Origin: Azolla caroliniana | Taxonomy: Eukaryota > Plantae > Polypodiophyta | NCBI GenBank assembly: GCA_043228905.1 | Contig: JBHGNT010000002.1 | Location: 14,880,001-14,944,000 of the forward strand | Direction of reading: 5' to 3' | Length of the DNA stretch: 64,000 nucleotides | Shown here: positions 1 to 64,000 of the stretch, piece after piece | Numbering within the stretch: position 1 is the first letter of the stretch | Layout of the letters: every line of letters begins with the position of its first letter | Made by a program: the position numbers and the translations under genes | Notes under the pieces: generated by a model | Databases searched by the model: none | What the model was told of the DNA's origin: nothing | Seen by the model: only the letters and a program-made list of their open reading frames with translations

Positions 1-410
1 GGAATTTGAGTTTGCTTCTCAACGACCCCACATATATATGTGTGAACGAGCTCTAGGGGTTGCCGTACAGTCGCATAGTGGAGAGAGTGCAGACTTCAGG
101 TTTGTTTCCTGTATAGACAATGCTCGCAGAAGTCCGTCTTTGCTTGGAGTTTCGGAATATAGCCAACCGCCATCAGCCGATCGTGTCTGGCTTGTGACAT
201 ATGGCCGAGTTGGCCATGCCATAAGTTCGGGTCAATCTTTTTGGATACGTTCACGTCCCCTTTTGGATTGATCTCCATCATTGGATACAAATTATTGTAT
301 TTTTGTACGTTCCCAATGGCAAAATAGAGCCGACCGGCTTCGTTTCTGACATGTTGAATCTCTTCGAGATCTTTGTCACATATTTCTTTTGTGACAGCCA
401 CAACACTTTC
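1..410 (-). pseudogene. Ty1/copia GAG-pre-integrase/integrase N-terminal fragment
   Basis: ORF 96..401 has LWHGQLGHMS...FCEHC (HHCC region). The DNA resembles 36130-36420 of the copia element at 32722-38014. Confidence 0.8.
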
Positions 411-512
411 TTAGTTCTACCTCGAACTTTGTACATCCCCAAGATCTGTTTAGCCAGTCCAAGACAACTTGCCTAGTGGTTTCTTAAAGCTCACGATCCT
501 CTTTGTGTCTTG

Positions 513-1148
513 TCAGGTTATCAACATGTCATCCACATATAAAAAGAGAATCAAGAAGTCACCTTCATCGTACCTTTTTACAAACACACAGTGATCTACT
601 TGTGTTTTGTGGAACCCATGTTCTAAAATGAAGGACTTAAACTTCTTGTACCATTGGCATGGAGCTTGTTTCAACCCATACACGCTTTTCTTTAGTCGAT
701 ACATCAGGTTCTCTTTCCCCTTCTCCACAAAGCCTTCGGGTTGTTGCATGTAGATCTCTTCATTAAGCTCCCCGTGCAAGAATGGTTTCCTGGCATCCAA
801 TTGTTCGATCTCCAGATCCATATTCACAGCTATGCTCAGAATAGTTTGGATGGATGTCATCTTCACGATTGGTGCAAAAATCTCGTCAAATTCGACACCC
901 TTTTTCTGTTGAAACCCCTTCACCACAATGCAGGCTTTATATCTGGGTGCACTATCTGCGTCTCTGGTCTTCACCTTGTAGACGCATTTATTTCTGAGTG
1001 CCATCTTACGTTTCGGTAACTCCACCAGCTCATAGGTGTAATCTACATGCAAGGTGTCCATCTGGTCTTGCATTGCACTCAGCCATTTTTCTTTGTGCTC
1101 ATTAGCTATGGCTTCTTCATAGCACTCAAGTTCACCTTCATCAGTCAA
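513..1148 (-). pseudogene. copia reverse transcriptase fragment
   Basis: YKACIVVKGFQQKKG, LKKSVYGLKQAP and YVDDML motifs. Confidence 0.9.
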
Positions 1149-1354
1149 GAGGATGTATTGACTGCATATGTAGTCGGTGCTCTTCTTTCTCTGAGTGGGT
1201 ATCTCCTTCTACCTGTTGTTGGCTCTAGTTCGGATATCCCTGCCAACTCTTCTCTTGGCTCTAGGTGTAATCTACATGCAAGGTGTCCATCTCGTCTTGC
1301 ATTGCACTCAACCATTTTTCTTTGTACTCATTGGCTATGGCTTCTTCATATCAC

Positions 1355-1715
1355 TGTTAGGAACAATACTAAGACAGAGAAGGAATTAGTACTAAATGAA
1401 GGATTAGTACTATGAGAGGTGTAGAACTTCTTTAAGAGAAGGAAGAAGTGAGCGAGACGGAGAGAAAGAGAGAGAGGGAGAGAGGGAGAGAGTGATGATA
1501 AGAAAGATATGTATTATGTGAAGAGAATATACAATGGTGGCTAAAAGGCTTAAGACTAGCGTTGAACCAATTTGGTTCAACATAATGCCTAGTGCCCTCT
1601 TTTATAGTGTTTTCAGGAGTAATCCTGAAGCTTCTAGAATGTTCCAGAGAAAATGGTCAAGATCTTGACCCATATAACCTAAGGTCATGGGTTCGAGTCT
1701 TTCCATATCATGACA
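1355..1715 (-). repeat. 3' LTR of the chromovirus (about 70 bp deleted relative to the 5' LTR)
   Basis: Direct repeat of 6801-7235. Confidence 0.95.
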
Positions 1716-2034
1716 CTATCCCCCCTTTAAAACGACGAGTGTCACGAGTCGTCTTGGATTGAGGACCCGGTTTGTGTGGATATTGACGATGGAAGTCTTC
1801 AAGAAGAGCACGAGCATTGGTCACATTCTCAATCTGTTCCCAAGTACGTTCGTTGGGACTATAGCCTAGCCAATCGATTAGATAGTAGATCTTGTTACGA
1901 ACAATCTTGGAATCAAGGATGGCGGAAACCTCGTACTCCGGCCCATCTTCAAGCTCGATCGAGGGTGGAGGTTGTATAAGACGTCCTGGGATGGTGCTCT
2001 CGTGATAGGGTTCGAGGAGAGAACTATGAAACAC
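1708..2034 (-). pseudogene. Integrase C-terminus with chromodomain
   Basis: EYEVSAILDSKIVRNKIYYLIDWLGYSPNERTWE is a typical chromodomain. It is preceded by a GPY/F-region (cctttccgt on the minus strand). Confidence 0.9.
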
Positions 2035-2481
2035 CGGATGTATCCGAAGTTGAGGAGGTAGATCGAGACGAAAAGCGACATCATTAATCTTTCCGATAAT
2101 ACGGAAAGGACCTAATCACCGATAATCCAACTTCTCACATGGGGGAGTAGTCTTGATGTGCTATCGTAGCAGCCACACCCGATCTCCAATATTAAAATTG
2201 GATGGAAGTCGATGACGATCCGCGTAGACCTTGTGTGTTTGTTGAGCTTGCTGGAGATGAGTAGATAAATCCGCTTGTATCTTGCGTAACTACTCCAAAC
2301 GATCCTCCGCGCACGGATTTGTGGACACCTCTGGGGTTTCAAGTACACTCCACTAGGGGTGACATCCCGTATAAGCATAAAATGGCATAACTTTAGTGGA
2401 TGCATGGATAGAGTTGTTATAGGCAAATTCGGCAAAGTGGAGAATATCTGCCCAGTCATCTTGATGATAGCTGAGAAAGCA

Positions 2482-2822
2482 CCCGAAACTCTAGAAGAAT
2501 CCTTTCCATTCTTTGGCTATGTTTGGAAAGACAAAAACAAGATGACCACAATTCAGGGTATCCATCTAATACTACTGGGTCTCGGTGCCTTTTTATTAGT
2601 GTTCAAAGCACTTTATTTCGGAGGTTTGTATGATACATGGGCACCCGGGGGCGGGGACGTGAGAAAGATTACCAATCCTACCCTAAGTCCAAGTGTAATC
2701 TTTGGTTATCTACTAAAATCTCCTTTTGGTGGGGAAGGTTGGATTGTAAACGTAGATAACCTTGAAGATATTATTGGGGGACATGTCTAGTTGGGATCTA
2801 TCTGTATTTTCGGGGGAATTTG
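2482..2822 (+). pseudogene. psbC: Nuclear plastid DNA insertion (NUPT): photosystem II CP43 fragment
   Basis: [23 protein letters not shown]...[15 protein letters not shown]...GGEGWIV...IIGGHV*LGSICIFGGI matches CP43; TAG stands in place of a Trp codon. Confidence 0.95.
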
Positions 2823-3530
2823 TGGGTGGTAGCTGGAGGAGAGGTTACAAGTGACCTTGAGCATATTAAAAAGGTGCTTCCAGAATTCTGACACGAACTG
2901 GGCTCCACGGTTGCTGATGATACTATCGGGAAGTCCATGATGCCGACATACTTCACGCATGACAATTTCGGCAGTGTCTTCACTGGAGATCTCCTTAGTA
3001 CATGGCAAGAAATGAGCCATCTTCGTATATCGATCGACCACCGTTAGAATCGCATTGAACCCCTTAGAGACTGGAAGATCTGTGATGAAGTCTAGAGCAA
3101 TGGATTGCCACGGCTTGCTTGGAATTGGTAATGGTTCTAATAAACCATATGGATGATGCCTTGGCATTTTCGCTCTGCAGCATGTATCACAAGTCCGAAC
3201 AAAATCCTCAACAAATTGTTGCATACAGGGCCACCAGAATGATCGTTGTACTAAATCTAATGTTTTAGTACTACCAAAATGCCCAACTATATATGTGTCA
3301 TGACAGTTTTGTACTACTTGAAGGTAGCAAGAACCATTAGGAACATACAAAAGTTCTTTAAAGAAGAGTAATCCATCATGGTATTTGAATTGTTGATAGT
3401 CCGTACCTGGTGGTTGCGACTGTGAACACGACGCTCGAGAGGGATCAATTTGTGCTAGTATAGCTTGGGCGAACGCATCTGTCTTCAAGTCTTCACATAT
3501 GGTATCGATAACGCAGGAATCCATGGGCAT
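2823..3530 (-). pseudogene. Gypsy integrase zinc finger and core, truncated by the NUPT
   Basis: CHD...GHFG...CDTC, PWQSIALDFITDLP, SSSYHPQ. Confidence 0.92.
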
Positions 3531-3548
3531 GTCAAAGATCTGTGTTGC

Positions 3549-5080
3549 TTATAGTCGTGTCGGTCCCAAAATGACTTGTTTTTGGTTATCGAAAGCTGGC
3601 TCGCCGGGACGGGGTGCTAGATACGAACGCTGTGATAATGCATCTGCCTTCCCTTGGTGCTTCCCCGAACGATATGTAATTTTGAAGTCGAAACGCGTGA
3701 GGAAGTGGGCCCACCAAGCTTGACGTCGATTCAATACACGAGCATCCTGAAAGTAGGCAAGATTCTTGTGGTCACTAAATATGGTCACTAGATGAGAGGA
3801 TCCCTCCAGAAAATGCCTCCATTGCATAAAAGAATCCACTATTGCCAATAGATCCTTATCATGAATTTCGTAGTTGATTTTGGCGGCGTCAAACTTGCGT
3901 GAGTGAAAAGCCACAAGATGTAGCTTCTCATCATTCCCCTGTTGTGACAGAATGCTCCCCAATGCAAAATCCGATGTGTCAACTTCGATAACGAATGGTT
4001 TTTCCGGATCTACATGAGCTAGTATTGGAGCCGATGTAAATGCCTTTTTAAGACTCTCGAAAGCCATGTCCGTTTCTTCAGACCAGATGAACGGTTGTCC
4101 CTTCCTAGTAAGTTGTGTGAGAGGTAGAACGATCTTTGAGTAATCTTGTATGAACTTCTGGTAAAAATTGGCAAAGCCTAGGAAGCATTGCACATCCCGC
4201 ACCGAACGTGGAGTCTGCCATTCTACCACCGTGTTGACCTTAGCTGGGTCCATGGAGATGCCTTCTGACAAAATGATGTAGCCGAGAAATTCCACTTGGT
4301 TGCACCCAAAACTACATTTTTCCAGCTTTGCATACAGACCATGTTCGCGAAGTCGTTTTAGTACTAATAGTACATGAGAATAATGTTCTTCTTTGGTCTT
4401 CGAATAAACTAGATCATCCAAATAGATGATCAAACAATCATCCAATAGATCTCGGAATATATCATTAGCCATGTGCTGGAAGACTGTCGGCGCATTAATG
4501 AGGCCGAAAGACATGACCGTATACTCGAAGTGTCCATATCTGGTGCAAAACGTGGTCTTCCATTCGTCTCCTGGTCGGATCCGTACGAGGTTATATGCTC
4601 CATGGAAGTCGATCTTCGTGAAGAACCTGGCACCATTAATCCATTCTAAAATACTTGAGATAAGGGGAAGAACATACCTATTCCTGATTGTAACCTTATT
4701 CAAGCCACAGTAATCTACAACGAGACAAAGTGATCAATCCTTTTTCTTGACGAAGAAAATGGGCGCGCTAGCTGGAGATTTCAAATGCCGAATGAAACCA
4801 TTTTCCAAATTCTCCTCTATATAGGCCCAAGGACTTCCAGCTCGGTTGGTGACAAATTGTAGATCGGTCCCCATGGCGGCTCTTTTCCTGGTTGTAAATC
4901 GATGGGGCAATCGTACGGTCGATGATGAGGAAGTGTGTTGTCTTGTACTTTATCGAACACATCGGCGTAATGACGATACTTCTCGGGAAGTTGAATGGTG
5001 GATTCTTCTTTAGTGGTGCTGGAGGGGTTTACTGATATTGCAAAGAGGAACATTTCCTCCTTGCGCCCTTCTTTACGCAA
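3549..5080 (-). pseudogene. Gypsy RT/RNase H
   Basis: FTKIDFHGAYNLVRI, IYLDD, DTSDFALGSIL, SDHKNL; frameshifted. Confidence 0.92.
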
Positions 5081-5548
5081 CTAAAATAGCGAAATGGTTG
5101 CCATCTTCTGAGTTGACCCTTGGGTTTGTCGACACCGGATTTCTCTTGTTCTCCAATCTATGTCTGGGTTATGTAACTCGAACCAGAGTAATCCTAAAAC
5201 TATAGGATGTTCTGGGATACTAATAATATTAAATGATACTACACATGCTAAGTTATCTAGGACAATATTAATGGGCTCTGACTCTTCTATGATATTTCCG
5301 GAAGCAATGGGACGTCCATCAATGACTACTACAGAGGCTGGAGACTGGAGTTTTCTTAGGGATATCTTATGAGCTTGAGCAAATTTCTTATCCATAAAGC
5401 AAGAGTTAGCTCCAGAATCTAGGAGTGCTAGGACATGTACTAGAGGGGTACTTTTAGTACTAACTATTACTTGGGCTACGAACACATCACTAACTTGCTT
5501 AGAGGGAATGGAACCACTAATGGGCTGCACAGATCTAGGGCTATCCAA
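5081..5548 (-). pseudogene. Gypsy aspartic protease
   Basis: ALLDSGANSCFM and IVLGLLWF motifs. Confidence 0.9.
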
Positions 5549-5739
5549 CCAAACGGCTCCTATTTTGGCTGGACTTAGTCGTTTAACTCTTCTTCTAACT
5601 GACTAAGGACATTAAATTTGTTCGCTAGATCTGGGATATTAGTACTATTAGGACTATCAGATATCCTTACTGAAATAGGCTCGGGTTTAGTACAATTAGA
5701 ACTAGCAACTATTTGGTTTACCTGTCTTCTTGGCCTATG

Positions 5740-6726
5740 GGGGGAATTTATTGCGATATGTCCTGGTCCACCGCAGTAAAGACATAGTCGATTTGTACGA
5801 CATCACTGCTTTTCTTCTTCGGATAATGGCCCTCGATGACGTGTAGTGTCAATCTCCATCGGAGTCGAAGTATTCGTTGGAGACGCATTATATGACTCCC
5901 TCGGAAAAGGTCTTGCTACCACTGAGGCATAGGTGGGCTCTGATCTTGCCCTTGGCATCTATAGTTGTCGTTCCGAACGTCGCTCAAAGAGGCGGTTGTC
6001 ACATCTCACCGCACGACCGATTGCTTCTGTTAAGGACTTTGGCTCTTCGGGGTAGGTCAAGAGTAAATCCTTGACGTCATTGTGTAAACCATATCGGAAT
6101 TGCTCCATCAATGCTTGATCATCCCAAGGGATATCGGCGGCGAGTAGGCGAAAATCTGCAGCGTATGCAGAGGCTGGACGGTCACCTTGGCATAATCGCC
6201 GAATTTTGTTGATTGCGGTCCTGATGCTGTCAGTATCTCCGAAACATGCTTTAAACTCACCTAGAAACTCTTCAAAATTATTGAGTAACGGAGATTCCTT
6301 TTCTAATATTGGAGCGAACCATGCCAATGCTGAGCCACTTAACAAAGTGCCTACTAAACCCACTCGTGATGCATCGGTGGGATATCGGGAAGGATGCATT
6401 TGAATAACTAATCGTACCTGGTTAAGGAACCCTCTAAACTACGATCGCGTTCCATCGAACTTCCTGGGAAGGCCAATCTTGGGTTCTTTATGAATCCCTT
6501 CTGTTCCGGACCCTTGTTGTTGCATCGCTACGATGGTTGCTTCGAGTTGTTGCACGCATAACGCAAGTTCCCCATGCTGTTGTTGCGTTTGCTGCTTTTC
6601 TAAGGAGATTTGCTGAAGATCCCCCAACAACTGTTGGTTTTCTTGTTCCAAAGCATGGAACTTCTCTTTGAAGCATTGAAATTCCAAGAAAACAGATTGA
6701 TATTCTTCAGCGCTAACAGTGGCCAT
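5740..6726 (-). pseudogene. Gypsy gag with zinc knuckle
   Basis: KEPKIGLPRKFDGTRS, LLSGSALAW, YAADFRLLA; CLYCGGPGH knuckle near 5750-5790. Confidence 0.88.
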
Positions 6727-6786
6727 GGGATGAAAGAAAAGAGGAATAAGAGATTAGTAGGAAATGAGAGAGACAGAAGGTAGGGG

Positions 6787-6798
6787 AAATTGGTTCAA
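6787..6798 (-). promoter_or_regulatory. Non-tRNA PBS, candidate self-priming site
   Basis: Minus strand TTGAACCAATTT, 2 nt after the LTR, is complementary to LTR 7019-7008 (AAATTGGTTCAA). Confidence 0.8.
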
Positions 6799-6800
6799 AC

Positions 6801-7235
6801 TGTTAGGAACAGTACTAAGACAGAGAAGGAATTAGTACTAAACGAAGGATTAGTACTATGAGAGGTGTAGAACTTCTTTAAGAGAAGGAAGAAGTGAGTG
6901 AGACGGAGAGAAAGAGAGAGATCGAGAGAGGGAGAGAGTGATGATAAGAAAGATATGTATTATGTGAAGAGAATATACAATGGTGGCTAAAAGGCTTAAG
7001 ACTGGCGTTGAACCAATTTGGTTCAACATAATACCTAGTGCCCTCTTTTATAGTGTTTTCAGGAGTAATCCTGAAGCTTCTAGAATGTTCTAGAAAATCT
7101 GGAATATACATTAATTTCCTATAATAAAATGTAAATGAAAATAATATCCTACGTATTACAATAGATGATCTAATGGTCAAGAGTTCGACCCATATAACCT
7201 AAGATCATGGGTTTGAGTCTTGCCATATCATGACA
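6801..7235 (-). repeat. 5' LTR of the chromovirus, TATAAAA at 7052-7046
   Basis: TG...CA termini, TSD, TATA box. Confidence 0.95.
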
Positions 7236-10200
7236 ATCACTCAGGTTCACCTTCATCAGTCAAGAGGATGTATTGACTACATACGTGGTCGGTGCTCTTC
7301 TTTCTCTGAGTGGGTATCTCCTTCTACTTGTTGTCGACTCTAGTTCGGATATCCCTACCGACCCTTCTCTTGGCTCAAATTCATACATGTCAATCGGTTG
7401 CCGAAGATTAGTCATCTTTGAATCTTATTTGTCGATAAATTTAATAGGTTCGCTACCTCCAACTCATCTAGTTAGTTGCTCCGAGTCGATCGACTCGGAT
7501 TCAGCTGTGCCAACTAGCTGTCTCCGAACATCCAATTGTGTTGGTTCACTTGGACTTAAGTCGGTAGTAGTGGGAGTTGACTGGGAAGTCGATTTCGACT
7601 TCTGTTGCTTCCAGTCCTCCATCGTCTTGTCTTCCAAGAAGACAACATCCCGACTCCTCACTACTTTCTTATCGACTAAGTCCCACAACTTGTAGTCGAA
7701 CTCGTCCTCTGAGTATCCCATGAATATGCATGGTTTCGACTTACTATCGAGCTTCGACCTTTATCCTTACCCACATGCATATACACTAAGCATCAACAAC
7801 CTCGGGTGTTGATAGGAGACATCCTTGCTTGTCCACACCCTCTATGGAACATCATCTTTCAATGGTATTGAGGAAGACCTGTTGATCAGATAAACAACTG
7901 TATACATAGCCTCAACGGAATACGATTTCGGTAGCCTGGCATGTGAGAACATGCTCCTTACTCTCTCCATAATCATTTGATTCATCCTCTCTGCAAGCCC
8001 ATTCAATTAAGGGGTCTTCGGTATAGTGTATTCGATTCGAATACCTTGGGCCTTGAAGTACTCCTCAAACTGCCCTTTATATTTGCCACCATTGTCGGTT
8101 CGAACAACCTTCAACTTCCGACCCGACACTCGTTTTGCCCTTGCCTAGAACTCCTTGAAGAACAATAGTACTTGGTCCTTCGACTTTAGTATGAAAACCC
8201 ATGTCTTCCAACTATAGTCGTCAATGAACGTCGCGAAGTATTGTCCACCTCGATGCGATGGAGCATCTACATAGCACATGTCGGTGTGCACTAGTTCTAG
8301 TGGCTCATCCCTTCTTCTCGGTGGCTTTGAATGGAATGTTGCTCTGTTCTGCTTTCCAACTAAGCAGTTGACACACTTCTCCAAGTGTAGTCCTTTCATT
8401 TCTGGGAGAAGTTCCTAGTCGGCCAGGATGTGCATTCCCTTTTCACTCATGTGGTCGAGTCACTTATGTCATAACTCACCTTTTGAGTCGGTTGCCACAT
8501 TCACTTCCGACTTGCATATTCGGGCATGCATCATATACAATGTGCCTTCTTTTTGTGCTCGGGCCACTATGAGGTTTCCACGGTAGAACTTCCACTTGCC
8601 GTTTCGACCATTGTAATCTTTGTCATCCAACCTTCCAGTCGATAACAGATTCAATATGATATCAGGGACATGTCGAACTTCTCTCAACATCAGTCGACAA
8701 GAAATCAACATCGTCATGCATACATTCCTATGCCAGTTATCTTGCACTTCCCATTATCTCCCATCTTTACATAGCCATGGTCCCAAGCTATGTAAGTCGA
8801 GAAGCACTCTCTCAACAGAGTGATATGGAAGGATGCACCGGAGTCGATCACCCAGGCACACTCTTCTCTTGCAAGATTTGTGCTTGCCTTCTCACAAATG
8901 AACAATTTCTCCTCTACACTCGTAGCTACGATTAATGTGCCCTTTTCATCAGGAATCTTCCTAGTTTCGACATTACTACCGACACTCTTGTCCAAGAAGA
9001 CTATGTCTCGACTCCCCACTACCTTCTTGTCGACTAAGTCCCACAGCCTATAGCCGAACTCGTCCTCTGAGTATCCGATGAATATGCATGGTTTCACCTT
9101 ACTTTTAAGCTTCGACCTTTAATCCTTAGCCACATGCATATATACCAAACATCTGAACACCCTCAGGTGTTAGTAGGAGACATCCTTGCCTATCCGCACC
9201 CTCTGTGGGACATCACCTTTCAATGGCACTAAGGGAGACCTGTTGATCAGATAAACACTATACACTTCTCCTCAAACCAATATGATTTTGGCAGCTTAGC
9301 ATGCGACAACATGCTCCTTACTCTCTCCATAATAATTAGATTCATCCTCTCTACAAGCCCGTTCAACTCAAGGGTCTTCGGCACTATGTATTAGATTTGA
9401 ATACCTTGGGCCCTTGCAGTATTCCTCGAACTGCCCTTTATATTTGCCACCATTATCGGTTCAAACAACCTTCAACTTCCGACCCGACTCTCTTTCTGCC
9501 CTCGCCTGGAACTCCTTGAAGAAAGACAGTAATTGGTCCTTTGACATTAGTACGAAAGCCCACAACTTCCGAATGTAGTCGTTGATGAATGTCATGAAGT
9601 ATTGTCCACCTCGATGCGATGGACCATCTACATAGTACACATCCATGTGTACTAGTTCCAATGGCACTTCTCTTCTTCTTAGTGGTCTTGAGTGGAATGT
9701 TGTCCTATTTTGCTTTTCGATTAACTAGTCGACACACTTCTCCAAGTGTACTCCTTTCACTTATGGGAGAAGTTCCTAGTTGGCCAGGATATGCATTCCT
9801 TTCTCACTCATGTGACCTAGTCTCTTATGCCATAACTCTCCACTTGAATCAACTGCCACATTTGCTTCCGACTTGCACAGTTGGGCATGCATAATATATA
9901 ATGTGCCCTCTTTTTGTGCTCCGGCCACTATGAGGTTTCCTCAGCAGAACTTCCACTTGTCATTTCAGAAGCTACCACTCTAGCCTTCGTCATCCAACCT
10001 TCCAGTCGATATCGGATTCAATTTGATAACGGGGACATGTCGAACTTCCCACATAGTCAGTTGACAACCTATCAACGTTGTCAGGCATGCACTTCCTATG
10101 TTGACTATCTTGATTTCCCCATTGTCTCTTACCTTTACATAGTCATGATCACCGGTTGTGGAAGTCGAGAAACACTCTCTCGATGGAGTTATGTGGAAAG

Positions 10201-11143
10201 ATGCACCTGAGCTGATTACCCAGGTACACTCTTCACTTGCAAGATTTGTGCTTTCCCACTCACAAATGAACAGTATCTCCTCAACACTTGTAGCTACGCT
10301 GATGTGCCCTTTTCTTCAAAAATCTTTAAGGGTTCGACATCCTTACTGGCACCTTTGTCCTTCTTGGGGTGGCGGCAATCCTTCTGGAAGTGACTAGGCT
10401 TTCCACAATAGAAACATGTGAGCTTACATCTTTACTTGGATCTAGCATGGTATTTGTCCCTTCTTTGTGGACTTCTTTGCATGTTCCTTCCTCTACCGGT
10501 ATGTTGAGTCAAATTTGACTCTAATTGGGACATGAAACCCTTGTCCTTCCTTCTTGTCTCCTCGTTCAGGATGCTTGTCTTTACAACTTGTAGAGAAAAT
10601 TTCTCTTCTTGAAACAAGGTGTTGAGAGTCACCACCAAATTCTCCCAGTTATATGGTAGGGTACACAATAGTAGAATGGCCTACATTGCATCCTCAATAG
10701 GAAACTTGGTTGCCGCAATTTGGTTTACATACCCCATGAATGGGCTTATGTGCTCCACAATGCTATCTCGGTTCTTGTATTTCAACCTCACAGTCTTTCT
10801 CATCAAAGATGTTTAGTTGAGGGCATTCTTCCTCTCATATAGACCTGACAGCTTCCGCCACATCTCATAGGCATTTGTGCCATTCGCCACATGCTGAAGG
10901 ACACTCACATCAACGCGCTGTTTGATGGTGGCCACCACCTTTCTGTTCAAAAGTTTGCATTTAGACTCTAATACCCCCATGGGTATTTCTACTCTATCGA
11001 TGGGCTCGTATAGGTCTTTGACTATGAGAAGGTCTTCCATATTTATCTTCCAGTCCACATAGTTCTGAGAGTTTAGAACTATCATACCTAGGAAGCCACT
11101 CACACCTCCTTCCATGCTTGCACCTCAAGCTTTGATACCATTT

Positions 11144-11896
11144 TGTTGGGAGTTCACCTTAAGATCTATGAGAAATACCAACTATGAAATACACAATAAC
11201 GCGGAAAATAGAAAATAACTAATGCATAGTACAAAGTGTTTAACGTGGAAACCCTAAACGGGGAAAAACCACAGGAGAACAAATCTTCCACTATACAATT
11301 GAGAATACAAGAATGGCTACAACTCTTCTTTGATGGTTAGAGGATAACCCCTTAGGGTTCTTGGCAGGTTCGCTAAACTCTACCACACGCACTCTCTACA
11401 CACTTCACTAACACACTTTCTACAGTGCTTCGTTATGTTCTACCCTATTCTCTCACTACTGTTACTACTCCTCTTTTTGCCCTAAGTGTATTTATTCTTA
11501 TACACTATATGGGCTATTTACATGCTACTATCATTCCTATTAATATACAAATAACAATAACAGTTAATAAGTTGATTGGTCGACTAGTGGATTCGACTAG
11601 CCAACGCTTATGTCGATTGTCCAGTTGACCCGATTGGTCCGCCTTGTCATCGACCATCTGGTTGGCCCGACTAGTCGATCATGTCTTCGACTTGGATCAC
11701 TTACTGTATTGTCGACTACTTGTCATCGACTCTCGACTCGACCAACTGGCTACTCCTTGTCTTTGATTCTCGGCTCTCGGTTGACCAGTCGGCTCCTCCC
11801 ATAGGAGGTACATGTTTCTAAGAAGTTCTTCTATCCGATCTATTTACCTTGTTTTTACTTTACTTTGATCTATTGATTAGTAATAGACTCTTAACA
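11144..11896 (-). repeat. 5' LTR of the copia element (right end approximate)
   Basis: Adjacent to the Met PBS; U5 motif (cgtggaaaccc...gggaaaaacca) shared with the LTRs at 29242 and 44337. Confidence 0.6.
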
Positions 11897-12264
11897 ATTC
11901 CTATTTTGAGTAATAGGAATATTATAACCAGTTAGTGTCAAAAACTTATTTATGAGCATTAAAGTACTTGTTAGTACTTCGGTCCGCCCACTGTGAAAGG
12001 GGCTTCTATCAAAGGTGCTCAATGAGTACATTATGATGTATAGAGTATAGAACATGGTTGTAATAGAGATATTGTGTGTTGTCTGCACACCATGTCTCCC
12101 TCTCTGTATACTTATTGAAGAGGAGGATAAGCCGATTGTCGTAGCAAGAGAAGAATGGCCAACCTAGATTGTCGAGCCGGAGCCTATGGAACAGGGGCAG
12201 AGCAACAAGGAGGAAACACATTCGCCATGAAGGGGGTTCGACGAGGAATTTACGGAAGTAGCGA

Positions 12265-12884
12265 TGCCGTGCCTTTTGGCGCCGGATCGTTGCCTGAGTC
12301 AGGTGGAAACCGCTGAGGTTATGGACTAGGAGGAGGAGAATTTTAAGGTTAATAGGAATATGAATAGATTGAAAGAGAAAAGATAGAAAACTTATGAATC
12401 CCACAAGTATAATGTATTATATTAATCACTCCTAGAACCTAATAATAGATTGGAATAGATTGATTGAAAGCTCATGAAGCCCACGAGTATAGTTTATTAG
12501 ATTGTTAATATTTAGAACATTAATATTACCCGTATAGGTGTACGTGAGGCTTAAGGTGTAATGTGTATGGTGTGTAATGTGTAATGTGTAATATGAATGA
12601 GTGTGTGAGGATGAGTATGTGTATGAACACATGCACATTTTTGTGCATGTGTACAAAGGTGAGAAAGTGGGTAAGTAATGTAACTCCCTACTTGTCTCAT
12701 TCTTTATTTGTAACGGTTACCTCTTGTACTATATAAACCCCTTATGGGGATGTAAGCGACATGGATTTTTCCCCTCTCATTTTGGTGTGTTTCTTTGTTT
12801 CACTCTCCTTCGCTCTCTCTCTATCGTAACCCCCTTGGGGGGGGGCTGGAGCCATTCTATGGTTCACCCCCCCACCCATTAACA
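12265..12884 (+). repeat. Gypsy-type LTR (homologous to the 51625-52515 solo LTR) with putative PBS
   Basis: tgccgtgccttttggcgccggatcgttgc matches the reverse complement of 52440-52515. Ends ttaaca, then c-tggcacgc. Confidence 0.55.
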
Positions 12885-13429
12885 CTGGCACGCTTGAACG
12901 GCCGACCCTCCCTTGAGAAGAAGCCAGTCCCTCCCTCCCTCACTCTCCATCTCCATCACTGATCTCTCACTGTCCCTCTCAGTGAGTGTGGTTGGTGTGT
13001 GAGAGTAGGTCTGCGATGGAGATCTCAACACTACCCCATTGACAAGAAGTTCAGTTATGTCATCAAGTCTTACTGTTGTTTGAAGTGCGTCTGAAGAATC
13101 TAGGCCAGGTCGAGAGTTTATGAACGAAAAGGTGTAATTTTGAAGCTTGGAAATTCTTGCACCAGTGTCTTCTCTGAGTCTTTCCATTGGTGCACGGGGA
13201 CATAAGCATATTCCTCAAAGGTTCCATCAGTCAGACGCTCATGCATCAGCAACAAATTACGGAGAGGGAGGCAGTCTCTAACCAGGTCAATGGAATCATC
13301 ATGTAACCATCTTTGAAAGATGGAGCTATTCGAAGCAGAGACAATATGTATGGATCCGAGAAGACATGAACATCCATGTGGAAGGGTACCGTGTGTACAG
13401 AGAAGGCGATTCTTCATTGAGATCAGAGC

Positions 13430-13545
13430 TTATGAGTAGTAGTGAAGTTGTAGAAGCCTACAACGTTAGCACAGGGCATAATGGATCTGTTTTCTGTTAT
13501 GGAGATACATGCACAAGGAAGACACACACTATGCTTGGAACCAGG
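13430..13545 (+). pseudogene. Kinesin motor-domain fragment (kinesin-8-like P-loop)
   Basis: EVVEA...GHNGSVFCYGDTCTRKTHTMLGT resembles the plant kinesin-8 motif GRNGSVFCYGATGAGKTYTMLGT. Confidence 0.65.
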
Positions 13546-13659
13546 GATTGGCAATGGCTCAACTCAAGCCTAAACCCTTTGTCTTAGACGGCTTTAAACG
13601 GCTTAGCGGCTCAGCTCGGCTTGAGTATCACCAAACCGTTTCAAGCCGTTTAGAAACTT

Positions 13660-13969
13660 TAGAGAGAGAGTGAGAGAGAGGGAGGGAGACAACAGACAAG
13701 AGGAAAGAGAGAGAGAGAGGGAGAGGGAGACTAAACAGACGATGGGAAAGAGACAGTGAGTGCGGGAGAACTACAATGCTCATTCGATTGTCTGACACTA
13801 ACTACGAGACTATTAACTACCTAGCAGTCTAGGCTACTACTAGGTTTCCGATTACTGTTGGATCCGGCTGACCGACTCCCCAGCTCACCGGCTCACTTGC
13901 TCACCAGTTCACCGATCCGGCTCAGGCTTACTCAGCTGATCCGGATCTAGTTGAGCTTTCCGCTCAACA
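13660..13969 (-). repeat. Partial copia-type LTR
   Basis: Ends gttgagctttccgctcaaca like the 14202-family LTRs; has (GA)n and aatgctcatt...cactaact motifs. Confidence 0.55.
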
Positions 13970-14201
13970 CTTGACTACATCAACTTGTGGGTTGATGATC
14001 CACTTAGATCCATCATAAGCAAGGACCCTTATTTTAGAGAATGTGGCATATTGCAAGATCTCTGGATGTATCGTTCCTCTACATATAATGCCATCTTCCT
14101 CCACATCATAGTCTTGAAAGTGTCCACAAGGAAAATGTCCCCCCCAACACTTGAAGCCTCATAAATGTCCCTTTCCACTTGGCAAAATTAAAGGACCATA
14201 C

Positions 14202-17200
14202 TGTAGAAAGTAGCGTGCGGAAGCAGGTATGAAGACCGAACAGAAGGAAGGAAACTTAGGTTCAATGGAGAGCTTGGGCTTACACGGTATACGCGGGAGA
14301 GACAGAGAGAGAGAGAATGCAGAAAACTATATTCAATAATAATACTCAGTCTGTACATAAGACGTGCTTAAGTGAACACTTTTATACAAGTCCTAGAAGG
14401 ACTGACCGAAGTACTGACAGTACTTCAATGCTCATTAAGAGCTCCTACACTAACTCCCAAACATATTCCTCACGGAATATCTTTCCTAACGGCCTCCCGG
14501 TTTACGCACTCGGCCTAACCGATCGAGTCCTCGGCTTCTTCAGCCGATCCGGCCGATGTTGAGCTTGTCTCTCAACACTCCCCCTCAAGCTCAACTTGAG
14601 GCTCTTTGGGATCTTCACAGCGCCGGTTCCTCCTGGCTTCTCGCCTTGCTCGCGCTCCTCGACCTGTTCAACTACGCGCGCTTTGACCCTTCCGGTCTGC
14701 TTGTCTGCTCATGCGGCCTTTATCAACTCTTTTGCTATTGCGGTGTCGACACTTGTTCTGCGGCCTTTTCTTCCGCTTGGGCCTCGGTTGATTCAACATG
14801 TCTGAATCAAACATCCGAACCGACTCTGCTACCTCCGATTGGTTTTCGCTCTCGTCCGAGTTGGCTGTCTCCAACTCGTCTTCAGTCTTCTCACCCTCGA
14901 TGGCGTCGTCTCCCCTATGCGTGGTTGGCTTCGGCTCTCTCTTTCGGCTGCTCCCCTTCTGTCCGCTTCCGAACTTTTCCGCGGGTCCACCCTCGGCTTC
15001 TTCAGCCAATCCGAAGTCGTCAACCGACTCAATGTCATGGTCTCCGCTCCTTTCCTGCTGCCTTGCTTGGTCGTTCGGGACTGTTCTCCCCCTCAAGTTT
15101 GGCACGTCGAGGTGACGCAATCTGAGTGCACCGGAGAATTGCCGCAACTTGTCCAGACCAAGGGGCTTAGTGAAGATGTCGGCAGTCTGCCGATCCGTTG
15201 GAATGTATTGAAGTTCGACTTCACCGGAAAGGACACGCTCACGGATGAAATGGTAGTGCACCTCAATGTGCTTGGTCCGTGCGTGGAAGACGGGGTTCTT
15301 CGCGAGCTGGATGCTGTTGAGGTTGTCGTAGTAGATCGTCGTCGGATCTAACACCTCCACCTGCAGGTCCTTAAGTAGCCGCTTCAACCATATGGCTTCG
15401 CATGTCACGACAGCCGCTCCTCGGTACTCAGTTTCGGTGCTCGACAGTGCAACTGTCGGCTGCTTCTTACTGCTCCACGCGATCGCGGCACTCCCGAGGG
15501 AGAACGCGTATCCAGACGTGGATCGGCGATCGGCGGCGTTGCCAGCCCAATCAGCATCGGAGTAGCCGACTAATTGCGCGGCTGCATCGGTCCGATATAG
15601 CAGTCCTCGGTCCTTAGTGCCGTTGACATACCGAAGTATGCGTTGCGCACACTGAAGGTGCTCCTCGGTAGGTCGCGCCATGAACTCACTGATCACTCCG
15701 AACGGATAACTGAGGTCGGGTCGGGTGATGGTCAAGTATATGAGGCTTCCGACAATTTGTCGAAACCTCGTTGGGTCGCATACCTTTCCCGTATCGGGAC
15801 GAAGCTTGACGGTTCTGTCTAGAGGAGTCGAGACGGACTTACAGTCGGCCATCCCGAGTTTCAAGAGCATACTCAGCACGTAATGACGTTGGCTGATCAA
15901 TATGCCTTCGGGGGTACGGATCACTTCGATCCCGAGGAAGTAATGAAGGTCCCCCAGATCCTTCATGTCGAACGATGCCGCAAGTTGGACCTTCACGTGG
16001 TCGATTTCACCGAGGTCGGCGCCGGTGATGACCAAGTCATCAACATATAGTAAAATACTAACCGGTCCGAGTCGACCTTTCCGGATGAACAGGGAAGAGT
16101 CCGATTTTGACGTGACGAAGCCCAACTGACACAGTTGTTGCGTGATCTTCGCGTTCCAGGCATGCGGGGCTTGCTTCAGTCCGTAAAGGGACTTCTTCAA
16201 GCGGCATACGGCCGAGGAGTTCGTTCCGGAGTGAAATCCAGGGGGCTGTACCATGTACACCTGTTCCTCAAGGTCACCTTGCAGGAACGCATTCTTTACA
16301 TCCATTTGATGTAGGTGCCACCCCTTCGCCGCAGCTACTACGAGCAAAACACGGACGGTCGTCATTTTCGCGACCAATGCAAACGTCTCATCGTAGTCGA
16401 TGCCGTGTTTCTGCACGTAGCCCTTTGCCACTAGCCGAGCCTTGTACCGGTTGACTGAGCCATCGGTGTTGTACTTGACTTTGTACACCCATCTACACCC
16501 AATCGGCTTCACACCCTTTGGTGCATCAATCAGGTCCCAGGTCTCGTTCTCCGCCAATGCGTGCATCTCTTCCTCCATCGCGGCACGCCAATTCGCGTCC
16601 TTCGCCGCTTCTGCGTAGCTCTCCGGTTCACGCACTTCCGCTATACGGGTCATGTACGCATAATGATGCGCCATGTACTCGTTGTATCCGAACCGCAAAA
16701 CAGGATTCTTCTGGCGGGTAGATCGGCGTAATCTCTCATTAGCCGATGTCAAGGCCTTCTCGGTCGACGCGGTCTTCACCTTTAAAGACTTGTCACCGGT
16801 TCCCTCAGAGTCGGACTCGCGTCGGTCTGACTCGTTCCTTTCCATGCCGGAATCCGACACCCTCTTCTTCCCTTTCTCTTTGCGCGTAAGCCGTCTCCTC
16901 GGCTTCCTGCGCGGGGAATGCACGGCCGAGTCTCCACTACTCGTCGGCTCTTCATCGGACTGGTCGTACCGACTCAGTCGTCCAATCGGTCCACTTAATC
17001 GGAGTGAAATCGGACTCTCTTCGCGGGTCTTGATTTCAGGCTTATCCGGAGGCATCTCGGCCTCGCTGACCTCATCGTCAGAGCTCGGATTGGAGTTGGG
17101 GTTCGGAGTCGGAGGCTGGTACCAGGACGCGGGCTCGTCAAACACAACGTCGCGGCTGACACGCGCTTGTTTGGTGCGAGGGTTATAGCACTTATAACCC

Positions 17201-19827
17201 TTCTGCTCGTCCGAGTAACCAACCAAGATGTATTTCTCGGCCTTTGCGTCCAGCTTCCTCCTTTTCTCCTTCGGTACATGCACATACGCAATGCTACCGA
17301 ACACCCTCAAGTGTCGCAAGTTCAGCTTCGTTCCGAAATATAGCTCGTGCACTGACACTTTGTCTCTGATCCGGTTCTGGATGTATACCGCGGTCCTTAC
17401 TGCCTCGGCCCAATAGAACTTGGGCAAGCTCTTCTCCTCCAGCATTGCCCGTGCCCCTTCCACAACTGACTGATTCTTTCTCTCGGACACGCCGTTCTGC
17501 TCTGGCGTGTATCTACAACTGAATTCGCGCCGAATTCCCATTTGTTGTAGATAACCGTTGAATTGACCGGAAAAGTACTCTTTCCCACCATCCGACTGCA
17601 GACACTTGATCTTTTGTCCCGTTTCCGTTTCCACGAACCCTTTGAGGTCCCGGAAACAGTTGAAGACTTCGCTCTTCCTCTCAATGAGGTAGATCCACGT
17701 GTGCCGCGTGTGGTCGTCGATGAAGGAGACGAAATATCGGCTCCCGCCAAGACTAACGTTTTGTGCCGGCCCCCATACATCGGAGTGTATAAGGTCGAGC
17801 TTATTCCGGCTCCGATTTCGCTCGTTTGGGAAAGGAAGTCGGTGTTGCTTCCCGAGCTGGCAGGCTTCACAAATTTGTGCCTTTCGGCCACTAAATTTGG
17901 GCAATCCGAATACTACCTGTTTCGATTGCAGATCTTGAAGCCATTGGTGGTTGACGTGGCCTATCCGCTTGTGCCACAAGTCGATGTCTGACTCGGTCTT
18001 TTGTCCCTTTGCGAACATTGCGGTGCCGCCGTCAGTGGAGTCGAGGATGAACATCCTCCCGTCTCTGCGCCCTTGCGCAATCACACGGCCTTCTTCCTCA
18101 ATGAAGCACCCGAGGTGTGTAAACCAAATCTTCATCCCTTGGTCGACGATCTGTCCGACCGAGACCAAGTTTTTCGTGATTGTCGGAACGTGCAACACGT
18201 TCATGAGTTTCCCTTTCTGCCCGACATGGCTAAGGGGAACTTCTCCGACATTCGCGATCGGATGCGGAGTGTCGTCTCCTGTTGCGACTACTCCAGGTTG
18301 TATCGGTTTTTCAAGGTACAAGAACCACTCCTTATGGCTCGTCATGTGGTTTGACGCGCCGGAGTCTACGTACCACACCTCGTCCGATCTCGGGGTGCTC
18401 TGTTTCATTGAGTTTGCTTCGTGTCTCATCACGAAGGCAGTCCCTTCTCCAATTCTCCCGGAGTCTTTGGCGTAGTGCGATCGCTGCCGATTTCCCTTGT
18501 CGGTATGTCTAGAGCCGCTCCCGGAACCAGTTCTTTCCGAATCGGCGCGCTTCTTCCAGCACTCACTTTCCCTGTGGCCTTTCTTGCCACAGTACCAACA
18601 CTCCGCGATGGCCTTCCCTTGCCAGTTCTCATCGCTTCGACTCCCGGAGCTGTCGGCATCACTTCGGTGCCTTCTTCCTTGATCTCGTCGGCCACCTCCA
18701 TTGCGCGCCGACTCGCCTCGTCCTCCACATCCACGGCGCCTATCTCCCTCCGTGCACAACATTCTGCTGTCGGTGTGCGTGCTTGTAGACGCACCCGCGT
18801 GGTTCTCCTCTACCAGGAGCATCGATTGTAAGTCGAAAAAGGACGACGTATTCTCCCGGGTATACACAGCCGTTCGGAACGCTCCGAACTTCGACGCTAA
18901 ACCTCCGACACAGATCTGGACCATCTCGCTCTCCTCGATGTTCACCTCTATCGAGGCGAGGGAGTCGCAAATATCCTTGATCTTAGAGGTATAGTCCGCC
19001 ACCGACAAATCGCGTTGTCGTAGGTTGCTCAACTCCTGTCGAAGCTAAAGCTTCCTGGCTGTGGTGCTCGCGGCGAAAATCTTCTTCAGATTTTCCCACG
19101 CACCCTTCGACGTCTTTGCATCCCGAACATAGCTCAATAGTTGTTCGCCCACACACGACGCGAAGCAGTATAATACCCTGCTCGCCGATTGCTCCCACGA
19201 CGGGAAGTCTCTGAGTGTTGATTCGGGTGCCGCATCATTAGCTCCTTCGACATAACTCCAGTAGCCGTGTCTGAGCAGGTACTGGTGCATCTTGTAGGAC
19301 CAAGACGCGTAGTTGGTTCTGTCGAGCTTCTCTGATGGAAGCGAGCTCGCCATGCCTCTATCCATCGTTCTTCTTGTTCTTCTTTGTCAAGTTGTGTCGA
19401 CTGGAGAGAGGTTCTCAATCCTTGCACTCTGATACCATGTAGAAAGTAGCGTGCGGAAGCAGGTATGAAGACCGAACAGAAGGAAGGAAACTTAGGTTCA
19501 ATGGAGAGCTTGGGCTTACACGGTATACGCGGGAGAGATAGAGAGAGAGAGAATGCAGAAAACTATATTCAATAATAATACTCAGTCTGTACATAAGACG
19601 TGCTTAAGTGAACACTTTTATACAAGTCCTAGAAGGACTGACCGAAGTACTGACAGTACTTCAATGCTCATTAAGAGCTCCTACACTAACTCCCAAACAT
19701 ATTCCTCACGGAATATCTTTCCTAACGGCCTCCCGGTTTACGCACTCGGCCTAACCGATCGGTCCCAACCGATCCAGTCCTCGGCTTCTTCAGCCGATCC
19801 GGTCGATGTTGAGCTTGTCTCTCAACA
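14202..19827 (-). mobile_element. Young, nearly intact Ty1/copia element
   Basis: LTRs 14202-14577 and 19438-19827 differ by about 3 substitutions and one 14-bp indel. TSD CATAC. PBS tggtatcagag at 19437-19427. PPT agggggag. Confidence 0.97.
14668..19365 (-). CDS. copia gag-pol polyprotein with one premature TAG at ~19045
   Basis: ORFs 19045..19365 and 14668..19032 are in frame. CWYCGKKGH knuckle, VDSGAS, HHCC, integrase, YVDD, YSDADWAG, ADIFTK. Confidence 0.93.
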
Positions 19828-20030
19828 CATACCGTAGAGGCTGAGTGCCCCAAAACCGACTTCACCTGGTCCCAGATAATCCAGCCCTCTCTCAAGGAAG
19901 AAATTTTTTTTGACATGTCATCTATATGTAAAGTATGAAAGGATTTCCATGTATCAACAGACGATGTTGACCCTGCATCGAGCTTGGCCCAATCCAATCT
20001 CGTACGGGACCCCGACATGAGCCCTAACGG

Positions 20031-21301
20031 TGTCGCGAAAATACGACGAGGATACGTAAACTTGAGGCAGGACCCCGGGGCCTTTGACCAGAAGATATCA
20101 GATTCGTATGCTTATATTTAACAATTAATGGAAAATGAGAAAGATTCACAAATTTCATTAATAAATAGAAAAGAAAAATTACAATCAATCCCAACATTGG
20201 GATTACAAAAGTTTGCTAATGGAGATGGCTAGAGTAATAGATTAGAAGAAATGAGATATGGATTTAATTAGAATATTAGGGTTTTTAGCTTCAATTCGAA
20301 AATTAGGGTTTTTGAGTTGTATGACTTTAAATTGGAAATTAGGGTTTATGACTTTCGTAAGGAAATTTAGGGTTCTTGGCTTCGATAAGATAAGAGAGCT
20401 CCCAAAGAAAAGAAAAAAAATTAAGATAATACGGAGAGAGCATGAGTGTAGGGAAAAAAAAATGGAATTTTATATGGAGTTTTCCCTTGATCATCTGCAT
20501 GTCCACTTTTTGTTGCATGGCCTCTACTTTTAGTTGCTTAGCTTTTTCTTTTAGTTGCATGGCTTTTTCTTTTAGTTGCATGCGACCGTCCAGATGACCT
20601 TTACTTTTTGCATGCACTCCAACTTTAGTTGCTTGCATCCACATGGCCTTTACTTTAGTTCTCTTCACTTTACTTTAGTTTGTTGCATGATCCAATCTTC
20701 TGTCCGTCCACGTCCAACCTCGTCTGGTAGCCGGATCCGCCCAATCGCCGAATCCCTCGTCGGCTGGTTCCATTTTGCTTGCCGGTTCCAGTTCCGATTT
20801 TGCTTGCCGATCAATTCCGGTTTGATTACCGACTGGCTTCCGGTTTGCATACTGGCCGGTTTCCAGATTTGCTTACCAGTCGGTTTCAGATTTGCATACC
20901 GGCGGTTTTCAGATTTGCATACCGACCGGTTTTCGGATTTGCTTATCGGCCGGTTTCCAGATTTGCTTACCGGCCGGTTTCCGATTTTTGGGAACTTGGC
21001 CACCATCATCCATCAAGACAAAGTGGCCAAAGTGCTCTTAGCACAAATAAAAAATGAGGGAGCTCAAGGTGCTTATATAGCCAGGGCCTTAAGTTTCCTA
21101 TCTATGTGGGATAGTTCTAATTTCCCTATCTTCTCAAACTTCATTTTCACATAACTTGATATGTATTTCTCCATTTTGTATATAGTAAAATACATTTTGA
21201 AGCTCTTGAGTATATCCATATTTCTATAGTAAGCTACTAATCTAATCTAAAATACTTATTTCATATTTTTTTTTACATAGTGTGTGAAGATTCACACGAC
21301 A
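20031..21301. mobile_element. Solo LTR-like insertion with internal 21-24 bp tandem repeats
   Basis: tgtcgcga...cacgaca termini. The LINE sequence (compare 38410-38430) resumes exactly after it. Degenerate 4-bp TSD acgg/acaa. Confidence 0.7.
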
Positions 21302-21428
21302 ACAACAAACTCATATTCGGATTCCACACTAAGTATTGTCTCAAGTATTCCTCCTCACATATTGGTACACCATGTCCCCACCCTTTATGTACATGCTCCC
21401 AAGCTCTTAGCACATGATTGGCAACTAT

Positions 21429-24400
21429 TGTTAAGAAAACGTGAAGAAGGCCCTCGGGCTCTTCTTATGTGCGCGGCGGATCGTGGTGTGCTAGATCGTT
21501 TAGTGCTCAAACACAGAAGGGAAGGGGGAAGGAGACTTACCTTTGTAGCAGCCAAAACTTCTTCTATTTCATTATACGTGGAGCTCTACTTGCTCTCGTC
21601 TGTCTCTCGCTTTTGCTCTCACTCTCAGAGTTCTTTCTCTCTATCTTCACTCTCTCTCTCGGAGTTCTACTTCCTATGTTTTTTTCTTTTACTTACCTAC
21701 TCTCTTACTTTCTACCTAAGTAATAAGTTACTTACGTATGCAACTAATTAGCTGCCTATAGCTAATTAGCTGTCAGTCGCTAAATAGCTGTCAGTAGCTA
21801 ATTAGCTGTCAGTCACTAAATAGCTGTCAGTAGCTAATTAGCTATTTCTCCTTTACGTTCACAAGTAGCTAAATAGCTACTATAGCTTATTTTCCAATAA
21901 GCATCACATACCATGTTGAGCTTGCTTCTCAACACTCCCCCTCAAGCTCAACTTATCCTTTCTTGGGGTTATCTACAACTTCTTTTCCATGATGCTTTTC
22001 AGCCATCATATCAATGTCTACAACTCCCATCATGTTCCGAAACTGTGTATGCTTTTCCACACTCAATCCCTTTGTGAGAATATCAGCAACCTGCTGATTT
22101 GTATTCACATACACCAGATCAACTTCTCCTTCAATCACTTTTTCTCTAACAAAGTGATAATGCACTTCAATGTGCTTTGTTCTTGCATGGAACACTGGGT
22201 TCTTTGCAAGCTGAATACTGCTCATGTTGTCACAGCAGATTGTGACAGTACCGTCTATATACTCTCCCAAATCAGCAAGCAATCTTCTGATCCATACCTC
22301 TTCACAAGTGGCTATGGCAGCTCCTCTGTACTCAGCTTCAGTACTAGACAATGCAATAGTAGCCTGTTTCTTGCTACTCCATGAAATACCTGCACTTCCT
22401 AATGTAAAGATATATCCACTTGTGGATCCTCTATCTATTTGGCTTCCAGCCCAATCAACATCTGTATATCCTTCCAAATTTATGTCCAAATCAGCCCTGT
22501 AAAACAATCCATAGTTCTGAGTAGCTTTTACATACCTCAGAATTCTTCTGATGCAGTCCAAATGCGGCTTTGTTGGCTGTTGCATAAATTGGCTGACTAA
22601 TCCAACTGCATAACTCAAATCAGGTCTTGTTATGGTCAAATAAATAAGGTTGCCCACCATAGACCTGTACATGTTTACATCTTCTATTTTGGCTCCCAAA
22701 TCAGCCCTCAATTTGCAGTTTTTATCTAGTGGCACTCCAATAGGTTTGCATCCAAGCATACCATACTTTTTCAACACAGTTGTTGCATATTGTCTTTGCA
22801 ACATACATATACCACTTTCAGATCAGATGATTTCAATACCCAAAAAATATCTTAGATCTCCCAAATCTTTCATATGAAATTTCATTTCCAAATTTCTTTT
22901 CAGCTTACTTATCTCATCCATGAAATCACCTCCAATTATGAGATCATCAACATAAATCAGAATCACAACAATACAATCATCTTCCCTTTTAACATACAAT
23001 GATGAATCAGCCTTTGACATTTTGAAGTCAAGTTTTTTCAGATAATCTAAAAGTTCTTTGTGCCATGCTCTTGGTGCCTGTTTCAGTCCATAGAGACCCT
23101 TTTTCAGCTTACATACATAATCTGGATGCTTCCTATCTTCAAAACCTGGTGGTTGACACATATACACTTCTTCTTCCAAGTTACCATGTAAAAAGGCATT
23201 TTTTACATCCATATGATGAAGAAACCATCTTCTGGCTGCACCTACAGCCAGTAATGTCCTCAATGTTGCCATCTTTGCAACCGGTGCAAATGTCTCATCA
23301 TAATCAATTCCTTGCATTTGGGCATATCCCTTTGCAACCAATCTTGCTTTATGTCTACTTACATTCCCACTGGAATCATGCTTTGTCTTGTAGACCCATT
23401 TGCAACCTACCACATTTTTTCCTTTTGGTAACTTCACCAAATCCCATGTTCTGTTTTCAGCCAATGCATCAATCTCTTCTTGCATTGCATCCACCCATTT
23501 CTTCTCATTTTTAGCCTCATCAAAACTACTTGGATTAGGGATCTGTACCACCTTAGACATATATGCATAATGCATAGCCATATATGTATCATAACCAAAT
23601 CTTTCAACAGTTTTTTTCTCTCTATCTGATCTTCTCAGTTTCTGATTTGCATCCTTCAATGCTTTTTCCATACCAGGGATTTTCAATCCTCTTATGCCAA
23701 GAAGATCATCCAATGACACATCTGAATCCTCATCTTCCATGTTTTTAGACAAGTCATCCAACATTTCATACTCTGGCATTTTCTATTTTCCTTTTTTATC
23801 ATCACATTTTTTGTGTCCTCCACTTTTTCCACTCCAAGAATTCAAATCAGATTTACCATCTGAACTTTTTGATGGTCCAGAACATTCTGTTGATGTTGGA
23901 CTTTGCTGTCCAACCTTGCTTCCATCTCTGTGGCAGTCTTCTACATTTTCAGATTTGTCTTTGTCTTCAATCTCATTGTCTTCATCAGTCTCTGGATTCT
24001 GTTTTGGACTATACCAGCTGGCTAACTCATCAAAGATTACATCCCTACTTGTCACAATCTTCTTTGTTACAGGGTTATAGCATCGATGCCCTTTTTGTTC
24101 TTCTGAATAGCCAACAAAAATACATTTTTCTGCTTTTGGATCCAGCTTACTTCTTACTTCTGTGGGCACATGTACATATGCAAGGCATCCAAACACTTTT
24201 AAGTGTTCTAAACTAGGTTTCCTTCCATAGAAACACTCTTCAGGAGTTGCTTCATGTACTCCTGATGTTATACATCTATTTAGAATATAATTTGCTGTAT
24301 TTACAGCTTCTGCCCAATAGTACAATGGCATATTCTTCTCTGTCATCAAAGTCCTTGCAATGTTCACCAGTGTTCTGTTTTTCCTCTCAGCAACTCCATT

Positions 24401-26965
24401 TTGTTGTGGAGTATATCTACATGTGAACTGTCTTCTTATTCCCTGATTGCATAGAAAATCAGAAAATTCATTGGAGAAATACTCTCCTCCTCCATTAGAT
24501 CTTAAACATTTAATTCTTGTACCTGCCTGCTTTTCTACCATGCATTTAAACTTACGAAAACATTCAAACACTTCACTTTTCTCTTTCATGAAATACACCC
24601 ATGTTTTCCTTGAGCAATCATCAATAAAAGTTATATAAAATCTGCAGCCACCGATAGATGCATTCTTCGTTGGTCCCCATACATCCGTATGTACCAAATC
24701 CAACAAATTTTTACTTACATGTCTTTCATGAGGGAATGGCAACCTATTTTGCTTTTCATATTGACATGCTTCACATATCTTTCCCATTTCACAATTTTTC
24801 AGTTTTGGCAGTCCAACCACTGCATCTTTTCTCAACATATTCTTTAAGGTTTGCATACTTATGTGGCCAATCCTTTTATGCCACATTTCCACATCTGAGA
24901 CTACACTCATTCCATTTGCAAACATAGCTGAAATTTGTCTAGGCATGTCAACATCCAAAATAAACATTCTTCCTTGTCGTTTTCCTTTTGCAATGAGCTT
25001 CCCATTCTTTTCTATATAGCATCCACTTTGCTTAGACTTTACTTGCATACCTTGCTCTACTATCTGTCCAACAGAAATCAGATTCTTAGCAAGATTTGGA
25101 ACATGCATTACATTCAACATATATTTAGTCTTTCCTTTTTCTTCCCACAATGGGATGTCTCCAACATGTTCTATTTGGTGTGTACTATTATCACCCGTCT
25201 GTACATAGCCGGGAATCTCTGGTTCTCTTAACCTTTCAAACCAGTTTGCATGTCCAGTCATATGGTTAGATGCCCCCGAGTCTACATACCATGTAAACTC
25301 TTCATTACATTTCTGTGAGCTTTCAGCCAATGCTGCTATCTCATGTTGTACCACAAATGCACCATCTTTTTAGCAATCTTCACTAGTTTGGGCATAGTTA
25401 TTCTGCTGTCTCTTTCCTCTTTGCTCATCATTTTGCTTCTTGTAGCATTCAACCTGTGTGTGGCCTGGTTTTCCACAATACCAACAACCATCATCATTTA
25501 CATATGTTTGCTTACCTCTACCTCAGTTGCTCCCCCTGCCTCTGTTGTTGTTTCTTCCTCTAATGGTTTGTTGTCCTCTTCCTTGATAACCATTATTGTT
25601 GGTTCTTGCTGAGCCAAATCTTCCATGGCCTCTTCCTCGGCCTCTTCCAGCACTATTATATAGGGCTTGCCCCTCATTCTCAAGATTTCCTTTATTTACA
25701 TCATCCATATGATTCCTTTCTTCTACTACAAGCATTGAAACCAGATCTGGAAAGCTTAGGATACTATCCCTTGTAAGCATAGAGGTTTTAAAGCTTTTGT
25801 ATTGAGGTCCTAAGCCTCTTAAGCATATTTCTACCTTACCATCATCTTCTATCTTTACATTGATAGAAGCAAGTGATTCACATATGCTCTTTATTTTCAA
25901 AGCATACTCATTTATTGACATCTTACCTTTTTCTAAGGTATTTAGCTCAGTCTTCAACTCTAGCTTTCTAGCTTTTGTGTTTACTGCAAACAATTTTACC
26001 AAACTGTCCCAAGCTTCTTTTGGGAGCATAGCATCCTGTATGTGCCCAAGCATCGAATCTGAGATGCTAAGTGAGAGCCAATGCATTACCTTCCTTGCCC
26101 TTTGATTCCAATCTTTGAATGCTTTAATCTGTGCTACTGTGGCATTTTCTTCTGGAATCTCCGGAGCCTCTTCTAGGTCTCCTTCAATGTAATCCCAGTA
26201 TCCTTTCCCCATTAGAAAATTTGTCATTCTAAATTTCCACGCCGGGAAATTGTTTTTATCTAGTTTCTCTGTAACTATTTGGCCCGCATTCTCTACAGCC
26301 ATTATCTCTTCCAAACAAGGGTTTCTGCTACGATTACTTCAACAAGTACCTTTCTGATTCAGATCAGCAAATAGAGAAATACCTTTCTCAGATCTATGCA
26401 CTTTTGTACTCTTCTTTATGAGCAACTCTGCTCTGATACCATGTTAAGAAAACGTGAAGAAGGCACTCGGGCTCTTCTTCTGTGTGCGGCGGATCGTGGT
26501 GTGCTAGATCGTTTAGTGCTCAAACACAGAAGGGAAGGGGGAAGGAGACTTACGTTTGTAGCAGCCAAAACTTCTTCTATTTCATTATACGCGGAGCTCT
26601 ACTTGCTCTCGTCTGTCTCTCACTTTTGCTCTCACTCTCTGAGTTCTTTCTCTCTATCTTCACTCTCTCTCTCGGAGTTCTACTTCCTGTGTTTTTTTCT
26701 TTTACTTACCTACTCTCTTACTTTCTACCTAAGTAATAAGTTACTTACGTATGCAGCTAATTAGCTGCATGTCGCTAAATAGCTGTCAGTAGCTAATTAG
26801 CTGTCAGTCGCTAAATAGCTGTTAGTAGCTAATTAGCTGTCAGTCGCTAAATAGCTGTCAATAGCTAATTAGCTGTTTCTCCTTTATGTTCACAAGTAGG
26901 TAAATAACTACTATAGCTTATTTCCCAATAAGCATCACATACCATGTTGAGCTTGCTTCTCAACA
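21429..26965 (-). mobile_element. Full-length AT-rich Ty1/copia element, inactivated
   Basis: LTRs 21429-21934 and 26442-26965. TSD ACTAT. Met PBS at 26431-26441. ORF pieces 26314-25523, 25354-23783, 23779-22823 and 22804-21953 (stops and a frameshift). Confidence 0.96.
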
Positions 26966-29241
26966 ACTATCACTATCCCGGTCAAAGATAGTTTAGCGTG
27001 GCTCCACAAGAATAACTTTTTCCTCAAAGTTATTCTAGGGCCACTCCAGGATATCGAACCGCAACTCCTCTTTGAGTCCATTAGAAGGTATGAGGTTGTG
27101 CCCAACAAGGCGGCTGCTCCTCGCTCACCCAAAATGCAACAGTTTTCTCCCAATTTAACTTAGCTCTAGACGCTATACAAACCTGTAACAAAGCCCCTTC
27201 TACTTGTTGCAAATTCGTTAGAGTCCCATCCACATATAATGCACTATCATCAACAAATTCCGAGTCCAATATATCTTGTCCCTGCATTGGCATCGCCGAA
27301 CCACGCAAGCGTATAGATTGTGATGATATAAATACACGCATTGCTTCCACAAATAAAAGGAACAAAAATGGTGCAAAGCGACATCCCTGATGGACGGACC
27401 GAGTAATGTTAAACCAAGGTCCTAGTCCGCTTGCCAACAACACCTAACTATGTGCATTTCTATAAAGACAAGAATCCATGCCGTGTTGAAGCCAGGTAAT
27501 GCTTAGTACCTTCCAAAAAGTTCCATTCAACCATATCATTTGCTTTCTCAAAATCCAACAACAACATGGCTAGGTTTTGTTTGTTTTTCACCACTACTAT
27601 AGTGGCCTCCACAAACGTCAAAACATTATCCATAATACTCCCTCCCCGCATAAATCCAGTTTGCGATACATGAATTATCTTTGGTAATACCTCTTGTAAT
27701 CGACAACTAAGCAGCTTAGCAAATATTTTATAACTAGTATTCAAGAGGGTGATCGTCCTCCACATACGAATTTATCTTCCGAAACCCCTTCTGTAAATAA
27801 TCCACTCAGATAATGACTTGGGCATCTCTCCAGTTTCGAACATATGTTGATAAGCATCTCTTAAGTCTTTCTGCAATGTCCCCAATATTTCTTGTAGAAT
27901 TTAGGTGTATGACCATCCACTCCATGACAACTATTGTCCAATAATGAGTGTAGCGCTTGTTCCAACCCCAACTCTGTAACAGGTGACATTAATGAATCTC
28001 CGCCCATACCTTCATTATATTTTGTCTGATATCCTCAGAAATAGACTCTTCTGATAAAATTTCGTGGCAATTTCCCTCACAACATTTGGGTTCATTTCAA
28101 CTTTGCCATTTTCATTCCGCACACAATAGGTTACATTAGCTCTCTTAGGGCCTTTAATATTAGAAAATTGGCTCAAACATCTATCCCCAATTTGCGTCCA
28201 TCTTGATGTAGAATTGTGTTAGCGAATTTGACTACGACATTCTTCCATATGTTGAACCTGTTTTCGAGCTTCTTCAAGATGCAAAGCTACCCATGCACAC
28301 TCTGGTCGACCCTGTTGCAATCATTGCAAAGATATCAATGTTGCCCTCAACCTTCTTTCCTTCTCCTGATATTCCATATATTCAAATCTTGATTTCAACA
28401 CAAAATATTGTGATAGCTCCGTCAAAGTAGAAGCCTCCTTGATTGTATTGGGAACATGCATATTATCTTTCTTTCGCCAAATATCTCTCGCTTGAATATA
28501 CCAGTGATCATCTAACATTACTTTTTCGGGTATCCTAAATCGTATGGATGTCATTTTTGATTGACCAAAGGTTCTCAATATAACAGGAGCATGATCAGAG
28601 AAAATTGTGCTTGGCATAATCGTGATATTCCCCCCATTTAAGACAAAGGCCTCCCCCACATAAAAATCTATCCAATATTGAGTGATTGGTTCCACCAATT
28701 CTCCAATCAAAATGTGAGAAACTAAAGGAATCCTAAGATATATAGATATTAGGTTTATGCCATGCATCCAAAATACTCAATTTCAAACACATCCGTTCCC
28801 AGACTGCTAGTTCCTCCCCAAGTATCCGTTGTCACTCTCTCTCCTTTCTTAGCATCCGGGTTCTCAAGCATGTTACCAATGAGACACGTTTGGTAATGCA
28901 TTTGTAATTTCACACCATAAGTGTTTCCTAGCTGATACATGATTTGGCACGTAAATATTCAAGTAACCCCTAGTTGTATGCATATCCTGTAACACAATAT
29001 ATTGTGCTCTTCCTGGCGCAATGATCTCTTTACATATAATACTTGATTTCCAGTGATGTGGAATTTCCATACACACCCTGCCTTGTGTTATTCACATATC
29101 CATATTTCCTTGGACCTTCACCATTGTTCCGATCCTCAAAGTTATCGATCCAAGCATCGGTAAATAGTCCTGACATAATCCCGGGAAGACAATCGTTAAT
29201 GAAAATATCTAATCTCCTTTCCGTATTTAAAACCTTGTTTC

Positions 29242-29786
29242 TGTTGGGAAACATGTCCCTCTAGATGGGAAGAGAAGTACTGTGTTGGTGAGTATCTTGG
29301 CCAAGCCCAAAAGGCCGAGGCCAAAGCCGAAATCGAAATCGAAAACCGAAATCGTTTCGGAAGACTATAATTGTAAATAGTCTAAAATGCCCTTGTGAGC
29401 TATACTTGTAAATAGCTAGGAAGTTGCTTTTGTTTATAAGCAACTAGGGGAAACTTTAGCAAGGGTAGTTGATCATTATTGTAAAGTTAGAATGAGGTAG
29501 TTGCCTCTGAAACCGTGAGTGAGAGTGTAACATTGTAGCCCTCTATCAGAGGAAGGAAAACTCGAGGTCGTTGCCTCCAAGTTCCGTATTTGTACTTCCT
29601 CTCTACTATAGTGATATGTTTTCTCGGGGTTTGTGAACCCACATGGTTTTTCCCATTTCAGGTTTTCCACGTAAAATATCGGTGTCTCTGTCTGTGTCTT
29701 CACGTTTTTTTCGTCTGTGTACTAGCTCTTGGTTTCTGCACACGAATACGAATGAGTAACCGATTGTGGCCGGTCGATTCCTAACA
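29242..29786 (+). mobile_element. Solo copia LTR
   Basis: TG...CA, TSD GTTTC on both sides; start resembles the 44337 LTR (tgttaggaaacaggtccctccggatggga). Confidence 0.9.
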
Positions 29787-30439
29787 GTTTCCAAGGCATC
29801 ACAAATGCACGGGCACCTCTTTCATCAAGAGGACTATGTTCCAACATTATGGACACTAATTTGATCGTATACAATTCCACATGATAAAATCCTCTCCCCA
29901 TAAATTGGACATCTATTATCCTACGAATTAAGCCATGCATAGAGGCTTGTAAGAGATCTTTGCATTCACCTCTATTCGGCCGAGTTGGGTTAGACGATGA
30001 ACTTCCAACTTGAATTCAGCCTCCTCTTTAGGCAAGAATACTATCGACTGAGGCTTCTCCTCAGAATTTGTTGGTGGGGATACTTCTTTAGAGTTGCCCT
30101 GTTGTGTCGTTGAGGTAGTTGTCTGCTGCACTCTCTCTCTTCCTTGTTCCTCCATCTCGTAAAAAATCCATAAGATATGTAACTTGTTTGTATGTGTGAA
30201 AATTTGTAAGGGATATAATATGTAATCTTATGTATTAATATATGTGTATGTGTATATACATATAATATGTAATTTATTTATTTACGTATATTTTTTGTGT
30301 TTGGTATGTATACATGTATGCATTTGTATATAATTGTGTGTATAATGATATATGTGTTTAATATGTAATATATAAAATATGTTTGTAATAATGTGTAGTA
30401 TATATGTATGCATATGTATATATATATAATATGGTTGAT

Positions 30440-30485
30440 CATACATACATACATACATACATACATACATACATACATACATACA

Positions 30486-30521
<36 letters not shown>

Positions 30522-30547
30522 CATGCATACATACATACATACATACA

Positions 30548-30583
<36 letters not shown>

Positions 30584-30649
30584 CATACATACATACATAC
30601 ATACATACATACATACATACATACATACATACATACATACATACATACA

Positions 30650-30680
<31 letters not shown>
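30440..30680. repeat. (TACA)n microsatellite in an AT-rich tract
   Basis: Visible tetranucleotide run. Confidence 0.98.
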
Positions 30681-30682
<2 letters not shown>

Positions 30683-31725
30683 GTATGCATATATTTATAA
30701 ATGTAGTATGCAATGTATTTATGTATATGTATTTATATTTATTTTTCTGGAAAATATTTCATTAGTTATAAGAAGTTATTACCAGCATGTTAACCTACCG
30801 TCAAGCTACCATTGATATGTTGCATTCTTCCTTAGGTCCCCATCCCTAAAGGATAAATAGTATCAACACTCAACCACTCCATAACCTAGTTATGTGATTA
30901 GTGGTGGGAACAACCATACTGGTGGTGCTAAGCACCATTTGAGTCTTGCATTTTGTAATGTGAGAAAATGGGCATTCTTCTAATAGGTATTAAATTCGAG
31001 GCATTGCAACACTGCATCATTTGTCTCACATTTAATTTCATCATTACCGCCCTTTCAAGGTATGCCCCATTTGCATCTAGACATTCCGCACACTTTCCAC
31101 TGGATGAACAATAGTATTACCAAACACCTAGCACACCTAGCAGTCCAAATAAAACACATTGTGGTGTTTTGCATAGCAACTCCCACACTTCTTGCATTGC
31201 CTTTAACATATAAGGAGCTTCCATATGACTTCTTTACACCATTGTTATCCTTCCTCTCTGAATTCTAAGAATCGTATCATTTGGACATGCCTCATATGGC
31301 TACATCATTTGTGCCACTGTAGCTCATACTATCATACCCCACAAAAAATTGCCATCCCTAAACATAAAGGTTAAAATTCGAAACACTCATCTCCAAACTT
31401 GTTGTGCAACTTGATATTCCAACAAGCAATGTTTCAATGTCTCCGCCTGTCAACTACACTAGATGCATGTGGTCGGTCCAACTTATTGTTGAAGCCACTG
31501 GCCGACTGGTAATGTTGTATGTATTACTAGCCATTGGAAGACATTTATTTTCATATCTTGCTTCATTTTCCATAATGCTCTCGAAAACATTGCTAGGAAT
31601 TCGGTTGTGACCCCTTGATGGGTCCAAAATTGACTAGCCCGTGGTGTAGTCCTGCGTTGAGCTGCCAAAATGTGCCTTCCAATCTAAATTGAGTATTGAA
31701 AAACACCACAACTTTTCCCGCACGG

Positions 31726-32398
31726 TGTCATGAAGGATTTTGGCCATAGGAGGAAAATGGAGTTGGATGCGTGTGAACGAGGGTGTGCACAGATGCACGC
31801 AAATCTGACCTTATGTACAAATGGATGTAAATATATGTAGGGTATTTAAAATACTAGGTAGAGTAGAAAAGGGGACATTTTATGTCCCACACGTATAGAG
31901 GACAAAAAGAGGTTTAGAGTGGAGAGAATCGAAGGAAGATCTGAGAGAAAAGTGTCTGCCTTAACAACTTGATGTAACATCTTCTCTATCTCCTTGAACT
32001 ATAAAAGGAGGGAGAGAGGACGTCGAGGGGATCGACGATTTGGGAGGTCGAAGTGCTATCAGTTTGAGAGCTGAACATTCGATTTTCTGTGTTCGTGTAC
32101 CTATGCGATGTTGTGGAGTCCTCTGCTCGCGTAGGAAGCCCGAGTGCTCTCGACTAGAGGCCCACCAGTATTAGTGTCTGTGTGAGTGTGGGTATAGAGA
32201 GCTCGAAGTTCTTCTGCCGGTTGGGTCCGGTTATATCTCTTTTCTATTTCCTCTGATTAGTCATTAGTTTGTTGCTCCTCCTGTGTGTTTGGGCGTCCCT
32301 GTGCTTTATTCTTGCTCTGTTCCTGTTTCAGAGTGCGTTTCTGGGAGCGTGAGCCCGTGAGCTCATTGATGATATTCGGCATCCAGTTCGGAACAACA
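31726..32398 (+). repeat. LTR-like segment without a matching TSD
   Basis: tgtcatga start, ctataaaaggagggaga TATA context, ends aacaaca. Confidence 0.45.
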
Positions 32399-32721
32399 TA
32401 CATCTCTAAGCCCATGCGCTCATTGTTTGGCATCCGGGAATCGATCCGGATAGGATTACATGTTCGGACATCGTTCCGGTGAAGTCGTCAAGAGATCGAT
32501 CCGGACAACCTTTCTTCTCGTGCCGACTCCTTGGTCCGAGACCTTGGCGGTCCCACCCCGTTCCAACATATACCTGTGGAAATCCGCGACAACCGTGAAG
32601 CGGATCTTTCCACCAAAATTCTCCTGGATCCCATTGCAACCTTATCAAAGGTTTCTTTTAAAAAATTCTCAATTTCCAATGCTCCTTGACTGCATCAATT
32701 TGTGGGTGATGATCCACTTAG

Positions 32722-35700
32722 TGATGCGTAAGTGTATGAGGATCTGTCTCAGTTCATACTCAGAAAAAAACACAGAAAAAGAAGCAAAGATATACACTGA
32801 TTGAAGCTTTAATGGAAGCTCTATTACATTCTCTGTCTCACTCTCTTAGAGACTCGATATCCAATATATGGTCAAGAAGATATTCTTTACAACATTAGGC
32901 TATTGCTTCTATATTAAACCCTAACTATGTGGATGAGTTCACACTAGGATACAAAGTGGAAGGAGTCGGCCTTTTATGCCAACAAAATCCCCCATAAAAG
33001 GGCTACTCTTTTCTACACGTACATGTGTTTGGGGTTATCTCCTCCGTAAACCTAGATTACAAAATTAATCTAAATTTATATTACAAGTCAGTCGGCATAT
33101 GGCCGAATCGGTAAAGGTATAGAATGTGTCATCATGGTTGATCCAATTAGCTCTCACCTTTTGCTCCTCATTCAACTTTCTTCTACTCGGTTGCTTGTTG
33201 TAGTCCCATATTTTTCCTTAGTTCTCCGAAGCGTTGATCTAGGAGTGGCTTTGTCTGGCAATCGGCGATATTCACCTCGGTGTCGATCTTCCGAACTTCG
33301 AGCTTCTTCTCGGTTACGAGCTTGCAGATGTGATGATACCGCACCTCAATATGCTTCATCTTTGCATGGTAGACTGGATTGTTGATGATGTGTACTGCGC
33401 TCTGTGAATCGCAATGGATGGTTGGTGATAGCCATCGTTTCTGCTTGTATCTGAGAAGTCAACAAACAGTTAGTGCAACCAAATTGCTTCCTTTGTTGCA
33501 TCCAATGCCACTATGTACTCGGCTTCTGTGGTAGATAGAGTCGTGCACTCTTGAAGTTTTGACCTCCATGATATTGCACCACCACCATAGGTGAAGATGT
33601 AGCCTGATGTTGATTTCCAATTATCTATATTTCCAGCATAGTCGGAATCGGTGTAGCCTTCAACTTCGGTTGAGGTTGTCAAAACAAAAGTCAGGTGTGT
33701 ATCTTCGGTACCTCGAAGACCTCCCAATGCTTCAATCCTGGGTTTGACATGTACCAGATGACCACCCCTACGGCATAGGCTAGGTTAGGTCGGGTCACCA
33801 CCATTGCGTACATGATACTTCCTACGGCCGATGCATAGGGCATCTTTCCATTACGCTCTCTCTCCTTGTCCGTTGAAGGAGAGTCTTTGTCCAATAGTCG
33901 GATCGACGTCGGAAGTAGTGTTGGTGTTGGCTTCGCATTCTCGATGTTGATGCAGTTTAGTATCTTCCGGATATAGTCAGACTAGGAGAGTCAGAGAGTC
34001 TTGGTCATCCGATTTCGCTCGATCCTCATGCCTAGTATGTGTCAGACTTGTCCGAGTTCCTTCATCGTGAACTTGTCATGGAAGCTCCGCTTCAACTTTC
34101 TGATCTCTGCTTGATTGCTTCCTGCAATCAACATGTCGCCGACATATAGGATTGGAAAAATCCTAGACTCGTCAGCTAGTTGCCGAATATACATGCATGG
34201 GTCGGAGTCAGATCAGCGGTATCCAAGCTGCCTTAAGTAGGAGTCAAACTTTTGGTACCACATCCTCGGCACTTGTTTCAAGCTATATAGACTTTTCGTT
34301 AACCGACATACGAGGTGACTATCCTCCCTCGTCGGCGTGAACTGCTTCAACTTTCCGATCTCTGCATGATTGCTTCCTACAATCAGCATGTCATCGACAT
34401 ATAGAATCAGATAAATCCTAGACTCGTTGACCAGTTGCCGAATATACATGCATGGGTCGGAGTTAGATCGGTCGTATCCAAGCTGCCTGATGTAGGAGTC
34501 AAACTTTTGGTACCACATCCTCAGCGCTTGTTTCAAGCTATTTAGACTTTTCATTAACCGACATACGAGGTGACTATCCTCCCCCGTCGGCGTGAAACCT
34601 GCCGATTGAGACATATCGATGTCTTCTTCCAGATCTCCATGTAGCAATGCATTCTTTACATCCATTTGCTCGAGTTCCAAGTCTTTTATCGCAACAACTC
34701 CTAGTAGGAGTCAGAGGTTGGTCATCTTGACTATTGGTGAGAATATCTCGTCGTAGTCAACCCCGTGTTCTTGTTTGAAACCTTTTACGACAAGACGAGC
34801 TTTGTACTTGGGTGTCTCTGAGTCAGATACATATTTGTATCAGAAAACCCTTTTGCAAGGTAGCGGCTAGCTTCAAGCTGGTAGTTCAACCAGTTCCCAT
34901 GTTTGATTCTTCTGGATTGAGGCCATTTCAGATTTCATGGCTTATAGCCATGTGTCAGTGTCCGTTGCAGCCATAGCTTCCTCATAAGTGCTTGGTTCAC
35001 CCGCATTGGTGTAGTTGACATAGTCGAGGCTCGGTTGAAAAAACTCTGTCGGACTTCGAGCTCGTCCAGATCTCCTGGGTGCCAAGATAAGTGGTTTGGA
35101 TTCTTCGATCGATTTAGTTGGGCGATCAGTATTTGTTGAACCATTTGTCTTAGGAGTCTTGTTAGGTGACCCATCCCCAAGTCAGGATTTCCGTGGTGTC
35201 ACATTGTCGACTCGGTTTTGTTTCCTACTTGCATCTTGTTGACTTTGCCTACTTCGACTCTTGTCGAATCGGCTTTGTCGTTGATGGCTTTGTCTTCGAG
35301 TTTGACTAGTGGACTTCCTACCGATTTGGAGTCGGCACGTATGTTGTCGACTTGTTCGAGTTTGACTGTTTGTCGAATCTCTGAGTTAGCCCAGTGGGTC
35401 GGTCCTTCTATGACGTCTCTGTCGTCTTGGAAGGATACCTTTTTACCAACAATTTTCCGCTAAGAGAAGTTAGAGTCTTCATTAAAGACTATGTCACTAC
35501 TCTAGATCAGTTTCCGGTTCTCAGAGTCCCATAGTCTATAGCCGAATTCCCCATCGGTTCCATAACCAAGAAATATGCATTTCATTGCATGGGGTGCCAA
35601 TTTTATCCTTTTATCACTAGGGATGAACGCGTAGGCTTCGCATCCGAATATACGGAGCCTATCATAGGTCGGCAGTTTGCCTGACCATAGTGCTTGTGGC

Positions 35701-38014
35701 ACTTCGAGCCTGATTGCTTTTGACGGCGCCAAATTTATCAGGTATACTGCTGTCTGCAATGCTTCCGCCCAGAATTCCAGCTTCAGTTCGGCTTGTTGAA
35801 GCATTGCCGTCACCCTCTCCTGGATCGTTCTGTTGATCCATTCTGCCACTCCATTTTGCATGGGTGTGTAGGGAACAATGTTTTGATGTCGGATCCCTTT
35901 GTTGGATAGGTACTGTTTGACGAATCTAGAGGTGTACTCACCTCCATTGTCGGATTTGAGTGTCCTCACTATGTGTCCTAACCGATTCTCCACTTCAGAT
36001 ATCCACTGAGTGAAGAGCTCGAGCGCTTCATCTTTGGACTTGATCAAGTAGGCCCAAACCATTCGTGTACAATCATCTACAAAGGTGATGAAGTACCGGG
36101 AGCCTCCTAGTGATCATTCTGGCATGGGCCTACATATATCTGTGTGCACGAGCTCTAGGGGCTATCGTACCATCTCGTAGTGAAGAATGTGCAGACTTCG
36201 GGTCTGTTTCCCATATCAACAATGCTCACAGAAGTCCATCTTCGCTTGGAGTTTTGGCATGTAGCCTACCACCATCAGCCGATCAAGTCCGGCTTGAGAC
36301 ATGTGACCGAGTCGGCCATGCCATAAAGTTTCAGTCGGTCTTTTCAGTTAAGTTCATGTCCCCTTCTGGATTGATTGCCAATAATGGATACAGGTTGTTG
36401 TACTTGTGCATGCCTCCTATCTTTAGGTTTCCTCAATTGATCATCCATACCGACTGACTTAGAGTCGCTTTGAACCCGTCTTCGGCTAGCATGCCGATGG
36501 AGACCAGACTCCTCTTCAGATCAGGTACATGCCGAACTCGGTGCAGGGTTATTGTGTTGCCATTTGGCAATCGGATGGGAACCTCTCCGGTTCCTGCAAT
36601 TCTGCACTCATGCCCGCTGTCTAGACGGACTATGCTGTTGGCGTCGACTTAATATTCCAAAACCCATTCAATGTTGGGGGTCACATGGAATGTGGCATCG
36701 GAATCCAGTAGCCAGATGTGTGCATCCTGTGCACTGTAGAGGACTTCTCCAATCACTGAATCCTCTAACGAGAGAACTTCTCCTGATCAGGAGTCAACAA
36801 CGTTGATTTGGTTGTCGATTGAAGAGTGGTCTGAGTCGGTTCGTCCTTGATTCCGCTCGGATCGCCGACCACTCTCTTTCCTCTTGATTGACCAGCAATC
36901 GAAAACATTATGGCCAGCTTTCATCTGATCGGCCCGTTCTCGACTTCGACTATTGTCGGTCTCCCCTCGTTTTTGATCGGTTGTTATTTTGACCGGTTCT
37001 GTTGGCTTGTTCTCTCGTACGTCTCTGTTGGTCGAACGGCTCAGATGAGTGATGGCCTTCTGCCGATTCATCGATGGTAAGTCCCATCGATTTTCGCTGA
37101 ATTTCCTTGGTGAGGACTTGGCTGATCCTCTCATCTAGATTTAGAATAGGTCGACTACTGGCGTATGTCATACAGAATACCTCCCAACTCACTGACAAGC
37201 TCGGTAGGAGGACAAGGGCTTTCACTTTTTCTTCAAAGTTGATCCCTTGTGAGGAGAGTTTTGACAACACCCTGCTGAAGGTGTTGATGTGGGAGGTAGC
37301 CGGATCCATCTCTCTCATCTTCATGTTGAACAATTGTTTGATCAAAATCAGTTTTGAAGATTCTCGTACACGGCTTGTAGTTTCTCCCATAGTGAGAATG
37401 ATGTCGTCTCTTTTGCCATGCTGAAGTAGACATTTTTGGCTAGGTGCATTCGAATGGTGGAGCATGCGATTGCATCCGTTGATCTCCACTCATTGCCTAA
37501 CATTGAAGCAGGCTTTTCAAAGTGTCAAATGTCCTCGACCTGTCTTCAAATAATCAATACGTCCTGCATCATCTCCTTCCATAGGGCAAAGTTTTTGCCG
37601 TCGAATTTTCGGATCTCAACTCCTGTATCGGATGTTGATGCTATGATTCTTTGTAAATGAGATTTACTAACCTGGTCTTTTCTTTCAGCCTTTTCTGTTG
37701 TTTGTTGCCGCCAGGTAGCAGATCGTCTTTGATACTAGTTGATGCGTAAGTGTATGCAGAAACGTATGACGATTTGTCTCAGTTCGTACTCAGAAAACAA
37801 CAGAGAAAAAGAAGCAAAGATATACACAGATTGAAGCTTTAATGGAAGCTCTATTACATCCTCTGTCTCACTCTCTTAGAGACTCGATATCCAATATATG
37901 GTCAAGAAGATATTCTTTACAACATTAGGTTATTGCTTATATACTAAGCCCTAACTATGTGGACGAGTTCACACTAGGATACAAAGTAGAAGGAGTCGGC
38001 CTTTTATGCCAACA
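32722..38014 (-). mobile_element. Degenerate full-length Ty1/copia element
   Basis: LTRs 32722-32984 and 37740-38014. TSD CTTAG. Mutated Met PBS at ~37727-37737. PPT at 32985-32993. gag, INT (35502-36062), RT and RH fragments. Confidence 0.93.
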
Positions 38015-40864
38015 CTTAGATCCATCATAAGCAAGGACCCTTATTTTAGAGAATGTAGCATATTGCAAGATCTCTAGATGTATCAGGGCTCTACATATAA
38101 TGTCATCTTCCTCCACATCATAGTCTTGAAATTGTCCGCAAGACAAATGTTCCCGTACCCCCACAAACACTTGAAGCCTTGTAAATGCCCCTTCCTAGTT
38201 GGGAGGATTAAAGGACCATACCGTTGACGGTGAGTGCCCCAAAACTGACTGCACCTGGTCCCACATAATCCAACCCCCTCTCAAGGAAGAAAAAAATTCT
38301 GACCTGTCATTTATATGCAAAGTATGATCAGATTTCCATGCATCAACGGACGCTCTTGGCCGTGCATCGAGCTTGGCCCAATCCAATCTCATACGAGACT
38401 CCAACATGTGCCCTGACGGCAAACTCATATTCGGATTCCACACTAAGTGTTGTCTCAAGTATTCCTCCTCACATGTTGGGACACCATGTCCCAACCCTTT
38501 ATGTACATGCTCTCACACTCTTAGAAGAATATTAAAAAATTTGTCTTCCCAATTCCTCGTCATAACATGTTTCTTGTCTAGTATAAAGATTTATCTTATG
38601 CTATCACTCCATAATCCACCCATCATCGGAGTACAACGATACAATCATAGATTGACATATTCACATTCATGGGGTTTCCCATTCGAATGCATACGAATGC
38701 ATCGTCAAGTATTCGTTTATCCCAAAAAAGAAGAAGGAGAGACTCCAAGAACTCCCTCGTTTTTTAATTTACTAGATAAAAAAACGGGACTTCACAGTAA
38801 AAAGGGACATTAAAAGAGGGACTATAAAAAGGAACATTAAGAGGTACTTCACACTAATAAAATTTTATAATAAATATAAAAGTATTCGTTTTATTTTTAA
38901 TAAATAAATAAAATACAATAAAGGTTCATTAATTCCTCACTTTTTATACTCTAAAAAATTATAGATATTTTTATTTTGATATTAAAAATTGGACTTCACA
39001 CTAATCATATTTCTATATTAAATATACAAATATTCATTTTAAAAAACAATTTAATTAATTAAAATAAAGGTTCATAAACTTCCCCATTTTTTATTTGACA
39101 CTATAAAACAGAGTCAATACTAATCATATGTATATAATCTATTAATGAATGATTGTTCTTTTTCTAGTGAATTAAATTTATTTAAATAAAAAATGAATTA
39201 ATTAATATTTTATATATTTTTGTAAAACGAATGGTTTTAAAATATTCTTGGGGCCATTTCATATTCTCGAATATTGGGAATATCACGCATGGAGAATATG
39301 ACGAATATCACGCATGTGTCAATCTATGGATACAATCTTTGCATAAGTAATTGCTTGCAAGGGGCATGTCTTGGTAAAAGGCCATGAACTATTACCTTTG
39401 CTAAGAAGGCCATGGATTGGACTAATGGATCAATAATCCCCAGATCACCATATTGCTTCGGGGTTATCAGTTTACACCATGCCACCTTCGCTCTTATATG
39501 ACTCCTATCCTCCAATGTCCATATAAAATTCTGAACCAGCCTTCGAATTTGTCCAATACATGATTTTGAAAAGATCCAAGATGAAGCTATATATCTATCA
39601 CAAACATGACAATAGTCATGTCAAGCTTTGAACTCTTGACCTCTTGACATATATAGTCAACTGTTGTGTTTCAACCAAGAAATCCAAATATATGGCCATG
39701 TTATATATATCTTAGTAGATTATTAGTAGATTATCTATTTCAAGTTCTAGGAGTTTTTAGAAAGTTCTAGAACTAGAAGGTTCTAGAGGGTTCTACAATA
39801 TTCTGCCGAATATTCTCCAAAATATTCTAATGCATGTACTTCGACTCACAGTATAAATACTTGTAACCTCCTTGGTCCTTTTCAAGGGATTCAACACCAG
39901 TCACTGACATGTCAATCTAATATTCTTGTTTAGCTCCATCTTCTCTCCTTGATTTACGTCTCTATCTTTATGCTCTTGTATTGTTCCTAGCATCTTAAGT
40001 TCCTCATCTCGTTGCTCCGAACTTCCCAAGTTTCTAGCCTCATCACATTGAGTTCCACGTTTGTAACCTTATCGGTCGTAGCCTCGTCATTCGTGCTTCT
40101 TCGTAGTCTAGGGTTGGTGTGTCCGTGACAGTTTGAATCCCTTGAAACTAGAAGCATTACCCATCTTCGTCATCGCCCTTCCTTCTAGAGTTACCATTGT
40201 CACTGTTATTGGTTCTAGAGTTACCATCATTAACATCCCTTCGTTTTCTATCTTCCTCACCATCTCTATCTCTTAGTTTCTTTTCATCATCGTCTTTGTC
40301 TTTTCTCTCCTAGTTTCTTGTCATCATCATCTCTATCTCTACACTTCTTATCATCTTCCATTTCCCTATCTCCTAGTTTCTTCTCATCATCATCTCTATC
40401 TCCTAGTTTTTTCTCATCCTTCACATCTCTATCTCCAAGTTTCTTATCATCATCATCTCTATCTCTACACTTCTTATCATCTTCCACATCCTTATCTTTG
40501 CATTTTTTGTCATTGTCATCCTTCCCCTTGTGTTTCCTACCATTTTCATCTCTATCTATGTGGTCCTTATTATCTTCGTCAGTTTCTCTACATTCCCTAT
40601 CACCTTCATCCCTGTCTTTGAGTTTTCTATCATCCTCTGTATATATGTGTCTTTGTGTTTCTTCAGAACCTCAACATCTCAATCTCTATGTTTCTTATCC
40701 TCTTCATCTCTTTCTCTGCTTCCATCATTTCCATAGTCAAAGTTGTTGCTTCCAAAGTCGCTTCGTCAACATCATTGCCTTCATTGCTTCCTCTTTGACA
40801 TCATCATCTTCAACCCTCTTGTTGTCTTCATCAACACTACTTTGCCTAACCGTCGTTGTCTTCA

Positions 40865-41468
40865 AGTGTTCCAGTTCCCGGTGAGGACCGTGCAGGGTCG
40901 CTCACATCCATTGGTGTTCGTGTCTCCTATGAGGACCAAACATGGTCGCTCATGCCCTTTGGTGTTCACGTCTCCGGTGAGGACCATACATGGTCTCTCA
41001 CGCTCGTTGGTGTTCCAGTTCCATGTGAGGACTGCACATGGTCGCTGACGTCCGTTGGTGTTTGTGTCTCCAGTGAGGGTTGCTCATGCCCGTTGGTGTT
41101 CCAGTTCCTAGTGAGGACCGTGCAGGGTCGCTCACATCCATTGGTGTTCCTGTCTCCGGTGAAGACTGTACATGGTCTCTCATGCCTTTAGTGTTCGTGT
41201 CTCTATTGAGAACCGTACATGGCCGCTCACACCCATTGGTGTTCCAGTTCCCGGTGAGGACCGCACATAGTCGCTCACATCCATTGGTGTTCCTATCTCT
41301 AGTGAGGACTGCACATGGTCACTCACGTTGGTGTTCTAGTCTCCGATGAGGACCGTACATGGTTGCTCATGCTCGTTGGTGTACCAATTCCTGGTGAGGA
41401 CCGTACATTGTCGCTCACACTCACGTTGGTGTTCCACTCTCCGGTGAGGACTGAACATGGTTGCTCAC
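40865..41468. repeat. 48-bp tandem repeat array (continues at 42250-42390)
   Basis: Unit approximately cggtgaggaccgtacatggtcgctcacatccattggtgttccagtctc. Confidence 0.9.
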
Positions 41469-41479
41469 AAGATTTAGAA

Positions 41480-42100
41480 ATTATAATGTACACTCTTTGA
41501 TATGATTGAAAAATCCAAGATAACAAAGAGAACAATGAGGGGTGGTACGTTTTATTAAGAAAGAAATAGAGAAGTATGTGTTCATCATAAAAAATGATGA
41601 ACATAAATGTTGCATATGGCTTGAAATAGAAACCCCTACTGATTTGCCAACTTTCGTAGTTGGATGTTACATTCCTCATCAAGTTTCTAACTTTTATGCT
41701 TATTTGGATAAAGACCAACATTTTTCCAATCTAGAAGATGATATTGCTTATTTCAAATCCGAAGGGGTAGTTATTGTCTTTCGGTGACATGAATGCCCAT
41801 ATAAGAAGTTTCCAACTTGATGCGCCACAATCTTTCATTCCACATATCTCAAGGATGCAAGAGGATATACAACATATAGTCTCTCTTCTATTGATGAAAA
41901 ATATCTTGACCAAATTGGGAAGTTACTCCTACAAATGTGCAATAGTAACTGAATGCTTATTGCAAATGGTTTATCCTTATGGCCCAATGTTAATGGTTTT
42001 ACATGTAGAAAACACAATGAAAATAGAGTGATTGACTATGTGCTACTTTCCAAAGGTATTTTGGATTTGATCATAGGACTTTATGTATTGACCTCAAATG
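41480..42100 (+). pseudogene. Non-LTR retrotransposon APE-like endonuclease fragment
   Basis: IWLEI...VVGCYIP, VIVFGDMNAH, LIANG, FTC...VIDYVLLS; frameshifted. Confidence 0.75.
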
Positions 42101-44336
42101 TATGTATAGGTTTCATTATGAGAAGGCCATTGAAGATAATAAACAACTACCCTTGAGCATGAACCTTAAACAAACGGTCATGTATTCCAAGATGGTCAAG
42201 GATATGTTACAAATGACAAACATACAACATGGTGCCCCACTAGAATGCAAATTGGTGTTACAGTCTCCGGTGAGGACTGTACATGGACACTCATGCCCAT
42301 GGGTGTTCTAGTCTCCGGTGAGGACCACACATGGTCGCTCACGTTCACCCGTGCTCCTATTTCTGGTGAGGATTGCTCATTGTCACTCACTCCTCAACGT
42401 ACTTTGATTTTCTCTTTTAGCTCACCCCTACACCATGCTTTTGAAAAGGCGGCCATAAAGGGGAGGATAATGTCACAGACATGACGACACCAGTCATATC
42501 AAGATTTGAACTCTTGACCTCTTGACATATATAGTCAAGTGTTGTGTTCTAACCAACAAATCCAAATATATGGTCATATTATGTATATCTTAGTAGATTA
42601 TTAGTAGATTATCTATTTCAAGTTCTAGGAGTTTTTAGAAAGTTCTAGAACTAGAAGGTTCTAGAGGGTTCTACAATATCATTGACACGTCAATCTAGTA
42701 TTCTTGTTTGACCCCGTCTTCTCTCCTTGATTTCCGTCTCTGTCTTTATGCTCTTGTATTGTTCCTAGCGTCTTAAGTTCCTCATCTCGTTGCTCCGAAC
42801 TTCCCGAGTTTCTAGCCTCATCACATTGAGTTCCACGTTTGTAACCTTATCGGTCGTAGCCTCGTCATTTGTGCTCCATCGTAGTCTAAGGTTGGTGTGT
42901 CCATGACAATATCACATCGTAGATAATAGCATAGGATTGGCAACTATGACTCTCCCGACAAAGATAGTTTAGCGTGGTTCCACAAGAATAACTTTTTCCT
43001 CAAAGTTAATAATAATGGTGCGGCATGTAATTCTTAGACCAAATAAATCCCAACCCGCACTCCAAGATATTGAACCGCAACTCCTCTTTGAGTCCACTAT
43101 AAAGTATGATGGGGTGTCCAACAAAGCGGCAGTTCCTTGCTCACCCAAAATGCAACAGTTTAGGCCCAATTTAATTTATCTCCACGATGCTATACAAAAC
43201 TATAACAAAGGCCCTTCCACTTGTTGCAAATTTGTTAGAGTTTTCATACATATATAATGCAGTATCATCAGCAAATTCCGAGTCCAATATATGTTGTCTA
43301 TGCATTGGCATCGCCAAACCAGGCAAACCTATAGATTGTGATAATATAAATAGATGCATTGCTTCCGTAAACAAAAGGAACAAAAATGGTGCAAAGGGAC
43401 ATCCTTGATGGATAGATCGAGTAATTTTAAACCGAGGTCCTACTCCGTCTACCAACAACACCTGAGTATGTGCATTTCTATAAAGACAAGAGAAACCCTT
43501 AATCCATGCCGTGTTGAAGCCGAGGTGATGCATTATTGAGATATCAAGCTTAACTATATTTAGTTAGTTAGTCAACACACGTAACTTAAGTTACCTAGAT
43601 AGAATCTAGTTAGTGTGTTGACCTTAAAGCCTTAAATAGGATTTTGTACTTGAGTGGGATACATTGTAGATCCTCCACTACCAAGTATATTTAATATAGG
43701 ACTTACACCTTTGTACCTATATTCTACTCACACATGTGCACCTTTGCACATGAGCTGTATATATGCCTCATTGTGGGTATTTTTGTATTTGATGATGCTT
43801 TTTAATATAGAGGAAAGGTCTCCCATCTTGTCTCGTTGTTTATAAGTCTTCTTTTTCTCTTCCTCTCACACTCTCACACTCTCACATACGTACACACACA
43901 TCACATAATCTTCCGCCACCTAATCACATCATTAGGTACTAATTAACCCGTAGTTAATTACCTAATTCTTAACCAAGTAATTCTTAACATGGTACTAGAG
44001 CGTGTGGTTTAGACATCCACTAAGCCCACCCGACTCTTCGTGATTGTGTGTTCGAAACGACGACAACAAATTCCGGTTATCTGCTACCGTAGTGCCGCTA
44101 CGTAGCACGTGTACGTGACGGAATGAAGAAAAATGAAATAGGAAGACATTAAAATCAACATGAACACACAAATGGGTAGCTCGCTCCCTAGTGATCGGAG
44201 CAATTATTCATCTTGGCAGAACAAGATGAACCAATACCTAGTTGGCCAAGGGTATTGGAGCTACATCAATGGCACACTCGAAAGCAAACCCGACATCACA
44301 AACGCCAACTACCCAACGTGGGAGAAAGGACCAAGT

Positions 44337-47300
44337 TGTTAGGAAACAGGTCCCTCCGGATGGGAAGTGAAAAGAACCGGATGACGAGTACCCGGCAAGA
44401 GCCGGATGGTGAAGACCCAGTGAGAACCGGATGACGTGTGCCCGACAAGCGCCGGATGATGAAGGCCCAGTGAGGAGTGCTCACCGGATGAAGGGACATA
44501 TTCGTAAATATGTTTATGAGAGTCCATCGGGGCTATATTTGTAAATAGCCGGAAAGTCATATTAGTATAAATATGACTTAGGGCAAACTTTGTTGTAGTA
44601 ATCGTTGTCGCGTTTTGAGAGAGCAACTATGTACAGAGAGAGAGAGAGAGTGAGCTCGAGAGATAGAGAGGTTGGTGCCTCTGTTGTAACCGCTGCCTGT
44701 GGCGAAGATCGTGAGCACGAGGTCATTGCCTCCATGAGCTCACTGTTGGAATCATTGTGATATAGTGATAGTTTGGAGTCTGTGGACTCCCGTGGTTTTT
44801 CCCTCTCAGGGTTTTCCACGCTAATATCCTGTGTACTCTTCTCTCCATTGTGTCATGAATTCATTCCCGTTTTCTCTACGCTTGGTTGTGGCCGAGCGTT
44901 GTTCATCGGAGTGTGCAGTTCTTGTCAAAGTGGTATCAGAGCGAAAACGACACAGAAACTGGACGAATCGTTGGGAGGCATGTTCAAGCTCATTGGCTCC
45001 AACTATTCTGTGTGGAAGTCGAAGATGAGGGACATGCTCGTGGTTAAAGATCTTTGGTTGCCGGTTCAGTTCGAGGACAAGAGACCGAACAAAATCGACG
45101 CCACGATATGGGAGGTGATGCACATGAAGACAATGGCTTACATACGGTGATTCATCGACATGAGCCTATACAACAACTTCAATGAAGAGAGCAAGGCTCA
45201 TGAGCTCTGGGAGAAGATCAACATTATGTTTCAGAACAAAAATGCTGTTAATGAGGTTTCGGTATTCCGGAAGCTAGTAAGACTCCGGTACCAAGATGGC
45301 TCCAGCATGACGGAGCACATGAATGCCTTCCAGGGGCTGATACACCAGGCAACATCATTAGAAGTACCTCTTGCCGATGAGGTACCAACGCTACTCCTGC
45401 TCGGTTCCCTCCCGGATAGCTGGGAGACGTTGGTTGTCATTTTGGGCAACGCCGGGCCGGAAGGGAAACGGTTATCCCTAGCAAGAGTGAAGTCGAGCTT
45501 GCTAGATGAGGAGGCGCATCAGAAAGATAAGGATACGAGCTTCGACTCCAAAGCGCTCCTTACCGAATCGGAAAGCGGAAGATAAAGGAACCGTAGTCCC
45601 CAGAACCGAGAGAAGTCGGGGACACGGTCAAAGTCAAGGGGAAGGCCTACTTGTTTCTATTGCGGCAAGCCGGGACACTTCTAGAAAAAACTGTCGGCAC
45701 TTCCGAAAAGACAAGGAAACCAACGGCACCGATTCGAAGCGGACACCAGACCGAAACGGTAAAGACCGGAGGGGGCCGGACCGGAAGGGAACGACGGCAA
45801 TCGCGGCAAGTGAAGAAGAGTTGAAGCTCATCACCGAGGAGAGTGAGCTAAACCTTGCCGGCGACGAGATGACCTGGGTGGTCGACTCCGGAGCGTCATT
45901 CCACCTTACCCCGGACCGGAAATGCTTCTCATCCTACTCAGCCGGTGATCATGGCTGTGTCCGGATGGGGAATGAAGGTACATGTCGAATTGTCGGTGTA
46001 TGAGACGTGTCGGTGTATGAGACCCTAAACCCTTGGATGGAGACACACCGCAGAAGGTGTGGACCGGTAAGGAAGTGTCCTACCGGCATCTGAAGGTGTT
46101 CGGGTGTCTCGTGTACGTGAATGCTGTTAAGGACCGGAGAGGAAAGTTAGATCCAAAGACCTGGCCATGCATATTCCTCGGTTACAGCGACGATGAGTTC
46201 GGCTACCGAGTGTAGGACCCGGTCGACAAGAAGGTATTCTGGAGTCGAGATATTATCTTCATGGAGGACAAGACGCTTGCCGACTGGGAGTCGGAGAAGA
46301 AGATAATGAACTCCGAGTCGACCGATAAGGATCGATTCTATGATGGGCAGACGCAACCGGCAAGAGACCGGTTAGCACTCGATGAACTGGCCGATGACGG
46401 TAAGGAGACAAGACAGGCCGAAGAAGTAGAGGAAGCTGAAATCGGAACCGGCCAAGAGCCCGAATCGGATTCGGATGAAGAACAAATAGTGGAGCCGGTT
46501 GCCGAAAGCCAAAGACGGAGATATCCTCTCAGAGAGAGAAGGGCCCCCCAGAGATTTCCGGATGCAGAGCATGTGTTGCTGACCGATGAGGGGGAGCCAG
46601 AAAGCTTCGAGGAAGCTAAGAGTGACGCCCATAGCCGCAAATGGTTAAGCGCCATGCAGGATGAGATGGATTCCCTGCATGAGAACCATACGTACGAATT
46701 GGCGGAGTTTCCGAAAGGAAAGCGAGCACTCCGAAACAAGTGGGTGTACAAGTTGAAACTGGGAGATGCCAGAAATCCCCCGAGATACAAAGCCAGGATC
46801 ATGGTGAAGGGGTTCAAGCAGAAGAAGGGCGTGGACTTCAACGAGATATTTGCCCCGGTAGTAAGATGACCTCCATCCGGACGGTGCTGAGTATAGCGGC
46901 AAGCATGGACCTCGAGGTAGAGCAGCTAGACGTGAAGACGACATTCCTTCACGGTGACCTCGAAGAGGAGATCTACATGCAGCAACCAGAAGAATTCGTG
47001 GAGAAAGGGAAGGAGCACTTGGTATGCCGGTTAAAGAAGAGCCTGTATGGACCGAAGCAGGCTCCCCAAAAATGGTACCAGAAGTTTGACTCTTTCATGA
47101 CCAATCAAGGGTACCACAAGACGCAGGCCGATCACTGCGTGTTTGTGAAGAAGTTCGAAGGAGGTGACTTCCTGATACTCCTTCTATACGTGGACGACAT
47201 GTTGATCATCGGACGGGACCAAGCCAAAATACGGATGCTGAAGAAGGCTCTCAACTGGACCTTCTCAATGAAAGACTTGGGTCCAGCAAGACAGATGTTG

Positions 47301-48805
47301 GGGCTGCATATTATCAGGGACCGGTCAATGAAGCAATTGTGGCTGTCACAGGAGAAGTACGTGACAAAGGTGCTTCAATAGTTCAACATGTCAGATGCGA
47401 AACCGGTTGGATCGACACTTCCGGCAAACTGCAGGTTATCCGGTAAGCAAAGCCCGAAGACAAAAGCAGAGAAGGTGGATATGATGAAGGTTCCATATGC
47501 CTCTGCTGTCAGGAGCTTAATGTACGCAATGGTGTGTACTCGACCGGATATTGGATACGCAGTCGAAGTGGTGAGCCGGTTCGTGAGCAATCCCGGCAAG
47601 GAGCACTGGAACACGGTCAAATGGATACTCCGGTACTTGAAGGGCACTTCGAACATGTGTCTCGGATTCGGCCCCGGTAAACCTCAACTTGACGGTTTTA
47701 CCAATTCGGACATGTCGGCTGATGTGGATACCAGCCGGTCTACATCCGGGTATGTAATGACATATGCAGGGGGAGCTATTTCGTGGTAGTCGAGGCTACA
47801 GAAGACGGTTGCATTGTCAACCACGGAAGCGGAGTACATGGCAGCCGTGGAAGCCGGCAAGGAAATACTATGGATGAAGGACTTCGTCGGAAAGCTCGGT
47901 ATCCGGCAAGATGAATACCGGCTCTATTGCGACAGTCAAAGTGCCATCCACCTTGCTAAGAACGCAGCGTACCACTCCAGGACAAAGCACATCCAGCGTA
48001 GGTATCACTGGATCCAGGAGCGAGTAGAAGATCCACACGGCCGAGAACGGGTCAGATGTGTTGACCAAAGTACTGATACCTGACAAGCTGGATGCATGTC
48101 GGAAGCGGATCAGACTAGTAAGACATCCCATGCTGGAGTGAAGGGGGAGTTTGTTAGGAAACAGGTCCCTCCGGATGGGAAGTGAAAAGAACTGGATGAT
48201 GAGTACCCAGCAAGAGCCGGATGGTGATGACCCGGTGAGAATCGGATGACAAGTACTCGGCAAGAGCCGGATGGTGAAGACCCAGTGAGAACCGGATGAC
48301 GAGTACCCGGCAAACGCCAGATGATGCAGGCCCAGTGAGGAGTGCTCACCAGATGAAGGGACATATTCGTAAATATGTTTTTGAGAGTCCATCGGGGCTA
48401 TATTTGTAAATAGCCGAAAAGTCATATTAGTATAAATATGACTTAGGGCAAACTTTGTTGTAGTAATCGTTGTCGCGTTTTGAGAGAGCAACTGTGTACA
48501 GAGAGAGAGTGAGAGTGAGCTCGAGAGATAGAGAGGTCGGTGCCTCTGTTGTAACCACCGCCTGTGGCGAAGATCGTGAGCACGAGGTCATTGCCTCCAT
48601 GAACTCATTATTGTAATCATTGTGATATAGTGATAGTTTGGAGTCTGTGAACTCCCGTGGTTTTTCCCTCTCAGGGTTTTCCACGCTAATATCCTGTGTA
48701 CTCTTCTCTCCATTGTGTTGTGCATTCATTCCCGTTTTTTCTGTGTTTTGATTCTACGCTCGGTTGTGGCCGAGCGTTGTTCATCGGAGCGTGCAGTTCC
48801 TGTCA
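44337..48805 (+). mobile_element. Ty1/copia element with most of the integrase deleted
   Basis: LTRs 44337-44927 and 48152-48805. TSD caagt/cgagt. PBS tggtatcagagc at 44931. PPT aagggggag. gag, PR, RT and RH remnants. Confidence 0.94.
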
Positions 48806-50253
48806 CGAGTCGGGTAATGTATTGTTGGGCAACATTTGTCCACGATCACATGCTTAGCCACATTCGAGATGCCAAGACACCAAAAGAGGCGTGTGAGAAC
48901 TTGAAGAAGATGTTCACCACAAACACGACCGCCCTCAAATTTCAACTCCGGCAACAGTTGAACAACAAAATGTATGTCTGTGTTGGACTACACCGACTAC
49001 ACTGCCAAGATCAAGAGAATTTGAGACTCGCTTGGTTCCATCAACATAAACGTCGACGAAGACGAGATGGTTCAAGTATGCTTGGGCAGCCTCGCACAAT
49101 GATTTGACTCGTTAAGGATGACAATCTTGATGAGAGAAAACCCTCGTTCGTTCTTTGACCTTCAATAAATGCTAATGATTGAAGAGAACCACGTCAGTAA
49201 ATAGACCAAGACATGGGAAGGAAAAAATTTCTTCTTGAATTCTGATGGTGGCCGAGGACGAGGTCGAGGCAGTAGAAGAGGTCGATTTGACTTATCACAC
49301 GAAGGGAACTCAAACCTTCAACAACAAGATGGAAGCCATCGAGGAACCTTCGGAATAAGAGGAAGCTTCCATGCCGAACAAGGTCGGAAAACGAGGCCCC
49401 CAACTTGCAACTATTGCGGAAAAATCGGCCACTGTGAGTAGGAGTGTAAATCGAAAAGGAAGAAGTGAGTCAGTGTCAACAAGCCAACAACTCACAAATT
49501 ACGCCACCAACTCCGAATACGACGACTATGGTGGGCTATTCGTAATGAGACATAGAGCGAACTCTATGACGACGTCTGACTCTACAAGCACCTCCAACTC
49601 GGAAGATGTGTGGTTCGTCAACTCCGGCACCTCACATCATATGATGTCACACCAAGAGTGGTTTCATGACTTAAGAATGCCGGATTGATCCGGCTTCATA
49701 GAGACGGGAGACAACACCACACATCCCATGCGGTACATCTGCAACAATGGCCAAAACAATTGCATCAAGAATGTCTTGCACGTGCCCAAAATAATAAATA
49801 ATTTGGTCTCGGTTGGCCAAATCGTGGAGCAAGGTATGTAAGTTCGTTTCAACAACGAAGGATGCTTCATCGAGAAAGATGGCCAACTCATAGCTAAGGG
49901 ATGAAGAGAGGGCCGAATGTTCATTCTCGATTCGAACGAGGTGAAATCAGCCATGTATGAAAAAGACCTCAAAGCTGACACCAACATAGAGTTGTGGCAC
50001 AAGAGGATTGGCCACATCAATCTCAATAAACTCAAGACAATGCAATCGAAGGGAGTTGTCATTGGACTTCTGACCTTCCAGTCGAAACGAGTCGACTGAG
50101 TATGCGAAGCATGTCCACTCAGCAAACAACATCGCCTCCCATTCCCGAAGGACAACTACGTAAGGAAAGGCCTCCTCGATGTCATACATTTTGATGTATG
50201 GTCACCGGCTCAAACGCTGACGATCGACGGATGCCGATACTATGTCACCATGC

Positions 50254-52957
50254 TGTCGTGATGTTTTTGACACATAGTGTGAAACCACCCTGAAAAGAGA
50301 ATAAAATAGTGGTCCAAATAAACTAATTTTCTTAAGTCAGCTGGAGTAATAAATGAAAGGATAAAAAGTTAGAAGAGGTTATCGAAAGTAGACAAAAATA
50401 GACAAAAAGATGGGAAAAGAAAAACTAGCCGTGGATATGAGGAGCAAGGTCGAGTAAAAAGCTCATAATTTCCTCGTAAAATGTCCAAATTAGAAATGAA
50501 AAGATGCATAAGAAAGCTAACCAAAAGAGATTTCCAAGATTATCTTGCATGTGAAATTTGAGGCTAGAAAACAGAAAAAGTGAGGAAAAGAAAAGTCGAC
50601 TCATATAGAGAAGGTTTTTTTTAGGGGGGAAAGGCAAGCAATCCTAAACCTATAAATAAGAGCCTATTCTAGTGAAGAAGGGGGGGGAGGGAGAAGGAAC
50701 GCAGAAGCTCTACTCAATTGGAAAGTGGAAGAAGAAGGATCAACAACATCGAGAGGCATCATCAACAAAGAAACTCCTTCTATACTCCACTCTCTTCTTT
50801 CCTCCACCTCTCTTCCCCCATTCCTTTATAAACAATCCTTCATATTCGCATCCAACCCATTCTAACATGATTCTCATATTATAAAAGAATCTATTATATT
50901 GATATAAACTAATGTTTTCTTTCATCTACTTGTCTTATGTGTAAATCTTGATTGTGTTTATTTGTTGTCATTTGTGCTTATTTGTTTGTGTGTCTTGCAA
51001 CAAGGGAGCGTTTCGGGCTTGCCCATGCACGTCTCCTTTCACAAAGGCATTCAAACTTACGTGTCTTGTGTGTTAGTGTAAATCTTGCTTGTGTGTTCGT
51101 GTGACTTGTGGCAAGGGAGCGTTCGGGCGTGCCCATGCACCTCTCCTTTCACAAAGGTGTTCGAAATCGTGTCTTGCGTGTTAGTGTAAATCTTGCTTGT
51201 GTGTTTGTGCGACTTGTGGCAAGGGAGCGTTCGGGCTTGCCCATGCACCTCTCCTTTCACAAAGGAGTTCGAAATTGTGTCTCCCGTGTGTAAACCTTGT
51301 TTATGTGTTCGTGCGACTTGTGGCTAGGGAGCGTTCGGGCTTGCCCATTCACCTCTCCTTTCACAAAGGAGTTCGAAATTGTGTCTCCCGTGTGTAAACC
51401 TTGTTTATGTGTTCGTGCGACTTGTGGCTAGGGAGTGTTCGGGCTTGCCCATGCACCTCTCCTTCCACAAAGTCGTTTGAAATTGTGTCTCCCGTGTGTA
51501 AACCTTGCTTGTGTGTTTGTGCGACTTGTGGCAAGGGAGCGTTCGGGCTTGCCCATGCACCTCTCCTTTCACAAAGGCGCGAAATTGTGTCTCCCGTGTG
51601 TAAACCTTTCTTGTGTGTTCGCGTTGTAGTAGTGTAATTCGTACACTACGTGAAAAATTACATTTTTGGTCTCTCTGGATAGGACATGGAGTACCCGGTG
51701 AGAACCGGAAGAAGGAACCGGTAAGGACCAAAACCGGCAAGGAGACCCGGCAAGAGCCGGATGAAGAAGGCCGGTGAGAGTCGGTGAGAAATGGACAAAG
51801 AGATCGGTAAGGAGGTCCCGGTAAGAACCGGACAAAGAAAACTATCAAGCACCGGATAAAGCAGAACCAGAAAGAGCCGGATGAAGAAGGCCGGTGAGAG
51901 TCTCTCACCGGATGAAGAGACGTATTTGTAAATAGAAGAAAGTATAAAAATATATATATTGCATGCATAGGGCAATATTCGAACCTTGCACCTCCATGTT
52001 AATAATGTTAAGCCTTATCATTATAGTAGGGTATTATGAATTTTAAAGTTATACTAAACTTTATTCCATGTAAAATTTCTATACATGCATGGTACAAAAG
52101 TTATTCATGCATAGACACTCAAGTTAGAAAGAAAAGATGAGATAGAATGCTAATCATGCACATGCAGTGTGCATGAAAACTAAAGATAGAAAAAGCGTGA
52201 TGCTTGCATGTGATAAACTTAGACTCTTCCAAGGGTTGATTAATATAAGATGTATAGAGGTTGTTGATTATTTTTACAAGGGTTGATTAATATAAGATAA
52301 TTGTGGGATTCACGAATTTGTTAACTATTCTTTCTCTCTTAATTTGATTACCCACTACTACACTATACTCGTGGGATTCACGAGTTTTTCATATCTTTCT
52401 TTCTTACAATATATTTTATATTCTTAATTGCCTTAGAATTTTCATTCCTCCTAGTCCAAAACCCTAGCGGTTCCCACCCGACTCACGCAACGATCCGGAG
52501 CCGTAAGGCACGACAGCGTGTCTTGTAACAAGGGAGCGTTCGGGGCTGCCCATGCACCTCTCTTTTCACAAAGGCATTCGAAACTTTGTCTCTCATGTGT
52601 GTAAGTAAGCCTTTTCCTTGTGTGTTCGTGTTTCTTGTAACAAGGGAGCATTCGAGCTTTGCCCATGCACCTCTCTTTTCACAAAGGAATTCGAAACTTT
52701 GTCTCTCATGTGTGTAAGTAAGCCTTTTCCTTGTGTATTTGGGTGTAAGCCTTACTCACGTGCATTCATTCACCTTGTGACTAGGGGTTGATTCGGGCTT
52801 GCGCATGCACCTCTGCTTCTCACAAACACGTTCGAATACTTGTGCCTTGTTTGTGTAAACCTTCCATGTGTTGTGCATGTGAGCCCTATGTCCTTCCCGT
52901 CCATAACCTTGGTGGTTCTGCCTCACGATCTGCACATAGTGACAGATTTTCACGACA
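50254..52957. mobile_element. Large solo LTR with ~110-bp tandem repeats
   Basis: 8-bp terminal inverted repeat TGTCGTGA...TCACGACA. 4-bp TSD atgc/acgc. Repeats at 50985-51620 and 52516-52860. Confidence 0.75.
51625..52515 (-). mobile_element. Solo LTR nested in the 50254 LTR
   Basis: tgtagtag...cacgaca, 4-bp TSD GCGT on both sides; homologous to 12265-12480. Confidence 0.8.
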
Positions 52958-53450
52958 ACGCTATGCGTGGATCTTCCCAATGAAGAAGACGAGTGAAGTG
53001 CTCTCCCACCTCCAGAAGCTCAAGGGCCAAGTTGAAAAAGAAACCAGTTAGCACATTTGATGCCTACTATCGGATGGAGGCATGGAGTACTTCTTCGACG
53101 AATTCATCTCCTACTTCCAAGGTGAAGGAATTCGGAGAGAATTCTCATGCCGACACAAACTCCAACAAAATGGAGTCGCTAAAAGGAAGAATCGGCACAT
53201 ACTTGAGTACATTAACTAACTCCATACGAGATCCTTGTCGGAAGGAAGCCAATCCTATCGCAGCTCAAGGTGTTCAGAAGCATTGCAAATGTACGCATCC
53301 CGAACGAAAACCAACAAAAGCCTGATGCGAAGTCAGAGAAATGTGTGCTCGTAAGATACTCGTCGGAGAAGAAGGCATACAAGTGCTATAACCCTTTAAC
53401 CCGAGCAGATCTGGTGAGTCGAGATGTAATCTTCCACGAATCAACATCAT

Positions 53451-56390
53451 TGTTGAGTAACAAGCTCAACATTGGGTGCGTAACATGGTGCATAACGTAG
53501 TGCGTAGACTAGGTGCGTAAAACAGTACGCATAACATGGCCATATTGGTGCGTAAACCGAAAGGCCGTTAGTATGGTATTCCTCGTATGGAATAATTTTG
53601 GGAGTTAGTGTAGTAGGCTCATTTATGAGCAGTCAAGTATTGTTAGTACTTGTGTCAGCCCGATAGTCAGGGCTTGTATAAAAGGTGCTCATTGAGCATG
53701 AAGTATGTACACACTGTCATTATTTTGAAATAGAACTGAGTTGTCTACTCTCTCTTTGTCTCTCCCTCTCCATTCCCATCTCTGCATTTTCTGTGTTTTA
53801 CCAAATTGTCGTTCTCCGAATTGTGTACTCTATGTTTCGCATATGCTTCCGCGCACATATTCTTTTACATGGTATCAGAGCGCGAGAGTTGAAGTCCTTT
53901 GCAACCGACAGAAAAGCTTGCGACAAAGACATAGTTGAGTTGTTATTCTTGGTTTTCGGAAAAGATAAGACAACAACATGGACAGGGGAATGGAAAGCTC
54001 ACTACCGACTGAGTAGCTTGACAGGAGAAACTACGCATCTTGGTCGTACAAGATGCACCAATTCCTGCTTGGTCATGGCTACTAGAGTTATGTCCAAGGA
54101 GCTAATGATACAACACCCGAATCGACACACACGGATTTTTCGGCTTGGGAACAAGCGGTAAGCAGAGTTCTCTACTGCTTTGCGTCCTCTGTGAGCGACC
54201 ATCTATTGAGCTATATTTGGGATGCCAAGCCGCCAAAGGACGCGTGGGCGAATCTAAAGAAGATTTTTGCCACTAGCACAATGGCCAGGAAGCTGCAGCT
54301 CAGATAAGAGCTCAGCAATGTCCGACAGAAAGCTCTGTCTGTGGTTGATTACACGACCCGACTCAAGGAAATCTGTGATTCTCTCGCCTCCGTCAATGTG
54401 AACGTTGAGGTAGATGAAATGGTGCAGGTTTGTCTTGATGGGCTAGCATCAAAGTTCGGAGCGTTCCGAATGACGGTCTATACAAGGGAGAATACGCCTT
54501 CGTTCTACGAGCTTTAGTCAATGTTGCTTGTGGAGGAAAACCACGCGGGTGCATCGACGAGTACGCACACCGATGGCAAGATGCTATACATGGAGGAAAA
54601 TAGGCCCCGTGGTCATGGTGGACGAGGCGGATCGGCGTGTAATGGAGGTGGCCAAAAAGACCAGAACGTACGGCATAATCGAAATGCCGGAAGCAATTCT
54701 GAACCCTCCGGAAGCAGGGGGAATCATAGTGGCGCCTGAAGCTAGCAAGATAAGAGCGCAACGGAATGATGGTACTGTGGGAAGAAAGTCCACAGGAACA
54801 ACGAGTGCTGGAAGAAACAAGCCGATTCAGACAAGGCCGGACCGAGCGGGAGAGACGTAGGAAGGCGTCAAAAGTCACACTACACTGAGGACTCCAAACG
54901 TTCGTAATGAAGCACAAGGCCAATTCGATGGCTGTGAACACCTCAAAATCAAGCGCGGTGTGGTATGTTGATTCTGGAGCATCAAATCATATGACGAGTC
55001 ACGAGGAATGGTTCTCATACTTGGAGAAACCGGAAAAACAAGTAGTGGTCGAAACCAGAGACGACACTCTGCATACCATCAGACATGTTGGTGAAGCTCC
55101 CCTCAGCCACATCGGGCAGAAAGGGAAGCTCATGAAAGTGTTGCATGTCCCAACAATAACCAAGAACCTTGTGTCGGTTGGACAAATCGTCGACCAAGGT
55201 ATGCAAGTTCAATTCATGCACCTCGACTGCTTCATAAAAGAGGAAGGCAAGATAATCGTGCACGGACGTTGTGAAGGCAGGATGTTTATCCTCGACACTA
55301 ATCAAGCCGGAACCTCGTTGTTCGCAAAAGGGAAGAAGGTCGAGTCGGACATCGACCTATGGCATAAGCGGTTCATCCATATTAACTTCCCGCGGCTTCG
55401 TGAAATGCAGACAAAGAACATTGTTTTCAACTCCCCGAAATTTCGGGGTTGGAATGGCGAAGTCTGCGAAGCCTGCAAGATGGAAAGCAACACCGAATTC
55501 TATTCCCCAACGAGCGAATGTGTGGGGACCATTGGATTTGATCCATTCGGATGTGTGGGGACCGACACAGAATGTGAGTCTCGGTGGAAGCCGTTACTTC
55601 GTAACCTTCATCGACAACTTCACTTGACACACGTGGGCATGCACAATCGTGAAGAACAGCGAAGTCTTCGCGTGTTTCCTGAAGGTCAAGAGCCTTGCAG
55701 AAAGGGAAACATGGCGTAAGATCAAATGCTTTTTTAAGATTTCCTAAAGTGTGCGGGAAAGAGTACTTCTCCGACCAATTCACAAATTATCTACAAAAGG
55801 AGGGAATCGACACGAATTATCGTGTAGATATACGCCGGAGTAGAACGGCGTAGCCGAGCAGAAGAATCGGACAATCGAAGAAGCGGCCAGGGCAATGCTT
55901 GAAGAGAAGCATATGCCGATATTTTATTGGGCCAAAGCCATGAGGATGGTTGTCTACTTGCAGAATCAGACTTCTGCTAATGGAGGAGTGTCGTCACATG
56001 AGTTGTATTTCAGAAAGAAGCCGAACTTGGCACACTTGAGGATTTTCGGCAGCATCGCGTATGTACACGTGTTGAAGGAGAAGAGGAGGAAACTGGATGC
56101 CAAAGCCGAGAAGTGTATCTTGGTCGTCTATTCAGACGAGCAGAAGGGGTATAAGTGTTATAACCCCCGAACAAAGGAAGTCCGCGTAAGTCGAGACCTC
56201 GTGTTCGACGAGTCCGCTTCATGGCACTTGCCCTCACCTCGAACACCTCTCCACTCCATTCTGAATTCTGAAGATGAGGTTAGCGAGGCCAAGATGCCTC
56301 TACGTGATGAAGAAATCAGAGCTCTGGAGGAGAGTCTGATCTCATTTTGGCTAAGTGAGCCAAATGAGGGGTTGGGCCAAGATGGCCAAC
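53451..56390 (+). mobile_element. Truncated copia of the 14202 family
   Basis: LTR 53451-53869, PBS tggtatcagagc at 53870, decayed gag/PR/INT similar to the 14668..19365 protein. Confidence 0.9.
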
Positions 56391-59300
56391 CTAGTACGAG
56401 TATGTATATTACAAGGGAAAGAATACAACCCCCGCTTCAAGCCGGACCAAGGTAGGGTAGATCACAACAGCCGTCTGTTGCCAAGACGCCGATCGGGGAG
56501 CTCTTGGGCTTGTGGCGCCGAGCAGGGCCTTGCAGAGGAGACCAAGCAGAAGCAAACCCTACTGAACATACAAGCTCTTCACCAGACTAAACCCTAAACA
56601 GACGCGAAGGAGAAGAAGAACGCTACCAAAGAGAAACCCTAAACGAAATAAGAGTATGAGAACCTGCCTAACCTTAAACTATCGGTATACCCTCTAACAC
56701 AAAATGGACAACCCCTCTACAAGGGACCATCCCTTCCTTTTATAGACCAAGGAGAGGGATGCGTTTCAATGTGGGATAAATCCCGATTTACATGGGATTC
56801 TCTGTCCCGACTTGACTCCCACTCAGCGCCATAAAGGCACCCCCATTATTCACATGTTTATACAAGGGTGAGTGCACATGATGCACTCCACCGATTCTCC
56901 CGATATTCTCTAATTCCTCCTAGGGATGGTTTTCTCCACGATGTCTGCCCCCACCTAACTGCACATCCACCGGTATGCGCCAAAATAGACTCTTGACGGA
57001 GAAGACCGGCCCACGCTTACCCTTCGTCCTCCGGATCCGCCATGTGCCATCTTCCACCCTTCATGTCCGGCACTGTCTGTACCGAACACTATCCCGTTCC
57101 CGTGCTTGCTTTGGTCCTCAATGGCCACACACACGTCTTTTGTTTCGTTTTCGGGTGTGCCCCTTTACGGCTTGGCACACCGCTCCTTAACCGGGTGTCC
57201 CCGGCAGCTCACTGGAAGATCACCCTTGCCACGTCCTGGCCCGTATCCGGTTCGTGGCCGCCTTTTCGCATCTGCCTTCGTCGTCCGATCACGTTTTCCT
57301 GCCGCCACCGTCCTTTCCTATAGGACTCACGTCAGCTCTCGGGCCGACCGCCGGATCGGTGTGAGGATCTCTGTGGGACCTCCCCCTTTGGCGCCTCGGT
57401 TGCCCGCCTTGCCGCCACCACCATTCTTCTCTCTAGGTCTTACGTCGGCTCTCGTTGTTGGCTACCGGAGTCTCGAGAATTGGTGTGTGTAAGGTCGTGG
57501 CTGCACCGCTTGCCGATTTCGCCGACTTCTACGTCGGTCACTTCTGCTGGTCACGTTCACCTGCCGCCACCGATCTCTCCTATAGGACTCATGCCGACAC
57601 TCGGGCCGACCGCCGGATCGGTGTGAGGATCTCTGCAAACCGCCCATCCTGCTGTCACGTTCACCTGCCGCCACCGATCTCTCCTATAGGACTCACACCG
57701 GATCGGTGTGAAGATCTTCGTGGGACCTCCCCTTCTACCTTCTCGGTTGCCCGCCTTGCCGCCGCCACTGTTCATTACTCTAGGTCACACGCCGGCTCTC
57801 GGGCCGACTGCCAGAGTGTCTAGAACCGGTGTGTGTAAGGTCACTGCAGGACCGCTTGCCGTCTTCCCGACCTCTGTGTCGGCCTCTTCGGCTGGTCATG
57901 TTCACCTGCCGCCACCGATCTCTCATATAGGACTCATGCCGGCAGTCGGGCCAACCGCCGTATCGGTGTGAGGATCTCCGTAGACCGCCCATCTGCACTC
58001 CTTTGCCTTCGTCCGCTCGCCGCCACCATCCGTCACTCTAGGTCTCACGCCGGCTCTCGGGCCGATCGCCGGAGTCTCTAGATCCGGTGTTAAGGATCCT
58101 CCTCGGGCTTGTCGTTTCTCTGACCCTTATCCCGGGCCTTCCATCTTCGCAAGTCGAGAGGGTGGCTCGCACCACACCCTCTCCCATGGTACCGACATAC
58201 CACGTTCCCGGGCTCTCTCTCTTCTTCCGGATTGGTTATCCGGAAGTCCGTTCCGCCCCGTTCTCATCCGGGTCCGCCTGTCATTCTCTGGATTGCCGGG
58301 TCCGGTTCTCCTGTCGCCACCGATCTCTCCTATAGGACTCACGCCGGCACTTGGGCCGACAACCGGATCGGTGTGAGGATCTCCGTAGGACCGGTCTTCG
58401 TTCTCCTCTTCATCCCTTGTACTTCTCCCAAACTCGTCTTCGTTGATCCCCTTTCTTGCGCTTCCCCACCATCTCCCTTTTCGGTCTCATGTTGCCATGT
58501 TGGCTTGAACTACCGAAGTCTCCGGTCCAGATGTGGGGACCAATTTCGTAGCGGTTCCCGACGACCCATCCGGGGCCACCGACCCTTTTAGTGGTGTCGG
58601 TGGATAGCATCCACTCTGTGATCAATCAAGCCTCGCCTGGGCTTGATTCTGCAATGTCTGGAGTTTCGGTTCCGATGTCGATCCTGCCGGACGCATTCCG
58701 AACCCTTGATCACCTCCCTTTCGATCCCCAACCTTCACTCGGTCGGTCTTTCTCCCTGTGTAAAAGAGGGTGGCTCGTTCCGCACCCTCTCCCATATCAG
58801 CACCCTCATGCCGATTCTGGCCCAGGTCAAACAATCCACAACCGGATCGCGCTCCACCCGAATCGGAGCACTGCACGGTTCGGCCCCCGATCGGGTCATT
58901 TCTTGTCTCCTCATCGACCTTCTCGTGGGCCATTTCCCATCCATCTTCGTTGGCATCGTGCCAGGACTCCTCGATACCGTCATCCATCTCCTCGGCTTCA
59001 CATGGGCGTAAGGGCCCGAATGTCGAGTTCTCCGGAATCGGTCCCGAGGGCTCTTGTTCGTTCCTTCCCCGTATCATCTCGCTGGTGATTCTCGGTCTCT
59101 CGCCGTCGCCTTCCTCCTCTTGGGACTCAAGTGGGCACTCGGGCCCGACTGCCATCGTCTCGGGAGCAAGTGTGGGAAGATGCGAAGAATCGCCCGTCCA
59201 TTTTTCGCCGTCGTTCGTAGCCACCGGCTCCTCGTGGTCGGTGGTTGTCTTCTTACCGATCGCGCAAACCCCGCCTAGGCTTGCTTCTCCAATGTCTAGG

Positions 59301-60138
59301 GTTTCGGGCTGGCGTGCCCGAAACCGCTGGTCCCAACGTTCCGATTCCTCGATCAGTATCTCGGCCTTGTCCTCGGCCGTTCTATCTCCGCAAGTCGAGA
59401 GGGCGTTTTGTTTCGCACCCTCTCCCGTGGTACCGTGGTATCGGTCTTCTGCCTTCTTGTGGGGCAAGTTAGTCTCCTCGGCCTCGGCTCGCGGCCTCGA
59501 TCTTTCCTCTTCCTCGAGCATCACCTCGAGAGCTGCGTACGCCTCCGCAATCCTGGCCCCGAAGCCGAGCCTTGCCGACTCTCTTTGCTGTTCGGCCTCT
59601 TCCCGGTGTGATGGCACACCGTTGCGCGCCTTCCCCTTAGTCTTCTCGGCTCGCTCGTCATCTAGTCGTTGGCATACCCTTCTAACCTTTGACTAGTCCT
59701 CGGTGAGGCCATTTGCTCCGTCCTCGTCTTCGAGCTCAATCTCGATGACCTCCTGTTCCGCTTGGTCGATCGACTTAACGAACAATAGGACTTTGTCCGC
59801 CCCCACCAAACCTTGTTCCCGCTCCGGGAGTTAACCAAGTCGTAGCTCGAACTCTCGAAATGCCTTCGTTGCGCCTCGATGGGTGTTTGCCAATGCTACC
59901 CACTGGTCGAAGCCGCGTCGTCCCCGGCTCTTCCGCCGTCCCCCATATGCCTGCAGGAGTGCCTCTTCAAAGGCCTCCCACGAACTATGAGCTTTTCGGA
60001 GCTCCTTCACTTCCGCGTGCATACGGACGACGACGACCGGACAGAAGAACTCCAACCTCAATACCTCGGCTACGTCTCGCACCTCCATTTCCGTGTTGTA
60101 GGCTTCCAAGTAAAATGGGACTTTGTCCCCATTGAAAC
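56390..60138 (-). mobile_element. GC-rich gypsy (Tat/Athila-like) remnant: LTR ~56390-56943, repeat-rich 3' region, gag-like ORFs, no pol
   Basis: gag-like FYLEAY...SWEAFEEALLQAY (59831-60138), acidic ORF 58622-59617, PPT-like tctgcccccacc at ~56945, repeated cctgccgccaccgatctctcctataggactc units at 57290-58390. Confidence 0.55.
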
Positions 60139-60184
60139 TGTAAAGAATCAAGAGATGGATTCTTGTGAAGTGGAATAGGTGTGA

Positions 60185-60228
<44 letters not shown>

Positions 60229-63200
60229 AGATAGAGATAGAGAGAGAGACACACACACGCACACACACAGAGTATACGCAAGGTTGAGTATATTAACAAA
60301 GGAGAAAGACACACCATTATACAAGGTGGGAGGAGGGTGCTTTATGTAGTCACCCTCTCTCTTCATTAACTACAAGCCTCACGGAGCATGGGGAATGTGA
60401 AAGCTCATAAGTTATGTGTCATAAAATATGATTCTATGACTCATACTAAATGCTAGAATACAAAGTGGTGACATAATGGTGACTCTTGACCGTTGGAGTG
60501 TCTCTTCACTCTCAAGGTGAGTTCACACACTAGACCAAGTTGAGCTTGATTCTCAACACTCAAGTCGGGTCGGTTTCAGATGGTATCCGAAATCTGCTTC
60601 AACTCGCGTTCCGGAGTCCGCGTGGTTGCGGAATCCACACGTTATTGCATAGTGTCTTTAGTAATCCCCCTCAAGCTTGGCAAGTCAGGGATCGTCAATC
60701 TGAGATCGGTCATGAATTGCCATAGCTTGTCGGCTCCTAAGGCTTTGGTGAAGATGTCGGCCGTTTGAAGATTGGTGCTAATGTGTTGTAGGTCGACATT
60801 GCTAGCCAGAACACGCTCTCGGATGAAGTGATAGTGCACTTTGATGTGCTTTGTCCGCGCGTGGAACACCGGGTTTAGAGGGAGTTGTCCGATTTTGACA
60901 TACGGAAGCCGATTTGATGAGGATATTGCGTTATCTTCGAATGCCAAGCACGCAGTGCTTGCTTAAGGCCGTAGAGTGGCTTCTTCAGTCGACAAACAGC
61001 TTTCGGATGGGTGCTCGAGTTGAAGCCGGGTGGTTGGATCATGTACACCTCTTCTAATTCACCTTGTAGAAAGGCGTTCTTGACGTCCATTTGATGGAGG
61101 TGCCACCCTTTCGCCGCGACAATCGCTATTACGGTCTGCACCGTCGTCATCTTTGCCACCAGGGCAAAGGTCTCTTTGTAGTCGACGCCATGCATCTGAG
61201 CGTATCCTTTCGCTACGAGTCGAGCTTTGTAGCGGTTTACGGAGCCATCAACGTTATACTTCACCTTGTAGATCCATCTACATCTGATCGCCTTTTTGTG
61301 TGGTGAGGTGGGAACAAGATCCCACGTCTTGTTCTTCTGTAGTGCCTTCATCTCCTCGTTCATTGCTTCGATCCATTGCGGGTCCTTCGTGGCTTCCGAA
61401 AAGGTTTCCGGCTCCCGTATTGTCGCTACCTTCATCATAAAGGTGTAATGGTACACCATATACTCGCTGTAGCCGAATCAGCTTACGGGGTTCTTTTCAC
61501 GAGTGGATCGGCGGAGCTCTTCATTTGCAGAGATGAGGGCTTTCTTTGCTCCGATTGGTACATCGAAGCCGCCGAACTCACTGTCGAGTGAGTGAGTCGA
61601 TTCATCGTCGTCGAAGCGATCGTCTTCATATTTCGCCATTTTCGCCTTGCCTTTGTCCATCTTCGGGCGAGGCCGTGATGTGCTTTGATCGCTCAAAGGC
61701 TCTTGTGGTCCGCTCAGTCGGGTCGTGATCGGACTTTCTTCGATCATGCGCATAGGGCGATCTTCATCCTCGATCTCTTGTTCGGCAAATTCCGGGTCGA
61801 GCGGAGGCGAAGTTGTCTCTGGTGCGTACTAGGATGCGGACTCGTCAAAAATGATGTCTCGACTTACTCGATATTTTCGAGTTGAGGGGTTGTAGCACTT
61901 GTACCCCTTTTGCTCCAGTGAGTATCCTACGAGGATACATTTCTCCGACTTCGGGTCAAGCTTTTGACGCTTCTCATTGGGGATGTGCACGTACGCTATT
62001 GCGCCGAATATTTGGATGTGCGATAAATTCGGCTTCCTTCCGAAGTATTTTTCGTGCGGGGTGACATCATGCACGCCAGATGTTGTGCACTGGTACATTA
62101 GGTAGGTGGCCGTATTTGCAACTTCGGCCCAATATGACTTGGGGATATGCTTCTCGTTCATCATGGCCCGCTCTACTTTAAGGATGTGCCGATTTTTGCA
62201 CTCGACTACTCCGTTTTGTTGCGGAGTGTGTTGGCAAGTGAATTCTCGCCGAATTCCTTCCTTTCGGAGGTACGCCGTGAAATCATCTGAGAAGTACTCC
62301 TTGCCGCCATCCGATCGAAGGCATCGTACATGTCGGCCCGTGGCTTTCTCGACTTCATTCTTGAAATTTTGGAAGTGTCCGAACACTTCGTTCTTTTGCC
62401 GCATCAGGTAGATCCAAGTGTGCCTAGAGAAGTCGTCGATGAAGAGCATGTAATATCGGCATCCGCCGAATGTAGCCATCTGCGTCGGTCCCCATACGTC
62501 GGAATGGACTACGTCGAGTAGACCTTTGCTCACGTTCCGCTCTTTCGAGAATGGGTGTCGGTGTTGCTTGCCGAATTGGCACGCTTCGCATACACCTTCA
62601 ATCTCCTTTTCTTTGAATGTCGGGAGTCTGATGACGACTCCTTTCGATTTCATTGCTTTGAGTTTGTTGAGATTGATGTGGCCGATTCGCTTGTGCCACA
62701 ACTCTATGTCGGAGTCGGCTTTCATGCCCTTTGAGAACATGGCCGATTTCATCTCGTGTGGGTCGAGAATGAACATTCGGCCCTCTCTTCATCCGCGTGC
62801 GATGAGTTGGCCCTCTTTTTCGATGAAGCAACCACCTTGATTAAATCGAACTTGCATCCCTTGCTCTACAATTTGGCCGACGGAGACCAAATTCTTCGGA
62901 ATGGTCGGTACATGCAAGACATTTTTAATGTAATTTTGCTTACCTTCTTTTCCAAACGGAACATTGCCGATGTGCCGAATCGGGTGCGTAGTGTCATCTC
63001 CAGTTTTGACATAACCGGGTCGCTCCGGCTCTCGAAGTTCTTGGAACCATTCTTGATGCGATGTCATATGGTTCGAGGCACCGGAATCGACGAACCATAC
63101 GTCTTCCGGACCAGAGGCACTAGTTGAGTTAGCGGCCGACATAGAGTTTGCTCTATGTTTCATCATGAACATTCTGCCACAGTCGAAGTTGTGTGCATAC

Positions 63201-64000
63201 ATTCTGCTATGATCTTTGTAGTCGGAGTTGTGCCCGTACATTCCGCCACGGTCGGAGTTGTGTGCATACATTCCGCCACGGTCGGAGTTGTGTGCATACA
63301 TTCCGCCACGATCTTTGTAGTCAAAGTTGTGCTTGTACATTCCACTATACTCTTCGTAGTCGGAATTGTGCGCGTAATTCGTGAGTTGTCGGCTTGTGGA
63401 AGCCGATTCACGCATCTTCTTTCGGCACTCTTCTTTGTGCTGGCCGAGCTTTCTGCAAAATATCCGCATTCGGTTGCGTTTTGACGGCTCGGGCCAGAGT
63501 GGAAGCTCCCCCTTCTAGCGAAGGTTCCTCGTTGGCCTCCATTTTGCGGTCGAAATTGGGAGTTGTTGTCGTAGGTCGGACCTTGCCTTTTTGCGGTTGA
63601 ATCGGCCTCTCGCTCGTCCACGTCCTCTTCCTCCGTTAGAGTGCGTGTAGAGCATGTGGCCTTCCGACTCATTGCTCCTTGTACGCACGTGGTTTTCTTC
63701 GACCAATAGCATTGATTGGAGCTCGAAGAAGGAGGGAGATTTCTCCCGTGCTAGAACGACGGTTCACATCGCGCCGAACCATGGTGCGAGGCCACCGAGG
63801 CATATTTGCACCATCTCATCATCATGTATACTTACGCTTATTGAGCCGAGTGAGTTGCTAAGCTCCTTGATCTTCAAGGTGTATGTCGTGATGGACATGT
63901 CCCTTTGTTGAATGTTGTTCAACTCTTGGCGGAGTTGAAGCTTCCTCGGGGTCGTGTTGGTGGCGAAAATCTTTCGTAGATTTTCCCACGCTTCCTTCGG
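60139..64000 (-). mobile_element. Ty1/copia element running off the window, with an RT/RNase H deletion
   Basis: 3' LTR 60139-60558 with (TG)n. RH end 60642-60880, RT N-half 60875-61459, INT 61829-62776, PR/gag 62789-64000. Confidence 0.9.

Follow-up and report, generated by a model that had tools for sequence, protein, structure and literature searches.

A non-coding LTR retrotransposon family of Azolla caroliniana, probably self-priming and probably mobilised by resident chromoviruses

How is a retrotransposon that encodes nothing reverse transcribed and moved, when the sequence behind its 5' LTR is the complement of a stretch inside that same LTR? The question is raised by an element at 39596..42908 of the window, the whole 64,000-nucleotide stretch of an Azolla caroliniana contig analysed here. 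It belongs to a non-coding family that, in our opinion, very probably primes itself in the manner of Tf1 and is moved in trans by resident chromoviruses of the Tf1/Tcn1 type. This core reading, already put forward in a preliminary description of the locus, is supported, with corrections of detail. The relevant features are listed below.

39591..39595, no strand: left target-site duplication (TSD) ATATC, from sequence
39596..40130, plus strand: 5' LTR of 535 bp, subfamily A, from LTR comparison
39852..39859, plus strand: TATA box, 32 nt upstream of the predicted primer
39884..39894, plus strand: self-primer, predicted RNA nucleotides 1-11, from family-wide pairing and a putative transcription start
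39900..39918, plus strand: R arm of a second duplex, the partner being the U5 end (fold -22.3 kcal/mol, z -3.1)
40111..40129, plus strand: U5 arm of the second duplex, from the fold
40133..40143, plus strand: PBS, complement of 39884-39894, 2 nt past the LTR, from complementarity
40144..40860, plus strand: conserved leader, then pyrimidine-rich repeats of ~30-33 nt each, from repeat inspection
40866..41468, plus strand: array of ~48-nt repeats with a predicted 9-bp stem-loop per unit, in all complete copies
41470..42240, plus strand: copy-specific insertion of a dispersed repeat, from copy comparison
42251..42400, plus strand: remaining units of the stem-loop array, from repeat inspection
42457..42470, plus strand: PPT adjoining the 3' LTR, from sequence
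42471..42908, plus strand: 3' LTR of 438 bp, from LTR comparison
42909..42913, no strand: right TSD ATATC, from sequence
1355..7235, minus strand: comparison element, chromovirus family 1, from a 12-nt primer/PBS match and chromovirus domains

The window copy is an old member of subfamily A, and the LTR pair, ATATC duplications and PPT first described for it were confirmed. The 5' LTR ends in CA and starts with TA, a decayed TG; of 434 bases aligned between the two LTRs, 405 (93.3%) agree. They had been described as matching, which overlooked a 100-nt deletion in the 3' LTR at 42678/42679 (counterpart of 39801-39900) that removed both the TATA box and the primer site. Because daughter copies would inherit a 3' LTR without promoter and primer, this copy is likely a dead end. 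The insertion at 41470..42240, previously read as cargo, is single-copy, and cargo was rejected as a family-wide trait. It is likely a broken LINE endonuclease fragment, with what we take to be the catalytic motifs of that enzyme; its match to Pfam Exo_endo_phos (E 0.26) is under the cut-off. A protein hidden in the repeats was also rejected: Pfam matched none of the four ORFs tested in 40144..40860 and none of six window ORFs, the longest ATG frames vary between copies from 31 to 272 aa, and the array units vary by 2-nt loop changes.

The family has hundreds of copies in this genome, with 195 leader junctions and 406 LTRs that carry the element's primer. After 56 of 81 copies had failed the completeness filter, 25 complete elements were retained, 9 of subfamily A, the older one, and 16 of subfamily B. 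They carry TG...CA LTRs of 396-535 bp, a PPT and 5-bp target duplications (exact in 16 of the 25), with LTR identities of at most 99.5% and total lengths of 1.5-5.8 kb, mostly 1.5-3.6 kb. The lack of gag and pol reported for the window copy extends to its relatives: the nine complete A copies gave no match of any kind, and all that 15 of the 16 complete B copies retain of gag or pol is a chromodomain remnant of ~150 nt.

The preliminary description rested on a 15-nt match, 40133-40147 being the exact complement of 39880-39894 (each found once within the window), and on the position of 39880, 28 nt past the TATA box at 39852. Both are correct for this copy, whereas the family-wide duplex is 11 nt. 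Among 70 anchored copies, pairing extends past 11 nt by 0 nt in 62, by 1 nt in 7 and by 4 nt in one, the window copy, in which 39880-39883 pair with the PBS side and a deviation from the family leader at 40144-40145 lengthens the match. Since the longer match is peculiar to this copy, a 15-nt primer was rejected, 39884 being the most likely first base of the primer; the corresponding distance from the TATA box is 32 nt in 64 of the 70 copies. We infer that the 11-mer at 39884 is the transcript 5' end. Two assembled contig sets with the same species label contain 10 and 0 short family-like pieces, contigs being a kind of data that cannot reveal a start.

Pairing is 11/11 in 43 of the 70 copies and 10/11 in 14 more. 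The suggestion that primer and PBS co-vary, for which comparison of genomic copies had been proposed as a check, is borne out: subfamilies A and B differ at four positions of the primer, each compensated in the PBS, and primer type equals PBS type in 69 copies of 70 (46 A/A, 23 B/B). On average 10.2 of the 11 positions pair, compared with 8.5 +/- 0.2 when partners are shuffled (maximum 9.4 in 10,000), a figure that overstates independence because the A/B split is a single evolutionary event. Private mutations in the same set are uncompensated (in A 29 primer-only, 14 PBS-only, 2 in both and 0 compensated; in B 10 primer-only, 2 PBS-only and 0 in both), which is consistent with decay after insertion and adds no support for self-priming; copy-level co-conversion of primer and PBS was not seen in the 70 copies. 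Three more primer/PBS pairs were found in coding families 1, 1b and 3. Because the PBS matches what is likely the RNA's 11-base start and both change together between the subfamilies, the element likely starts reverse transcription without a tRNA primer.

Alternatively, a tRNA or tRNA fragment could prime at the PBS, the LTR match being a by-product. Our tRNA set was incomplete (39 sequences, 12 anticodons), and in it tRNA-Arg(TCT) has an internal segment that agrees with the PBS region over 10 nt in the window copy and over 8 nt in the family A form. However, this match omits the LTR-proximal bases where the primer 3' end must sit, and, as expected earlier, no tRNA 3' end in the set fits, the best 3'-anchored match being 2 nt. 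Moreover, the PBS varies in step with the element's own LTR and differs among families, and tRNA priming is in our view very improbable. The U3 described as tRNA-like is so only weakly: ARAGORN and Rfam gave no hit, and local alignment with tRNA-Ile(TAT) scores 33 for the window 3' LTR and 36 for the neighbouring chromovirus, against shuffle maxima of 30 and 26.

The predicted primer is accompanied by the R-U5 duplex, which has z below -2 in 21 of 24 A copies and 21 of 21 B copies (medians -22.7 and -25.5 kcal/mol, z -3.7 and -4.3). A plausible leader-LTR helix, candidate for the third 'pretzel' duplex known from Tf1, reappears in the same position; folded with one U5 window only, it has z below -2 in 1 of 24 A and 0 of 21 B copies. 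The stem-loop array folds no better than its shuffles (z -1.3 and -0.7), and Rfam matched no known RNA family.

Which chromoviruses could supply the missing proteins? The element at 1355..7235 is, as stated previously, a chromovirus with a different primer/PBS sequence: its own 12-nt match pairs a primer at about 7019-7008 with a PBS at about 6798-6787. With the non-coding element, family 1 shares only short signals, among them a post-primer motif and the LTR/PBS junction already reported for the pair. Other matches between the two are low-complexity or 13-27 nt long, and none falls at the window copy's PPT-U3 junction. The neighbour was rejected as the closest partner, and since the LTRs of its family are not truly homologous to those of the element, other families are better candidate helpers than the one initially implied.

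Coding elements with matching LTR termini, which the preliminary description recommended looking for, do exist. Family 2 (gag of 341 aa; pol of 1198 aa, PR-RT-RH-IN-chromo) has tail, PPT, U3, primer and PBS in common with subfamily B. The similarity of B changes over at the primer end, from family 2 (74, 82 and 95% in tail, U3 and promoter-primer) to subfamily A (82, 82 and 88% in R, U5 and leader). The first ~190 nt of the window 5' LTR are 70-72% like the U3 of coding family 4, and the best match to the window PPT-U3 junction is also family 4 (72% over 208 nt, E 3e-23). In coding families 1, 2 and 4 the PBS is self-complementary. In the candidate helpers the Pfam domains are arranged PR-RT-RH-IN, as in Ty3/gypsy elements, together with a chromodomain of group I, and translations of families 1 and 2 contain its three aromatic cage residues Y, W and Y. 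Among named hits, proteins of amphibians, fish and chytrids reach 51-61% pairwise identity, those of seed plants 39-46%. The family is likely served by coding families other than the neighbour's, family 2 being the candidate for B and family 4 for A.

No coding element was seen to carry the A primer, be it downstream of the PBS in 81 loci or in 30 atypical loci, upstream of 24 PPT junctions (non-family-2 and non-B, from the first 30), in 18 loci of type A or C (from a sample of 20, the remaining two being coding families with other primers) or at any of 15 atypical primer sites. For this reason the helper of A is proposed from the 70-72% U3 similarity and three chimeric loci. These searches used exact-match patterns and samples, and would agree with descent of the family, by internal deletion, from a single coding A-primer chromovirus, extinct or missed, with self-priming inherited and no switch of helper. 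The chromodomain remnant in B and the relation of the A U3 to family 4 would fit as well. On the other hand, nothing in families 1 or 2 corresponds to the leader, the pyrimidine repeats or the array, the same 81 and 30 loci show no gag behind the PBS, a single core occurs with three or more types of U3, and the similarity of B shifts from family 2 to A at the primer end. We consider such an origin improbable.

On the favoured reading, transcription would begin at the first base of the 11-mer, helper RNase H would cleave after base 11, helper Gag would package the RNA, perhaps via the stem-loop array, and helper integrase would carry out insertion. With a primer provided in cis, the parasite can do without that of its helper, and the primer of subfamily A was indeed seen in none of the coding elements found. 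When packaged together with helpers, the parasite likely underwent swaps of a module made of tail, PPT and U3, sometimes also of primer and PBS, through which R-U5, leader and array would be retained.

Traces of such swaps may be preserved in the genome. In loci L302 and L313 an A U3 and A primer are fused to family-4 R-U5, the joins lying within about 10 nt past the primer end. At about one-tenth of A junctions the PBS continues into an inverted U3, as do 19 of 30 loci with atypical sequence after an A-type PBS; the same junction is present in family 2. Fold-back junctions could alternatively form at the DNA level after insertion. By extension, all chimeric LTRs and inverted junctions might reflect DNA recombination between inserted copies and be silent on co-packaging, leaving a self-priming element whose helper cannot be named. 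Consistent with this are the inversions at L240 and L247, both breakpoints of which lie within the paired region, the far greater frequency of fold-back junctions in the older A compared with B (of 4 type-B junctions, B itself contributed 0), and the ~10 nt after the primer common to A and helpers, a possible microhomology. However, the L302 and L313 joins sit where strong-stop DNA would end, and since B multiplied in its chimeric form, its 5' and 3' LTRs matching each other and 12 of 16 copies having exact TSDs, at least the B swap went through reverse transcription. Recombination between inserted copies seems to us an unlikely explanation.

Mobilisation by resident helpers has a more far-reaching version, which we put forward tentatively, as possible though short of probable. 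The family may be a parasite that hops between helpers, its portable RNA core having been coupled time and again to PPT-U3 ends taken from various self-priming families of chromoviruses, through strand transfer where the primer is cleaved. This core would consist of an R-U5 duplex that exceeds those of the helpers in strength and a variable array of 2-26 stem-loops, which would serve as a multivalent signal for packaging, and hopping between helpers would be possible because self-priming requires no shared tRNA or primer. If this is true, self-priming would also leave a countable genomic footprint of fold-back DNA. In other species, the PBS/inverted-U3 junction could help to recognise self-priming from the genome alone.

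Self-priming and LTR swapping are each already known; our literature search found no paper on the two combined. In Tf1/Tf2 of Schizosaccharomyces pombe, an 11-nt 5' sequence complements the PBS behind the LTR (PMC7175516, PMC10085805, PMC4600332). The element resembles the Tf1/sushi group in its 11-nt primer/PBS match, the adjacent R-U5 duplex and the lack of a tRNA-type PBS. Tf1, in contrast, encodes its own proteins, has experimentally shown cleavage and forms a third 'pretzel' duplex, whereas our element is non-coding and known from sequence, and its candidate helix is, in the U5 window folded, not above shuffles.

Among plant chromoviruses, most Tcn1 elements were predicted by Neumann et al. 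to be self-priming (PMC6317226), and Novikova et al. reported no evidence of priming for SM-Tcn1 (Tcn1 sources PMC6317226, PMC2864245, PMC3350952). Coding families 1, 2 and 4 are like this clade in the self-complementarity at the PBS, and families 1 and 2 also in the caged chromodomain. As far as these texts extend, Tcn1 literature deals with coding elements and prediction, whereas compensatory changes are described here; self-priming of plant Tcn1, so far a sequence prediction, thereby gains comparative support from a parasite lineage and from several coding families that share its genome. Being small and non-coding, with a strong priming duplex, such an element also offers a ready-made reporter for the mechanism in a plant, and could be used to ask what a chromovirus must see to package and prime foreign RNA.

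The element had been called LARD/TRIM-like, and it falls between the two, above TRIM and below LARD in size. LARDs exceed about 4 kb and have a long, conserved, structured interior, whereas 24 of the 25 complete copies here are under 3.6 kb. TRIMs are under 1 kb, with repeats of 100-250 bp and a tRNA PBS (PMC6934838); our family is like them in being gene-free with LTRs, PBS, PPT and TSD, and differs in element and LTR length and in its self-complementary PBS. For short LTR elements of sugar beet, modular reshuffling and template switching were described; the survey lists tRNA-derived PBS motifs and contains 0 occurrences of 'self-prim' (PMC6934838, PMC13570524). PBS finders built on tRNA lists would overlook elements of the kind described here. 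The closest parallels for the exchange of LTR parts with a non-coding partner are tRNA-primed: autonomous and non-autonomous pairs of soybean, reportedly described by Du et al. in 2010, are said to have exchanged such parts, and in rice the non-coding Dasheng reportedly shares LTR modules with coding RIRE2. In the present family, unlike in these pairs, the swapped module can hold the primer itself, and the join lies at the predicted cleavage site.

The non-coding LTR element at 39596-42908 contains the structures named in the preliminary description: paired LTRs, a flanking duplication (ATATC), a PPT and, at 40133-40147, a stretch complementary to 39880-39894 over 15 nt, all found in the window sequence.

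5' LTR: 39596-40130, in the window sequence
3' LTR: 42471-42908, in the window sequence

The two LTRs do match, at 93.3% identity, but 100 nt are missing from the 3' copy, and with them both TATA box and primer site. The proposal that the element carries cargo was not upheld. Segment 41470-42240 was matched near the PBS in only 1 of 80 other loci and unrelated flanks contain it too, at 74-84% identity; with an endonuclease-type Pfam match below the cut-off (E 0.26) and the corresponding motifs, the segment is likely a LINE endonuclease fragment. It is thus regarded as an insertion rather than family cargo. A 74% similar sequence lies at L084:1351-1846, roughly 550 nt downstream of that copy's PBS. 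Elsewhere in the window, a copia element (14202-19828) has a 1458-aa frame without stops and LTRs identical over 300 nt, and is therefore probably young; a tandem repeat of 104-110 nt occupies 50975-51625, and an 8-nt microsatellite-like array 30400-30760.

In the 523-Mb genome of the source plant, the exact U5-PBS pattern has 122 matches, the same pattern with the PBS left free 195, the A primer plus downstream bases 406, and the PPT-U3 junction 508, coding elements among them; each of the four reversed control patterns has none. Our sample of 81 loci (80 fetched of 100 listed free-PBS places, plus the window copy) holds 25 complete copies, 9 of subfamily A, which includes the window copy, and 16 of subfamily B. 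Exact TSDs flank 4 of the 9 and 12 of the 16, respectively, with LTR identities of 0.887-0.987 (median 0.949) in A and 0.951-0.995 (median 0.972) in B. Interiors measure 0.6-4.8 kb and begin with a conserved leader; pyrimidine-rich repeats follow, then the array, in units of ~48 nt, and finally a short 3' tail. The reported lack of gag/pol was confirmed for all nine complete A copies by tblastn with family 1, family 2 and copia proteins, but in 15 of 16 complete B copies the same queries matched a chromodomain remnant, and nothing else. The 4.8-kb interior of one A copy (L054), also free of gag/pol matches, is longer through extra sequence. A third subfamily, C (L204, L206, L207, L208, L210, L212), combines the A primer with a B-like chromodomain tail; the distal 112 nt of its U3 resemble coding family 2b (L209) at 83%.

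The free-PBS search revealed two PBS types ahead of one common leader, TTGAATCCCTT in A and TTGTTCACCTT in B. The primer was located through the bases following it, independently of its own sequence, which anchored 70 of the 81 copies. As the suggested covariation predicts, the type of the LTR 11-mer (window 39884-39894) equals the PBS type in 69 of these 70, a concordance not to be over-read, as the A/B difference is a single event; the lone discordant copy (L103) is a mis-anchored U5 duplication. Compensated private mutations number zero among the anchored copies, and coding families 1, 1b and 3 have further primer/PBS pairs of their own. The TATA box precedes the 11-mer start by 32 nt in 64 of 70 copies. 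Perfect 15-nt complementarity holds for the window copy, but pairing in the family ends at 11 nt (62 of 70), the 4-nt extension being present in the window copy alone. The view that the PBS is not of tRNA type is supported by a best 3'-anchored match of 2 nt in an incomplete set of 39 tRNA sequences (12 anticodons; 30 of 62 matches used); tRNA-Arg(TCT) has an internal 8-10-nt match that leaves out the LTR-proximal bases. In families 2 and 2b and in subfamily B, the primer is closely preceded, at 24 nt, by a PBS-like copy (L189, L209, L049, L177) that forms a 9-12-bp hairpin over the predicted start (shuffle fraction 0.000-0.001), which could hide the 3' primer copy from the PBS. In family 1 this hairpin is less pronounced (0.037), and in A, 1b and 3 it falls short of significance in the shuffle test.

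A search for autonomous elements with matching LTR termini found coding families 2 (for B) and 4 (for A), so the proposed partnership with Tf1-like chromoviruses finds candidates there, whereas the neighbour at 1355-7235 (minus strand; family 1) and the element have short signals in common and nothing more. The chromovirus type of family 1 has 8032 candidates in the genome, and intact copies exist. A plastid psbC-like (photosystem II) fragment lies at ~2440-2830 on the opposite strand, inside the integrase region of this neighbour (Pfam PSII, E 2e-9). Together with the abundance of this chromovirus type, the fragment suggests a non-seed host plant, probably a moss. The second coding family accounts for 5 of the first 30 of the 508 PPT-U3 junctions; among 20 regions that have the B-type junction, 18 are coding, and family 2 LTRs are 96.9-99.7% identical in the 14 regions having both. 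Family 2 also has the primer and PBS of B, and resembles B in tail (74%), U3 (82%) and promoter-primer (95%), while B resembles A in R (82%), U5 (82%) and leader (88%), against ~55-65% for unrelated modules by the same measure. The search for an A primer with atypical continuation yielded L299, whose U5 led to family 4 (402 candidates). This family has a B-type primer, an exact PBS in 8 of 9 cases, the U3 start closest to that of the window copy (72% over 208 nt) and a complete 5.4-kb copy with 94.6% LTR identity; none of the locus samples examined contained a coding element carrying the A primer. One family-4 element (L332:5849-6887) ends in at least six tandem repeats of a ~173-nt unit containing distal U3, primer and U5.

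Some LTRs are chimeric. In L302 and L313, A U3 and primer are joined to family-4 R-U5 within ~10 nt after the primer, and in L341 an A tail and U3 start are joined to family-4 U5. One core (R-U5, leader and array) occurs with three U3 types among 61 classified 5' LTRs: 24 window-like, 23 family-2-like, 13 family-2b/C-like and 1 unassigned. The inferred mechanism is template switching within co-packaged particles: in a self-priming element, strong-stop DNA would end at base 12, so that the RNA receiving the jump would have to serve as template for primer and U3.

Physical pairing of primer site and PBS is shown by recurrent junctions (L223-L252, L283-L286) at which U5-PBS runs into inverted U3. 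Among 30 fetched of 32 A-type PBS junctions without the usual leader base, 19 pass from the PBS into the reverse complement of U3, and L227 is probably a twentieth; by hand comparison, 10-11 of 100 listed exact U5-PBS places are of this kind. The full LTR is kept ahead of the junction in L243, L246 and L252; L240 and L247 are R-U5 inversions. Four junctions have the B-type PBS, all with family-2 U5, and two of these are identical. The pairing may have occurred in plus-strand strong-stop DNA, or at a later stage in the chromosome. In the window copy, two additional changes following the PBS could reflect a shorter form of such an event.

In the array, position 7 of the stem reads A-T 298, G-T 155, G-C 51 and A-C 9 times in 544 units of 22-26 nt, and loops measure 4 to 6 nt. 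This variation suits a sense-strand RNA hairpin. Since the search pattern preset the outer stem positions, the units are non-independent and whole-array folding is no better than in shuffles, a role in packaging is no more than a hypothesis.

That non-autonomous elements undergo modular reshuffling was reportedly described by Du et al. in 2010. It is likewise described in PMC13570524, and self-priming is predicted for most plant Tcn1 elements in PMC6317226; PMC2864245 found no self-priming evidence for SM-Tcn1. Both phenomena are already known; our literature search, with subscription papers mostly outside its coverage, found no account combining them. We rate the present family as a putative non-autonomous, self-priming partner of plant chromoviruses for which candidate helpers are named. 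Tf1 is primed by the first 11 bases of its own RNA, cut by RNase H (PMC7175516), within a three-duplex structure (PMC10085805). The predicted second duplex, between R and the U5 end, is strong in the non-coding family (medians -22.7 and -25.5 kcal/mol) and weaker in coding families 2 (-12 to -14) and 1 (-4 to -6 kcal/mol). Predicted pairing for a third Tf1-type duplex is not above shuffles in the one U5 window covered. The element family resembles Tf1 in both its predicted 11-nt self-complementary primer and its second duplex.
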